DNA of 64,000 nt from a virus, in IMG/VR virus record IMGVR_UViG_3300046170_000433, positions 1 to 64,000 of that record; one strand, 5' to 3'. A program made the translations under genes and the position numbers. Shown in pieces: positions 1-64,000 of this stretch (position 1 is its first letter; every line of letters begins with the position of its first letter). The notes beneath the pieces are model-generated. The model had not been told where the DNA came from. It searched no databases and worked only from the letters and a program-made list of their open reading frames with translations.

Positions 1-37
1 ATAGCTGCCGGATCCTGATTCCCCCCAGGCACCCCCT

Positions 38-63
38 TGTAACCTAATGTGTATTAGGTAACA
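38..63. promoter_or_regulatory. Palindromic operator-like site (8-nt spacer variant)
   Basis: TGTAACCTAAT-GTGT-ATTAGGTAACA, near-perfect inverted repeat with the same arms as the genome-wide 22-bp motif. Confidence 0.7.
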
Positions 64-72
64 CATATGCTG

Positions 73-85
73 TAAGTCGTTGATA
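73..85 (-). promoter_or_regulatory. IHF-like binding site
   Basis: Reverse complement TATCAACGACTTA matches the IHF consensus WATCAANNNNTTR. Confidence 0.45.
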
Positions 86-170
86 GCCAATAAGTTTATT
101 CGTGGCGCTTTTATAGGTGTCACCAAGTTGGTGCAATCAATATTAATCAAATCAAATAAAATCAAATATC

Positions 171-845
171 ATGACAAATCTAATCAATCAAAATAATCAA
201 GATCAAGCCAATGCATTAATTCCCGAACCACGTCATAATTTTAATAGCGTTGAATCAAGCGGAAATTTTGTAGCCAATGAAATTTTGTCAAAGCAATACA
301 CAAATGACAAAGGCGAGATAAAAGGCGGAAACCAAGTAGGATATCAAGTAAGCTTTTCGGATATCAATATCCTATCCAATGAAATGAGAAAAGAATTGGA
401 AAGTAATAATCAAAAATTCTTATATCATTGGGACGCCTTTGAAACGATTGCCAATGAAGTCAAAGACTTGACACCTGCCAAAATTGGCAAGGCATTAAAT
501 GAATTGCTCGCGGAAGATTTTGGGAAAGCCCCAAAAAATGGCGGGGACAAGCGCTTATCCAATAGCCAAAAGAATAGATATATAAACGGCTTTTATAGCG
601 GTATTAATAGGCTAAAAAACTTGATCGAAGCCAAATGCAAAGAAATCGAAGATCAAGAGCAATTAATTCCCACGGGCTTTATTATCAAAAATAATGGCGA
701 GTCAAAGCGTACTTATCAAAGAATGAGAAAAGTAAGCGAACCACGCCAACGCAAGGCAAAGCCCCAAAAGACTGAAGCGCAAATACGTGAGCAATTGAAA
801 GCGGAATTAATGGCGGAAGTCAAAGCGGAATTAGGCTTAGAGTAA
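171..845 (+). CDS. Hypothetical early protein, 224 aa, atypical composition
   Basis: Long ORF, first gene of the early block, helical C-terminus; no family recognised. Confidence 0.8.
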   Translation: MTNLINQNNQDQANALIPEPRHNFNSVESSGNFVANEILSKQYTNDKGEIKGGNQVGYQVSFSDINILSNEMRKELESNNQKFLYHWDAFETIANEVKDLTPAKIGKALNELLAEDFGKAPKNGGDKRLSNSQKNRYINGFYSGINRLKNLIEAKCKEIEDQEQLIPTGFIIKNNGESKRTYQRMRKVSEPRQRKAKPQKTEAQIREQLKAELMAEVKAELGLE

Positions 846-982
846 GCCAATTCCATCCCCTTTGCTTAGCGTTGGACTAGGCAAAGGCAAGGCAATCGTA
901 AACGTGCCACGCAATGCGTGATGGTGGCAAGCCCATACGAAACGTGAGTCAATTGTTCTTTACAAGTAATTGATAGATTTAG

Positions 983-1036
983 CCCAAAAAATTTGGGGCA
1001 AACTAGATCGATTAATTCCCAAAAAATTTGGGGCAA
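983..1036 (+). repeat. 19-nt exact direct repeat, each copy a hairpin
   Basis: CCCAAAAAATTTGGGGCAA at 983-1001 and 1018-1036. Confidence 0.9.
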
Positions 1037-1044
1037 CTTGGTCA

Positions 1045-1055
1045 GCTCTTTGACA
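1045..1055 (+). promoter_or_regulatory. boxA-like antitermination element
   Basis: GCTCTTTGACA resembles rrn/lambda boxA (GCTCTTTAACA); a weaker copy GTTCTTTACAA lies at 955-965; both are followed by TAATTGATAG. Confidence 0.55.
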
Positions 1056-1068
1056 TTTAATTGATAGT

Positions 1069-2024
1069 CTTTGCAAAATTTGCAAAGGCAATACGTGAAG
1101 CAATTACAAATTGATTCCACATCGACGTAGAATTGTATTTGATTGCGGTAGATATCTTGATTTGCGCAAAACCCTTTTGATAAGTTTGCGAGTAGAGTCA
1201 GCGACGTAATGAGTCGGCATGATCTTGTAAGCTTTCCCTTTAGGCACGTTGGCGTAGTACTCACTACCATATAGCAATCCAATGCATTAACTTATAGCGA
1301 CAAGCGTAGTAGATTAGAATTGGCAGATATAACTAGCAGGTTCGAAGTCTTAGGATCGGATGATGATCGTAGCGATGCGATGGCACTAATAGTGGTGTTC
1401 AAGTGTGAGGGAAAATTCCTCATGGGCGAACGATAAAACCATTGCATTGTTCGGCTAAGAGAACTTAGTCGCGTAGACACCCCACAAGGATATACCTTGG
1501 ATCAGTAGCAAGGGGGGCGTACGTATTCGGATACAACAAAACGAATTGTATTCTATATTTGGCGACATCGGTTGCTTGGTTGGCAATACCCATCGCATAG
1601 ACAATGATCATCTCTATTTGATTATCTATGTGGTCTTGTATTGACACCCGAAAAAACGAGAGGGGAATTGCTCGGATCGATGGAACTTGTTCGGTGAACC
1701 ATGTGTCACTTTGGAAACATAACGAACTAACGGAAATTAAAATGCCTAGGCGTGTAATGATTATTTAGAAGATGATATGCCTATCGGTTTGGTCAGCCGA
1801 AGAAATTATACTAAGGAGATAACCTAATTATTATCGAGTGTTCACTCTTATGGGTGTTCACAATAGTCGCAACGCAACCGCGTTGCTTTTTTGATTATTA
1901 ACCCGATGTGGTCTGTACGTACTGAGCTACGTGCAGACTACGTCACAACACGTAGTTGGAACGTAAACTACTTGCGAGCAAGAGAGAATCATAGGCAGTC
2001 AATCGCTGACGCACGTTCTACTAC
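1069..2024 (+). ncRNA. Candidate large structured noncoding RNA, family not identified
   Basis: No credible ORF; nested long-range complements 1191-1204/2003-2022, 1224-1231/1971-1978, 1519-1525/1916-1922, 1565-1571/1903-1909; many local hairpins with G-U pairs; terminator directly downstream. Confidence 0.72.
1928..1964. repeat. 37-bp quasi-palindromic element, copy 1
   Basis: TACGTGCAGACTACG-N7-ACGTAGTT-N2-AACGT, same layout as 63569-63605. Confidence 0.85.
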
Positions 2025-2031
2025 AAAACCT

Positions 2032-2075
2032 AGCCCTTCCAGAGCTTTTGTGCTTCTGGGAGGGCTTTTCTTTTT
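2032..2075 (+). terminator. Rho-independent terminator
   Basis: AGCCCTTCCAGAGC/GCTTCTGGGAGGGCT stem followed by a T-tract. Confidence 0.9.
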
Positions 2076-2114
2076 ACTACTCACCAAACAATAACATCCA
2101 ACAAAGGAAAAATA

Positions 2115-2240
2115 ATGAATCAGTACTATAAAATGTTCGGGGATATGATTGAAGGTATCCTTAACTCACCATTCTTTATACCTACCCTATTCGGCATAGG
2201 TATTCTCTCGGTCATACTTGATATGTGTGGCCTTCTGTAA
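2115..2240 (+). CDS. Small membrane protein, 41 aa (below the ORF-track cutoff)
   Basis: AAAGGA Shine-Dalgarno; MNQYYKMFGDMIEGILNSPFFIPTLFGIGILSVILDMCGLL has one hydrophobic helix. Confidence 0.6.
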   Translation: MNQYYKMFGDMIEGILNSPFFIPTLFGIGILSVILDMCGLL

Positions 2241-2258
2241 CCCAAATAACTAGGATAC
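2237..2258. promoter_or_regulatory. 22-bp palindromic motif
   Basis: GTAACCCA-AATAAC-TAGGATAC upstream of ATG 2280. Confidence 0.8.
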
Positions 2259-2279
2259 TAACAAAGGAAAGGTAATATA

Positions 2280-2627
2280 ATGAACAATCAAAGTAAATTA
2301 AAACTAGCTCAATCAGCAGTGATTGGCGCACTTAAAAACGTACTTGGTGATGACGCCCATCTATTGGATAGGCTCATTGCTACAAGAGGTAAGAACAAGG
2401 GATTCCTCAAGTCTACTCCACCCAAGTGTGGTACTGATGAAGAGCCTTTGTACTTGGCTCTAATTTCAGAGGCTAACCCTCACCTTCTTAGTATTGGACG
2501 TCTGTTCTTCTTAAGGGATGAACAAAGGATCAAGTTCAACACTTGGGAGAAAACATTTCGAGATATCAAAGCTATCCGATACCTCTGCAAGAATCGTGTT
2601 ACTCTCGACATGCTAGGAGTTTATTAA
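2280..2627 (+). CDS. Hypothetical early protein
   Basis: ORF with strong Shine-Dalgarno, in operon. Confidence 0.8.
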   Translation: MNNQSKLKLAQSAVIGALKNVLGDDAHLLDRLIATRGKNKGFLKSTPPKCGTDEEPLYLALISEANPHLLSIGRLFFLRDEQRIKFNTWEKTFRDIKAIRYLCKNRVTLDMLGVY

Positions 2628-2628
2628 G

Positions 2629-2817
2629 ATGAGCAAATTCTCACAAATAAAGAACCGATCATTACACCTTCAATGGGACAGAGAAACTAACGTCTTGAAG
2701 GTTTTTCAAATGAATAAACTACGCAAAGTAAATGGCTTTAACATGAAGGAAATAGCTACCTTCCACAATGTAACTAGTGGGCTTACTTTCAAGCCTTCAA
2801 CAACAAAGGAAATATAA
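2629..2817 (+). CDS. Hypothetical early protein
   Basis: Packed 1 nt from both neighbours. Confidence 0.65.
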   Translation: MSKFSQIKNRSLHLQWDRETNVLKVFQMNKLRKVNGFNMKEIATFHNVTSGLTFKPSTTKEI

Positions 2818-2818
2818 T

Positions 2819-3622
2819 ATGAGTGAACTAATACCAAAAATACAACTAACTTTAGGAGATAAAGTTCTGGAAACCACGCGAAGAATGGTGACTGCCCTAT
2901 CGAAATTCGATGCAGTCGGGTCAATTAAGCATAATGGCAATTGTAATGAGGTGTATGACGCCATTAACGAAGAGATAGCAGACTTCCAAAACTATCTTGG
3001 TGCTACTGATGGAGATGATGCTACGCATTTCTTCGGTCATGAAGAGGCTCTTACTATTGCCAATGTATCTGCATTGGATGATGCATATGAGCAGATAGCA
3101 CAAGCTCGTTGGCTATTGGGTAGTGACGCAAATAAGGTACAGATTTCTGATTGTCTGCAAGCATGGATAGATCATCTGTATAAGTATGCTAATGCTTGTG
3201 ACAAGCATACCTTTAGATTCTTTGATGGTCATAGTACGTTCGAGCTAGAGGATGGTAAGCATCCCTTCCCTAATATGCAACTTCTGTTGGAAGAGCGTCT
3301 TGGTCTACGATTATGCATTGATGATGGTCGCTACTATTATATGGCTTACGATGGCAGAGGTGCAGAGTATGGTGATTGGCAGTTCTGTCCTAAAGTTGAA
3401 GAGCGTGTATGTTACTCGCAAGGCAAACCCATTAAACTAGAGGATGGATCATACAAGAAGGATGAGTATGGCAAGATAGTCTACTCAGAGTTCACACAAT
3501 ATGTAGATCGTGAATACATCATCGAGGTGACCAAGCACTCAACAGATCCTGACCAAGTTCACACCATAGATGTACCATTCGGTAAGTTCTACGGATTCTA
3601 TACACAAATAATTAATCAGTAA
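2819..3622 (+). CDS. Hypothetical early protein
   Basis: ORF 2777-3622; ATG 2819 (MSELI) follows an AAGGA Shine-Dalgarno. Confidence 0.8.
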   Translation: MSELIPKIQLTLGDKVLETTRRMVTALSKFDAVGSIKHNGNCNEVYDAINEEIADFQNYLGATDGDDATHFFGHEEALTIANVSALDDAYEQIAQARWLLGSDANKVQISDCLQAWIDHLYKYANACDKHTFRFFDGHSTFELEDGKHPFPNMQLLLEERLGLRLCIDDGRYYYMAYDGRGAEYGDWQFCPKVEERVCYSQGKPIKLEDGSYKKDEYGKIVYSEFTQYVDREYIIEVTKHSTDPDQVHTIDVPFGKFYGFYTQIINQ

Positions 3623-3640
3623 CCTAGAAATATATATTAC
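3619..3640. promoter_or_regulatory. 22-bp palindromic motif
   Basis: GTAACCTA-GAAATA-TATATTAC abutting ATG 3641. Confidence 0.7.
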
Positions 3641-4204
3641 ATGAAGAAAATAATAATCAGAGCATGCAACATTGCTAGTGTATGCAGAGTAACCATTGAT
3701 GATGTAGAGCAACGCTACATCTATCTCAAGAAAGGTGATATTGTGCTAGCTGAAGATCATAAGGAAGATACCATTCCATTTGATAAGCTACCAATAGATG
3801 TAGCCAATGAGGTTGAGGATCACTTCAATTATCTATTCGCAGTACCACTAGAGCAACGTGGCAAGGCATTAGCTGACTCTTCTGTGGTAGGCATCATGAA
3901 GGATGTCCATTGTGAGGCAGATGGTCTTGTTGAGACTATCTCTTTGCTAGTAGATACACTTCATCCCGATCTGTCACAAGATGAGCAGAATGAGCTTATC
4001 CATGAAGAGGATGGCTACTTAGATAGCTTTAAGAAGGAACACAAAGGTGATCGTACTTACATAATATCCCTTAAGCCCAAGCATGGGCTGAGATGTAGCA
4101 CTAAATACAGATACGAAACCAATGTAGCCATGCTAACGATCAGCCCCCCTAGAGGTGACTATGCAGACTACAAAGTAACAACAACAAGAAAGGTAATACT
4201 ATGA
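3641..4204 (+). CDS. Hypothetical early protein
   Basis: 187-aa ORF; ATGA overlap with the next gene. Confidence 0.8.
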   Translation: MKKIIIRACNIASVCRVTIDDVEQRYIYLKKGDIVLAEDHKEDTIPFDKLPIDVANEVEDHFNYLFAVPLEQRGKALADSSVVGIMKDVHCEADGLVETISLLVDTLHPDLSQDEQNELIHEEDGYLDSFKKEHKGDRTYIISLKPKHGLRCSTKYRYETNVAMLTISPPRGDYADYKVTTTRKVIL

Positions 4205-4431
4205 GTAAACCAATAGACCCAATATCATTCATGGAGATGCTAGCTATCGAAGCTAAGAAGTTCTCCGACTTAATCAATGTCCACACATGGAACAGAAGAG
4301 AGATTAGTATCCAAGGTAAGGTCATGCAGTATATGTACGACAAGTGGATCGGCTCTACTCGTGAGGTTTCCACCGAAAAGTTACCATCTTGGCATGAATG
4401 CGATCAGTTCAATCGAACGCATCATCAGTGA
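4201..4431 (+). CDS. Hypothetical early protein
   Basis: ATGA-coupled ORF with Shine-Dalgarno. Confidence 0.6.
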   Translation: MSKPIDPISFMEMLAIEAKKFSDLINVHTWNRREISIQGKVMQYMYDKWIGSTREVSTEKLPSWHECDQFNRTHHQ

Positions 4432-4705
4432 CCTATTCAACTCATGCAGATGGTATATGTGTGGGCTGAATAGTACTTGGTCTGTTGAGGCATGGTGCTA
4501 CACCTTTAAGATCGATGAGGTAGAGACTAAAGATGGTCTATTCTATGTCCTCGATCATGAGGATGGCACGTTTGAGGTCGTTAGACGGTGGCTTTCCAGG
4601 GAGGAGAACGAGGTCGAGCATGTAAAGGGCGACTTCGATAACAGATACCGAGCAAAACTATGGCTCGAGGAGAACTATGAACAACTAACAAGAAAGGATA
4701 AGTAA
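4277..4705 (+). CDS. Hypothetical early protein (true start probably further downstream)
   Basis: C-terminal half looks coding; N-terminal part overlaps the previous ORF. Confidence 0.55.
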   Translation: MSTHGTEERLVSKVRSCSICTTSGSALLVRFPPKSYHLGMNAISSIERIISDLFNSCRWYMCGLNSTWSVEAWCYTFKIDEVETKDGLFYVLDHEDGTFEVVRRWLSREENEVEHVKGDFDNRYRAKLWLEENYEQLTRKDK

Positions 4706-4707
4706 GT

Positions 4708-5010
4708 ATGAAACTAATACAGAAATTAATCTACCAAGGACTCAATGAACTTGAGTGGAAGTATCACAACTCATCGTGCAAGACCTATGAGGAGCGTCTG
4801 CCGACTATCGATAAGGTAATGCGTGAGGTGCAAGATCATCCTCATGCATTGTTCCTAACAGATAAGCAACTCAACGCAGTCCAAGTGGCTATCGATTTCG
4901 AGATTGAAAGCCTTGAGCAAAATCTTCCCGAGGATCCTGATCATGGTGAGGATAAACTAGCACAAGCTAAGGCAGTAAAAGAAAAAATAGAAAGGTTGTT
5001 CAATGAGTGA
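4708..5010 (+). CDS. Hypothetical early protein
   Basis: Operon-packed ORF. Confidence 0.75.
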   Translation: MKLIQKLIYQGLNELEWKYHNSSCKTYEERLPTIDKVMREVQDHPHALFLTDKQLNAVQVAIDFEIESLEQNLPEDPDHGEDKLAQAKAVKEKIERLFNE

Positions 5011-5281
5011 AACAAAATACTTAGTGAGAAGAGAATATTGGGATGCCGAGAATGATCGGTGGATCCTGACAACATTAAATGCACATGGAGAAGCGGGTCT
5101 GAACTTTATGCAAGGTGATGACTATAAGACATTCAAGGGTCAGTTCGGTGAACCCGATCCTAAGCTTTCTGCATTATACAATGTAGTAATGGACAACAAG
5201 ATCATTGATGATGTTGTTCCTGAGATTGAGGCAATCAATCGAGTCTGTTGGGCATACCTTAAACTGAAGCTCGGGACATGA
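5003..5281 (+). CDS. Hypothetical early protein
   Basis: Operon-packed ORF with AAGG Shine-Dalgarno. Confidence 0.75.
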   Translation: MSETKYLVRREYWDAENDRWILTTLNAHGEAGLNFMQGDDYKTFKGQFGEPDPKLSALYNVVMDNKIIDDVVPEIEAINRVCWAYLKLKLGT

Positions 5282-5472
5282 TTGATATACATATCGACAG
5301 CATTGCTCATGACTTGTGGGTTCTCTCTGCTCTTCAAGATGGAGAGGACTTTGAACTTGGATGTGCAACAGCAGAACCATCTAAACGCGAGGCTATTGAA
5401 CTAGCTAAGCAATACAAAAAAGAAATAACCGCAGACAAGGTCTGCATAATCATAGAAGGAAACGAAATATGA
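5278..5472 (+). CDS. Hypothetical early protein
   Basis: ATGA-coupled ORF. Confidence 0.65.
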   Translation: MIDIHIDSIAHDLWVLSALQDGEDFELGCATAEPSKREAIELAKQYKKEITADKVCIIIEGNEI

Positions 5473-5717
5473 AAATATATACATTCGGAATAATACTACA
5501 GAGGGATGAACTCATGGGCTATGGAAGAACTGCAAAGGGTGCAGAAGAGATGTGTCACAAAGCATACAAGGCTATCACTTCTAGTTGGGATGAGGAATAT
5601 GCCCCAAGAGATTGGAGCAAAGCTAAGGAGTACTTCGGTATTGTCGCTAGAGAAGAGCTAGAAATCCCATGTGCAACATATGATAACGAACTAATCAAAA
5701 AGGAGGCATATAAATAA
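5469..5717 (+). CDS. Hypothetical early protein
   Basis: ATGA-coupled ORF. Confidence 0.7.
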   Translation: MKIYTFGIILQRDELMGYGRTAKGAEEMCHKAYKAITSSWDEEYAPRDWSKAKEYFGIVAREELEIPCATYDNELIKKEAYK

Positions 5718-5718
5718 T

Positions 5719-6477
5719 ATGAAACTATTAGATACAGGTGGGGGCAACACAAAGCTCCGTAAGAATAACGCAAATATCAGTGATGGTATCTTTACTATGA
5801 TCGGCAAGGTTATGAGCAAGAAACCTACTGGAATGAGGGTAGCCGGATTGAGCCTAGCTCCATCGGATTGGGCTTGTCCAGCTTCTAGGTTGGCAGGTTG
5901 TCAGAAACCATGCCTCATGTCAGCAGGCTATGGCAAGTTCGACAATGTACGGACGGGTCGTGAGAAGAAAAGGGATTGGCTCAGAGATGATCGTGAGTCT
6001 TTCTTGGCTCAGTTGACTAAGGAGTTACATAACTTCGAGAAGCTGACTACCAAGCAAGGTGTACAAGGAGTTGTACGTCTCAATGTCATCTCAGATATCG
6101 TATGGGAGAATAAAAGATATGAGATACCGCAGCAGTTCCCTAACCTTTTCTTCTATGACTACACTAAGATGTCTAGTCGAATTGGTAAGACTCCTGACAA
6201 CTATCCATTGATGTTCTCCTGGAGTGGTATGCCTAACTACCAACCTTCTGTACAACGTGCCTTAAAGACTGATGCCCCTATGGCAGTGGTGTTTGATTGT
6301 GAGTTCCCTAAGGAGTTCCTTGGTCGTGTAGTACATGATGGAGATAAGTCAGACTTATTTAATCTTACTAAGAAGAATGATGTTATCGCTCTTAAGGCTA
6401 AGGGTGATGCTAAAGGTTCTAATGATCCATTTGTTGTGTCTAGTCGCAACGCTAACCGCCACCTTCTTGTGGCATAA
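5719..6477 (+). CDS. Gp88-like phage protein (Cys cluster, radical-SAM-like fold)
   Basis: CP-x5-C-x3-C motif, VRLNVISDI and FYDYTK motifs typical of this family. Confidence 0.75.
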   Translation: MKLLDTGGGNTKLRKNNANISDGIFTMIGKVMSKKPTGMRVAGLSLAPSDWACPASRLAGCQKPCLMSAGYGKFDNVRTGREKKRDWLRDDRESFLAQLTKELHNFEKLTTKQGVQGVVRLNVISDIVWENKRYEIPQQFPNLFFYDYTKMSSRIGKTPDNYPLMFSWSGMPNYQPSVQRALKTDAPMAVVFDCEFPKEFLGRVVHDGDKSDLFNLTKKNDVIALKAKGDAKGSNDPFVVSSRNANRHLLVA

Positions 6478-6479
6478 TT

Positions 6480-6501
6480 GTAACCCAAATAACTAGGAAA
6501 C
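6480..6501. promoter_or_regulatory. 22-bp palindromic motif
   Basis: GTAACCCA-AATAAC-TAGGAAAC, 7 nt before ATG 6509. Confidence 0.8.
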
Positions 6502-6508
6502 TAATATC

Positions 6509-6811
6509 ATGAGTGAAACTAAAAAACGAATAATCAAATTCATTATTAACGCCATCAAGGACACGCAGTTGACCTTGGATAACCTTGAATATCTTAGCGA
6601 TGAGAAGTACACCGATGTCGCAAGAGGTATCGTTCGAGGCTTGGGTACATCCATCCAACGAGTTGCCGAGCAGTTTGATGGGCATTCTGATGACAAGCTT
6701 CATGGCTTCTGTGCTTGGACAACATTCATCATCATGAGGGACTTCGAGCGTAGAGATGTTGATGAGTCAATTGCTGATGCATTGGCCAACTTTGAGGGGA
6801 AATTAGCATGA
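6509..6811 (+). CDS. Hypothetical early protein
   Basis: ORF following the motif. Confidence 0.75.
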   Translation: MSETKKRIIKFIINAIKDTQLTLDNLEYLSDEKYTDVARGIVRGLGTSIQRVAEQFDGHSDDKLHGFCAWTTFIIMRDFERRDVDESIADALANFEGKLA

Positions 6812-7053
6812 GTAAGGTAAAGCCAGGAATAGTTAAGGTAGCTGAATACCTATTCGATAGATGGAGTGACGAATGGATGTACGAAGACTTCGATGACTAC
6901 ATTAAACATGCCAAAGAAACTGTAGAGAAACAAGGTGGAGAGTTTATCCATCTTAAAAAGAAACCTTTCGTCCTTAGATACAAGCAGGATGAAGAAATCT
7001 TGGAAGTTAAATGTAACTCCAAGCAAGTAAAAGTAACCCAAATAAATAAATAA
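6808..7053 (+). CDS. Hypothetical early protein
   Basis: ATGA-coupled ORF. Confidence 0.75.
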   Translation: MSKVKPGIVKVAEYLFDRWSDEWMYEDFDDYIKHAKETVEKQGGEFIHLKKKPFVLRYKQDEEILEVKCNSKQVKVTQINK

Positions 7054-7054
7054 C
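7033..7054. promoter_or_regulatory. 22-bp palindromic motif
   Basis: GTAACCCA-AATAAA-TAAATAAC, 1 nt before ATG 7056. Confidence 0.7.
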
Positions 7055-7055
7055 A

Positions 7056-7787
7056 ATGAGTGATAATATAACCGTAGAAGAAGCAAAGAAACAACTAGCA
7101 GATGCCATTGCGCGAGGGCCTAAGCCACGATGGGAACTCAAGCCACCCACAATGGATGACATGCAGACCCTCAAGAATCTCATCGATGAGGTTGAGAGTA
7201 AGCATTCCGAGTTAGAGGATGAAAGGCAGACTCTTCAAGACCAGTGGAATGATCAGGTGCGTACATACAATGGAGCAGTTGACGAGTTCAATTCCGCTCA
7301 AGCCAATCTAGCTGACCATCTAAATCACAATACCAACTGGAGGGATAGTGTCGAAGATTACTTCAGTCAAGAAGAGGAAGAGAATGGTGTAGTAGTAAGC
7401 GATAAGTTGCGCGAGTTGCTAGTTAACATCAACGAGAAGGTAGATGAGTTCTGTACTACTGATGTAGAAGGCGAGGAGTCTGATAAATACATCGAAGAAG
7501 CAGACCTAGATGAATCTCATGGTGTAGCTAATGATGTCCATGCTCAACTCGAGACACTACAAGAATACCTAGATAAGAAAGATGAGGTTGATGCTGAAAT
7601 CAAGAAACAAGTCGAAGGTTGGAATTGGAATCTAAATCAATTCGAGGTTTACGATGAGATTAGAGAATACCCCAAGGATAAGATACAAGCCTTATTGCAG
7701 TATGCATGTAAGTTCTTCAATCCCAACGACACATTCAAAGACCTAGCTAATCACCTAAATGTAGAGATTGATACAGATGAGTCTTAA
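7056..7787 (+). CDS. Acidic coiled-coil hypothetical protein
   Basis: 243 aa, very D/E-rich, heptad pattern. Confidence 0.8.
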   Translation: MSDNITVEEAKKQLADAIARGPKPRWELKPPTMDDMQTLKNLIDEVESKHSELEDERQTLQDQWNDQVRTYNGAVDEFNSAQANLADHLNHNTNWRDSVEDYFSQEEEENGVVVSDKLRELLVNINEKVDEFCTTDVEGEESDKYIEEADLDESHGVANDVHAQLETLQEYLDKKDEVDAEIKKQVEGWNWNLNQFEVYDEIREYPKDKIQALLQYACKFFNPNDTFKDLANHLNVEIDTDES

Positions 7788-8001
7788 TTACGAACACATA
7801 TCCGAGGAGGAGGTGACAGATTTACTCTGTCGCCTCCTTAATGACTACGAAAAGAAACAAGAGGCTCTGTTTACCAATGGTGGCTCACCCGATGTATTTC
7901 ATTGGCAAGACTTAGTCAATGCATGCCGTGAGTTCATAGAGGTTTCTACCATGAATGCACCAATACGGAGCGGAGCGGATGATAGGAAGGAGGATAAATA
8001 A
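7768..8001 (+). CDS. Hypothetical early protein
   Basis: Operon-packed ORF. Confidence 0.7.
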   Translation: MIQMSLNYEHISEEEVTDLLCRLLNDYEKKQEALFTNGGSPDVFHWQDLVNACREFIEVSTMNAPIRSGADDRKEDK

Positions 8002-8309
8002 TGGAATACACAAAAAGAAAAGTAACTGAGGAAGAGCTACATGACTTACCTCATCTGTTCTTCAATACAGGTTGTAGATACACAAAGCATGGACAGCGCT
8101 TACTAGCACTAAAGCTAGATGAAGATGTCCTTTGTTATGACTACGACAGATGTATCGAATACCTCTTTGAGGACTGCCCTATGAAAGAGAGGGAGATTGA
8201 AAGAAGAGAGAAAGCAATGGGCCAAAAGAAGACCTTCTTCCAAGAAGGGATTATCAATTGGAGGGTGTGGAAGCACTGGCAAGATAAACTAAACATAGAA
8301 AGGGACTAA
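8001..8309 (+). CDS. Hypothetical early protein
   Basis: AAGGAGG Shine-Dalgarno. Confidence 0.75.
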   Translation: MEYTKRKVTEEELHDLPHLFFNTGCRYTKHGQRLLALKLDEDVLCYDYDRCIEYLFEDCPMKEREIERREKAMGQKKTFFQEGIINWRVWKHWQDKLNIERD

Positions 8310-8310
8310 A

Positions 8311-8667
8311 ATGAGTAAGAAAACATATAAAATACCAATAGAGTGGAAGTCTTATGGCTATAATGTCATCGAGGCTGAATCATTAGAGGATGCAATGGAG
8401 ACAGCTAAGCATGAGTCTCTACCACAAGGTGACTATCTGATAGATTCAGACAAGTTCGATTGGGGAAGCATCAAGGAGCAATACCCCGATGAGTGGAAAG
8501 ACGAGAAGCTAGTCAAGGAGTACCAAGAATATGTTCGGGACTTCATGGAAAAGACAAAGGCAATGATCAATTGCTTGCTTCCGGCAACCTATGACCAATG
8601 GAGGGCTTCCAAGCTACTAGAACTACAAACAACAACCAACAGAATAGAAGATATAATGGAGGACTAA
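8311..8667 (+). CDS. Hypothetical early protein
   Basis: Operon-packed; contains IEAESLEDA, a motif common in small phage proteins. Confidence 0.75.
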   Translation: MSKKTYKIPIEWKSYGYNVIEAESLEDAMETAKHESLPQGDYLIDSDKFDWGSIKEQYPDEWKDEKLVKEYQEYVRDFMEKTKAMINCLLPATYDQWRASKLLELQTTTNRIEDIMED

Positions 8668-8668
8668 T

Positions 8669-8932
8669 ATGAGTATAGAAAAAGAACTGAACGAAGAAGT
8701 AAAGAAATCCTGGGGGAATGATATTCCTCTTACCATAAGGCAACTTGAGTTGACATCTCATACACTTGAGATGCTTCGCATTGAGCTAGAGGAGGACTTC
8801 TGTAACTGCAAAGACCAATGGCATGACCCCGAGACTGGGTTTAATCTAGTCAGTAACATGAAGGCATTCAAGTCTGTGCAAGAGGAGATTGATCGAAAGA
8901 TTGGTCAATTAAAGGATCAGCAAATTAATTAA
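8669..8932 (+). CDS. Hypothetical early protein
   Basis: GGAGG Shine-Dalgarno. Confidence 0.75.
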   Translation: MSIEKELNEEVKKSWGNDIPLTIRQLELTSHTLEMLRIELEEDFCNCKDQWHDPETGFNLVSNMKAFKSVQEEIDRKIGQLKDQQIN

Positions 8933-8957
8933 AATTCTTGCTGCAAATTAACAAAAT

Positions 8958-8979
8958 GTAACCTAAATTAATAGATAAC
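8958..8979. promoter_or_regulatory. 22-bp palindromic motif
   Basis: GTAACCTA-AATTAA-TAGATAAC, 1 nt before ATG 8981. Confidence 0.8.
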
Positions 8980-8980
8980 T

Positions 8981-9358
8981 ATGGAACATGAATTCGAGAT
9001 GGAAGAGATGACCATATTTGGTATCGATGTAGTCGTATCAGGTAAGGTCGAGTATAACATCGAGGATACTGCCGTGGGTTATGTCCCCTATGGGGACACC
9101 CATGTGTGGCATCCAGGTGGTGGAATGCAAGCAATAGACATAAAGCTCATTGAGCTGACTGAGCTTGTTGTTACGGGTAATTATGTGGATGGGAAGTGCA
9201 TCGTTGATGCAGGTGAAGTGAATCTCATCACATTACTTAACCAAGGTAAGGATAAAGTGTGGGAATCTATAGCACAAAAAGTCGAGCTTGATGATGCAAT
9301 TGAGTCTGAGACTGAGAGTGCTAAGGAAGAAGCCGCATTAGCGAGGGCTGGATTATGA
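8981..9358 (+). CDS. Acidic hypothetical protein
   Basis: ORF following the motif. Confidence 0.75.
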   Translation: MEHEFEMEEMTIFGIDVVVSGKVEYNIEDTAVGYVPYGDTHVWHPGGGMQAIDIKLIELTELVVTGNYVDGKCIVDAGEVNLITLLNQGKDKVWESIAQKVELDDAIESETESAKEEAALARAGL

Positions 9359-9741
9359 AGAATGATCCTAGATACTTGCTAGACTATGACAGACGTGTGG
9401 AGGTGTATCGTAACCTTCATAAGGGCTGTTGGTCTATCCGACAAGATGGGTTGGTAAAAGCTCATACTGATATGGCATTCTTATTCAATCCTAGGTTTGT
9501 CGTTCGAGAGAATGGTAGGCTTAGGGTTAATGAGAAGAGGAGCAAGAATGTTCACGCATGGCTAACGGGTATCTTACATGAGAATCCGAGCCGTGTGCAT
9601 GAGATTGGCAACTCCCATTGGCGTATGGTCACCTACGATCCGTACAAATATAAATCGTTTGTCACAAAGTCAGACAAGCAACCAGTAGATAACGCCAAAC
9701 AAGCGTGGATGATGACTCCCTATGTTTGGATTAAACAATAA
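9355..9741 (+). CDS. Conserved phage hypothetical protein
   Basis: VYRNLHK...WS and K-N-V-H-A motifs seen in a widespread phage family of unknown function. Confidence 0.75.
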   Translation: MKNDPRYLLDYDRRVEVYRNLHKGCWSIRQDGLVKAHTDMAFLFNPRFVVRENGRLRVNEKRSKNVHAWLTGILHENPSRVHEIGNSHWRMVTYDPYKYKSFVTKSDKQPVDNAKQAWMMTPYVWIKQ

Positions 9742-9748
9742 TAAGATT

Positions 9749-9770
9749 GTAACCTAGATAATTATATTAC
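9749..9770. promoter_or_regulatory. 22-bp palindromic motif
   Basis: GTAACCTA-GATAAT-TATATTAC, 2 nt before ATG 9773. Confidence 0.75.
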
Positions 9771-9772
9771 AA

Positions 9773-11395
9773 ATGAATGATGAAAAAAACTATGAAGAAG
9801 AACAAATACAAGGCATACTTACCGAGAACGTCGTTACTCACCTCTCTATGTGTTCGGGATACGAAGGAATGGGCAGAGGGCTTAGAGGAATATTCCCTAA
9901 CTTGCGAGAAATCGCATACGTGGAACGGGAAGGATACGCTTGCGCGAACTTGGTTGCAAAGATTGAAGAGGGTGAATTGGCTGAGGCACCTGTCTTTACG
10001 GATGTTAAAGAGTTCCCATACGGAAAGTTCCGTGGATGCGTGGACATCTTATCTGCGGGCTTCCCTTGCCAACCCTTCAGCTCGTCAGGCATTCGGAAAG
10101 GAACTGAAGACCCGAGGCATCTGTTCCCCTTCATCGCAAACGGAATTAATCTTTGCCGACCAAACTGGGTCGCCCTCGAAAATGTCGAAGGAATCATCAG
10201 TTGTAAGTTCGGTGGCGAGCAGAACACAAGCGTTCTCAAATATGTCTTGGCAAGAATGGAAGAAATTGGTTACGAAGGTGCGTTCACTGTGGTCAGTGCG
10301 AGTGAAGAAGGCGCGCCTCACCAACGTAAAAGAGTCTTCATGCTCTTCCGCAACGCACACCCAGATGAATCTGAACGACCATTGGGGGACGCCGAAGGAG
10401 CAGGACTCCCGAGCCTGTCTAGTGGATCGGGGGAAGAGCAACCTTGGCGAGCAGGTACATGGCCTGCACGTCCAGGGCAAGCTCAGCACGGATGGGAAGC
10501 CCCAAGGGTTGTCATGGCCGACACCAAGGACAGGGAAGACGGACGGGACACCCGAGTCGGAAAAGAACAGACAGAGTCCGAGTCTGTCATCAGTAGCTCT
10601 GGGGGACGAGAAGACTTGGCCGACACCAACGACAGGGGAGGAGAAAGCAACTCGCCCGATGGGCAACCAAAAGCAGAAGATGCTCAGCCATGTAGCGATA
10701 ACGGAGACGGCTATTCAACAATCGAAAGATGCGTCCGGCAAAGCATGGGCAACCCCATCGACAATGGACACGCTTCCTCCGAAGAATGCCGAGGCACTAG
10801 CAAGGAACAAGAAGAAGGGAGGGTGCAAGAATCTGAGGGAGGATGTAGTGAAGACAGAACTAGTGAATCCTCAGATAATGTTCCCAACTCCGACAGTTGC
10901 AGGATTAGTGGAGGGCGGAGTAGCCAAGAATGTGGAGATGACGGAGACGGGCTTCACAGCGACACGGGAGAACGGGACGAAGTACGGAGCGAAGCTGAGG
11001 GATGCCGTGGAGAAGATGGAGAGTTGGGCGACACCACAAGCGAGCGATCATGTGGAAGGAGCGAGAACCTCCTTGGATTCCAACCAGAAATGTTTGGGGA
11101 GGGACTTGAAACAACAATGGGCGACTCCTCAAGCTTACGATCACAACAAGAACCCCGAGTCGGAAGTGAACAGCAAGCAAGCTACACTAGCGAGGAATCT
11201 GGGAAGGCTGAATACTCACGGGAAACTGAACCCGAATTGGGTAGAACAGCTAATGGGCCTTCATCAGGGTACTACGCTACTCCCGAGGAAATGGCTCTGC
11301 GAGTCCCCCGACTTAGACTCTTAGGGAATGGCATTGTGCCAGCCCAAGCCGAGCGAGCATACAGAATCCTGTTTGCTCGTTTCATTAACATGTAA
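9773..11395 (+). CDS. C5-cytosine DNA methyltransferase, catalytic (alpha-type) chain
   Basis: Motif I SMCSGYEG, IV GFPCQPFS, VI ENVEG, VIII QRKRVF, X RLLGNGIVP; motif IX is missing from this frame. Confidence 0.92.
   Translation: MNDEKNYEEEQIQGILTENVVTHLSMCSGYEGMGRGLRGIFPNLREIAYVEREGYACANLVAKIEEGELAEAPVFTDVKEFPYGKFRGCVDILSAGFPCQPFSSSGIRKGTEDPRHLFPFIANGINLCRPNWVALENVEGIISCKFGGEQNTSVLKYVLARMEEIGYEGAFTVVSASEEGAPHQRKRVFMLFRNAHPDESERPLGDAEGAGLPSLSSGSGEEQPWRAGTWPARPGQAQHGWEAPRVVMADTKDREDGRDTRVGKEQTESESVISSSGGREDLADTNDRGGESNSPDGQPKAEDAQPCSDNGDGYSTIERCVRQSMGNPIDNGHASSEECRGTSKEQEEGRVQESEGGCSEDRTSESSDNVPNSDSCRISGGRSSQECGDDGDGLHSDTGERDEVRSEAEGCRGEDGELGDTTSERSCGRSENLLGFQPEMFGEGLETTMGDSSSLRSQQEPRVGSEQQASYTSEESGKAEYSRETEPELGRTANGPSSGYYATPEEMALRVPRLRLLGNGIVPAQAERAYRILFARFINM
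9777..11324 (+). CDS. Overlapping +1-frame protein, putative methyltransferase beta-type chain
   Basis: 515 codons without a stop, fully inside the MTase gene; seven (W/F)xTP modules; C-terminal KLNPNWVEQLMGL resembles motif IX. Confidence 0.75.
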   Translation: MMKKTMKKNKYKAYLPRTSLLTSLCVRDTKEWAEGLEEYSLTCEKSHTWNGKDTLARTWLQRLKRVNWLRHLSLRMLKSSHTESSVDAWTSYLRASLANPSARQAFGKELKTRGICSPSSQTELIFADQTGSPSKMSKESSVVSSVASRTQAFSNMSWQEWKKLVTKVRSLWSVRVKKARLTNVKESSCSSATHTQMNLNDHWGTPKEQDSRACLVDRGKSNLGEQVHGLHVQGKLSTDGKPQGLSWPTPRTGKTDGTPESEKNRQSPSLSSVALGDEKTWPTPTTGEEKATRPMGNQKQKMLSHVAITETAIQQSKDASGKAWATPSTMDTLPPKNAEALARNKKKGGCKNLREDVVKTELVNPQIMFPTPTVAGLVEGGVAKNVEMTETGFTATRENGTKYGAKLRDAVEKMESWATPQASDHVEGARTSLDSNQKCLGRDLKQQWATPQAYDHNKNPESEVNSKQATLARNLGRLNTHGKLNPNWVEQLMGLHQGTTLLPRKWLCESPDLDS

Positions 11396-11413
11396 CCCAA
11401 ATAACTAGATAAC
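11392..11413. promoter_or_regulatory. 22-bp palindromic motif
   Basis: GTAACCCA-AATAAC-TAGATAAC, 10 nt before ATG 11424. Confidence 0.8.
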
Positions 11414-11423
11414 TAATACTACC

Positions 11424-11933
11424 ATGAGTGATATATACAAAGAACTAATCGCCCTTCAACGGGCAAACAATAACGTCAGAACCAAGGTTAACGAGTGGCT
11501 TCAACAGAATGTGCATGAGGATGCAGAGTCCCTTCAGTCCATTGTTATGGATGAACTTGGTGAGCTTCTTCCGATGCCCGAGGGTGGTTGGCTTGAGGGC
11601 TATGAAGACAGAGAAGCACAGATTGAGCAAGTCAAGGAGAAGCTATACAAGGATTTGCTCGCCTTCCTCAAGGACGAGCCAGTCAAGCGTGAGGAAGTTG
11701 TGGAGGTAGAAGACCCAACTCAACCAATCGTGGAAGAGCCTAAGCCTGAGCCTAAGCCTAAACCTAAGCCAAAGCCTAAGCCCAAGCCTGCTGACAACGA
11801 GGTTGCTACTGCAATCGTCACTCTACTCAACAGCAGTAAGGGTGCTGGTATCACAGAGGAGAGAGTCCGTGAGATAGTCCGTGAGGAAATATCTAAGATG
11901 GTCGATCAACTCTATATCGGTGTGCTTTCATGA
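11424..11933 (+). CDS. Hypothetical protein with Pro-Lys linker
   Basis: (PK)n tract encoded by CCWAAR-type hexamer repeats at about 11739-11790. Confidence 0.8.
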   Translation: MSDIYKELIALQRANNNVRTKVNEWLQQNVHEDAESLQSIVMDELGELLPMPEGGWLEGYEDREAQIEQVKEKLYKDLLAFLKDEPVKREEVVEVEDPTQPIVEEPKPEPKPKPKPKPKPKPADNEVATAIVTLLNSSKGAGITEERVREIVREEISKMVDQLYIGVLS

Positions 11934-12208
11934 GTAACCGAATGCCTGAAGAAGCGGAGGAGGAGGTACAGCCCCCTCCGTTTGATATGGATGGAACCTA
12001 CAAGCATTTCAATGAGAATGCCATACCTATGGATATGTGGTCTAAATCAGAATGCTTGATGGCTAGATTCCAAGAGCTATCCCTGCCTATGGAGCTATAC
12101 CCGAGTTGCTACATGCAAGTCGAGCAAGGTGCTATGCTCCTTATGTGGACGGTGGATAAAGAAAAAGAACAAGTAGGCTATGCCCTACATATGTTACCTC
12201 AGACCTAA
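11930..12208 (+). CDS. Hypothetical protein
   Basis: ATGA-coupled ORF. Confidence 0.65.
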   Translation: MSNRMPEEAEEEVQPPPFDMDGTYKHFNENAIPMDMWSKSECLMARFQELSLPMELYPSCYMQVEQGAMLLMWTVDKEKEQVGYALHMLPQT

Positions 12209-12216
12209 CCTAACAA

Positions 12217-12393
12217 TTTGAGCTAAGCAGATTCCTAGTGAGTCTCCCTCTATTTGCCCCACAAAAAAGCGAAGAAGCATCTTATGTATGTGCTTCCTAG
12301 CTGGGGTTGTCTGAGGACGGGGAGACAAGGGATATGGCAAGCGTGGGCAGAAAATCCACGTGATAACCCGAAACCTGTCTGCACGGCTCTAAA
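12217..12393 (+). ncRNA. Candidate structured intergenic RNA element
   Basis: Nested complements GAGC/GCTC, GCAGA/TCTGC, ATTCCT/AGGGAT, GTCTCCC/GGGAGAC, GAAGCAT/GTGCTTC, CGTGG/CCACG. Confidence 0.45.
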
Positions 12394-12413
12394 CCTAAAG
12401 AAAGGAAATCAAG

Positions 12414-13346
12414 ATGATAAATATGTACAGAGACACACACTACCACAACCCATACTTAGATGGATATAATAAAGAACTACTACTCAACAATCTGTCTCGA
12501 GGGATAGAGGCATGCATCCTCGCAAAGTGGGGAACTGTCGGAGTCGATATGGCTGTTGAGAAAAGTGTAATTCAAGCAATGGAGGCATGTAAGATTGATG
12601 CATCCTTCCTTGAGGTCAAGTGGCCTGCTCCTATGATTCGTATGCAATTCGAAGGTAAAGAGCGTAAGGACTTGTGGATCGCACGAGGCAATTACAAGGA
12701 GATGATGGAGGAGGGAACTAGGCTAGCTCGATGGAGTGGTGACAAGCATCAGCTTGATGGCATTGAAACCATGAAGTCGCTATATGAGCATCCTTCCTCT
12801 GTAGAGTGGTCAGATGATACCATACTATATTCTATCCAGAATGTTAGTGAGAGGGGAAATATCAACGGTCACTTTGCGTCTTCGACCACTGGCGAGAACC
12901 TAATTTCCGACTTGCACAAGGCTAGTATCCATGACGATCCAGACCCCGAGAATAGTGCTAGGGTAATATTCGATCATGTGATGTTGGCTTTGAAGGTCAT
13001 GAGTTATGCATCAAATGAATACTTCCGCCCGACACCAGTCAGGAAAGACAATGTGAAGCTTCGGAAGAAACTAAAAAACAAAGGCTTTGATGTGCGCAAG
13101 AAGGGTAGTCTTCAAAGGGTTGTTTACCTCCCTAAGATTGTCCGAGAAGCATGCTCAAAGTCTAAGAGTTATACACCTACTAAACCATTACAGAACGGGA
13201 GAATCGGTTTCTTGAGGCAACTGAGGTCTGACTACTTTGTAAACAAGCAAGGTCAGTCCGTCCTTATCCCTCCCCTACCCGACAAGAACGGTAGATTCCC
13301 TAAAGTTCTATACAAGGTCAAAGACATCAAAGACTTGGCCGCCTAA
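12414..13346 (+). CDS. Hypothetical protein, 310 aa, basic C-terminus
   Basis: Long ORF with AAAGGA Shine-Dalgarno. Confidence 0.8.
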   Translation: MINMYRDTHYHNPYLDGYNKELLLNNLSRGIEACILAKWGTVGVDMAVEKSVIQAMEACKIDASFLEVKWPAPMIRMQFEGKERKDLWIARGNYKEMMEEGTRLARWSGDKHQLDGIETMKSLYEHPSSVEWSDDTILYSIQNVSERGNINGHFASSTTGENLISDLHKASIHDDPDPENSARVIFDHVMLALKVMSYASNEYFRPTPVRKDNVKLRKKLKNKGFDVRKKGSLQRVVYLPKIVREACSKSKSYTPTKPLQNGRIGFLRQLRSDYFVNKQGQSVLIPPLPDKNGRFPKVLYKVKDIKDLAA

Positions 13347-13373
13347 CACAAACCCGCTAACGAAAGGAACGTC

Positions 13374-15860
13374 ATGAAATATAATATGTGGCTTAACCCA
13401 CTTGGTGCTATCCGTACCAGTCCAACTAAAAATACTAGCATAGATGCTAAGCTGTCCTATGTGGACGGCATGACTCCTATGGCACTTGTCGTTGTGTCTA
13501 CTGACAGACGCGTACTGCAAGAGCTGTATAATAATCACAATGTAGAAATAGAGCCTAACTCTAAGGCAAGTATCAATGAGGCACTCAATGAATCTAAGTT
13601 CACGCCTCCACCACTCCGCCCATTAACTCCTTATGAGATGGTGGGCATGATCGATGAGGTCAAGTTGCTCGAGGCAAAGGAAATACCTGAGAAGCCCAAG
13701 GACTTCAAGTACCATGGTGAAGGCTCTTGGCCTAATATCAAGAAAGGTAACAAGTATAAGTTCCGTAGGCTCAAGTACTCGTATGCTCGCCCTCTTAGTA
13801 AGAAGAAGATGCACACGGATCCTGATGGCAGAACCTATGTCCTTGACCATGAGCTTGAGCGTTATGGTGTAGATGCCGGATATGTTTTCCGTGACGAGGA
13901 CAATCAAGAGTTTGTCTTCCGAGATAATCCAGTTGGGCAAGGAGAGTTCGCAAGCACATGGGTATGGAAGTTCTTTGAGATGCCCGAAATAAAAACGGTT
14001 GCAGAACATAGACCAAAGCTATTCGAGCATTACAATAAGAAGCTAGAGCTACTCGAAGAACTAAATGGTATACCATTCTATCCTGGGCAGAAGGATTACA
14101 TAGCTCGTGTACTCTGTGTGGATGAGGCTATGGTGAGTGGTGATGTCGGCACTGGTAAGACTTGCATGGCTATCTCTATCAAGAATGCCAAGAATGCTAA
14201 GCGTTGTCTTATTGTTGCACCCAAAGGTACGGTCAAAGATGCATCGGGTCATTCAGTCAAGCATGACCCAGCTCAATGGGTAGCTGAGATAAACAAGTTC
14301 TCCCCTGATACAAAGGTGTACACATTGTTCACCCTTGATGACTACAAGTCATTGCTTCGCCCCAATGGTACTTTACCTCCAGGTATGTACATTACTTATC
14401 CCAATGCCTTCTGTACTACCAAGGCATTTGAGAAGATTCCTAAAGCTTGGGCTGCCAATAAGCGTGAACAGAAATTCCGTGAGCGTCTTAGGGACTTGGA
14501 CTTCGATGCACCTTATGACAAGGAGAAGCCACCCTCTACTGAGAATCAATGGCATCGTGGTGTCGGGCAGACTCGCAATGGATTCACCTGCATAGTCAAG
14601 CCTAGCCTGTGTACCTTATCCAAGCATCAGTTTGATATGGCTCTGATCGATGAGGCTCACATCATGCAGACACTAGACTCAGCAGTAACATCATGCCTAC
14701 TTAGATTACAACCCAAGTATAGATATGCTTTTACGGCTACACCTGTACCCAATATGCTACCAAACATATTCCCGATAGCAGGTTGGCTAGCTGTACCTAA
14801 CTGGTATCACGGTGAGAAGAGTAATCCAAGATGGCCTTATACCATCGAGGGTGAGGGTGACTTCAAGTCCACATTCCATACCCAAGAGCGTGACTTCACC
14901 GAGGAGTCTGTCCGTAACAATGGAAGCTATTGTGTAAAGATTTCACCCACAATCAGTCAGACTCAGCGACTACTCAAGGTACTCAAGTCTATCGTTGCCT
15001 ACATATCCAAGGAAGAATGCAATCCTGATGTAGTAGATTGCGAAGTAGAAACTATCCGTGTACCTCTTGGCTTTGCTCAGAAGAAGCTGTATGCACACAA
15101 CCTAGATATATCTAATATCCCATGGCGTGATCCAAAGACAAAGTATGGTGTGCAGTTACAGAGACTCAGAGGCATCTGTGCAGATCCTGCTGGAAGAAGC
15201 TTCAATAATGATTGGGTAAGTTCCAACTTTAATCCAAAGCTCATCACAACCCTAGAGCTTATTGGTGATGTACTCCAGAAGGGTGAGCAAATAATTCACA
15301 TATCGTCATCATGTGGTCAAACGACAGAGCTGATCAAGAGACTTGGAGAGGCTGGAATTGAGTGTTCACGCATTGACTCTGAAGCTAGCAACCATGTCCG
15401 TGAGGCTAACAACTTCAAGAATGGTAAGACTAAGGTACTAGCAATGGGTGCTAAGTGTGCTGTTGGTCATAGCTTCAAGGATTGTAATAACATGATCATC
15501 GGTTCGTTTGACTGGAGCTTCGGTGCTTTCCATCAAGCCATGGGTAGAGTCTATCGACTTAACTCTACCAAGGATGTAAATATTAAAGTTCTACTTAATA
15601 AAGACACAATCGAAGAAGCCATGTTTGATAAGCTTGCAGACAAGCGTGATGCAGCAACGGTATGCCTTCTCGGTGAGTATGTACCTGCTGACTTCAAGGA
15701 GGGTGATGCTAGTGAAGTATTCGCTGAACACTTCCTTGCCTTCGATAGTGAGAGAGTTGATACAGAACCTGAGATAAAGATGGAAGCCCAATGGGGTAAG
15801 CTAAAAGGTAAGCTAGCTGTCCAAGCCAATGTCGAAATTAAGGATAAACAATTAGCTTGA
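13374..15860 (+). CDS. SNF2-like (SF2) helicase/ATPase
   Basis: Walker A GDVGTGKT, DEAH, TATP, QAMGRVYR. Confidence 0.9.
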   Translation: MKYNMWLNPLGAIRTSPTKNTSIDAKLSYVDGMTPMALVVVSTDRRVLQELYNNHNVEIEPNSKASINEALNESKFTPPPLRPLTPYEMVGMIDEVKLLEAKEIPEKPKDFKYHGEGSWPNIKKGNKYKFRRLKYSYARPLSKKKMHTDPDGRTYVLDHELERYGVDAGYVFRDEDNQEFVFRDNPVGQGEFASTWVWKFFEMPEIKTVAEHRPKLFEHYNKKLELLEELNGIPFYPGQKDYIARVLCVDEAMVSGDVGTGKTCMAISIKNAKNAKRCLIVAPKGTVKDASGHSVKHDPAQWVAEINKFSPDTKVYTLFTLDDYKSLLRPNGTLPPGMYITYPNAFCTTKAFEKIPKAWAANKREQKFRERLRDLDFDAPYDKEKPPSTENQWHRGVGQTRNGFTCIVKPSLCTLSKHQFDMALIDEAHIMQTLDSAVTSCLLRLQPKYRYAFTATPVPNMLPNIFPIAGWLAVPNWYHGEKSNPRWPYTIEGEGDFKSTFHTQERDFTEESVRNNGSYCVKISPTISQTQRLLKVLKSIVAYISKEECNPDVVDCEVETIRVPLGFAQKKLYAHNLDISNIPWRDPKTKYGVQLQRLRGICADPAGRSFNNDWVSSNFNPKLITTLELIGDVLQKGEQIIHISSSCGQTTELIKRLGEAGIECSRIDSEASNHVREANNFKNGKTKVLAMGAKCAVGHSFKDCNNMIIGSFDWSFGAFHQAMGRVYRLNSTKDVNIKVLLNKDTIEEAMFDKLADKRDAATVCLLGEYVPADFKEGDASEVFAEHFLAFDSERVDTEPEIKMEAQWGKLKGKLAVQANVEIKDKQLA

Positions 15861-15894
15861 TTAAGTGTAACCTAATGAATAGGAGTGTAACAAA

Positions 15895-16935
15895 ATGAAA
15901 ATAACTAAGAGTGAAAATGGGAACTTCTCAGTAAAGTACAAGGATGCTTCTGGTAACTCTAGGTCAACCAACCTACGCACCAAAGATCGGAAGGAAGCCA
16001 GTAGACTAGTAAAAGATTTACGCATCGAGGAGCTTGAGCAAGCTGGCAAGCTTGGAGTATTGTCAGCCGAGGTGATTACCAAGATTGCTGGCAGTAAGTC
16101 CATGAAGTATTGGGATGTTGTCCAGGAATACGAGCAGCACATGAGAATGTCTGCTATCTCCGAGAACTCCATCTATACGATGATGGCTATCTTTGAACAC
16201 TTCGGTAAGCTGTACAAGGTTATAGATAAACCTATGGCATTAATTGAAGATAAGAAGATATATAATTATCTGAACACCGCTGATGACACATCACTAAGTA
16301 ATCGTGCATTACGGAAGTCTACACTCAGTCAGTTGTGGAACTTTGCTCAGATAAAGATGTATGTCATGGTAAACCCAATGATGTTTATCAAGATCGATAA
16401 GTCTAAGCTCAAGCATGAGCAGAAGACTCCGAAGGAAAGAAAGATATTCTACAAGAAGGAAGTGGATAAGATTATCAAGCATGCCCCTTACTTCTTTAGG
16501 CAGGCTACAGCGTTATCCTATTGGACTGGTCTTAGGCTCGGTGATATCTGTTCTCTCGAGTGGGCAAGCATCAAGGATCGTAATCGTCTAGTCGTATGGA
16601 CAGAGAAAAGAGATAAGCTAGTATCAATTGATACCATGGATCCTGCCTTTGGTGGTGGGATTGTAAAAGAAGTACTAGCCGAGATTGATGTAGAGGATAA
16701 GGTCTACTGCTTTCCTTCATGGCACAAGACCATGAGTGACCCCAAGAATAGGTCAAAGGCTAGTGTTTACTTCGGCAGGATCTGCGAACGATTAGAGATT
16801 CACGGCAGAAGCTTTCATTGCCTTCGCCATTCCTGTATCACAAGGTTAAGTAAGATCGGTGTGAGTATTGAAGCTATCGGCAAGGCTGTTGGTCATTCTA
16901 ATACCAAGACAACCGAAGGCTATATACACAAGTGA
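15895..16935 (+). CDS. Tyrosine recombinase/integrase 1
   Basis: TGLRLGD, HCLRH, VGHS and catalytic Tyr (EGYIH); N-terminal arm-binding-like segment; a variant GTAACCTA site lies at 15867. Confidence 0.92.
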   Translation: MKITKSENGNFSVKYKDASGNSRSTNLRTKDRKEASRLVKDLRIEELEQAGKLGVLSAEVITKIAGSKSMKYWDVVQEYEQHMRMSAISENSIYTMMAIFEHFGKLYKVIDKPMALIEDKKIYNYLNTADDTSLSNRALRKSTLSQLWNFAQIKMYVMVNPMMFIKIDKSKLKHEQKTPKERKIFYKKEVDKIIKHAPYFFRQATALSYWTGLRLGDICSLEWASIKDRNRLVVWTEKRDKLVSIDTMDPAFGGGIVKEVLAEIDVEDKVYCFPSWHKTMSDPKNRSKASVYFGRICERLEIHGRSFHCLRHSCITRLSKIGVSIEAIGKAVGHSNTKTTEGYIHK

Positions 16936-17154
16936 CTACTTGTTAAGTTCGAAGAGGCGTTTGATATCATCGCGCCTATCTTCGACTACCTTCTCAAGGT
17001 TATTGATACGCTCGTGATTCCTAGCTTGGTTAATCTCCAGTCTAGCATTCCTTGCCTTAATTAAATCAATCTCCTCTTTCATTCTCTTTAGAAAGAAACC
17101 TAGCACTGATAGTGCAGCACCAACTCCTATGAGAATATAGTAGTCCATGCTCAC
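16936..17154 (-). CDS. Small membrane protein with coiled coil (holin- or spanin-like)
   Basis: One N-terminal transmembrane helix followed by heptads. Confidence 0.6.
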   Translation of the reverse strand: MSMDYYILIGVGAALSVLGFFLKRMKEEIDLIKARNARLEINQARNHERINNLEKVVEDRRDDIKRLFELNK

Positions 17155-17402
17155 TTCATTGACTTCTTACCACGACACTTCCACTTCTTGCGGGAAAGAG
17201 CATTGGCACATGGTGGGTTCTTACACTTCTTTATACCAGCAGAACGTGCGCAATAGGCATCGCCCTTCTTTGTCCCAGGACGTATTCGGTCACCCCCACC
17301 CTTAGCTTTACCCTTCTGCCCGAAAGAACGGCACTTGCCTTTTACTCTCTTAGCAAAGCGCTTACCCTTGGTGGGTTTACATGCTTTCTTCTTAGCAGGC
17401 AT
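17151..17402 (-). CDS. Small basic Lys/Cys-rich phage protein
   Basis: SFGQKG, AYCARSAG and SRKKWKC motifs common in aquatic phages. Confidence 0.8.
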   Translation of the reverse strand: MPAKKKACKPTKGKRFAKRVKGKCRSFGQKGKAKGGGDRIRPGTKKGDAYCARSAGIKKCKNPPCANALSRKKWKCRGKKSMK

Positions 17403-17524
17403 TAATACTTCTTCCTGCCCATAGGCTTCTTGCCCACAGGTTTCTTGGCTTTAGCTTTATATGCTTTAGCAGCTGCTTTGCCTTTTTTAGTGTATGGGAA
17501 TTTTTTTCCATTAATGTTTGGCAT
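17402..17524 (-). CDS. Small basic protein, 40 aa (below the ORF-track cutoff)
   Basis: MPNINGKKFPYTKKGKAAAKAY...; fills the gap exactly; GGAG Shine-Dalgarno. Confidence 0.75.
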   Translation of the reverse strand: MPNINGKKFPYTKKGKAAAKAYKAKAKKPVGKKPMGRKKY

Positions 17525-17525
17525 T

Positions 17526-17759
17526 TTATTTATCTCCTTTTTTGGTTTTCTTTTTTTTCCACGAAATTCTTGCCGGCCCCTTCTTCTTCTTCATACTGGA
17601 ATTACATTGAGCCTTCGTAGGTCTACATGCTGGGTAAGGTCTTTTGCTCTTACCCTTCTTGGCTGACTTCCTACCACAAGGCTTGCCTGTACGGCAGTCG
17701 ATCCAGCCCTTCCCCCCATTACGGGAGAACCATTTCTTTAGACCCTCCTTAGCCATCAC
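17526..17759 (-). CDS. Small basic Cys-containing phage protein
   Basis: LKKWF...WID...CGR...YPACRP motif. Confidence 0.8.
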   Translation of the reverse strand: MMAKEGLKKWFSRNGGKGWIDCRTGKPCGRKSAKKGKSKRPYPACRPTKAQCNSSMKKKKGPARISWKKKKTKKGDK

Positions 17760-17908
17760 TTCTTCTTAGACTTGTTCCCCCAATTCTTAGCTCCAACCTT
17801 CCGGCATTTAACTAATGCACCAGAGGCATAAGCACTAGGCCATTTGGTGTAACGTCTCTTAACCTTGTGATAACAAGCGTCCTTCTTAGACTTCTTCTTC
17901 TTCGCCAT
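17756..17908 (-). CDS. Small basic protein, 50 aa (below the ORF-track cutoff)
   Basis: MAKKKKSKKDACYHKVKRRYTKWPSAYASGALVKCRKVGAKNWG. Confidence 0.8.
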   Translation of the reverse strand: MAKKKKSKKDACYHKVKRRYTKWPSAYASGALVKCRKVGAKNWGNKSKKK

Positions 17909-18131
17909 CCTCTTCTAATATCTCCGATCCTAAGTCCATTACCATTGGAGTTCCCAAGAACTGCATGGATGTGAACAAGCATCCAACCATTGTTTCTCTT
18001 GTTAAATCAAATTCGCTGGAGAATCTTTCAATGAGATTCTCTAGTTCGAAAGTGAAAGCATCGACCTGCTCGTGATACTCCATTACTTTCTTTTCGGCTG
18101 AATCCTGCGGTTCTTTTTCTTGGTCAGACAT
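17886..18131 (-). CDS. Small acidic hypothetical protein
   Basis: 81-aa ORF overlapping both neighbours. Confidence 0.7.
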   Translation of the reverse strand: MSDQEKEPQDSAEKKVMEYHEQVDAFTFELENLIERFSSEFDLTRETMVGCLFTSMQFLGTPMVMDLGSEILEEDGEEEEV

Positions 18132-18319
18132 TTTATGTTACTTCGTTTGTTATTACGTGGGTTGCCATCTTTATGATGAGCTTCCTTCCCCTTACCACAC
18201 TTGGCTATGCGCCTAGCTTTATTCCTGCCTGCCCTTCTCTTCTTCTGTTCAGGTGTACCATGATAATCATACTCAGAGCCTTTAGCTCCTTTCTTATAAA
18301 CTCTAGGCTTTCTTGCCAC
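18083..18319 (-). CDS. Small HNH endonuclease-like protein
   Basis: HHKDGNPRNN...N...NR motif. Confidence 0.75.
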   Translation of the reverse strand: MARKPRVYKKGAKGSEYDYHGTPEQKKRRAGRNKARRIAKCGKGKEAHHKDGNPRNNKRSNIKCLTKKKNRRIQPKRK

Positions 18320-18499
18320 GTCTCTTGAGGTGTGGGTTCAGTTTCTTCTTAGTTCGATCTGCCTTCTTGTGACAGCAACATTTCTTTTGTTTTCTTCCCT
18401 TCATCTTTTCTTTTTGATTGGTTTCTTGAGGGTACATAAGGATTTTTTCTTATCTGAAGCTTGCTCTTGTTCCTTGGTTATTGAGTATTTCATATATAT

Positions 18500-18521
18500 G
18501 TATTCTAGATTACTAGGTTAC
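18500..18521. promoter_or_regulatory. 22-bp palindromic motif
   Basis: Minus strand reads GTAACCTA-GTAATC-TAGAATAC, 6 nt before ATG 18493 of a tiny basic ORF. Confidence 0.75.
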
Positions 18522-18938
18522 AGCTTACAAATTAAATCCCATCCGTATCTATACTTCTCCCACATTCCCTCACTCTCAGGGTTGGGATATAGCTTGATGG
18601 TCATTCTATTCCCAATATCTTTCTTTGGTATAATGTACCAAATTCTATCTCCACCCCTTACTATTACTGCAGCTAAGTAGTCGTATACATTTTTCCCATA
18701 CCTCTTCTTTGCATTACTCTTACAGCCCATTGAAGTATTAATATTATATCCGCACTTTCCAGTTAGTACGGGTACAAGTACCTTTTATCTGAATCTTTGA
18801 TAATCCACCTTTGCCATCCACTACTGCATCATACTGAGAATAGTCTCCCACGGGCATAGATACGTCTAGTCCTCTTTCTAGAGCCTCACATACAAACATC
18901 TGCTCGTATAGTGTTCCGGCTCTTTTGTTCAGACTCAT
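18518..18938 (-). CDS. PD-(D/E)XK endonuclease, frameshifted near 18745
   Basis: G-x3-E, YDAVVD and IQIK in 18744-18938; YDYLAA...WYIIP in 18518-18730. Confidence 0.75.
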
Positions 18939-21900
18939 AGAACTAGTCTTCTAAGCTCCTCTGAGTATTGAGACGTATTCTTTCTCGGCTTAGTGGGCGA
19001 TCCGCCTATCCCTCTCAGATAGAAGTCATGGTTCTGCATGGACATAAGAAGTTTTTGCCTCCTAGAGTCACTAAGGACGCTAAGGATTGCCTGCATATCA
19101 GGATCTGACAGAGCGTACCTTGTGACGCCTTGCCTTATGTGTTTCCTCTTAAATTTCTCAATGACATCCTTCCTTGGGTCTTCCGCTTGTGACAAGGATA
19201 AGGCGGTCCTGTATGCTTCCTTGAATGCCTCTTTATCATTTGCGTATGCTGCCCTCTCCATCTTCTTCAATGCATTACCCATGGCGGTAGCAGTATAAGT
19301 CATGAAGCCACCTTTGCGCATCTCCATACCCATGACCTTGGAGTAAACTCGAAGTGAGTTTCTCATGCCAGTTATATCAGTTATTTGTCTCTCTGTTGCA
19401 AGCAGTCCCGTTGGGTCTATATCCTCGATGTCTGTTAGATGTGTAGCCATCTGCATATTCTGGACTACAGAGTTTAATCCCATGGAATACATAAGTGGTC
19501 GGACAACATTGCTATAATCAGGCATTAACTTCTCTGTGTTAAATTCCCCTTCCGTTAAGTCTGTAAAGAAGCCACTAGTCTTTACTGCATTGAAGTAATT
19601 ATTAACAGCGTTGTAGCTGTTCATCAGACTAGATATGGCTAGCACTCTACGTGTTGGGTCGAACTGCCCTGCCCTCGAGGTCGGGTCTAACTGACCTATG
19701 ATGAGTGGTGAGGCAAATTCTTGTACGATACCTAACACATTGTTAGCACGTGCTGCTCTTTCAAAGACTGCGATACCATCAAACCTCGGGTCAGTTGCTG
19801 CAAGAGGAAGGCCGATGATAGGAAGAGCTGCTGTTGCTGGTAGCTTGCGTAAAGAACTAGGTTTACCAAGGACTTCCTCGTCCCACCAGTCTGTGAACAT
19901 CGTAAATGCAATACCAGCAGGTACGAGCCAAGCTGTAGACATGAGCATATACCTAATACTCTCTCTAATAGCTAGCTGACCATCTTTGTTCTTCATCTGC
20001 TCAAGACCTTTACCTGCTGATGATACAGACCATCCAACAAGTGGAGACAAGAACTGACCAGTGCCACTTTGTGTCCAAGAACCCTTACCGGCCATGGTAT
20101 CATAGGTTACTTCTGACATAGCTATGTTGTAGGATGCCAAGACAGCATCCCTAGTAAGCACTTTAGTCTCTGGGTCAACCTTCAGTCTTCTTCTGTAGTC
20201 CTGGGCGAGCTGAGTGAAAGACATACCCTCAGATACTAGTCTCTGGTTGAGGGATTCAACCATATCTACACTTCCAAATATCCAGCGGTCTAGTTTACTA
20301 TCTTCGTAACCCAAATCACTAGGTTTCACCTCAAATGTGTTGTTGTCCAGTGAGACTCCCTTGGCATCCAGTGCTTTTGCTGTCTGAATAACGAATTTCT
20401 CAATGGTATTAGCCATCCCAAGTGCTATAGACTTGTTGGTAGCTTGTGCAAGGTATGTAAATGGAGCTGTAAGAGGTGTGAGTAATGATCCTGGGATGTA
20501 ATTACCACTTGTCTTTGCTCTTTGACCTGCTCCAATCATAGAAAGTGAGTTTACTGCATTCCGTAAGTTACGTAGACCCTTCTGCATACCTCTGAGGCTA
20601 CCTTCCTTACCTATTTCAGTCATGTTCTCACTAAATGACATCATTCCAGCTTCTCTACTGAATACATCTCTCAATTCAGATGCATACTTATCTGCACGAA
20701 GCATTTCTATGCCAAAACTCTCAAGAAAAGACCCTGCAACCTCTCGTGCAAGGTTGGCATATGTTTTACCGACTTGCCTAAAGGCAGTTGGGTTAAGACC
20801 AAGCCTTTTTACGATATCAGGAATAGACATTGTGGCTGTCCATGCCCCCTTCATCGTGTTTACCATCCCAAATGCTAATGTGCGCAAGACCTCAAGCCCC
20901 AAACTTATGTCTTGGTTGTTTGAGCTTCTCGAAGTGAAGGCCGCATTGATTGCAGCAAAAGCCTTTTGTGCCTCAACGAAAGTACGAGCCTCTTTGTCGA
21001 GCTGATCAAATGAAACCCTCTTACCCTTGTTTGCCATGTGGGATTCCATCTTCTTCTTGAATGAACTCCACCAGATTCTATTGGTCTTACTTGGGACTGA
21101 ACCCGACTTTATTGTATAACCCAACTCATCAGCTAGGTTCTTATATGTTGTGTATGAAGGCTGATATTGGTCACGTATTGCACTGTAATTCTCAGTAAGC
21201 TTCTCACCTTTCCTTCCAAATTTAGCGGTCATGAGAATCTTAGACAAGTGTTGTCCAGATGATGTCTCATCATACATCTCGTATTCAAAGAACTCTCCAG
21301 GGAGAATGTTATAGAGACTACGAGCATGAATGGATGAATGTAGTTTTGTACCAGACATCATCGTACTTAAGGATTGCTCGGTGTCTCCGACTGCCTTGGC
21401 ATCTTCTGTTGCTTCGGCATGTGCCTTGATTAATGCGTTTGCTCTATGTCTGAATTGACCCAAGAGGTTCGACAAAGTGGTGTCATCTGAATCGGGCAAC
21501 AATTTCTTTAAATCAAGTATAGCATTGGCTACCTTGATGCCTGCATTTTCACCCTCTGCATTTCTCCATGCTCTTTCTAACTCCTCGGGCAAGAGTACTC
21601 TTACATTATTACCCTCATCGGTCTGAGAGGTGAGAGTTAATGGAGTTGCATGGGCAGACTTGCCCACAAATATTGGCTTAAAGAACAGATTGGCTATCTT
21701 GCCATCAACGAGCTTACCCAAGGATTGTACGAAGCTTTCCTCTGCATCCACCTGTTGCACTTCAGCTTCTTTCATTCCGCCAAGTAGCTTCTGAAAAAAC
21801 TTAGGTTGATAATCCTCGGACTCATCATAATCGAACTCTGGATCAAGAAGACTAACAACCTCTGCAATCTTAGTCATGTTGAGTTTTCGGGGTGTAGTGT

Positions 21901-24900
21901 AAACACCTTGATCCACAAACCTTCTGTAGAGCTTGTCCATTCTACCAGTGGCTATGGACTCCCTCTCTACATCTTCATCATATACAGAGATGTCATACTT
22001 TCTGTAGAGCCTTTGGAAGTTCTCATTCTGAATACTCCATTGCTTGAGGTATGCTCTGAGTGCCTTCTTTCCTTCTTCGGTGTAGTTTCGATCAGGATCC
22101 TCTGCCTTGAGGTCTGCCCAAACCTTATTTATAGCTAGCTCCTCTTGACCTTGTAGGTCGGGTCGCTCATTGAACCAATCGAAAAGCTTTGATCCGAAGT
22201 TCCTCATGAAGAGATTCACATTCTCCCCATTGTCCTTTGCCATCTCTGCATGCAGTCTGACGATAGCGCCGGATACTCTCTTACCTTGACCAAATATTCT
22301 ACCAGCCTCAGCTTGGTAGTCTCTAGTATACTCATTGAGTAGTGTTGCAACAGCCTTACCTGCTGGGCCCAGTCTCGACATCCGCTCTTGGAGAGAAGAT
22401 GCTGCAGCATGAAGGAATCCAACATTCGACACAGAGTATTGTATGCCAAAGTTAGGCTTACGCATTTCTCTTGCTAGTTGCTTAAAGTATCTATCCTCGG
22501 GTGTACCCTCATACTGCTCCTTGTACTCAGGTGTATCCATGATCTTAAATAGATTGGATGCTTCTGCTGCCATTCTCTTGGCTTCATCAGAGCTTTCACC
22601 CTTTCCTAGGGCATATGTAAAGTTGTCATCCATGAGCTTGCCATCGGTGAGTCTAAGTGTGGCAAACTTAGCTCCTTCAAATAACTCTACAGGACCAGTA
22701 GTCTCAAAGTACTCGTCAAGGTCGGCAATTCTGTCGTTGTATGCCTCGAGGAACTTCTTGGCTATACTCTCCTCTTCCTTGGCTTTATCCATATCCTTGG
22801 AAAGTTCAGCAATCTCCTCATGAAGCTTACGAACATTCTTGAGAATGGACATCATGGATTTGTCCTTAACATCAGGAGTTGGCTTACCCTCGGAGGCTTG
22901 CTTAATAAGATTAACTGCCTCTTGTACGGAGTGACCAGCTATCCTTCCTGGGGCGAGTCTCATGCGAGTAGTGAATGCACTACGAGGTACATCATTCTTT
23001 TGATCCTTGCCTAGCATGAGTGCGACTGCAACTTGAACAGCCTGATCAAGCTCGGGGTCGGATATACCGACATCCTCTGCCTTGATATCCATCAAGTCGA
23101 ATATCTCCTTGGCTGTCTTCTGTTCTATAAAATCCTTGGGGTCTTGTGCCTCAGCCAAACGATCCATAAGGTCGTACAGCTTCTTCTCATCTATCTCTAA
23201 TTCCCTTAGCTTACTGAAAGATGTAGGTGATAATCCTGTGGCTGCTTCAAATGCATTCACTAAGGAGTACTCCCCTGTTGTCTCAGACTTATTATATAGT
23301 GTGCTTTTTAGATACCTACCAAAGAGTGCTTGGGTCTTACCAGCATCGAACATGCTCTTGGGCTTAGTAAGAGCTTCCATGCGGTTCTGCTTCTCTATGA
23401 CCTTGTAGCCGATACTCTCCTTGGATGTTTTGGCTTCTCGGAATAAGTTACTGACATTCTCTCTAGCTCCTGCGAGTATTTTCATTAAGTTCCTTCCACC
23501 CGTGTCCTTGTTGGCTCGGGTTTCTAGGTCGTTAATGTCTCTTACTGAGTCTATGTCTATGTTGGGGTTGGTTGCCTCAGCGAACTGGGTGGATGCCTCC
23601 TCGGCTAGTAGCTTGGTCTTTTTGCCAATCACCTTGGCAATCACATCAGGAGTGGTTGAGCCATCAATGGTCATGAACTCCTTGAGTCTCTCAGGCTCTA
23701 TATTCGCATCACCAAGATCAGCCAGTACAGCCTTTTGAATCTTACTGAAGTCTTTCAAAGAAGCAGTATGCGCGCGTAACGTGCCACGTGCTACACTCTG
23801 TTCAATGGTGTCAGCAGACTCCATTTGTAACCCATTATCCTGGGTTACAATACTATTATTAGCAGTCTCTATCCCTACCCTAAAGTGTACCTCGCCATCA
23901 AACTCATCATCTAGCTCGAGGTTTTCTTCCTTTACTCTCAATTCTATGATGTTTTCACCGTAACCCTCTGCCTGTCCATCCATGCTCGAGGAAACGAATA
24001 TCTCATCAGTATTCTCTTTGGTTACAAAACCATCTTCGGCAACCTTCTCAGGATCTGCATCAGTTCTATGGTAAACGGTAATTGTACCATCTGCATTCTT
24101 GGGTATCGGGTTGCCCTTGCGGTCAGTAAAGCTTGAGTCTCCAGCAATCTCATCGTTGGACTCGAAAGCTCCTCTCATTAAATCTACATCATTGGCTGCA
24201 AGCTTGTCAGATGTACGCAATAGCGTACGGTAGCGCTTACGAATCTCATCTGATGCAGTCCTCTGAGGAGTAAAGTCAGTATCAAATATCTTACTAGCCA
24301 AGTCTAACACCCAATCAATTACTCTCTCGAACCTAGACTTAAACTTCCTTGCAAGCTTGGGAGGTAGTGGGCGATTAAGGAACTTCCTAAACTTAGGATT
24401 GGTAGCAAAGTTTGCCCAGAACTCATGCATGTTCATCAAGCCATGGTAATGCACTCCATCGGTCTGAGTCCTAAGCCAATCCATAAGCTCCTTAGTCTCA
24501 TCATAGAACTGGATGGCTTGCTTCATTGATAAAACCTTCGATGCACCTCGAGGCATCTTGCCCTTACGCTTGGCTTGTATGCTTGCCTCTACTGCTGTAG
24601 CAAAAACCCTGTGGGCAACCTCCTCAAGGAATGCAACTCTTACTGCATCTTCTGCATTAAGGTCGGTATCACTAACCTTAAAGAATGGCCCCATAACAAT
24701 AGTATCACCACGGATATAGGCTCTTGTAAGCTTACCATTACTACCATCATTCTGTATACCATCCTTGAAGTTGTCCCATGATCTAAACTGAACCTTTAAG
24801 TTCTTAACAAAAGGATGTGCAAGTAAAGTCTGTGCCATATCAAGGAGTGACCCACTTAAGGCATCTGAGCCATCAAGTCTTAAAAGCTCCTTGTTCAATA

Positions 24901-27900
24901 AGGCAGTAAGTCGCACTGGCTTACCATCCACCTCCAAGCCATCGGAGAACTTAGCTACTGCTTCTGCATTCTCTTGCTGTAACTCCTCAGAGATTGGTGG
25001 GCTTATTATCTTCTTCTTCGGCTCATCAATATGTCTCTGTATTTCACGCTCCAAAGATGCTTCGGTTTTTGCTATCTGACCAACCGACTCCATCTTATTT
25101 TGGTATGGCTCAAAGTATACGTTCAGAGTGGTCTGAAGAGTTGCTACATCTATAGCACCCGTAAGATACATTTTGGCATAATGCTGAACTAAGTTGAAGT
25201 CCTCATCCTCCATATTGAGTTCACGTGCCATATCGAGGACATTTTCATATATCCCCTTGTCACCATCTGGGGCAACTTCCTCTACTTCCTCTTCTTCGTC
25301 TTCCTCAACTTCCTCTTCTACTTCCTCTTCAGTCTCCTCTTCTTGCTCCTCCTCAACTTCTTCCTCACTCTCCTCTTCTTGCTCAGGTGACTCCTCTTCC
25401 TCCTTCTCCTCTAGCTGTGCTGCCGGATCAAGTGTATCATCAGAAAGTTCTGCAACTTCATTCTCGGAGACTGCACCTGCCAGCACATCACTACCTGTAC
25501 CCTTTTCTTGCTTCTGTACCTTTCCTCCCTTGTTTTCGTATGTTCTGACTGCTTTCTTGATAGCACTAAACTCGCCTTCACTAAGGACATCAAAGCCAGA
25601 CACATATTCTTTAGTGCCTTGTTTGCCCTCAGCAATGTGATTAGTGAAATCAATAAGGTCTACAATTCTTACATTCTTTGTAGTGCCTAGCTTTTTACCT
25701 AGAGTAGACTTCTCTTCGTCAGCTATATCCTTTGCTCTTTCGAGTATCTTCTTCTGCAAAGAGTCTATAATCTTACTATTTAAATTGGGTGCATATACCT
25801 CAAGGAGTGGGTTGAACTTATCACCCTCCATCGCAAGCTCATAGATTCTATTTGCTCTGTCATCTCTACCTACATTCTCCTTAAGGTAGTTCTGTACTTC
25901 GGCTGTCTCCATACTACGAATAAACTCGTAGTCGGTGAAGCCCTCCATGGCATTATTGTACTCCTCTTCTGACTCAAAGTCTGCTGCAACTTGTGCCTCC
26001 TGATTAAAGGTAAGAACATCTACTAGTTCTAGTCTGCCTCCGTCTGTATCATCTTCAAATGAATCTATTTCATTAATGTCAAAGTCACCTGTCTTATTCG
26101 CTAGTGGTCGTATTCGGATCGAGTAGCTTGCCGTCTTACCTGCTACTCGTCTTCCCATAGCCTTGATCACCTTAGAGTCCTTCTTGCCTCTGATCGTTCT
26201 CACAAGGTAAGCAGGCTCACCCTCTTGATCCTTCTTGAAATACCTTAACACTACTGCCTTCTTGGAGGTACTACTACCCTGCTTGTCACCCATATCAATT
26301 GCATTGAGATAGTTGATGGCATCTCTTCCCTTCAAGGGATTAGGTAAACCCGTCTTCTCAACTGATGGGTAGATACGATTCGCACTATTTTCCTGCCCAC
26401 GCTTATAAAAGCTCATCTCGTTATTGGCAGTAGCTTTCTCTTCCTCTAAGTCTAACTTCTCCTCGGTACTGAGCTTACGTGTACCGCCCTTATTTTTACC
26501 AAATTCCCCCTGTTGACTTAACTTTGACTTGGTGGTTTTGACCCAATCCTTTATTTCAATCTCGGAGTCAAAGGCATAATATACTTGGTTAGCCTCGTCA
26601 TCCCTTGTCGTAAAGCCCACCACTTGACCGCTAGCAGTAACATCAGGCGTTACCTTAAATTTCCCTATTCGAGCCTGTCCAACCTCATATGTGTCACCCT
26701 TTTGGTAGATAGCCTCACCAAGCTTTACTCGCTTTTCTTTTGGGTCTTTAACCTGCCTGTCTTCTAAAACAAGCATCCCAATCTCTGCTTTAAGATTATC
26801 GTCTTTTACATTCAGTTCCTTATCACCAATAGCATAGGTCTTGCCATCATGGCTTACACCAAGAACCTTACCCTTCTCATCGATTTTAAGCTCAACTCCA
26901 GAAGCTCTACCCTTTTTGACACCACCAGTATCCTTCCCTGTGACATAGACTTTGGTGGTTATACCATTCTGATTCTCAATGGCTGAGACACCTTCGATAG
27001 TTCTACCTCTTCTAGCATCTACCTTGATGATCGCTGATGCAGATACTGAGTTATCTCCAGTCTTCTCTGTCTTGATGGTACTAGTCTCTTCATCAATGGC
27101 AGTAATTTTAACTAGCTCATCACTATCTTTTAGTTTTACAAACTGCCCTACCCTCGGCTCATGAGTCTTGAAGTTCTGAGCAGCGCTTTGTTGCCTTGCT
27201 AGCTCGATAGCCTTCTTCTCTTCCTCCTCTAGTGCTAGGTCGAAAGGTGTTGGCTTCTTCCACTCATTATCCATCAAGTGGTGCTTTACAAACTCGGCTG
27301 TCGCAGCATCTGCTAACGCAGCTACATCCTGGGACTTATTGAGTCCATCAATCTCCTCGGCATAAAGCTCGGCATGAACTCTAGCTTGCCCCTTGATAAA
27401 CTTCTCATTGATTCCACTCTGTGGATTATTATCAATAAAGCTTTGAATGTCTCCCTCTAGCTCAGAGAAAACCTTGTAAGCAAGAATACCACCTAGAGTC
27501 TCGTTGTTCTTATCTTAGCACTATTAGACTTCTTGGTAGTAATAGATAGCTTTCTAAGATTGCCACCTTTGTCTAGCTCAACAAGACCCTCGTCCTCCAT
27601 CTTAAGGGCAAGTGTTACTAAAGTATCATCCGTAACACTCTTTGTTGCATCGGGAAGGGAGTTACGTAATCGGATCGCTGTATCGTAAGCATTGTACAGC
27701 TGGCTCATATCCATAGCCATAATATCATTATCCGAGAATGGCATCTCCATATTGCCATCCATGTTAAGAATTAGCTCCTCTGCCTTAGCCTTTCTCTTAG
27801 CCTGTCTGTATAGCAAATCTACTGACTCTTGCTTCCGTTGGTCAGTTGGAGCATCTAAGTTCTGATTCTCTACGGTTAAGACTCCATCCTCTACCTTGTA

Positions 27901-29490
27901 AGTTGCAGAGTAAACTCTCTCCCTACTAGATACATCAGATACTATTAATTGATTACCTTTGGAGCTTACCTCTAGGTTAGTTTGAGCAGTCTGTATTACA
28001 TCATCATCCTTCTCCTCTTCCCGACCTTCTTGCTCCTTCTCTATCTGCTTTACTAGCTGAGGCTTCAGAGTCTTAAGTTCTTCCAATTTTTCATCGGTGA
28101 AGTTCTTTAAGTCCTCAGGCTTTATGATCTTATCCTTGCTGTCTACAATACTTAACTCACTAGACTTTAGCCTTTCAGTTGCTCCATTGTTATACTCAAC
28201 TAATACGGTACGCTCTTCCTCTTCTACCTCAAGTACTCTAGCTAGTCTGTTTGATCCTATTGGTGTTACTACCGTGCCTACACCTTGTTCTGCTATAGCA
28301 TTAAATCTTTTCTCCTCGAAACGATTCCTAATCTCTACTCTCTCATCTGAGGTTTCTAGTGGCTCTGACTCAGTATCCTCCTCCAAATCTGACTGAGCTG
28401 TATCTTGGGGTCTAAGTAACCTAGATACACCACCCGTAGCAGCCGTAACTGTACCACCACCAATAGCACCGAGAAGACCACCATTGATCATTCTCTCCCA
28501 GTCTTTCTCATTCCACTCTTCTTTGGTATGATACTTGACGGTCGCCATCTGCACGACTTCCTGCATTGCCTCAGTTATACCCTCACCACCTGCACCCTGT
28601 GCAAGAAACACCATACCCTCGGGTAGCGATTTAAATAACTTACCCACCTCTCTTTCAGCTGCATCTTTCCCAATGGACTTACTTAACTTGCCTACCAAGA
28701 AGACTGGTATTGCAGAGTCAAGTGCGCCGGAAGCACCACCTGCGAACATGGATAATGCTCTGGCCTCGCCAGGAGAAAGATACATTTCATCACTAGGATC
28801 GAGTCTAGTATATTCATAAAGGTCACCATAAACATGACCCGTATTCTCTAATGCAGAACTACCGAATGCCCCTGCCCCCATTCCTGCCTTAGCCCCATAA
28901 TTATCACCAAGATACTTCTTGGCTTTGGACTTAAGCTCAGAAAGCTTATCGGTCTTTTCTAACCCCTTCTGTATCTTTTTACCAATACCTCTACCAACCA
29001 CGGATGACACCATTGATGGCACTATATCGACTACAGACCTTGAAGCTCCTTGAGCAAAATATTTTAGGAAGTCACTGAAGTCATCGATCATTGTGTAATT
29101 ATCGAATACTTCCTTCCCATACTCACTAACTTGCCGAGCATCTCTCTGTGCTGAACGCATTAAATCACGCTCAGTCTCATCCATGCCAATAGCACCTAAT
29201 GCAGATGCCAAGCCTTGTTTAAGACCTTGCTTCTTGGTGTAGTACTGCTGTGCTATAGCATCTGTTGCTCCACCGAAGAATGTCTTCTGTTCCCCATATG
29301 CTTTCTTTATTAAAGGAACAAACTCGTAGTCATCACGCTCAGAAGCAAACTGCTCAATATTTATGTTTCGCTCCTCAAGTCTAGACTTTAGCTCTAAAGC
29401 TAAGTCTTCATCCGTGGCATTATCTGCCCGTTGCGAAAAACCTTTTTTCCTTAAAAAGTCTCGATAATCAGATATAGCTACACTTGCCAT
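18935..29490 (-). CDS. Giant internal virion/polyvalent protein, about 3,500 aa, one frameshift near 27520
   Basis: The frame of the 2780-aa ORF stays open through 27278-27510 and joins ORF 27493-29490; contains a Gly/Ala-rich membrane-like segment, zincin-like EEVAH...HEF and ART-like VYHRT motifs. Confidence 0.8.
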
Positions 29491-29499
29491 AGGTATATT

Positions 29500-29521
29500 G
29501 TAACCTAGATAAATAGGTTGT
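29500..29521. promoter_or_regulatory. 22-bp palindromic motif
   Basis: GTAACCTA-GATAAA-TAGGTTGT, 9 nt before minus-strand ATG 29490. Confidence 0.75.
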
Positions 29522-29541
29522 AAAGATTATCAGTTTTTTTC

Positions 29542-30186
29542 TCAGTTTCTTATGCCCTGCACAAGATTTTGGTAAGATGTAGTCTTTGGCATGGGCTTAA
29601 TTGCTGTTGCTTTACCAAGTGCAGACCTACGTGCCTCGAGATTATCCTTTATGTTCTGAGGCTCATTAACACCGAATCTTTTCCCTACACCCTCAGCTGC
29701 ACCCTTTATCCCATTATCCTGAAAACCACGTACTGCATCAGGACCAGCTATACCTGCTAATACACTCGCCCCTGTTTTAACTGGCAACGGCCCAGGGGTT
29801 GCTTTGAAAGCAGCTGCAGCTGCACTCATGCTAGATAAGGTATCTTGAGTTAAATCTTTATTTACCTCGGTCTGTGCATCAGAGGCATACTCCTCTTGAG
29901 TTTTCATGTTACTCTTAATCTGAATAATTGAGTCCTTTTCTTGCTCAGCAACACCCTCATAAAGTGCAATCATTTCATCAACATATTTATCATCAATGAC
30001 ATCATTCTCTCTGACTACTGACACGACATTACTTAAAGGCTCTGTACTATTACTATCTTCCATTGGTTCTGAGAATGCTTGCTCTAGCCCCATAGTTGGC
30101 TCTGGCTCCTGGGAAAATGCTTGCTCTAGTCCCATGGTCTGCTCGGACTCTATTGGTTCTGAGAAAAAATCTTCTAACTGGCTCAT
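29542..30186 (-). CDS. Putative internal virion protein
   Basis: Position in the late block; duplicated TMGLEQAFS peptide. Confidence 0.7.
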   Translation of the reverse strand: MSQLEDFFSEPIESEQTMGLEQAFSQEPEPTMGLEQAFSEPMEDSNSTEPLSNVVSVVRENDVIDDKYVDEMIALYEGVAEQEKDSIIQIKSNMKTQEEYASDAQTEVNKDLTQDTLSSMSAAAAAFKATPGPLPVKTGASVLAGIAGPDAVRGFQDNGIKGAAEGVGKRFGVNEPQNIKDNLEARRSALGKATAIKPMPKTTSYQNLVQGIRN

Positions 30187-32206
30187 GGCTTAATCGTCTG
30201 CGGTATAGGAGCAAGGTCACCATCTTCTTCCATGCGATCCATTGCACCCTGAATTTCTTGCGATGTGGCATTCGATTCGTCTAATCCTTCAATTCCGCGA
30301 GCAGTTGGTGCAGAGGATGCATCTATTCCCCCACTCTTTAAATCTTTCAATTCTACAACAGCCTCTTTAGCTTGTTGCATTCTTGCCTGCTTATATTCCA
30401 GTACAGCTTTTTGTGCTTCGGCTAGTTCTTTAGCTGCCTCCACAACCTCAGGGTCCTGCTTGATCCAGCCTAACTCCTGCCCAAGTGCCTTACCCAGAAC
30501 AATAGCCTCATAAACTGCTGTTGCAAGTCCTGCACGAGCAGCAAGTTTTTTAGTACCCTTTGTTGCAAGCTTCTTTTTGACCCTTTGAGAAAAGCTGTCA
30601 GTCTTCACCTTTAGCTCTGAATCCATATGGTTAGCTAGCTTCTGCTCGTACTCATATCGATTTCTTAAATCCTTCCTTGGATCACCAGACTCAGTAGGCA
30701 TAGGCTCACTAAAAGGCTTCATATTATTATTACTTAAGAATGTATTTATATCCTTAGCTTGGGTAAAGTAGCCTTGCGTTTTTATTCTATCATTAATTCT
30801 TTTCAGGGAAGCCTCTTTTTTCTTAACCTTTAATTCATTCTTCGCTCTGCGGTCATCTACTATATTTTTAGCAGTCATAGCAGATGGAACAGCTACAGAT
30901 GCAATGGTAGCTGCAATCGCCTCCATCTAAATCTAATTCACCTAAGCCATCTGTAACAAATGTTGCGGCAATCACTTATTGCCTCTGCTGTATCTAAAGT
31001 TGGCGAATAGAAAGAATCATCTTTAGCCTCCTCTAGGGCTATGCGCTTTCTATCTACATTTTTCTCTAGATCACCCTCTTCCTTTTTCTTAAGAGCAAAC
31101 TCATCAAATTCCTTTTCGCTTGCTGTCTCTCCACCCTCAGTCCTTGCCTTTAGCTACACTAGATTCATCTGCACCTTCTTCCTCTAGACCAGAACGCGAG
31201 TAACCATCTAGTACATTTGGGTCATCAGTAAGCTCAACGAGCCTACTTTTGAAGGCTTCTTTAATAATTGAAATGCCCTCTTTACTCGACTGCTTACTCG
31301 ATATCTTTAGTGACATCTGGTCATATTCACTTATTAAATCATTAAGTTGCTTCTGTTGCTCACTATGATCTGTAAGCCTTGCCTGTAGCTTTCCCTGAAT
31401 ACCGCCAAAAGCTTGGTCTTTAGAACGACCTTGCTCAATAAGCTTACTAGTAAGAAGTTTCTTTTTGCTGTTCATTGAGAGTAGGCACATCTTTCCATGA
31501 AGCACCTTCTCTCCCTGTAATCCCCTCCATAAGGTTTTCAACAAATTCTATGTCATCATCTTCTGCTTCACCTGAATTCATTATTTGATCAACATCTACA
31601 ATGACCCCCTGCATTCAATTGCTCTTTATTAGTTAGTCTCTGTCTAGCAAATTCCTGACGAGCTAGCGTAATATTCTTACGCACCTCTTCTAAATTACCA
31701 CTACCCGCCTCCACATCAAGTATAGCTGCAAACCCCTTCTTGAGGGTCATTATTTCCGACTCCTTCTGTTCCTGTCTTTGACGTCTTTTTTCTTTAAAGA
31801 AAAGTTGATTCTTCTTTGCAGCAGCTTCTCTCTCAGGCGCCCCTCTATCCCATTCGATTTTATCTACTGCATCTTCCCTCCGATATCTCTCCTCACGATC
31901 TGCTAAAACCTCAAGCCTCTTGCGGTCTTCATCATCTATTTCTCGGTTACGATCACGGACATCATCACGAAGTTCTTGTCTACGAATACGCTTCTGATCC
32001 TCGAGATACTCTCTTCTGTCCCTCATATCATCCTGCTTGGCAAACATGCGATCATACACACGACCTGCTTGAGGATTTATTACTCCACGACTTGGAGTTG
32101 TTGGTGCAGGACCAGCTGTTGGCGCACCAGCCATAGGTACGCTTGGACGGATAGCTTGACCAGCCATCCCAGGATCCATGTTAATTGGAAGTATTTGGCT
32201 CATCAT
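30183..32206 (-). CDS. Putative internal virion (ejection) protein, fragmented by frameshifts
   Basis: ORF pieces 31589-32206, 31137-31544 and 30183-30926 with coding-like gaps; charged coiled coil. Confidence 0.55.
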
Positions 32207-32209
32207 AAA

Positions 32210-33538
32210 TTAACTCCCACGGTCAATCCATTTGAATCTAGATTCACATCTATTGGGCCATCTCCCATCTCCATCTGCTCCACTACCTTCTCCAATAGCA
32301 TCGCCTGCTGCATTGATTTCACTCTCAGGTGTGTTGGTCATTCCAAATTGGTTGGAAGGAATAATAGGTAATCCGTCTGCATCAACAAGTCCCATCCTTG
32401 TACCTATCTCATATATAGCACCAAACTCGCCAAGAAGTGCTTCGTATGCTGCAAACATTTCTGCGCCTACAGAGTTTACGATCTGATTATAGAATGCCGG
32501 AATATTCTTAAGGTTATTAATCCTATTAACCATAACTTGTTGCTCTGATGTGTATTCTCCATCAAGAGCAATTGACTCGTTACCAGTCTGTTCAGCTAGC
32601 ACCTGCATGAGACTTGGGTTTTGTAGAAGCTCCTTGGTTGAATCAACAATAGCTTGATACTTCTCTTCGGCAGTTGTGATTTCCATATTACCCTCATCGA
32701 CTGCTTGCTCGATGAGTTGCTCAGCAAGCTTAACTGCTGGCAAAGTCTCCTCTTGGGTTGACCCTACTACATTTGCAACTTCATCAGCTACCGTCAGACG
32801 ATCATCCTCTCTCTGCTTCATCTGATCAAGCATACCTGTAGCTGTATCTATCTTTGCCCCCTGCTTTCTCACCTTCCTTGAGAGTTGTATTCTGTAAGGT
32901 TCTTTCTGCTTCTCCTAGTGTTGCTGCATTATCTAAATTTGAGTACTCATTGGCTGCCCTCATCTCAGCCTCTAATCTCATTCTGTCCCCTGTACCTGTA
33001 GTAGTTGATTCCCCACGACGCATCGCTCCGAGACGATCTGCTCTTAGGGGCATCTGTTACATTTTGATACTGGTTTCTGTTTGCATCGTACTGAGCCTGA
33101 GTAAGGCTATTGGATGCTGTCTGTATATTATCAAACTTGGTGTCGAAGGTATTCAGATTGTCTCCCTCGACGGTTTCCAACATACCTGTAAGGTTAGAAA
33201 ATTTATCATCAATCGCACCAAGCTTCATGTCGGCACTCTTATCAGCATCTGACAGAGTCTCCTTTAGAAGGTCTTGCTCTGCACTTGGTAGGCTAATTGT
33301 GTTAACCTAATTGATCGCCAACATTAGTAGCTAGACCTGCGTCAACATCTGACTGAGTCGCACTATATGTATCTCCATATATACCCGTGGTTAAGTCAAG
33401 TACCAGTCGGTGTTGTGTTTGCAAGACCTGTCGTTTTTGCAGTATCAAAACCAGTGGTAGTATTGTTCTGAGTGTTATCAAACCTCAGAGCATTATTCTG
33501 ATTATTATTCTGATTATTATTCTGTCTTTGTGATGCCA
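32210..33538 (-). CDS. Putative internal virion protein, fragmented by frameshifts
   Basis: Starts MASQRQNNNQNNNQNN at 33538; pieces 32965-33228, 32826-33053, 32210-32872. Confidence 0.55.
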
Positions 33539-36500
33539 TTATGATCTGTATACGGGTGGTGTTTTTGCAGGTGGAGCTTCCTGTGCTGCTGCCTCCTCAG
33601 GCTCAATTATTTCTGGGTCTACCTTTGTTACAAACGGCTTACCCGTAGCTGGGTTAATACCATTGTCCCTTTGGTACTGAGCATATTCCTCTGAGGTCAT
33701 TTCTTCGATTGGACTTATAGTCATAACGGGGCCGTTATAATCGGACTCTGGAGCTAGCTTAATCTTAGTCGTATCGATTGTATAATTATCAGATTCTTCT
33801 TGCGGTGCAGTTTTGCCTAAAGGATTGATGTTCTTGTAAAACTGGTTCTGCTTAAGCTCGTCACTTGGCTGAGGCATATTATCTAAGCCGTCACCTATTC
33901 CTGCTACATCAATCTCCTTCTGAGTGTAAGTATCTCCGAGTCCAGTTACTTTACTTAAGTCCTTAAACTCAAGCTTCGGGTCTAGCTGTTTTTCGAACAG
34001 ACCACCTTGCTCACGAATACCATTATCTGCACCTACAACTCCCCCACCAAACCTCGCAAGCCTCACCCTATCCATGGCTCTATCTCTTGCTCGCTCGACT
34101 GGATCAAGGTCTTCCATGGCATTCCTAAGCTTAGAACTTATATCTAAGTCCCTTTGGGCATCCATTGCCCCTAAGTAATTCTGCTGATCACGCAGAGAAC
34201 CCTTCATCTCATTATAATCCTCCATCATGCCCTGCTGGGAATCCTTATCATCCCCATAGATATAATTCAGAGCATTCATTCCCTCTCTCGCATAAAGACC
34301 TAAGCTTTCATCCTCTTCAGTATTAGGATCGTCTACACCACCAGCAATAATACCCTTTGCACGAAGAGCATCCATCTGCTTATCAACTGCAGCTTGGTAC
34401 TTACTTTTACCCTCATACTCATCAAGTGGATTAAGCAGATCATCTAACTGTTGGTTTATAACCTTCTTACTACCATCAATGAGTCTCTCCTGCTCTTGCA
34501 TGAAGGTCTGCTTGCCAGGCATATCTGGTCTAAATGCTCTAGTCTCAAGCTCGCCTGTCTCAGGATTTAAGTACTCAAAGTAGTAACTTAGGTTCTCATC
34601 GTAATCTGGGTTACGAATAATCTGACCAACCTCTTCAGCTAGCCCTGCATCTACATCTGATTGCGTGGCTGCACGACTTGGTTTTGCTGCTCTAATAGCA
34701 AGCTTCTCCTCAAGAGTCATGCGAGGATCGAGCATAGCTGCACCTCGTGCATCGAACATATCGAGGTTAGTAGCAATGTTACCCTTACGGGCATTTACTT
34801 CAGCTACCTGCTCAACAATGTCATCAACAAGTCCCTCTGCTGCTGCTACATCCTCACGACCTGTAGCCCAATCCATCAAGTCTTTATATACCTCAGTCTT
34901 CTTCAAGAAGCCCATGATCAGCCCTTGATCCCAGCCCTCATATGAAAGGTCACGAGCTATTTCATTTAACTGCTTTCTTTTTTGAGTTAAGACTTGGTCG
35001 GGGTCATAGAATGCACCATCATCATCGTAAGAAATTCTTTTAGGTATATTAGTCCCAGGCTCAACTGGGGGCGCACCTTCATTTTCTTCATTAGGCGCAC
35101 CAGCAGGAAACTCAACTGTACTACCATCCTCATTGAGCCATTTAGTAGAAGTACCCTCACCCTTTGCATATGCCCAACTTTGAGTTCTGTTGGAGAAAAA
35201 CCAATTCTTATCAATAGAAGGATCATTCCACATCCAACCTGTATCCTCACTCCAATTCCACTTAGAATCAGGATCATCATACCACCATCCATTGTAGTCA
35301 TTACCCGTGTACATCTTCCAATTAGGACTTTCGGGAGATGAAAAGTATGCTCCTAGCTCATCTCTATACCAATCCGGCACAGGATTTCCATCTTCACCTA
35401 GCAATGGTTGGTCTGTATTGGGCTGTGTATTATTCATGTCACCAGGATTTGTTGTGTCGGAGGGACTACCTGTATCAGAAGCCGGAGGATTACCTGTATC
35501 AGAGGCAGGGGGATTGCCTGTATCAGAAGCAGGGGGAGTCGCATTACCAGTATCAGAATCAGGCTCGAGGAATATCTCACCACTCTTAACTTGTGAGGCA
35601 TCCATGTAAGTGCCTGTATCATAGTCATAGAATTTCCCTGTATTCATGTCAGGGTAAACCCATTCACCAGAATCAGGATCCTCACCTTGTTCCTTAGCCC
35701 AGAAAAACATACCCTTATCAGTTTGGTGTGGATACATCCATGTACCTGCTTTTCCGACCAAAACCAATCGGGGCTATTTTCTTCATCCTGATAAAACCAC
35801 CCCATACTTAAGGAGTAATTCCAGCCGTCTCTGTCGCCCGTACCCTGATTGATTGTTCCAAACTTTTCGTGACTTACCCACCCTGGCGCATCAGCTCCTG
35901 ACCAATAGGATTCTGTCTCTACTCTTTTGCCATTCTGAATCTCTGAGTCACCATAATAGCGACTGCTTTGATCAAAACTATAAGGAGTAGTTGCCTTATA
36001 AAAATCTAAATTCTCTAGGTTAGAGTCCATGGAAAAAGAATCACCATTATCTACTAAGCCAGTTAATTCTATTCCTGTTACATCATATGTCTCGCCCTTC
36101 CTGAACTTACCAAATTCTGTAATTAATTTACTTACAGAATCAGGATTAGCAGCAACAAGAATTGCAGCTGCATCATCATCTATACTTTTACCATACAAAC
36201 CTGATGTTGCTATTTTTACATTATCAATAACATTATTAAACTTATTGAAGCCCATGTCATCCCACCTCAGCATCATCATTTTTCGTTTTCTGTGCTTTGG
36301 TCAACTCTGTTGAGTTTATTGCTGCCTTGACTTGCTCGTTGGTCAGATTGGTACCTGTTGGTGGTTAAAATACCCGAGCCATCCGTTCTTCCATGTCGGT
36401 AAACTTCATTCCAAAATGCCCAACAACCAAACCCAGCTTCGGACATTGCCTTGCCACCCATGTTTTCCTTGGCACATTCCTTGCCACCTTCTGTCTCAAT

Positions 36501-36808
36501 GCCCTGGAACTCTTCACTTAAATTACCAATCTTGCCGATACCTCCAGCTATCTCTCCCTCAATTTTTCCCCTTTTCTGCACCTCTAGATTGTATGTACTT
36601 ATTTGACCAAACACCCCCCTTTCGATTCCAATAATCTTGAAGATCAGGTCGCTCATCATAGAACTTTTGGTAATCTGTACGAGATATGCTTTTCTTGGAA
36701 CTGTTTAGACCAAGATTATCCTCCATCTCCTCTGGGGACACCTTTACCATCGCCATCGGTATCTGCAATAGCTAGATACTTAGCATGCTCTAGCTGGGAA
36801 AGTGCCAT
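33539..36808 (-). CDS. Large virion protein with Trp-rich repeats, fragmented by frameshifts
   Basis: Starts MALSQLEH at 36808; pieces 36559-36768, 36276-36659, 35644-36279, 33539-35767. Confidence 0.6.
35455..35558 (-). repeat. 24-bp tandem coding repeat (PPASDTGN, about 4 copies)
   Basis: CCTGTATCAGA recurs every 24 nt. Confidence 0.85.
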
Positions 36809-37144
36809 TAGGATTCTAGGTCTTTTTCTAATTCGGCCCGCTCTTCTTCTGAGAGGGATTCTGCAACTCTAGCAAGTGACTCTTTATATTCCCCTTCAAG
36901 CCTATCGTTGATTTCATTGTAGCTAGCAATCACATCTTCCGTATAAAGCTTAGCCCTTATGTCATTAACTTGCTGTGGAAGCTCTGAACCATCTCCATTG
37001 TAATTCGGGTCAATCGTGCCATGGGAAACTGAAGAGCTGATGACTTTATCGTCCTTGATCACCTCCATATTCTCAGCATAAGTGATCAGATAATTCGGTC
37101 TGATTGTTATTGATTGTAGAGTTGTTTTTTTCCTGTATGCTCAT
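36808..37144 (-). CDS. Small tail-fibre-associated protein (ORF 36808-37068 plus a probably frameshifted 5' part)
   Basis: VIKDDKVISSSVSH resembles chaperone-like genes that follow tail fibres. Confidence 0.5.
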
Positions 37145-37147
37145 TTT

Positions 37148-40100
37148 TTAATCTGTTGTAATATAATCTATTGATCCATGAATTGCGTTTGTTGCAGCGG
37201 GCAAATCAGTTGGACTAGTATTTGTCGGGAACTCCATCCAAATGTTTCCATCGTATATCCTAAACATTAATGCCTTCATGTAACCTTCTAGCGTATAACC
37301 CTGCCCAAAAGCTCCATTATTATATACATTATATATGCCTGTAACGTGTTGCGGGTTGTATATGGCAAAAGGCAATCCATCGTATCTAACCGACCCATAA
37401 TATCTCATACCTACAGTAGTGTCTCGAGTTACAGCAAAATCCATATGAACGTGCTTACCCTGCTTAACGTAGGTGTAATATAATTTAGAGTTACCTGAAA
37501 AGGTCGTACCATCGTAGACCATATTAGCCCCACGTGTACCAAACTCATAACCAACATCCAAATTCCCTTGCCCGTACTCGATATCTAGCGCTGGTGCTAT
37601 GCTAATCTCAGGGTCGAAGTAAATTGTTCCATCCGACCCCATGCCAGACCAATTCAACATCATGATACTAAACCACTTGCAAGTAGGCGCTACGTCGAAT
37701 GTATAGGTATACTGCGTTCTAGAGCTTGAAATACTTGCATTGTTTCGCAGCCAGTGAACCCTAGTATCCTCCACTACATAGGATTCACCAGAGCTTGCAT
37801 TATGGGATATGGCAACTTTGCCTTCAGGTAAAGTGCCGTCATACTCTGCGACCCCCGATGTAAAAACCACTAGAGAAGTTAGTATTAGCTTTAGCCAATA
37901 TAGTAACTGTGTATTTTAGTATACCAGGCTGCACCTTAAATGCCCGACTAGTTGCACCCGATGTTGTGTCATTGATAGCAGTAGGATGTAACTTTGATAG
38001 CTTTAGCTCATGGTCATACTTTAAATCCATGTCGTAGTTTGCAGAACTACTACTTCCGTATGTAGCAAACCAATCGCCATGAAAAGCTGCTCTTGAACAT
38101 ACATTTTCCGTATGAAGGATTTTTGTAACTCTTCTCCTAGCTGTTGAATGAGAAGAGGAACCATTATTGGTGAAGAAGGATAAGCCCCATTGACCGTCAC
38201 CCATCATGATTTCATTGGTTCCGCCCTCCAAGAAAACCGTTCCGGCATTTGTCGCACCTAATCGACATTTCGTATAACCATCTATACCCATACCGATCTT
38301 TACTTCGCCAGGTACTGTGCCTTCGTTCCCAGGAACTTGGTTAACATAAAATGAACTAAAACCGCTGTCCGGCCCATAGGCGCTGGAACCAGCACTACCC
38401 ATGAACCCTTCTGCCTCTATCGAGTAAACTTTCTTGGATGATGATGAATATTCCGTATGCCATTGGTCTATAGGACTTACTCTAAGGCCATTTTGGTGAG
38501 TCACATTACCAGTAACCGCTAGGTCGCCACTTACAGTTACACCTGAGCTAGTAGTCTCTAGCTTCATTGCCCCATTGTGGAACAATTCAGTCTCTGCATT
38601 CTGCCTGCAAATCAATCCCCACTCATTATTGGTGTCGTTGTAGATTCCAACAAACGAAGCACCATTCGACATTAACACCCAATCATCCTGAATGGCATAT
38701 CCTGCATACCCATTTGTAGTAGATGTTACTTTTACTGAGCCATAGCTACCAGTTACATCTTTAATCTTCTGACTAGCACTCGATACCGTAGGATACGCAG
38801 GCAAGTTTCCGGCGTGGTACACCGTGTGGCCATTTATCGTTGTAAGAGCATCTGCCCCTCGGACTCTGAAACGATTTCCATTTGCCGCATAAACATCCAA
38901 CAAATAACCCTCGGTATTAGTTGAATCATTTCTGATATGCACGGCCGAGTTCGGGCCATTCATATAAATATAATTGTTGGTTTGTTTCGAATTAACGAAC
39001 CTGAATCCCCAATCATCTACATTGGTGGTCAAATCCCATCTACTACCTTTGGTGATCGTGTCGTCCGCATCGCTACGAATGAAAGAACTCGCATGAAGAC
39101 CATCAAGTTTGTCAGCATCTAGCCCTGAGCCTGAACCATCGTTTCCGGCATGGTACGCTTCGTGTCCAAAGATGTATGCTTTGTTAGTGTCACCTTCTAG
39201 GGCTAATGGGTACGGAGTCTCCCATATATTATTCGCATCATCTATTGGAGAATCATTACCAGATGCATCTCTGTCTACTAATATATAAAAATTATTACTA
39301 TTTACATGGATATACCAATCATCCGCTACATGAGTATCGTTAAATTTAATTGTAGGATGTTCACCTCTTAGGTGAATAGATGGGTCATCCCATGATCCAG
39401 TATGATTAATTTCTAGCTTACCTTGAGGATTCGTAGTACCAATACCGACATTGCCATCGGAGTCGATTCGCATTTTTTCTGCTGAATTTGTGTCGAATCG
39501 CATATAGTTATCTGCATTGTCATATAAAATCCTACCCTTCCAATCAGTTGCGCTTTCGGAAAAATCAATATATGCTCCAGCTGGTGCATTAAGTTGAAGT
39601 ATGGCGCGCTGACCACCTACAGACCTTACTCCCATATGAACACCAGTACCCAAGGGAGTTGTTCCCATTCCTCCTGCTACATGAAGGGCTGAACCAGGAT
39701 TCGTAGTACCAATTCCGACTCGGCCACCACTTGGAGCAAGCAATATGTCACCAGCAGTGGTTGCGGAACCTAATTTTGATTCTAATATTAAACCATTAGC
39801 TCCATCGTGGTATATATCTGCTAGGTAATTGTTAGGATAAGTGGATGGAATATAGTTTAATCTAATCCCACTAGTACTATCGGGTTGCGCAATTGTTAAT
39901 TTACTTCCAGCAATATTACCAAAGGAAGGACTACTTCCTGATGTGTAAGCAGAAGAGGATATGGTGACTTGGTTAAAAGAGTCTTGGTTCACCGAAACAC
40001 TTCCGCTTCCGGAGAAGTTAAGTGTACCGCTTTTAAAACCAGTTACATGTCCAAATGAATCAAAGTCTATAGCTTGTACAAACCTGCGATTGCTGTATCC

Positions 40101-40430
40101 TAAATCACCTGTTGAATACCCTGCTAGAGTTCCTGGTCTATTTTGGTGAGTAAATACTCCTGATGCACTTAGAAGAAGTCCTGAGCCTGCACTTATGCCT
40201 AGATTGGCAGGGCTAATAATTCCATCAGATGTGATATTAAGCTCATCAATGTTGAGTCCAAGAATCTGATTAATCTTATTTCCTAGGTTCGTGAAGTTCT
40301 CATCTAGGGATTCGTGGGATAGCGGCGCAGTCTCCATACTGCGAAGCTTCATGACGTCTATGTCTCCAGAGCTAACGGAAAATGGGGGAGAATAGACAGG
40401 CGATCCAAAAGTTAACGGATTAATGCTCAT
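37148..40430 (-). CDS. Long tail fibre / receptor-binding protein, frameshifted near 37860
   Basis: GRVGIGTTNP and GNVGIGTTNP repeats, DADKLDGLHASSF, ELFHNGAMKLETTSSGVTV. Confidence 0.85.
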
Positions 40431-40452
40431 GTTATCAAGATAATTAGGTTAC
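40431..40452. promoter_or_regulatory. 22-bp palindromic motif
   Basis: Minus strand reads GTAACCTA-ATTATC-TTGATAAC, abutting ATG 40430. Confidence 0.8.
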
Positions 40453-40477
40453 ATACAAAGGCCAATCTTTTATTGGC

Positions 40478-41337
40478 TTATTTAAAGGTTATCGCACTTC
40501 CCCCGATTGTTATATTTCCTGATGCTGTGAGATGATCATATGCATCATTTGATACTTGGATTACTGTTACACTTACTGTGGTGTCTGTACCATCATGGCT
40601 GACTTCGTTTAATTGGTATACTATTTCTGCTGGTGTGCTGTAGGTAGTAGTGATTGTTGTGCTTTGGAATAGTGAAGTTGTTCCTGTTATTTCCACGACT
40701 CCGTTAGTTGCTACAGCGTCGAACTCAGATTTCAATATAGTGGCAGTACCAGTTGATGTGATACATCCACCAAGGGAAATCCTCAAGTTTCCCAAGGTCA
40801 TTACCATTGGTTTTAAGTCCAGCAACCTCGAGGTTTGCAGATACAGAAGTACTCCCAAGATCGGAAGCAGTAGCATCGGAGGTTGTAGTTGTCATCTTAA
40901 ATGAGTCCTGCCCCTCATCCCAATACATTGCCGCATTATCCTCTCCGCTACCTCTCTCGATCATGATGCCTGCATCACTTGTAGCGTTTGCATTATCACT
41001 AGCTCCTTTTGATAATAAAATCAAAGAGTCGGATATGGTTGAGTTGGTAGTATTAAGAGTTGTGACAGCACCATTTACAGTTAGGTCACCCGACAATGTT
41101 AGGTTTGTACCTGTTACATTGCCTGTGAAGTCTGCACCATCTAGCCTTGCATATTGAGTGAGGCTAGCAAGCTCAGTATCTACATAGTCCTTTGTGACTG
41201 CACCCAAAGGAGCAGTAGGATTAGCATTAAGTATTAAGTTTCCGGTCAGAGTCCCCCCCCGTAAGTGGCAGTCTCTCGCCTACCAATTGCTTTGTGGTTC
41301 TTCCGATTACGGTAAAGATAGATTCTTGTTCAGACAT
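40478..41337 (-). CDS. Tail fibre-like protein, frameshifted at the C-run near 41255 and near 40770
   Basis: LPLTGGTLTG...GAVTKDYVD, LSGDLTVNG and DAGIMIERG fibre motifs. Confidence 0.7.
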
Positions 41338-41367
41338 TATATATAGTGGTTGTTAGTTGGGTTAAAG

Positions 41368-43965
41368 TCAAAGTAAGGCTGGTATTAAATTTGTGTTCTT
41401 CTTAACAGCAGGGATTTGGTCTGTGTTAGTTTTGATTGGTGTAAGTGCTGATTCGATTGGGGCTGGAATGAATTGTATCGAACTCTCCCGTTTCTTGACG
41501 TAATTGGCTGCATTACCTGCGCACGACTGATTGCTCATCGTTACGAGATACGAGTTACCCAAGGTTCACTAACGTTGAACAATATTCTGGATAGTGAGAG
41601 TCATTCACGGCTGTATTCACTTGGTAGTTGACGCGGGCTGTTTGATTGCGGTAATTCCACCCAAACATTGGCGAATGCCTTCTTGTGTAGTTACTGATTT
41701 TCTACATATCGAGGCTTAGATTTCCACGAAATCGCATTAACATCTGCATCGTCTACATCCGACGCTGAACAGTAGAAAGACAGCAGTCGAGTGTTGATAC
41801 CGAACGACCATCTATGCCGTTGCCTATTGTAACCTACAGCATCTAATTGCTGAGATACCTTAAATGAGAATCCAGATGCTGATGCAATCGCTGTAGCCTC
41901 AAATGGGAGATATGCGGTAACTCCATTCTGCCTAGTAACTCTAAGCCTAATCTCGTCTCCTATGGTAACTTCAACGCCTTCGGTATACTCGGCAGAGTAA
42001 GTGGTTGCATTAACTGAACCATTAAAGATTTCAGCATCTGCGGTTACATTGTAAAGCTGTACGCGACTATGCTGAATAAGACCACTTATATTATACTGAA
42101 GAGTTGCCCTAGTCCCCGAAGAGTCGGTGATCTCACCCAAGACAACTGCATTATTGAGCGTGGTCACTAAGCCGGTGGAGGTTAAGTTACCTGCAAAGGA
42201 AGATGCCTTAATCGTGATGGTTGTTCCGCTAATAGCGAACGCAGAAGAAGCATTTGCATCGATATCCAAATTAAAAGAACCAAGGTTAATTTCATTTCCT
42301 GACCTCGATACAATGGTTGATACTTCACCTGCGTAGTTATCCACGAGGTATGACTTTGCTCGGTCGTAAAACTTCTGAGGTGTATCAATCTCGGTATAGG
42401 CATCAACTGTATCTTTGTCTGATTCCGTGAGTGTTAAATCAGGTTGCAAGACAACATCAATTTCCGACCCATCTGCACCTCGCAAAGCAATTTCGGTAGA
42501 AAATATATTTCTATCGTAGTTTATAATTCCATAATCAAATATGTCATCGGTATAAGGTTGATTGTAATAATATTTCTTAGGATTTTTCCCTCGACTCCTA
42601 ACCCATCCATTAACATCTCCCTGTGGTGAATACCCTTCACCTATTAAAACTTCAAACTCGGCAACCTCGCCATTTGAGTCAGTTGTTTTTTCATAAGTTC
42701 GCTGAGTGGTAGCAGGATTAGTATCAAAATTAGTGAGGGTATGACTAGGTGATCTAAATAATTCTATAGCATCTGTAAAAGTATTACCTAGTAAATTCCA
42801 ATCTGCTACATCTGGTTGGGAGTAGTTATTTGATTTGGTGGATTTGTAGTAATTTCCACTATAGACAACATAATTATTTCCACCATATTTTTTACCCTGC
42901 ACCCAATTGAGAACATTGGTTCTAGTTATGTAAAGCGTTCCGCTATCTGTCACATAATCCCCTTGTGACAACTCTCCAAAAGAAAATGCAGTAGCTAAGT
43001 TTGTTACAGTCACGAGGTCAGCATTTGCTAATGATGCGTCATCTTTTAAGTAAAACTTTGCGCCTGCTATTGGATTATACTGATCATCAACAGTTTTAAT
43101 TTTTAAGGTTTGGGTAACTTCTAAAGATCCTGCTGAATAATTTGTTGAAGAATTATTTAAGTGATTTGCCCAAAGGAATCTTGTTCCATTAATCGCATTC
43201 CTTACTCCAGTTTTCCACCCTCCAAATTGAGAAATGTCTGCCCTTGCACCAGTATCGGAATCGAGCTTTTCAATAATTTGAAACACATTTGATTCATTAT
43301 TAAAGGAATCCCTAGCACCATAAATTTGTACATTGCTAATAGTTGGATTTCCCGCTCTAAAAGTAATACCACTTGTGCCACTAGCATACATCTTACAATC
43401 CACCATCTCGGTGGTATTTGAAATATTAAATTGTATGTCTCCATCGTTCCCAATTTTATCAATGATGCAGTTCTCAAATCTTACACTCCCAGTGATTGTT
43501 GCTGAAAACTCACCTCTAAAATTGACACCAATGAAATTACTTTTTCCATTGGAATTATTATCAATCCTTAAAGCTTTAGAGTTCCACCCCATACCAGACC
43601 CTTCGATGGCATAAATGATGTCACCCACTTCAGGATTAAATGAAAATCCATTTTCAGTCTGTGGACTTTTTAATTGGAGTGTGCCCGTATTTTTTACATA
43701 CAGTCTATCCTTATGTCCTGTGCCTTTGAATATCCAAATCTGTCTACCAAAATCAATATCTAGGTCACCCTCAATGTGGAGTGCATTCCCACCAAAATCC
43801 ACAATTTTAAAAGTGCTATGAGATTGATCTCCGACTGTAGTTACATTTACTGAACTGATACCCTCCATCGCAGTTAAAAAAGATGCAGTATCATCAGTTC
43901 CACTTTGTGTAATTTTAGGGTAGGTATTACCTGCTATAACTAAATGTGCCTTCTGTGAAACTCAT
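41368..43965 (-). CDS. Tail spike-like beta-rich protein, frameshifted at both ends
   Basis: Main ORF 41691-43868; beta-helix-like N-terminal half; start ATG 43965 overlaps the upstream stop. Confidence 0.6.
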
Positions 43966-44309
43966 GCGAAATCCTTTGTTACAGACTCTAAGTTTCCCGA
44001 TGAGTCATAGGTGATGTTTTTGGTTAGATGCACTGCATCATTCTCATCTTTCTCTACCACTTGAGTGAGCAAACCACTAGCATACGTAAACGCCTTACTA
44101 CTAACTAATGTAAGCTTCTGGTTGTTCGTCCAAGTTGTCATGGCAGTCAACACTCCATCTGTGAATGTCGATTCTGTATAATTATCCGATGGATCGGGGT
44201 GGGTGTGGCTATCGCCACCTCCACCTCCGCCACCAGAGTTTATCTGCGCCTCAAGTTCCTTGATCTTAGAACCCAGCTTATCGCCAATCTGGGCTAAGAT
44301 GTCAGTCAT
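43962..44309 (-). CDS. Tail-associated protein
   Basis: DILAQIG N-terminal motif, poly-Gly hinge, YD-like C-terminus (ITYDSSGNL). Confidence 0.75.
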   Translation of the reverse strand: MTDILAQIGDKLGSKIKELEAQINSGGGGGGGDSHTHPDPSDNYTESTFTDGVLTAMTTWTNNQKLTLVSSKAFTYASGLLTQVVEKDENDAVHLTKNITYDSSGNLESVTKDFA

Positions 44310-45235
44310 TAGGCTATAGCAGTATTAAATGCAGACTCGAAAGTAGAGTAATCACCAAGTGGTGTAGTATTTACTACAAGACCATTTGCGTTAGGCACGG
44401 TACAAATACCTGTAACATTACCTGTGACATTACCCGTAACATTTCCAGTCAGATTCGCAGTAACGGTTGCAGCAGTAAGATTAGCTGCAGCTGTGCCAAG
44501 CTTCAACTCCCAGGTGCTTTCGTCATTGTCCCAAATAAGACCAGCTTTAGGATTTGGATCGTCATTAACATCATTACCTCTGTTAACATTGAATCCACCT
44601 GTTGATGCAGTAACAGAACCATCAGAAGCCAAGTTAACCTCAATGGTATTGTCGGCTACACTAACCTCAGTTGAACTAACTGTGGTAGTTGTTCCTTGCA
44701 CGGTGAGGTCACCTGTAATTGTGACTGCTCCAGAAATTGTACCACCAGCTTTGTCGTACTTGTCATTTGTAAGACTAGTAATGTTTCCTGCATTAGTAGA
44801 AATGTTAGTGGCATTAGTTCCAATCTGAGCATCAAGCAGAGAATCTGCTTCAGCTAAGCTTTGAGCCTCATCAATGTAATTTGAATTTGTTTCAGCAATG
44901 TAAGTGCCATTAGCATTCAATCCTGATGCAGTCTCAATCGTATTAATTGCAGCAGCATTTGTGGAGACTCCGTCTGCATTTGCTTTCGCTTGTGCATCAA
45001 GTTTATTGTCTGCATCAGCCAATGATGATGCTGCTGATAGATAGTTACTAGACGTTGGTGCAGTATAAGTGCCATCAGCACCTAACCCTGCCCCTGTCTG
45101 GGTGGTATTTACTTCGCCTTGAAGTACACCTAACTCTGCTTTTGTAGCAAAGTCATTCGTTATTGAGCTTTCAAGAGACTTTATTTGCCCCCCGACTTTC
45201 TCACCTATTTTTCCTAATATATCTGTAGCTGGCAT
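44309..45235 (-). CDS. Tail fibre-like protein
   Basis: ITGDLTVQGTTTTV, GNVT repeats, duplicated GLxAxGTY...SNY...SLAxAD. Confidence 0.8.
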   Translation of the reverse strand: MPATDILGKIGEKVGGQIKSLESSITNDFATKAELGVLQGEVNTTQTGAGLGADGTYTAPTSSNYLSAASSLADADNKLDAQAKANADGVSTNAAAINTIETASGLNANGTYIAETNSNYIDEAQSLAEADSLLDAQIGTNATNISTNAGNITSLTNDKYDKAGGTISGAVTITGDLTVQGTTTTVSSTEVSVADNTIEVNLASDGSVTASTGGFNVNRGNDVNDDPNPKAGLIWDNDESTWELKLGTAAANLTAATVTANLTGNVTGNVTGNVTGICTVPNANGLVVNTTPLGDYSTFESAFNTAIA

Positions 45236-45247
45236 TGTTTGTAGTAG

Positions 45248-45496
45248 TTAGTTAGAATTTCTGTGTAAATCGTAATTAAGTCCGAAGGTAACTTCGTTTC
45301 CGTATTCTGCTCTTATTGAATCAAGCCCTGCCTGATCCATGTAGTCCAAGTCATTCCAGTTATTGAATCCGTCACCTACCTTCATTCTCTTATTGGTTAG
45401 GTCTAGGCCTATTTCGCCCTGTCGTAGGGCGGGATTGATGGATTCCCATTGCTCCGCAGTATCGCGCCTTTGCAAGATGCGTCTTAATTCTGCCAT
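45248..45496 (-). CDS. Mtd-N / hyaluronidase N-terminal-like domain protein
   Basis: QRRDTAEQW...NP.L.QGEIG...KVGDG...WNDL; start MAELR at 45496 after GGAGGAG. Confidence 0.8.
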   Translation of the reverse strand: MAELRRILQRRDTAEQWESINPALRQGEIGLDLTNKRMKVGDGFNNWNDLDYMDQAGLDSIRAEYGNEVTFGLNYDLHRNSN

Positions 45497-45741
45497 TATG
45501 CTCCTCCTCCATCGATATCCAATACCTCCAAGTGTACGGTGTCCGCAACGCCACCATCTATTACAGCCCCGATCAATTCGGGTGGCTCTGCAATCCATTG
45601 GTTCGTAAGACTGTTGTACTGGAGTACACCTAGGTTAACTGGGTTCGGGTTTACATCTAATAAACTCAGCAGAGTCTTATCGGCTATTTGCTTCTTAACT
45701 TGTGCAAGCCTTCTGCCTATCTCTGTGAGTATATTCTGCAT
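45496..45741 (-). CDS. Small tail-associated protein
   Basis: NILTEIG N-terminal motif, LxDV, LQYN...W and IDGG motifs. Confidence 0.75.
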   Translation of the reverse strand: MQNILTEIGRRLAQVKKQIADKTLLSLLDVNPNPVNLGVLQYNSLTNQWIAEPPELIGAVIDGGVADTVHLEVLDIDGGGA

Positions 45742-45751
45742 CTCGTATATT

Positions 45752-45773
45752 GTAACCTATTTATATATGTAAC
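45752..45773. promoter_or_regulatory. 22-bp palindromic motif
   Basis: GTAACCTA-TTTATA-TATGTAAC, 10 nt before minus-strand ATG 45741. Confidence 0.75.
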
Positions 45774-45785
45774 GCACTAAGAAAA

Positions 45786-46280
45786 TTATTGCAATGCAGC
45801 AAGAAAGTCCTCGAGTGCTTTTTCAGCATCGAAGGTAGATGTATCTCTTTGGGTTATCACAATGTCTGCCCCTGCACTAGGTGCATTTGTAAATGTTAAT
45901 GTGTTTCCGGCTAAACTCACTTGGTAGTCAGATAGTGGATCCTGAACCAAACCATTAATGCTCACATCGTAGTTTGCTTCAGAGTCACTAGTCATATCAA
46001 AGCCTACAGTATATGAGGTTACCCCAGTGGCAGTTATTTGATCTGTAGGCATTACAGAGGAATCATCCTGCAAATCTGTTATCTGATCTTGTATCTCATT
46101 AAATTGCTCAGAGTTTCGATAAATGGATAAGTCCACAACTCTTTCAAGCTCTACTGCATCTTGCTTACGATTTACTTTCTCAGTTAATCTTGTAAGCACT
46201 TCAGGTAAATTGTTTTGACCCTCCTTAAATGCTACATTCATTTCGTAGCGAACACGACCACTCTGTTTCCTACGAGCCAC
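45786..46280 (-). CDS. Virion structural protein
   Basis: VSINGLVQDP..DY...LTFTNAP..GADI beta-sandwich motif common in tail proteins. Confidence 0.8.
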   Translation of the reverse strand: MARRKQSGRVRYEMNVAFKEGQNNLPEVLTRLTEKVNRKQDAVELERVVDLSIYRNSEQFNEIQDQITDLQDDSSVMPTDQITATGVTSYTVGFDMTSDSEANYDVSINGLVQDPLSDYQVSLAGNTLTFTNAPSAGADIVITQRDTSTFDAEKALEDFLAALQ

Positions 46281-48648
46281 TTTGTACTACCTCCGATGTC
46301 AGCTTGGTTCTTACACCTGAAACCTCTACAGTTCTACCTAATATTTTGAATGGCTGGTCTATACCTCTGAGGGTAATCACATCCTGGAAGTAATTACCCT
46401 GTGCAAATAATGGTATCATAACCTCATTACTTAAATCCTCCAGCTCTTGCTCTACTTCCTCAACCTCGGTTTGCTGGGTTGTGCTGAATGTAGATAGTTT
46501 TACATTAGCAATAACGGCGGTATCTGTGAACTCATCTTCAACATAACCACCAGCCACATAGGTAGAATAGTCAAATATGTCCGACATATGTAGTGCATAT
46601 GACCTCATTTTCTTCTCCGAAAACTTGTCTTGCAGGTCGGTTTTCCCAAACTTTAATGTACATGGATAATCTAATCCATTTCTAGAGAACTCTCTATATG
46701 GCCCACGATCCACTTCGCTTGAACCATATCCATATCTTACAATTCTTGCCCCATAAAAATAAGTCTTACCTGCCTCAGGAGTAAAGTTTTCTGAATCAAT
46801 AAACTTCTCAGGGGAGTAGGATATTGTGCCATCAGAATTAATAGTTTTAGCACATAGATGTGTACCCATTATAAATCTTCGACTATTGATGGCATCAGTA
46901 GGAAATAATGCAGTCATTGCAGTCATTGCAAAATCTACCTGGGAGATAGTGCCTTGTAGCAAATCGTAACCAATCATGCCCCAATCCAATACAAGCGAAG
47001 TTTGATCTGCCACATAACCTATCGGGGCAGTAGTTAAAATCTCTTGCGTCATTGGATTCTCAGCAGAATAAACATATTCGATTTCTGCATTAGATATAAG
47101 CCTCCAAAACTCAGGCCCATTCATATATTGTGGGAATGGGATAGGCTCTATAGATGCAGGGCTTACAACAAACACACCATTAAATCCGGCAAACATCTGT
47201 CGTTGCTCATCAATATTTATAACGGTGTGCCTAAAGTCTGCCACACGCTCACCCTTATATCTCTCCTCATAGTAGAAAGCAGTATACTTATCCCCTCTAC
47301 TTACAGAAAGATACCCAGTCTGTCTGTAAACCATCAACTTATCACCAAGCTTAGACATCCGTAAGATACGCGACCCATCCTCAGGGAAAGCAATTGAATC
47401 AGATGACTCTCTTACCATTTCAAGCTCTGGGCTAAAAGTGTCGGGTTCTTTAAGTAATATAAAACTAGCTTTATCACCAACAGTTACATTCTGTGTGCTA
47501 CCAGCTTGCTCATCTCCAGTACTTGTAACAACGCCATCCGAAGTGTTATTGTAAGCTCCTTGTAATACAATAAAGGTCTTACCCATTATCCAGTTCGAAT
47601 TTAAAGAAACAATATCTGCATCGTAAACCTTTGTTACTCCAAGTGAATCAGTTACTGTCATGCGTATTGAGTCGCCTGCAATAAATGTAGAATGCGAGTA
47701 ATCTAAAGCAGCTAACTCAGACTCTGTGAAGTAGTAATATGGATTATGTGTAAAACTCTCATATCCCGATGATCCTGTCTCACGAGTCCCACCAAGAGGA
47801 TAATCCAAAGTAAGGGTGATAATTGCACCATTACTCATTGCATGAACCTTAGCATCGTAGTTTTGCCCAAAAAGATTTGGCGCTGCCCTAGCCTCACGCT
47901 GATCATCCGCCAGCCTCCAGGATGAAAACTCTATTATGTGTGGGACTTTATAAGTTGTTACATAATCATCATAATCATAAAAGAACTCAGGGATGTCATA
48001 GGGAAAATTTGCAGCACCCATGAAATAACTGAAGTTATTTTCGATGGTTTCATCAAAGTACTCAACGTCAGCAATAAAAAGCCTACCATCAAACTCTGAT
48101 ATTGTGCCTACTCTAACAATGCCCCTCTCTCTAAGTGAGAATAATGGGAAAGCACAGGGCCAGCCGTCTCGGTAAAACAAAGGTAAATCTACACCATTAT
48201 TCATGATGCAATAACCATCAATAGTAACAACCTCCCAACGAGTTGCCTCTAGATTATATTTATTTGCGATGCCGTGCTTTGTAGAACTGTAGCCTATTTT
48301 GTCTAAATTAAATAGACCTTCGGCAATCAGTACCCACTCCTTGGTATCCTCTTTAAATCTGTATATTTTATCTCTACAAGCTGCAACCAGAACCTTTACA
48401 CCCTCTGACTCGAATTGATGTAACATACGAATAGGAGCATCAGAACTATCTAGCTTAGATACTTCTGATCCACCCACACTAAAGTTACTCCAACCCTCTC
48501 GTCTAACTTCCCCATCCGTTTCTCTGCGGAAGTTAATCTTCTCTACATAATTATTAGCACCAGCAGTATCTTGTGAATTAGATCCTGATATTAGGTTTCC
48601 ACCATCTGGCACCATCAATGAGTAGTGCTTGTATGCTTTTTTCGCCAT
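46270..48648 (-). CDS. Putative tail nozzle/stabilisation protein
   Basis: 792 aa beta-propeller-like sequence (NNGVDLP, FDGRLF) in a podovirus-type position. Confidence 0.65.
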   Translation of the reverse strand: MAKKAYKHYSLMVPDGGNLISGSNSQDTAGANNYVEKINFRRETDGEVRREGWSNFSVGGSEVSKLDSSDAPIRMLHQFESEGVKVLVAACRDKIYRFKEDTKEWVLIAEGLFNLDKIGYSSTKHGIANKYNLEATRWEVVTIDGYCIMNNGVDLPLFYRDGWPCAFPLFSLRERGIVRVGTISEFDGRLFIADVEYFDETIENNFSYFMGAANFPYDIPEFFYDYDDYVTTYKVPHIIEFSSWRLADDQREARAAPNLFGQNYDAKVHAMSNGAIITLTLDYPLGGTRETGSSGYESFTHNPYYYFTESELAALDYSHSTFIAGDSIRMTVTDSLGVTKVYDADIVSLNSNWIMGKTFIVLQGAYNNTSDGVVTSTGDEQAGSTQNVTVGDKASFILLKEPDTFSPELEMVRESSDSIAFPEDGSRILRMSKLGDKLMVYRQTGYLSVSRGDKYTAFYYEERYKGERVADFRHTVINIDEQRQMFAGFNGVFVVSPASIEPIPFPQYMNGPEFWRLISNAEIEYVYSAENPMTQEILTTAPIGYVADQTSLVLDWGMIGYDLLQGTISQVDFAMTAMTALFPTDAINSRRFIMGTHLCAKTINSDGTISYSPEKFIDSENFTPEAGKTYFYGARIVRYGYGSSEVDRGPYREFSRNGLDYPCTLKFGKTDLQDKFSEKKMRSYALHMSDIFDYSTYVAGGYVEDEFTDTAVIANVKLSTFSTTQQTEVEEVEQELEDLSNEVMIPLFAQGNYFQDVITLRGIDQPFKILGRTVEVSGVRTKLTSEVVQSGS

Positions 48649-50474
48649 TATGGGAAAATATATCCTGCTTGTGCATATGCTGTATTCTCAAGTGTCTCAA
48701 CTCTGTCGAGTAAACCTTGGTAGGCTGCAGTAAGACTATTATTAGATGCAACAAGATTATTATAAGTAGTCTGAAGGGTATCAAGATTAGACTGGAAAGT
48801 AACATCTTGCGCTTCAAGTGCAGTTGCCCTTGTTTCCAGAGCAGTTGCCCGACCCTCCACATTGGTAGCTCTTGTTTGCAGAGAAGTTATATCAGCATCA
48901 TTGCCCGTTATCTGATTCTGCAAGCCAGTTATATCATTATCTAAAGATGTATCCTTTGACTGCAATAAGCCAACAGATGACTCAAGGGCAGTCGCCCTAT
49001 TTTGTACTGCGGTAATATCTAAATCATTGCCGTCTATCTGTGTCTGTAGACCATTTACTTCAGCAGCAAGTGCCTCTGCAGCACCACTCTCGTTGGAGGT
49101 AATATGATCCTGTAACTCCTTAAGTGTGTTATATGCATCGCCTGCTCCATTGAGCAGTTCGTTTATCTCTGTGTCAGTATATGCCTTAGCATCTACCAAT
49201 GTCTGCGAGACATTTAAATTGGTAGTATCGATCTGTCCCTGCAATCCAGAGATGTCAGAGTCGAGTGATGTATCCTTTGCCTCAAGGTCAGTAGCTCTTG
49301 TCTCCAGTGAAGTAGCCCTTCCCTGCAAAGCTGCAACATCAACATCATTGGAAGATGTCTCTGCGAGAACCTCTGCTCTAACGGAAGCTAACTCTGTGAG
49401 GACATGCGATTGCGATGAGGCTATGGATGCAGTAGCATCTGCCCTAGCTTGATCAATATTACCCTGTAGCGTAATGCTACTAAGCTCGGCACTTACCCTA
49501 TTTGCTTCAACGGTACTATTCGTATTGCCAATCGAGACTTCTATTTCGGCTCTTGTAGATGCAATTAAAGACCTGACTGCATTGTCTTTCTCTATTTCCT
49601 CTGCTCTGACAGAACCCAAACTAACCTCTATTTCATTTACTGCTAGTGATACTATTGGTAGTACAATTCCTTGTACAGTTGGATTAAATAGACTGATTTG
49701 GTCTGTTCTCCATCTAGCTACATGAAACTTCTGATCTACCTCATCCTTGTCATAGAAGTTATCAAACAATGCAGCTTCCAAATTAAGGGTAACCTTATTC
49801 TGGTCGATCATTGCCTGTGTCTCAGCAGGTGTCATGAACAACTCGTCCAACCCTGATATTTCACTAGCTTGATGCCCATGCACTTCAGCTGCATACTTTG
49901 GCACATCATCGAGTGTAATAAAATTAGCTATTGAAACCTTCGTTGCATACTCGTTATGGAAATGCACCTCGGGTGCTTTAGAGTTTGCTAGCTCTTCTAG
50001 TTGAGTCTCTCTAGTATTTAAATCAGCAATTGTTGCGAAAGTGCTAGGTAGTTGATCGACCTTGTAATTAGTGTCATCCCACTTTGCATCAAGCATCACT
50101 TCGTGTGCATCAAAGTTTGCTTGCAATGTTGACATCTGAGTTGTCAGTTCTGCATCTTTTGCAACCCTCTCAGATGACATCTGTGTAATGCTTGCATTTA
50201 AGGTGTTAGATAGCACTGCGTCTGCATCTTGCATCTCTGCCGTAGATGGATGTGTACCCATGTAGTCATCTAGCTCTTGCTTTGTTTGGTCAGCTAGTGA
50301 TTGCAATGCTGCCATCGTTGTCTGTATAGCAGAAACAGATTCGCCGGAAGCCAATGCTCCGCTATTAACGTCATCTGTTAAGTGAGCTAAACTATCAATT
50401 AGTGTTGCAAAGGATGACTCACCAATTCTCTGACCAGCTGAGAAGGATGATTTTAACTGAGTGCGACTAGCCAT
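48648..50474 (-). CDS. Coiled-coil fibre protein
   Basis: RATxLE heptads, AKAYTD...DAYNTLKEL and HxH motifs; FATLIDS N-terminus. Confidence 0.8.
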   Translation of the reverse strand: MASRTQLKSSFSAGQRIGESSFATLIDSLAHLTDDVNSGALASGESVSAIQTTMAALQSLADQTKQELDDYMGTHPSTAEMQDADAVLSNTLNASITQMSSERVAKDAELTTQMSTLQANFDAHEVMLDAKWDDTNYKVDQLPSTFATIADLNTRETQLEELANSKAPEVHFHNEYATKVSIANFITLDDVPKYAAEVHGHQASEISGLDELFMTPAETQAMIDQNKVTLNLEAALFDNFYDKDEVDQKFHVARWRTDQISLFNPTVQGIVLPIVSLAVNEIEVSLGSVRAEEIEKDNAVRSLIASTRAEIEVSIGNTNSTVEANRVSAELSSITLQGNIDQARADATASIASSQSHVLTELASVRAEVLAETSSNDVDVAALQGRATSLETRATDLEAKDTSLDSDISGLQGQIDTTNLNVSQTLVDAKAYTDTEINELLNGAGDAYNTLKELQDHITSNESGAAEALAAEVNGLQTQIDGNDLDITAVQNRATALESSVGLLQSKDTSLDNDITGLQNQITGNDADITSLQTRATNVEGRATALETRATALEAQDVTFQSNLDTLQTTYNNLVASNNSLTAAYQGLLDRVETLENTAYAQAGYIFP

Positions 50475-50475
50475 A

Positions 50476-51211
50476 TTATCCTCCTAAAAGGAATCCTCCA
50501 CCTTGGTCGAGAGACTCGACTGGATTCTGTGTTGAAAGCACCTCGGGCTTATTAACGGCAATTTTCCGCCTTTCCCTTTGGTAATTTTGTAAGTTGGTCT
50601 GTGCTTGCGATGCGTCATCATTTACGTCCTTCATAAAATGATACTTCACAAAGTAGTGAACGGCCAAGGCCGCATCGTCACCTAAGTTGGTTTTATAAGA
50701 TTTTTGTTCTGCTGTAGCCTCAAATAAAGGTTTATATACATACTCTTGGTTATAAAGTATGCTTAATGTCTCATTATCACCTAAGACTGGAGCAGTATAA
50801 AATTGACCCCTGTCAAAACTAATCTTTCCAGGGTAAGTAGCTGATCTTTTAGAATGCCCACCATCAAATATTGTGTGCCTCTTGTACGCAGGGTAAATAT
50901 GAAGCCTATAATACTTTGATGTATCACCATCATCTTCTGGTAACTGCCTCAAGACTACATCGAGTATTCTTGCTGACTCTACATCGAATTGACCAATCAT
51001 ACATTGCTTTTCACCATGCAACTCTAGCTCATCCTTACTAAACGACTCTTCCATGGGAGTTGTTCGTAGCTCAGGGATATACGCCATAAGGTCACGAACG
51101 CCTGCTACGACCATACGATCACGGAACTTTTCTACTCCACGACCCTTTCTTAAACCATCGACTAGTAAGAGGTCATTGACCGTATCAGTTAAACTCTTGC
51201 CAAGTCTTCAT
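50476..51211 (-). CDS. Putative head-tail adaptor, frameshifted near 51190
   Basis: ATG 51211 (MKTWQEF) overlaps the upstream stop; the frame of ORF 50476-51114 is open up to about 51190. Confidence 0.55.
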
Positions 51212-51672
51212 TTCCGGCCTCCTGGGGTGAAGTAAAATCCAAGTACCATAGGGGCGAGAACGATCACGAAATAAGCGCTTAAATGTCCAGTGGTAACCAT
51301 AATGGCCTGCTGTTTAACAGGAAATGTGATGAGTCCAAAGAGGAACTCGGTTGCTCCTTCTCCTGTGGGGTTACTGAGGGTAATGATTTCTTGGCTGGGG
51401 AAAAGGGTGCAAAGTATGATTGTTGCCGACAAGGTGGAGACGAGGACGAGTGCGAGCAACCTCCTTGTGGCACGAGTGAAAGCCCCACCAGGACCGCTAT
51501 TAAGTTGTTCTTGAAATTTAAGTGCAAATTCATTTCCTCTAGCCTCCCTAGCTAATTCTAATTCAAATTTTTGTTGGCGACTATCAGCTACAGCACCAAA
51601 CACCCCTTTTAAAACTGAACCCAAAGCTGCTGAACCGCCAGCAGTAAAGAACATTGTTACTAGCTCGATCAT
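51208..51672 (-). CDS. Holin-like multi-transmembrane protein
   Basis: Three hydrophobic segments; TRR-LA and GFYF motifs as in 3-TM holins. Confidence 0.6.
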   Translation of the reverse strand: MIELVTMFFTAGGSAALGSVLKGVFGAVADSRQQKFELELAREARGNEFALKFQEQLNSGPGGAFTRATRRLLALVLVSTLSATIILCTLFPSQEIITLSNPTGEGATEFLFGLITFPVKQQAIMVTTGHLSAYFVIVLAPMVLGFYFTPGGRK

Positions 51673-52037
51673 CTATTAACTCCCTCCACCTTGTCTCTTA
51701 ACCTATCTAGCTCTTTCTCAAGGTACTTGAGTCTCTCGAATTGCTGATGGTCTGATGTGATCGGTGAATCTTGCATTTCAACTAAATGATCAAGGTCTGC
51801 CTTGGCTTGCTCAGTAAACTTCTCTATATGCATAACTCTTGCAGATAAATCGCCCAGAAGTGTAGACTCATGCTGTACCCTACCCATCTGCATCTCCATG
51901 CTAGACATTCGGTTTGTAAGCTCACCCCAAAGCCAGACCCCACTAGCCACCGCTAGAATTAGTTTCCCAGCAAAAGCAGCATTGGTTTTCAACTGAGTGG
52001 ACTCAGAAAAAGATGCCTCTGACTCATTTTTAGTCAT
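51669..52037 (-). CDS. Membrane-anchored coiled-coil protein
   Basis: One transmembrane helix followed by heptads. Confidence 0.7.
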   Translation of the reverse strand: MTKNESEASFSESTQLKTNAAFAGKLILAVASGVWLWGELTNRMSSMEMQMGRVQHESTLLGDLSARVMHIEKFTEQAKADLDHLVEMQDSPITSDHQQFERLKYLEKELDRLRDKVEGVNR

Positions 52038-52049
52038 CTTGCCCGAAAT

Positions 52050-52979
52050 CTATGATCTGTAGTAACCGCTTACCTGACCATCTACCTTAAACTCATCTAA
52101 GCTCTTAGTACAGAAATACTCCTTGGTTGTGCCTGCAATTAGGGTTTCACTAAAGTTATTAGCTTTGAAAACCTCGAACGAATCTATTTGTTGGACACCC
52201 CCACCTTCTGAAGCAAAACCTATTACATATGTGCTTAGGTTATCTATCTCGTCTAAAAGCCCTGCACCAATTGAGGTGTATGTCTCCCCTGATGCGATTA
52301 GAGATACAAACGCACCTGCTTCGTAGCGATCAACTTGGATGGTAAAATCACTATTTACACGTCGTATTATTGCTCTGTGCCAGACATTAAGCTGTATGTC
52401 AGCAGAAGAAGCTGGCTCGAACTCAGTTTCGCCAACACGCGCTTTTATGGATAGATCGGGTTTAATCCTAATAGCAGCAGCAGGGAAATTAATATCTATA
52501 CTAGCTTTCTTGGTGTAGACACCTAATGGCTGTAAATCATCCTGTATGCTTTTGATTTTAAATAATACGGTATAATTAAGCTCAGGTGATAAAGGTACAA
52601 CTGGTACAGTTGCATAAGCAGAAGATCCTGCTTCGTAACTTAACTCAACTACTTGGCTATCCCCAAAGGGTGTCGTTTGCATGTTAGTATCGATTCTAAC
52701 AGTGGGAGAATCAGGTGCGATACCAACGGTTTCTTCATCAAAGTACCTAGAGAAGACCAATACTTTTTGCTCGACCAGTATGTTATTACTAGTGGCATTT
52801 GTCATGCGAAATGACTTTGCAGTAATGGATGGCAAATGATCGTTATCAGCCTCGTAAGGCCCATGCACAGAAGGGTGTTGATTGACAAGCAAGTGGTTGT
52901 CCGTAACCCCGATTATAGGATTAAAATCTTCAGACGAATACTTGTCCCTCCCTATTGCATTTATGTTAACGGTATTCAT
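52050..52979 (-). CDS. Virion-associated beta-sandwich (LamG/ConA-like) protein
   Basis: LNVWHRAII motif, beta-rich. Confidence 0.55.
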   Translation of the reverse strand: MNTVNINAIGRDKYSSEDFNPIIGVTDNHLLVNQHPSVHGPYEADNDHLPSITAKSFRMTNATSNNILVEQKVLVFSRYFDEETVGIAPDSPTVRIDTNMQTTPFGDSQVVELSYEAGSSAYATVPVVPLSPELNYTVLFKIKSIQDDLQPLGVYTKKASIDINFPAAAIRIKPDLSIKARVGETEFEPASSADIQLNVWHRAIIRRVNSDFTIQVDRYEAGAFVSLIASGETYTSIGAGLLDEIDNLSTYVIGFASEGGGVQQIDSFEVFKANNFSETLIAGTTKEYFCTKSLDEFKVDGQVSGYYRS

Positions 52980-53122
52980 TTCTCGCTAAGCTTTTTGTAA
53001 ATGGCTATTGCCATGTAGATTGTCGTGAATGTTGCTGCAAAGCTAGCGGCAACTAAGTGGTATTCAGCTAGACCAAACGATGCCACCCAGCCGACAGTTC
53101 CGACCGTAGTGTGCTGATCCAT
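52976..53122 (-). CDS. Small hydrophobic holin-like protein, 48 aa (below the ORF-track cutoff)
   Basis: MDQHTTVGTVGWVASFGLAEYHLVAASFAATFTTIYMAIAIYKKLSEK; fills the gap with an ATGA overlap. Confidence 0.7.
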   Translation of the reverse strand: MDQHTTVGTVGWVASFGLAEYHLVAASFAATFTTIYMAIAIYKKLSEK

Positions 53123-53530
53123 TTACTTCTTACCTTTCTTAGCTTTAGGCTTTGGAGCAGGCTCTTCCTCTAATGGCTTTTCTACCTCAACAACATCTAC
53201 CTCAATTAAATCTTTTGGGTTATCCGAAGAAGATGGTTTTCCAGCTTCGCTCTTTATTTCCTCCGCATAACTTGCATTTGGGTTTTTCTCCGGCTCTTGC
53301 TTTATTGTTGCGAAGTTGCGAAATGCTATTTTCTCCCCCCCGACTTTTTTTTTGTACCAGTCCCAATCAGCTTCAGATAATTCCATAACACCAGGAACAT
53401 CTTTCAGCTCTTCAGCAACTTTATCTTCTACTTCAGCAAGACCTACCCAAGATGATCCAATGAGTACAGGTATAAAACCCTCATATCCGTTATAGTCTTT
53501 ATTAGCATTTTCAAAATGTAAATATTTCAT
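53123..53530 (-). CDS. Hypothetical protein downstream of the capsid gene
   Basis: 135-aa ORF with a Pro/Lys tail. Confidence 0.75.
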   Translation of the reverse strand: MKYLHFENANKDYNGYEGFIPVLIGSSWVGLAEVEDKVAEELKDVPGVMELSEADWDWYKKKVGGEKIAFRNFATIKQEPEKNPNASYAEEIKSEAGKPSSSDNPKDLIEVDVVEVEKPLEEEPAPKPKAKKGKK

Positions 53531-53537
53531 AATCTAT

Positions 53538-53579
53538 GTAAATAAGACGGGAGGCTCCGCATACGCAGCGCCTCCCGTC
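53538..53579 (-). terminator. Hairpin/terminator after the capsid gene
   Basis: GACGGGAGGC/GCCTCCCGTC 10-bp stem followed by TTATTT on the minus strand. Confidence 0.7.
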
Positions 53580-53616
53580 CGTTCATGAGTGATGAGATGT
53601 GGAAGGCTTAATCGAC

Positions 53617-55500
53617 TCAGAATGAGTGGGTCGTGCCACCCAATGTGAACTGTACCGAATCGGAAATGTTTTCCAAGATAAGGTGACGGTGTGGACGATC
53701 CATCATCGTAGTCCATTTTGTGGAACGAAGATTGAAGGTACGTTTCACCGAGTCCATACGGCAGCTGTAAAGACGATCAACTTCTGGATGAGGCTGTGTT
53801 CGTGTAACGCTGTTAGTGCCAGCGATTCCGATCTTAACGTCACTCCAATCAACGAGCCAAAGCATACGATGAGTTGAGGTGAACTTGGAAGCATCTCCTC
53901 CACTGAAGACATCATCGCCAGAGCGTGTGCCATCAATAAGGTACTTCTGACCAGAACCAACGTTAAGGAGGTCATCGAACATTGGGTCATGGAAGACAGC
54001 CAACTGAACTCCAACATCAGGGATGTCGTAAACGTTGTAGTTGAAGAGAATAATCCCGTTATGCTCAATCGTCTGATTGATATTAGCATTACGCTGAGTC
54101 TCCCATCCGTAACGGAGTTTGTAGTAGGAGTTGAATGCCTCGAAGATTTTGACTGCGGTCAAACGGTCGGTCATTACGTCGATCACCGAAATGGTGTCTC
54201 CGTCCTGCTCACGGTTACGCTTGAGGAAGTACAAGTCAGAGAACAAGGAATCAAGATCAAGAGCGTTTCCGCCATTGTCCTTAATACGACCACCTTCACG
54301 AAGAAGACTCTTGATACCAAGCGCGTTGGCTTTGTACTCGAGTGTGCAGTTGGTGTCTTCTGGGTCAGCAACGCCAGGTAACTGCATGTAAGTCTCAGGC
54401 TTCTGAGCATCGCTGAGTGCTTGGTTGTACCATACAGCACGATTCCATTGATCTTGGGAAACCTTGGAAGCAATTTTGTTTTGCTCAGCCAATGGTTGGT
54501 AGACCATGGAAGAAAGATAAGGATTAACCTTGCCAGACATGATTTGCTCAAGAGTTTTCTTGTAGCTATCGTTGACCTCACGAGATTCACGAGTGGTTTG
54601 CAACCAGTTGACAAGTAAGCGAACGCTCATGTCGGTTGGTTGATTTCTGCACCATGACTCATAGTCGTTGATGTTGTTGGCAATGGTTTGAAGAATACCT
54701 GCGGTAGGTGCGAATTTAGCTTGCTCAGGCGCCGGAAGCGTAGAGAAACTAGCACTTGCTGGAACTTCTTTACCAGTTGGGCGAAGAATAACTTCAGCTT
54801 TAGCAATTGTTCCCGTGTTGCCAGAGTTAGCACCATCAGCGTTGGTAGCACCAACGATCATGAACTGAACCTCTACAACTGCTCCTCCACTTGTCCAGTG
54901 GTTAACAATAACATATCCACCAGGAAGGAAGTAACGTTCGATGTTGCCAATAGGAGTTACCCAATCAGAGCCACCCAAATTAACGGTTATTTTATAATCA
55001 CCAGCTTTATTAGTGTAAGAAGGATCATAGGCATCAGAACCTGAAGCACTTGAACCGCCCTCAATGGCAAAATAGTTTGCATTGATAACAGAGCGTTGTC
55101 TGCGCTGAATGTATGGCAAGATGATTGATTGCTCAGCAATATTTTGCTTATTGATCAATGGCTTGATGTTCTGCACGGAAGAAGTAAGAAGAGTGGTAAG
55201 TCCACGTTCTTCAACCCCAAGGGTTTTGGCTTCAGCAGCAGATGCAATAACTCTTGCTAGGTCGATTTCCTTGTTACCAAGTGCTTCGAACTCACCAGGT
55301 GTTAAACCTTTGATGTGTGCCTTAGTTAAGGTGCAGCCCGTAGAGCTATCGACTTTAATAATACGAGGTAGGGCGTCATAACCCGAACCTTGTGATCCAG
55401 GAATTAAGGAACTTGGCGAAGACGCAGTAGGTTGCGCCATTGCTGTGTTCTGATACCCAGAAGTAGTAAATTGTCCTGAATTTGATATTTCGTTTGCCAT
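53617..55500 (-). CDS. Major capsid protein (putative)
   Basis: Follows the scaffold gene; biased codon usage; NWLQTTRES and C-terminal HLILENI patterns; followed by a terminator. Confidence 0.75.
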   Translation of the reverse strand: MANEISNSGQFTTSGYQNTAMAQPTASSPSSLIPGSQGSGYDALPRIIKVDSSTGCTLTKAHIKGLTPGEFEALGNKEIDLARVIASAAEAKTLGVEERGLTTLLTSSVQNIKPLINKQNIAEQSIILPYIQRRQRSVINANYFAIEGGSSASGSDAYDPSYTNKAGDYKITVNLGGSDWVTPIGNIERYFLPGGYVIVNHWTSGGAVVEVQFMIVGATNADGANSGNTGTIAKAEVILRPTGKEVPASASFSTLPAPEQAKFAPTAGILQTIANNINDYESWCRNQPTDMSVRLLVNWLQTTRESREVNDSYKKTLEQIMSGKVNPYLSSMVYQPLAEQNKIASKVSQDQWNRAVWYNQALSDAQKPETYMQLPGVADPEDTNCTLEYKANALGIKSLLREGGRIKDNGGNALDLDSLFSDLYFLKRNREQDGDTISVIDVMTDRLTAVKIFEAFNSYYKLRYGWETQRNANINQTIEHNGIILFNYNVYDIPDVGVQLAVFHDPMFDDLLNVGSGQKYLIDGTRSGDDVFSGGDASKFTSTHRMLWLVDWSDVKIGIAGTNSVTRTQPHPEVDRLYSCRMDSVKRTFNLRSTKWTTMMDRPHRHLILENISDSVQFTLGGTTHSF

Positions 55501-55508
55501 AATAATTT

Positions 55509-55530
55509 GTAACTTAGTTAATTTGGTTAC
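55509..55530. promoter_or_regulatory. 22-bp palindromic motif
   Basis: GTAACTTA-GTTAAT-TTGGTTAC, 8 nt before the capsid ATG 55500. Confidence 0.8.
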
Positions 55531-55640
55531 AAACAGAATAGCGTCTTACATATCAAAATTCTATAAACGCTGATTTTACCCCTAATTTAATGGGGGTGTA
55601 TCTAGAATAGCTTTCTTAATTGAAAGCCAAAAGATGCATT

Positions 55641-56948
55641 TTATAATCCCAAGAGGGACAAAACCTTGTTCTCTCCTTGATCTGAATTACCTGTTTCCAT
55701 GGATGGCCCAGGTCTTGGAGATGGGTTCATTCTTTTTGCAGATTGTTCTACTTGAGGAGTTTGCGTATTTTGCACTGGAGCTGACTTCCTTACAAAACCA
55801 GATGACTGAAGCTCTTCCAAGCTCTTGGCTATCTGCTTACTCATGGAGTCACCTGCACGTTTAGCGAGAAGTTGCATCACATCTGAATCTGAAAAGGTAT
55901 AGTATTTATTTCGGTCTGATTCAGGAACATGAGGGTATCTTTCTCTTCGCACAAAAGTTTTTCCTCCTCTTTTCGTTTTACCAGATTGTATGAATGCTTC
56001 TTGCTCTTGATTGATCCAGTTAGACAATCGTATATGAACTGGATTCTTTTCGTCAAAATCAACAATGTCAGAAGCAATACCATGGAAAGCTTCAATCATT
56101 TTATTTGCATCCCCAAGAACACGATCAACTATCTTAGCTTCTAACCCATGAGTCTTAGTAAACTGAGGATTTTTCCTAAACTGCTCCATAATCTCTGCTG
56201 GCACAGCTTTAGCAACTAGCTTCTTCGATTCCTCTATAGCTTTCTTAGCTACAGGCTCTGCGCGCATACGATGCAACTCTCTTTGCTGTTTCTGTATTTC
56301 GGGAGTTAGCTTTTGCAAAGCATTCTCTTCTGCCTGCTTTTGTATTTTAGCTTCCTTAACTTGGTTAGCATTAAACTGAACTTTGTTTTGAGCTAAAAAC
56401 CTTTTGTAATCTTCATCCTCTTGAAAATCTAAATCAGGATCCTCTTGGATTCTTTTCTCAAGGTAGTTTTTGTGATTCCTAAAGAACTGTAAGTACTCGG
56501 CATCTTTACCCTTAAAGCCATCAACATTTGAACTAGCCCACTTAGCTAACTCATATCTCTCTTTTTCAGCATCATTTAAAGCACTTGTGTCTACATTAGT
56601 AGATCGTGGCTTTGGTGGTATTTTTGTTTGTGGCTTAAAGTCAGGATCTATAATTTTTTTCTTACGAGCTACTCTTTTCTTAGGAGCTTCTTTTACCTCC
56701 TCAGTAGCTTGTGGCTCTTCGGTAGCTTCCTCTTCTTGCTGTGGCTCATTCTCACCCACCTCTATATCATGCAATGCACTCTGCAAGCTACTGGGTGGAG
56801 TAAACTCTTCTTCCTCTTCCCCCTCCTCAGGCTCTTCCTTTTCAACGGCTTTAAATAAAGCATTAAAAATTGGATTAGAGGAATCTTCCTCCTCTACTTC
56901 CGGCGTTTCCTCTACATTCTCGTTTTCTTTAACTTCTTCTTCGCTCAT
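55641..56948 (-). CDS. Capsid scaffolding protein (putative)
   Basis: Acidic N-terminus, helical, between portal and capsid genes. Confidence 0.7.
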   Translation of the reverse strand: MSEEEVKENENVEETPEVEEEDSSNPIFNALFKAVEKEEPEEGEEEEEFTPPSSLQSALHDIEVGENEPQQEEEATEEPQATEEVKEAPKKRVARKKKIIDPDFKPQTKIPPKPRSTNVDTSALNDAEKERYELAKWASSNVDGFKGKDAEYLQFFRNHKNYLEKRIQEDPDLDFQEDEDYKRFLAQNKVQFNANQVKEAKIQKQAEENALQKLTPEIQKQQRELHRMRAEPVAKKAIEESKKLVAKAVPAEIMEQFRKNPQFTKTHGLEAKIVDRVLGDANKMIEAFHGIASDIVDFDEKNPVHIRLSNWINQEQEAFIQSGKTKRGGKTFVRRERYPHVPESDRNKYYTFSDSDVMQLLAKRAGDSMSKQIAKSLEELQSSGFVRKSAPVQNTQTPQVEQSAKRMNPSPRPGPSMETGNSDQGENKVLSLLGL

Positions 56949-56951
56949 AAA

Positions 56952-59250
56952 TTATTGTGGTATCGGCTGTCCTTGCGGTGGAGGCGCACCTGCTGCTTGT
57001 GCAGCTTGCCCTGGGGGTAATGCTTGTTGTGGTGCTTCTCCTCCCCCAGGTAGTTGTGGTTGCCCACCTTGTTGACCACCTTGCATTTGTTGCATGATCA
57101 TTTGGAGCATCTGTTCAAACTGTGGAATCTTCTCCTTCAATCCAGCAATGAACTGCTCGTCTTCCATAGATAAGTCTTCAGCCTCATCTTGTTCGTCCAT
57201 CTGCAAATTAAGATCATAACCTGCTCCTGACATACGGAAGATTTCGTTAAGTATACCAAATATCCTTTCCTTCCCTAAAGCTTGGGCTATTTCTTTCATG
57301 CCCAATACTTGTGAAAAGAGTTGTGTTAAGGTTTGCGCCGCCTGTGTGTCCCTTGACCTTTCTGATCCATCTCTTCCCGAGAATAAGTACTCGTGGATTA
57401 AGTTCCTTGGGCTTCCAATAATATTCCTACCCTTTGGATTCTCATCCTGATCACCAGTGTCTTCTATCTCTAGTCCAGCATCGGTAATTGTTTTAAGGGA
57501 GAACCTTTGTTTCACAGGGACATTAAATTCTGTAGTGCTACAGCATACGAGATGCTCGTAGATCATCTTCTTGGCTGCAGCGCGCATCTCATCGATACCT
57601 TCTGAGATAAAAGCATAAATTGTATTAGTCGTGTTAGCTATCTCACTAACCTCGGTTGCAGATATTTCTCTTTGTGCAGCTTGCCCTAACTCTTGTGGAG
57701 AAAGTATCATTAACTTCTCAACTAAGTTAAGTAATTGGAATAAGGAATTAAGTGACATACTAATGCCCTGAGCTAATTCCCTAGATACATCTACTACATT
57801 GATTATGTTTTTTGTATCAATTCCTAAGTCTGCAGCTTTAGCTCCTGAGTAGAACATAGCTTTTGGTTTCTGATAGAAATTATCTTCTGCCAAGGATGCC
57901 TGTAAGTATTCCTTCACATCTTCATCTAATGCATCCTGATCAATTGTCAGAATCTTAAACATAGATATTTTCATGTGATGAAGCATCGCATAAACGATGT
58001 TATTCATTTGATCCTGATAAGGCATTAAGTCATGAGCGAACGAGCAGTTAGCCATACGATCATCATTCTGATTTATACCACCATATATGGCAGGTATGGA
58101 AGGCATCCACTCGCCATAGATAATTGTCTCATCAGATGCCACAACTAGTTTTAACCAGCAATCAAAAGGGTAATCCCCTAGCCCTTCGGCTTTAGGATTC
58201 AACTTCATGTAGATGGTAGATACGAACATTGCTTTGTCCTCATCCTCACCTGCATAGATTCCCTTGTTAGAAGTTCTGTCGTTGCCGAACGGAAACCAAT
58301 CAGTCTTCTTAGGAAATGCTAATACCGATCCATCAAAATAGTAATCGAAGAAGTCTTTGTATGCATTAACCAAACCATGTAATGAATTGGTGTACTCAAC
58401 TTCTCCAAGATTCCAATACCCAGGATTCTCACGTACATCTGAATATCGGACAATATCCCAATACCCTAACCAATTCGGCCCGAGATTTGTATTCACTGCA
58501 GCTAACGGAGCAGAGTTGTCCCAGAATGTTCTAGTGGGATGTGGACTAATAAAATGTATACCTTCTTTCTCCACAAATGACTCCATGCCGTCAGGGGATT
58601 CCCTCCAGTGGACTTCTCTAGTCCATGGCTCAGATGGGAACATGAGAGAGTATCCATACATAAACATATGCCGGATAGACTGCTCAAACTGATGTCTGTA
58701 TCCGAACTGCTCAGCCATCATTTCAACACGTTGTGACAATACTTCTGCCCTAATCTTAGAAGGAATGTCAGTACCTCTTGCCTCATACTTAAAGTATGGA
58801 AAGAGATTAGAAAACCTAGAGGTCTGTGCCGCAACTCTTCGAGTTACATAAGAACGTATTAAAGATACTGAAACCTCATACAAACGCATAAGGTTAATAT
58901 CTTTGATATCACCCTCATCATCATACTCTACGAACTTATCTTTCAGCTCAGGATCTATACCCTCTAGCTTTTGCTCACATTGTTGGATATTGATTTTTCC
59001 TTGAGCATATTGAAGCAAGGGAATCGTAAACTTATTTATTGGTAGGCTGTCCCAAGCCAAGTCCACCGAGAGATACAAGGAGTGATTCTTGCATGAGTGA
59101 TATATTCCCCTCGTGGACTCGACTTCGGACTAAATCTGTTAAGCGTTCCTTAATCTTCCAATTCTTGGAATCGCTTTTCTTACAACAAAATACTTCTCTA
59201 AGTCTCGCTTGGGTCGTTCCCGTCTTCTCTAGTATGTCTGGATGAACCAT
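56952..59250 (-). CDS. Portal protein (putative), frameshifted near 59090
   Basis: ISATEV motif, Gln/Pro-rich tail, position after terminase; N-terminus in ORF 59032-59250. Confidence 0.8.
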
Positions 59251-59560
59251 AAAAATCGAATAAGTTAGGGACGGAATCTGTTACGAAGTCTCCCATATAT
59301 GTCTGTTCTAAGACGGTTAATAAAAGTGCGCAGGGTCCTGATATGCTTCCACGGAGATAACATGCCTTGAAGGCAGACATAGTAGTGTTTAATAAGGCAA
59401 CTAACTCTTTCTCTGACATTCTTAGATAGCCCAATAATCTTTGTACTCGATTCCTGTCCCATATGTCGTTAACTCCGACGTGCCTGTAGTGATTTGTTAT
59501 TAGAAGGGAAGCTGGAGAATAATCATTCTTCCTCAGCTTCTTCCTCTTCGTACTCCTCAT
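59198..59560 (-). CDS. Putative HTH DNA-binding protein
   Basis: LRMSEKELVALLNTT...GSISGP resembles an XRE-like helix-turn-helix. Confidence 0.5.
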   Translation of the reverse strand: MRSTKRKKLRKNDYSPASLLITNHYRHVGVNDIWDRNRVQRLLGYLRMSEKELVALLNTTMSAFKACYLRGSISGPCALLLTVLEQTYMGDFVTDSVPNLFDFYGSSRHTREDGNDPSET

Positions 59561-59792
59561 CTTCGTCTCCATCTTCATCTTCCTCATAATCCTCGTCCTC
59601 TTCGAAGTCACCTGCCTCTTCCTCGACATTAACATCATCATGAACCATGTCTACGGTTGCACTTAATCGTTCATCATCAAGTTCAGAAACAGTTACCTCT
59701 ATAGTAAGTTTTATCTTATCCCCTGCGTTGATGCCTTCAAAAAGCTCGGCAACCTCTTCATCGCCCAGCGAGAGTTGTAACAAGTCTTGCAT
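59523..59792 (-). CDS. Small, highly acidic protein
   Basis: Start MQDLL at 59792; long D/E tail. Confidence 0.7.
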   Translation of the reverse strand: MQDLLQLSLGDEEVAELFEGINAGDKIKLTIEVTVSELDDERLSATVDMVHDDVNVEEEAGDFEEDEDYEEDEDGDEDEEYEEEEAEEE

Positions 59793-59801
59793 AATACTTT
59801 T

Positions 59802-59823
59802 GTAACCCAAAAGATTAGGTTAC
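59802..59823. promoter_or_regulatory. 22-bp palindromic motif
   Basis: GTAACCCA-AAAGAT-TAGGTTAC, 9 nt before minus-strand ATG 59792. Confidence 0.85.
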
Positions 59824-61362
59824 TCAAGCATTTATTTCAATAATGCTAGCAGTCTTAACGTTGGCATACGGTGTACCTGACTTTACATCGTAATACATAA
59901 TAGGATAAGTAAGAGCATCGAATGCATGAATATAAACACTCCTCTTTGGTTTAAGACCTAAATTTGGGTCATATTTGCCATCTTTTTGCTTTTCAGAGGA
60001 AAGATGCCTAATGCTCTTCAAGACATCAGTACACTGGGCAGATACTATAATTTCTTCCTGTACTAGCTTTGCAATCATCAACCTCACCCTACCCTCAACT
60101 GAGCCTTGAAACTTTGGTGCAGCTTTCATACGAATAGGCTCTAGATCAAAATGATCGCACTTTTGCTTGGATATCTCCTCAAAGTCTCTGACATCATAGG
60201 ATCCTGTCTTTGCCCTATATTGATTGAACGCACTATTATCTGAGATATGTACAAATTTTAGCTTTTGGCCGACATGATCATTCCAATACTTCATCTTTCG
60301 ATAGATCAAAGGAATTAAAGTAGTATAAGGAACTTTCTTATTTATTGTTACTAGTTCATCGAATACCGTCCATACCGACTTCTCTTTGCCTATGAGGCAT
60401 TGCAAAAAGATCATAGCATTATTTACTGCCCCTGGGTCATATCCAATAATGACTGGGAAGTCTGGATTGGGAACTATACCTCTTTTGGCGTCCCCGACCA
60501 CATGAAGAGGTTTTGAGAAGTACGGAGCTAATATAGCGTCGCCCGATGGTCTATCTACCCACTCCCCCTCGAGCATTCGTTTTGCTTCAATGGGGTCATT
60601 GGAGACAGCCTCCATCACTCTGTCATAATATCCTTCAGGTAAGTTATCTACATTCTCGGCAATCCTTACATGCACTACATGATAATCTTTATTGTAATTA
60701 CCATCTTCATCTAGGGGATTTTCGAAAAATCTTTTATACACCCAGTGGGATGGCCCACTCGGATTGCAAGCAGCGCAATATTGCTGACAGCCCTCGATTC
60801 CCTGCCTTCTACCTAACTGCTGAACTATTGCCTCGAAGTAAGCTGGAGACTCCAAGTTCGTCAGCTCATCTACAAATACATAGCTTGGTTCAAATCCCTT
60901 TATTCGGTCAGACAATATATTTCCAAACGGAGCAGACATGAGGCTGATCCTAGACCAACCACCATATCGGTTTTGCACATCAATATACGGAGCTTTCTGT
61001 AAGTCCATTTTCTCATCCGTATGCTCAAGACCAAGACCTTCTTTCCACTCGGGTAATATCTCGGTCTGCAATTTGTGCCAAACACCACCTTGAGTTGCTT
61101 GTGACTTAATTCCCACAACAATCAAACAAAGTGCGTTAAAATTCTCATAAGCATGACGAACAAGTTTATGTCCACCCAACACAAAAGTCTTACCCGATGC
61201 CCTTTCCCCATAGGCTAGAATGTATTTAGAAGTACTCTCGAATAGTTCCTGCTGGCTACCCGATAGACTCGGTGACCAAGGTTCTACATCTACATCTACC
61301 TCTTCTTCTTCATCGAATGCATCGATGAAAGCTTTTGGATCAATCTTCTTTAGCCTCGGCAT
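59824..61362 (-). CDS. terL: Terminase large subunit
   Basis: Walker A GERASGKT, Walker B YVFVDE, CNP..PSHWVYKRF, nuclease motifs GYDPG and HAFDALTY. Confidence 0.93.
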   Translation of the reverse strand: MPRLKKIDPKAFIDAFDEEEEVDVDVEPWSPSLSGSQQELFESTSKYILAYGERASGKTFVLGGHKLVRHAYENFNALCLIVVGIKSQATQGGVWHKLQTEILPEWKEGLGLEHTDEKMDLQKAPYIDVQNRYGGWSRISLMSAPFGNILSDRIKGFEPSYVFVDELTNLESPAYFEAIVQQLGRRQGIEGCQQYCAACNPSGPSHWVYKRFFENPLDEDGNYNKDYHVVHVRIAENVDNLPEGYYDRVMEAVSNDPIEAKRMLEGEWVDRPSGDAILAPYFSKPLHVVGDAKRGIVPNPDFPVIIGYDPGAVNNAMIFLQCLIGKEKSVWTVFDELVTINKKVPYTTLIPLIYRKMKYWNDHVGQKLKFVHISDNSAFNQYRAKTGSYDVRDFEEISKQKCDHFDLEPIRMKAAPKFQGSVEGRVRLMIAKLVQEEIIVSAQCTDVLKSIRHLSSEKQKDGKYDPNLGLKPKRSVYIHAFDALTYPIMYYDVKSGTPYANVKTASIIEINA

Positions 61363-62008
61363 TTGACATCTCCTTGAGCGGTCGGAAGCCAGGCTTCCTC
61401 TTGTCTTGCTTCTTATCTTTATCACTCATCTTGATCATCAAATCTAGCCCATGCAGTAACCTATCGTAGAACTTACCTTGTTGCTCGGTTGCTTGGAGAA
61501 ATAACTTTGTCTTAAGTATTTCCTCCTCAGGATCCAACGAGCCTCCTGATATATCGTCTCTCAACTTCTCTCCAACCTCAAACAGAGCCATGTTTTGACG
61601 AATTGCTATCTTTTGAGTTACCTCTAAGGCATTGGACATTAAACGTCCTATACCACCTTTCAGGTTATCAAATACTTTTAGTTTCTCAATATTGGCAGGG
61701 TTTTTTAGCATTCCCTCAATATCGTTCATGAAAACTTCTTTTCCGTTGGCTTTTAATGCACCAAGAAATTCTTTGTGGCTTGGAGCTTCCGGCGGTTCCG
61801 ACCTAGCCATCAGTTCAACTTCAGTTGGCGCGTGACCTTGTTCGCCAGCTACTTGCCATAATGCTTTAAGCTTCGGATCACGCCTAACTTTCTCACGCAA
61901 ATTATGCTCTGCAATACCTAATTCCTCTGCAGCTGTTCCGTAGTTACCATCATGCTTGCGCATGAGAGTGGCTAACTCATCAGTACTATACTTTCGACGT
62001 CGCGGCAT
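61340..62008 (-). CDS. Terminase small subunit (putative)
   Basis: N-terminal HTH (GNYGTAAEELGI), directly upstream of terL. Confidence 0.6.
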   Translation of the reverse strand: MPRRRKYSTDELATLMRKHDGNYGTAAEELGIAEHNLREKVRRDPKLKALWQVAGEQGHAPTEVELMARSEPPEAPSHKEFLGALKANGKEVFMNDIEGMLKNPANIEKLKVFDNLKGGIGRLMSNALEVTQKIAIRQNMALFEVGEKLRDDISGGSLDPEEEILKTKLFLQATEQQGKFYDRLLHGLDLMIKMSDKDKKQDKRKPGFRPLKEMSNAEAKED

Positions 62009-62381
62009 TTCTAAAAAATGACATTAACATTGGCTTGTATTTCTTCACCCAATCAGGGCTAGACCTAAGATAAGCAAAGCTACCGTTTGAGGCTAATGCA
62101 TATGCTGAATTTCTTACCTGCCAATCAAACAGATCAAAGTTACATCCCTGACAGAACCTTTTAGCTTCACCAACTTCAATATCATCCCAGTTGTGCCGTT
62201 CGCTAAGTAATTTAACCTTATCAATATCTAGCTCAGAGTTTATAGCTATTTCCTCATCAGAAAGCACTCTTACCGCACTGGTCTTTCCATTCTCATTTAG
62301 AATCCTTTCCCTAGCCAAAAGCCTAACGAATATAGGCGGAAACTCATCAAATACTGCCCAACCTTTACGAATCTTCCTCAT
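61986..62381 (-). CDS. Hypothetical protein, possible HTH
   Basis: LSDEEIAINSELDIDKVKLL segment. Confidence 0.65.
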   Translation of the reverse strand: MRKIRKGWAVFDEFPPIFVRLLARERILNENGKTSAVRVLSDEEIAINSELDIDKVKLLSERHNWDDIEVGEAKRFCQGCNFDLFDWQVRNSAYALASNGSFAYLRSSPDWVKKYKPMLMSFFRNAATSKV

Positions 62382-62580
62382 TACTTTTCTCCACTAATCT
62401 ACATATTTTTGCATGAATAGGCTTGAGTTTCTTATATTCTCCTGATGGGTCTTTCATGTCACCCAAGCAACCTATCGAACTAATTTCACCAGTATCAGCT
62501 TTAAAACCCACTAATAAAAATGTTGAGTAGTACTCCTTCAGCATCGGCTCAACGTTATTTAAAATCTCTTCATCCTTCAC
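62365..62580 (-). CDS. Hypothetical protein
   Basis: First ORF of the late block, GTG start. Confidence 0.6.
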   Translation of the reverse strand: MKDEEILNNVEPMLKEYYSTFLLVGFKADTGEISSIGCLGDMKDPSGEYKKLKPIHAKICRLVEKSNEEDS

Positions 62581-62593
62581 GACTTTTAACTAT

Positions 62594-62612
62594 GAATCAC
62601 TCTCTGTGATTC
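62594..62612. promoter_or_regulatory. Inverted repeat in the divergent intergenic region
   Basis: GAATCAC-TCTCT-GTGATTC. Confidence 0.5.
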
Positions 62613-62619
62613 TTCAAGT

Positions 62620-62641
62620 GTAAACATAAATATTAGGTAAC
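62620..62641. promoter_or_regulatory. 22-bp palindromic motif (variant)
   Basis: GTAAACAT-AAATAT-TAGGTAAC, 1 nt before integrase ATG 62643. Confidence 0.65.
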
Positions 62642-62642
62642 A

Positions 62643-63563
62643 ATGATCAAAAAAATACTTAAAACATTGACTAACAAGGCGTTACCAGGCATGCATGACA
62701 CGCATGAGGTCGGCAGTTCGAATCTGCCATCTCCCACCAAGCCTAACTTAGTATCAGAGAATGACTTAGGGAGGCTTCCTGCACCTGACAAAGCTCACCG
62801 CATGTACCAGCATGCATGCGCTCAACGCAACTTGCGGAAGACTTCTTTAGTGACCATGCGACAGCGAGTTTCTGCCTTTATCGCATGGATTGGCGATAAA
62901 AAGTTAGATGAAATATCTCGGAGGGATGTGAAAACTTTTGCTGAATCTTTCCCAGGGCGATGGTCAAGAATCGGTCATCGCAATGATGTTTGCGTATTTT
63001 TGAATTGGTGTGGGCAAATGGGTTGGATCGAAGAGGGTCAATTTTACAAAATTAAGCTCATGGAAGTTTTACAAGATGAGAATCCGATTGATATTTTGTC
63101 AGTAGAACAAGCTGAGAAACTGCTAAATGTCATGCCTGATCGATTCAAAGCTCGAACTGCGTTGCAGTTATTTGCAGGAATCCGACCCTATGAATCCTTG
63201 AAAATCCAAAGTAAGGATTTAGATTTGCAAGGAAAAAAGCTGTATTTGCTTGGCGAATATTCAAAGCTTAGGCGCACAAGAGTGCTTCATGATTTGCCTC
63301 CAAACCTAATAAAATGGCTAAAGAAATATCCATTACCAAACGCCTCTTACAATGCTTACAGATTGGCTCGCAGAAGATATTTTGGAAACATTGCACATGA
63401 TGCCATGAGACACACATTTTGCACCTATGCTTACTTCAAAATGGGTATGGAAATGACCATGCGATACACTGGGCATTCCAATTATAAAACTTTCCATCGC
63501 CACTATTGCGAATCTTCTGCAAATGCAAAAGATGCTGAAAAATACTTCCGGCTAATCCCGTAG
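62643..63563 (+). CDS. int: Tyrosine integrase 2
   Basis: AGIRPYE, HDAMRHTF, TGHS and catalytic Tyr (RHY); att core at its 5' end. Confidence 0.9.
   Translation: MIKKILKTLTNKALPGMHDTHEVGSSNLPSPTKPNLVSENDLGRLPAPDKAHRMYQHACAQRNLRKTSLVTMRQRVSAFIAWIGDKKLDEISRRDVKTFAESFPGRWSRIGHRNDVCVFLNWCGQMGWIEEGQFYKIKLMEVLQDENPIDILSVEQAEKLLNVMPDRFKARTALQLFAGIRPYESLKIQSKDLDLQGKKLYLLGEYSKLRRTRVLHDLPPNLIKWLKKYPLPNASYNAYRLARRRYFGNIAHDAMRHTFCTYAYFKMGMEMTMRYTGHSNYKTFHRHYCESSANAKDAEKYFRLIP
62690..62739 (+). other. attP core: 3' half of tRNA-Val(GAC)
   Basis: Anticodon arm CATGC-ATGACAC-GCATG, variable loop AGGTC, T arm GGCAG-TTCGAAT-CTGCC, acceptor strand ATCTCCC-A-CCA; no D arm or 5' acceptor strand. Confidence 0.88.
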
Positions 63564-63568
63564 CCTGA

Positions 63569-63605
63569 TACGTGCAGACTACGGCAGATAACGTAGTTTC
63601 AACGT
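63569..63605. repeat. 37-bp quasi-palindromic element, copy 2
   Basis: TACGTGCAGACTACG-N7-ACGTAGTT-N2-AACGT, 5 nt after the int stop. Confidence 0.85.
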
Positions 63606-63815
63606 GTAAGCCCAATTTTCTGTTTTTAAAACCCTAGTTTTTATGCGGTTTTCAGCCGATTCTGGAACCATTAAGGGGGGGACTATAGGGGGGGATTAAG
63701 GAGGCTAAGAAGCATAGATATAAAGTATAGCTTATTTCTTAGGAATAAAACCATACATACAAGGGAAAGGATTGTTAAGGAGAGGGATATTATTTTACCC
63801 CCCTATGGTTAACCC

Positions 63816-63998
63816 TCAGCGACCTGCCCACTTCAGATCAAGGTGATTGACACCTCCTATCGGGTTGGGTTTCAATGGTGGTGGTGGCGGAGGGGGCTTA
63901 ACCCAATCCTGCACTTTCTCATCCCAATTCAGTCCGTGGAACTCTTTGAGGTGAACATATGCTCGTTCTCTTTTGTGGGCATTCCATGCAACTGAATC
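63816..63998 (-). CDS. 3' end of a gene running in from beyond the window
   Basis: Open frame DSVAWNAHKRERAYVHLKEF...KPPPPPPPLKP...WAGR* reaches the window edge. Confidence 0.55.
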   Translation of the reverse strand, partial: DSVAWNAHKRERAYVHLKEFHGLNWDEKVQDWVKPPPPPPPLKPNPIGGVNHLDLKWAGR

Positions 63999-64000
63999 TA

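Follow-up and report, generated by a model that had tools for sequence, protein, structure and literature searches.

A probable modular RNA of about 1 kb preceding the early genes of a temperate marine phage

Some temperate phages control early transcription through leader RNA, as in the CI RNA immunity of P4 and the put RNA of HK022. Bacteria and phages also carry the much larger 'ornate' RNAs GOLLD and ROOL, for which cryo-EM structures exist (PMC12286853). A third relevant class is the twister ribozyme, in which about ten nucleotides of L1 and L4 are more than 97% conserved, together with an A 3' of the scissile bond, and in which the optional stems P3 and P5 can be exchanged within the family (PMC5408937).

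Here we describe a locus that we compare with all three. It lies near the left end of the window, the 64,000-nt stretch of viral DNA that was analysed. It is well supported that positions 846-2114 form a conserved noncoding unit on the plus strand, and we consider it fairly probable on the whole that they encode a modular RNA of about 1 kb that belongs to no catalogued family and that we tentatively read as an early leader. With GOLLD and ROOL it has in common the size class (0.6-1 kb), carriage by a phage or prophage, many conserved helices and junctions, the lack of coding content and an unknown function. However, in phage or prophage DNA GOLLD and ROOL are often neighbours of tRNA genes, and here no tRNA gene is adjacent. 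Nor is there a match to their covariance models at E≤10, a supported global fold or a supported end-closing helix, and the RNA is bounded on one side by a promoter-like block and on the other by a terminator directly before the early genes, with a twister upstream. With P4 CI and HK022 put it shares an untranslated structured leader at the start of an early operon, followed by a terminator that has to be passed. Those elements measure about 70-300 nt, in contrast to about 1 kb here, and neither seqA/B/C-type internal complementarity nor a put-like two-hairpin element could be recognised as conserved; the likeness is one of layout only.

No Rfam model reached its gathering score anywhere in the 64-kb window. 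In 800-2200 the models for GOLLD, ROOL, OLE, HEARO, group I and II introns, RNase P and tmRNA returned no match at E≤10. Apart from twister, neither this range nor the corresponding region of a second lineage (L005, 6500-7900) has a credible match at that threshold to catalogued large RNAs, including raiA. ARAGORN found no tRNA gene in the window, and no tmRNA was detected. An earlier reading of this DNA from its sequence only had proposed a giant noncoding RNA, either a distant relative of GOLLD and ROOL or a new class, and had named a cmscan search of Rfam as a check. That search returned no match to the named families. Hence we take the RNA to be a new family, as that reading allowed; membership of GOLLD or ROOL is not detectable.

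The gap between the stop codon at 845 and the ATG at 2115 is 1,269 nt long and holds short ORFs only, according to the ORF lists. No ORF of 846-2114 is conserved in the syntenic gene-free stretches of L005 (6586-7846) and of a further lineage, L021 (about 5440-6150, minus strand). No frame shows protein similarity, and the L005 and L021 matches are spread over several frames at the same nucleotide patches. The earlier statement that about 1.2 kb lack a credible ORF thus holds. The stretch adjoins the point at which two directions of transcription diverge, and it is well supported that the early genes which follow it, in the rightward direction, belong to a temperate marine phage. PHROGs and Pfam assign no function to the flanking genes.

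Our comparative set comprises two full-length lineages (the window and L005) and one partial lineage (L021), and covariation therefore rests on few sequences. A flanking protein is 51% identical between the window and L005. Nucleotide patches are collinear along the whole length, with near-identical runs of 20-30 nt (longest exact run 20 nt), and the middle aligns poorly. L021 has only the last ~150-200 nt, the 3' module, in common with the window. The GenBank phage collection contains no match by DNA, flanking protein or terminase. The early-gene proteins have no relatives among the viral contigs, the genome contigs match neither the flanking-protein profile nor a 20-nt core motif, and three DNA patterns retrieved no viral contigs beyond those already known.

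Table 1. Features of the gene-free stretch and its candidate RNA (positions in the window)
Feature	Positions	Strand	Remarks
Gene-free stretch	846-2114	+	between upstream 224-aa gene (171-845) and first early ORF (ATG 2115)
11-bp hairpin	859-887	+	directly after upstream stop codon; all 11 pairs standard in window and L005
Twister-type self-cleaving ribozyme (predicted)	889-960	+	type P1 layout; predicted cut U899^A900
Promoter/operator-like block (putative)	959-1090	+	boxes and palindromes
Noncoding RNA body	1086-2075	+	putative start at promoter-like site, putative end at terminator
Two-tier hairpin	1180-1236	+	1180-1192/1224-1236 and 1197-1205/1213-1223
Three-way-junction domain	1372-1451	+	outer 12-bp helix 1372-1383/1439-1450, hairpin 1384-1394, arm 1396-1432
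Hairpin GGCUAAG/CUUAGUC	1453-1470	+	L005 counterpart CGAUGCG/CGCAUUG at same place
Stem with variable tip hairpin	1472-1523	+	tip 1485-1489/1495-1499
Tentative domain closed by CCAUCG/CGAUGG	1590-1683	+	weak candidate
Hairpin UAGGCGUGU/AUAUGCCUA	1744-1788	+	closing GCC/GGU; joint probability 0.88 with L005
Hairpin with conserved GGGUGUUCA 3' strand	1838-1861	+	all three lineages; joint probability 0.96-0.97
Hairpin GCAACGC/GCGUUGC plus U6	1869-1893	+	-13.9 kcal/mol; terminator-like in window lineage only
17-bp hairpin 1905-1921/1928-1944 over five ACGT cores	1905-1966		cores phased every 10-12 nt
Invariant UCGCUGACG	2003-2011	+	just upstream of terminator; exact in window and L005
Strong intrinsic terminator	2032-2075	+	40 nt before first early ATG

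The sequence-only reading missed a twister-type ribozyme 130 nt upstream of the start that it gave (Table 1). The twister model RF03160 matches 889-960 with 32.6 bits (cmscan, E 8.1e-5), which falls short of its gathering score, 67.2 bits. P1, P2, P3, P4, T1 and T2 all consist of standard pairs in the window, and the MFE structure reproduces P1-P4. L005 retains P1, P2, P4, T1 and T2, and the optional stems are swapped: P3 is absent and a P5 hairpin is present. Compensatory changes between the two lineages occur in P1, P2 (two pairs) and P4 (two pairs). As judged by pairing potential, T1 can form from G926-C950, G927-U949 and C928-G948, and T2 from G906-C932 and C907-G931, with the same pairs in L005. 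The order P1-P2-P4, the four-pair P2 and P4, the AAGC of L4, the GAG of L1 and A900 directly 3' of the predicted cut all resemble the described family. The window differs in that its T1 pairs GGC with GUC, where the consensus pairs CCC with GGG; two positions on each side are off-consensus and compensate each other. Its P1, unlike that of type P1 twisters, has a small internal loop that introduces an offset. The model finds no cmscan match in L005 or L021, and a genome-wide RF03160 search leaves the twister unreported, the window's own genome included. We regard the assignment as well supported, with cleavage predicted.

The hairpin just upstream is 97% identical to L005 and unique within the window. 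Its pair U866-G880 is replaced by C-G in L005 and in L004. It is possibly a P0 stem of the twister or a protector of the mRNA 3' end.

Between the ribozyme and the RNA body lies a second element that had been missed, a promoter/operator-like block. Two TTKACA-N2-TAATTGATAG boxes (959-976 and 1050-1067) frame two identical 16-nt palindromes (983-998 and 1018-1033), and a further palindrome (1069-1087) overlaps the -10-like CAAAAT. The best sigma-70-like match of the region is TTGACA-18-CAAAAT at 1050-1079. These motifs are found at this spot only, the palindromes stay symmetric through changes in L005, and conservation of the -35-like box with its flank starts at about 1045. The motifs suggest promoter activity.

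As the sequence-only reading supposed, the region prefers to fold as the plus strand. In comparison with shuffled sequences, a check also named there, the fold z-score of the window is -6.42 for the plus and -1.43 for the minus strand. The same bias is common to L005 (-2.99 and -0.36) and L021 (-1.91 and -0.14). In helices matched between lineages 39 of 234 pairs (17%) are G-U. RNAalifold gives z -5.07 against column shuffles, with the minus strand of the alignment also scoring -4.57, and finds 41 compensatory pairs compared to 26±5.4 in shuffles. Of 264 window pairs with p≥0.5, 62% are still paired in L005 in a plain MAFFT alignment (slid controls 37-45%). Changed pairs survive at about chance level in that alignment, hence it is the well-aligned modules that account for the strong signal.

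The conserved structure is local. Thirteen helices are matched at the same places in the window and L005, with spans of at most 83 alignment columns, and z-scores of 150-nt windows are patchy, being near zero for 1126-1350 and 1576-1800. The strongest module is the three-way-junction domain, in which the tip of the long arm is invariant and helices 1-4 are 100% paired (model R1, alignment A8). In its outer helix, with arms 55-70 nt apart, 8 of 12 pairs are changed on both sides. Including the adjacent hairpin (helix 5, displaced by one register in A8), the R1 structure comprises 38 pairs, and 12 of them are changed on both sides; slid controls give 0-2, and none of 500 shuffles reached the observed value. 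Model R1 matches no further site in the window, elsewhere in this genome, or in L014, L018 and L021.

The tiers of the hairpin at 1180-1236 have joint pairing probabilities of 0.92 and 0.83 with L005, and in L004 the pair G1203-C1215 has become A-U. At the position of the stem 1472-1523 the sequence of L005 is different and gives an 8-bp hairpin, and a strain found in RNA runs X17 and X18 carries two double changes there (G1489-C1495 to C-G, C1482-G1513 to U-A). The hairpin at 1744-1788 has a tip that is 17 nt shorter in L005. At the position of 1869-1893 the hairpin of L005 (CGCAG/CUGCG) lacks a U run, and L021 has no 3' arm and retains CGCAAYGCAA. Every local hairpin named in the sequence-only reading is present, and four of five recur in place in L005 (GUGAGGGAA/UUCCUCAU, GGCUAAG/CUUAGUC, UAGGCGUGU/AUAUGCCUA and GCAACGC/GCGUUGC). 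Near-identical strains thus show three compensatory double changes (1203/1215, 1489/1495 and 1482/1513). Of 18 substitutions within the lineage 10 fall at positions predicted to be unpaired, and at paired positions the pair is retained in 6 of 8 cases.

RNA-library contigs from three studies together span 1043-2079, and one of them ends at 2079; strand and ends are not readable from these contigs, which may include DNA. They leave 346-1042 and the bridge 2079-2114 uncovered, an absence that is not evidence. Depth in X16 is 12.1 over 1138-1615 compared to 2-5.6 elsewhere, and such depths cannot rank expression. Contigs of X17 and X18 share a start at 1043, which we rejected as a transcript end: with its loose end and fold-back joint it reads as a break of homology in a variant strain.

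At the 3' end, the hairpin at 1905-1944 is retained with compensatory changes in three lineages. The terminator forms a 13-bp stem (2032-2066, -25.3 kcal/mol, z -5.07) followed by UUUCUUUUU, in agreement with the strong terminator placed after the RNA by the sequence-only reading. L005 has a nearly identical stem (-26.6 kcal/mol) and L021 one of different sequence (-28.0 kcal/mol), each with a U tract after it. The distance to the next start codon is 40 nt in the window and about 15 nt in L005.

Could these modules be parts of one giant fold? The sequence-only reading described a nest of long-range helices. All its complements are present, at the positions it gave or within 1 nt, but the arms exist as sequence only and the nest is not conserved as structure. 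Nothing at the homologous place in L005 corresponds to the outermost pairing (1191-1204/2003-2022), and in the window ensemble 1197-1205 pairs locally with 1213-1223 (p>0.5). For 1219-1231/1971-1992 the 3' arm is deleted in L005, and GUACGUA/UACGUAC belongs to the repeated palindromic ACGT motif. The one long-range pair with an L005 counterpart is 1590-1595/1678-1683 (7348-7355/7481-7488 in L005). A single compensatory change (C-G to U-A) hints at a real helix, around an interior that is poorly alignable and has large indels. The proposed pseudoknots find no comparative support; 1280-1286/1443-1449 competes with the covarying junction helix and is out of register in L005. The invariant UCGCUGACG has a window partner (1196-1204) that is not conserved in place, and could pair with the invariant UAGCGA (1295-1300) in both lineages.

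We nevertheless considered a stand-alone RNA of 830-1000 nt with a global, end-closed fold, similar to GOLLD or ROOL and acting in trans as a scaffold, sponge or RNA-only assembly. The global z of -6.4 is stronger than that of most 150-nt windows, and the unit has its own terminator. A candidate terminal helix has the same geometry in both lineages (ACGUG 1093-1097 with CACGU 2012-2016 in the window, UAUGUAGC 6838-6845 with GCUACAUA 7772-7779 in L005), two of its four aligned pairs being compensatory, and RNAalifold proposes 1341-1346/1710-1715 and 1354-1360/1672-1678 with compensatory changes. However, conserved helices spanning more than 150 nt are not enriched over column-shuffled alignments (93 compared to 87±14; with at least two compensatory pairs, 12 compared to 8.6±2.6), and none has a high joint probability with L005. 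The closing helices proposed earlier are not conserved, and neither a GOLLD or ROOL model match nor neighbouring tRNA genes are found. Furthermore, L021 retains the 3' module only, which argues for separable modules and against a giant fold. We judge the stand-alone RNA to be unlikely. Our results show local RNA modules arranged in a chain, not a single giant nested fold. From the earlier proposal there remains a conserved, structured plus-strand RNA of about 1 kb without an Rfam match; the one nested fold closed by the quoted helix does not. We found no trans target: when reverse-complemented, the invariant patches have no meaningful recurrence in the genome. A repeat, TCTTAGGATC, has three exact copies, but two are inside coding regions, and we discarded it.

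A different possibility is that the stretch acts mainly as DNA, as a control region containing an early promoter and operators, a replication origin or a recombinase or partition site with iterons, and that its RNA is incidental. The tandem promoter-like boxes, the three palindromes and the position beside the divergence point fit such a region. So do the five ACGT cores, which lie about one helical turn apart in three lineages; in L021 the spacing is exactly 11 nt, and four of the five cores form direct AACTACGT repeats. A second copy of the 1905-1966 element adjoins an integrase gene on its downstream side (63569-63605). The periodicity is as compatible with a DNA-binding array as with an RNA hairpin, and the element may be either or both; the possible array had escaped the sequence-only reading. 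Yet DNA-binding palindromes do not explain both-side changes in most pairs of the outer junction helix, whose arms are far apart. G-U pairs and fold z-scores favour one strand in all three lineages, and the unit begins with a ribozyme and ends with a conserved terminator. We consider a mainly DNA-level role quite improbable.

That the stretch is a decayed gene or neutral spacer, structured by chance, is disfavoured and scarcely credible: 1126-1350 and 1576-1800 do fold no better than shuffles and the middle aligns poorly with L005, but length and order are conserved across lineages at 51% protein identity, near-identical 20-30 nt stretches include an exact run of 20 nt, compensatory changes occur at two time scales, and protein similarity is absent in every frame.

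This leads us back to the modular early leader. The elements follow each other in this order: hairpin (859-887), twister (889-960), promoter/operator-like block, the ~1-kb RNA, ACGU cores and terminator. Cleavage by the twister would separate the mRNA of the upstream gene from the downstream RNA. The ribozyme would insulate the RNA from upstream transcription, and RNA made by read-through would carry a 5'-OH end. The RNA (about 1086-2075) is well supported as a chain of at least a dozen independently folding modules, the junction at 1372-1451 being the best supported. As a leader it would decide whether transcription stops at the terminator or continues into the early genes, and a factor that flips this decision would have its sites in the phased ACGU cores and the single-stranded invariant patches. 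An immediate-early leader that controls the early genes by termination and antitermination is the role that we tentatively put first, because in both full-length lineages the first early gene follows the terminator so closely that no promoter would fit between them. The gating mechanism is suggested by layout alone; our searches found no antiterminator protein or complementary target.

A stronger version, which we think unlikely, takes about 1086-2075 as one new 'ornate' RNA whose ends pair (1093-1097/2012-2016), which is freed or insulated by a variant twister with a re-coded T1 pseudoknot and which switches read-through of the terminator. In this joint claim the RNA would have a defined architecture around the three-way junction and would act alone or together with an ACGU-bound factor. 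If true, a large orphan phage RNA would gain a definite regulatory task.

GOLLD, ROOL and other large structured RNAs of phages rank among the largest RNAs without a known function, and this locus would add a family from marine phages that are reported to infect Verrucomicrobia. The twister, with its re-coded T1, is relevant to the ways in which such ribozymes go undetected by current models. The context is unusually readable, with a predicted ribozyme in front, a regulated-looking promoter block and a conserved terminator flush with the first early gene. Given this layout, the question of function becomes one for specific assays, of the cleavage site, of the transcript ends and of terminator read-through with each module present or absent.

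The region directly behind the 224-aa gene (171-845) is, in our judgement, likely to be a genuine structured non-coding RNA region of the + strand. It would represent a new family, built from modules, with a twister-type ribozyme in front and a conserved terminator at the end.

The window covers nucleotides 1-64000 of an IMG/VR phage record, which comprises 75,615 nt in full and whose end joins its start. According to the ORF listing, genes lie on the + strand over 171-17000, followed by a long block of - strand genes. The 224-aa gene diverges from a conserved gene for a 680-aa protein (genome 73261-75303, - strand), in the same order in relatives, and the gene-free stretch begins directly after the 224-aa gene. 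Only short ORFs are found in the 1,269 nt between the stop codon at 845 and the ATG at 2115, the largest of which (138 aa, - strand) has no PHROG match. Six-frame translations, set against the syntenic sequence in two further lineages, yield short matches only, in several frames and on both strands, and these coincide every time with the same patches of nucleotide conservation. As a control, the flanking gene scores E 1e-55 in this comparison. Hence the stretch is non-coding, in agreement with the sequence-only reading, which had seen no credible ORF here.

The 224-aa protein has 10 homologues beyond the window's own copy in a large protein collection. Profile and pattern scans provided three usable sources for comparison among related viral contigs: L004, the L005 group and L019/L020/L021. 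L004 is 98% identical to the window over 850-1251. L005 (with L007, L008 and others) is a phage of 76,944 nt, whose flanking protein is 51% identical. Its gene-free stretch of 1,261 nt lies in the same place, and the conserved patches are collinear with the window over the full length, including one exact run of 20 nt. L019, L020 and L021, reached via the 680-aa gene at 37% identity, are mutually identical at the locus. In L021 the gene-free stretch, again in the same place, measures about 710 nt, and only its last ~150-200 nt are common with the other lineages. A search of GenBank phages and the genomes of 185,579 species returned no match.

The 680-aa protein (11262-13304, minus strand, in the related contig L013) is glycine-rich and conserved, and its gene is divergent from the 224-aa gene in all lineages; a family search gave no match. 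The non-coding stretch at 16-158 of the window, 5' of the 224-aa gene, is 94% identical to 408-571 of the related contig L014 and 76% identical to L021 6598-6733, whereas the neighbouring 680-aa protein reaches 37% in the L021 lineage. One of the genome's dyad motifs sits within 16-158, which is probably a conserved divergent promoter/operator or a 5' leader.

Folding favours the + strand. As RNA, 1069-2024 folds to -288 kcal/mol, compared to -247±6 for dinucleotide shuffles (z -6.42), while the reverse complement has a z of -1.43. Sense and antisense values are -2.99 and -0.36 in L005, and -1.91 and -0.14 in L021. Measured in windows of 150 nt, the signal is uneven. It is strong in 1351-1650 and again in 1801-2100, whereas 1126-1350 and 1576-1800 give values close to zero; the mean z is -1.7 on the + strand, -0.5 on the - strand and -0.7 in neighbouring genes. 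RNAalifold gives the window/L005 alignment -93 kcal/mol against -60±6.5 for shuffled columns (z -5.07), with 41 compensatory pairs against 26±5.4; the - strand of the alignment gives -68.5 (z -4.57).

Thirteen helices of the window have counterparts at matching places in L005, often built from very different sequence. Of the 234 pairs in these helices 39 are G-U on the + strand, a pair type that the sequence-only reading also noted for this strand. The region 1372-1471 provides the clearest case. Here a covariance model, R1, aligns both lineages with 0 non-standard pairs in a three-way junction, and in the 12-bp outer helix of the junction, whose arms are separated by 55 nt, both partners differ in 8 of the pairs. 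Across the 38 pairs of this structure 12 are changed on both sides, compared to 0-2 with slid partners, and none of 500 shuffles reaches 12. In a plain MAFFT alignment 62% of the window's confident pairs are still paired in L005 (37-45% when slid); the middle third of the stretch aligns poorly. Pairs change in near-identical strains as well. In L004, G1203-C1215 becomes A-U and U866-G880 becomes C-G. In a strain from X17 and X18, RNA-library runs whose contigs match the window, G1489-C1495 becomes C-G and C1482-G1513 becomes U-A; 10 of 18 listed substitutions in this strain fall at predicted unpaired positions, and of the 8 at paired positions 6 retain the pair. The invariant RNA 10-mer TCTTAGGATC has exactly three copies in the 75.6-kb genome (window 1348, genome 68872 and 70655), above the chance prediction; the latter two lie inside coding regions.

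The stretch had been proposed to form a single giant fold closed by nested long-range helices. All the quoted complements are present in the sequence. For the outer helix 1191-1204/2003-2022, L005 offers no equivalent at the homologous position, and the window's own 1197-1205 pairs preferentially with a nearby segment; the second long-range helix has its 3' arm in a stretch absent from L005. When base-pair probability matrices of the two lineages are combined, only local helices survive, with spans of at most 83 alignment columns. Long-range helices (at least 5 pairs, spanning more than 150 columns) kept in both lineages number 93, compared to 87±14 in shuffled alignments, and 12 compared to 8.6±2.6 with at least 2 compensatory pairs. 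The conserved structure is therefore a chain of modules; the data do not show a single global fold, though one may still form. A candidate terminal helix (window 1093-1097/2012-2016; L005 6838-6845/7772-7779) has two compensatory aligned pairs, which two lineages do not separate from chance.

In front of the RNA body, 889-960 has the layout of a twister-type ribozyme that the sequence-only reading missed. A permissive Rfam cmscan places twister-P1 at 895-954; the match reaches 32.6 bits (E 8.1e-5), whereas the family's gathering score is 67.2. We drew the layout by hand and checked every pair by script.

Elements of the predicted twister-type ribozyme
Element	Position	Strand	Pairing
P1	889-896/952-960	+	standard pairs
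Predicted cut	U899^A900	+	
P2	902-905/942-945	+	standard pairs
P3	909-912/916-919	+	standard pairs
P4	921-924/933-936	+	standard pairs
Pseudoknot T1	926-928 with 948-950	+	standard pairs
Pseudoknot T2	906-907 with 931-932	+	standard pairs

In twister ribozymes P1, P2 and P4 are essential, P0, P3 and P5 are optional, T1 joins L4 with L1, and T2 forms on the conserved GC of L2 (PMC5408937). P1 (10 bp), P2, P4, T1 and T2 are all present in L005, where P1, P2 and P4 show compensatory changes; P3 is absent there, and a P5 hairpin occurs. The Rfam scan of L005 did not find the twister, and a genome-wide search with the twister family (E≤10) found nothing in the window's own genome. Both misses and the low score probably arise because T1 reads GGC/GUC in the window, in contrast to the consensus CCC/GGG. 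cmscan and the genome-wide search differ in sensitivity for this variant. Just 5' of P1 lies an 11-bp hairpin (859-887), 97% conserved and unique in the window, which may be P0 or may shield the upstream mRNA's 3' end once the predicted cleavage has taken place. In L021 a run of CCTAA pentamer repeats (6125-6150, minus strand), directly 3' of the stop codon of a 143-aa gene, occupies the position of hairpin and twister; a ribozyme search at this locus detected none.

A block that occurs only here in the window separates the ribozyme from the RNA body. Its components are two TTKACA-N2-TAATTGATAG boxes, a pair of identical 16-nt palindromes and one more palindrome, which covers a -10-like hexamer. 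In L005 the -35-like box is conserved together with its flank, and palindromes of altered sequence are retained. We infer a putative regulated promoter. Conservation between the window and L005 resumes at about 1045, and the promoter/RNA module seems to open with a mosaic boundary at 1043.

The other end is marked in each of the three lineages by a terminator (-25 to -28 kcal/mol) with a U tract behind it, bearing out the strong terminator noted earlier. The stem is nearly identical in the window (2032-2066) and L005 (7794-7828) despite the 51% identity of the flanking protein. A plain terminator would not usually be so conserved, which hints at recognition of the sequence as such. The next start codon follows after 40 nt in the window and about 15 nt in L005, which leaves the first early gene no space for its own promoter. 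Given where the terminator sits, and given that its stem and the patch just 5' of it (2003-2011) are conserved in sequence, we tentatively suggest that the RNA could be an immediate-early leader gating read-through into the early genes.

Less likely is a stand-alone ornate RNA that acts in trans. GOLLD and ROOL are of the same broad kind (PMC12286853), and the stretch had been taken for a distant member of such a class or a new one. No catalogued RNA family in Rfam matches it and no flanking tRNA genes were found. Thus it belongs to neither GOLLD nor ROOL.

The 3' module common to all three lineages consists of a GGRUGUUCA hairpin, a CGCAAYGCAA motif and a long hairpin starting GAUGU; a further internal hairpin with U6 (1869-1893) is terminator-like only in the window's lineage. 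The GAUGU hairpin overlaps five ACGT cores, 10-12 nt apart. In L021 all five are spaced at exactly 11 nt, four being AACTACGT direct repeats. A second copy of the window's phased-ACGT element (1928-1964) lies at 63569-63605 (84% over 37 nt), 6 nt past the stop codon of an integrase-family gene, which speaks for a protein-binding role. Besides a hairpin, the phased part may form an array that binds protein, on DNA or on RNA. That the entire stretch is mainly a DNA-level control region is improbable, and a neutral spacer is hardly credible.

Contigs from four RNA-library runs in three studies cover 1043-2079, one of them ending at 2079, at the terminator U tract; they attest presence in RNA libraries, say nothing on strand, on where transcripts end or on abundance, and may include carried-over DNA. 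The variant strain, from two of the studies, matches the window from 1043 onward, not before; at this point X17 shows a loose end and X18 a fold-back joint. The RNA is in all likelihood new and real, and its context makes it testable.
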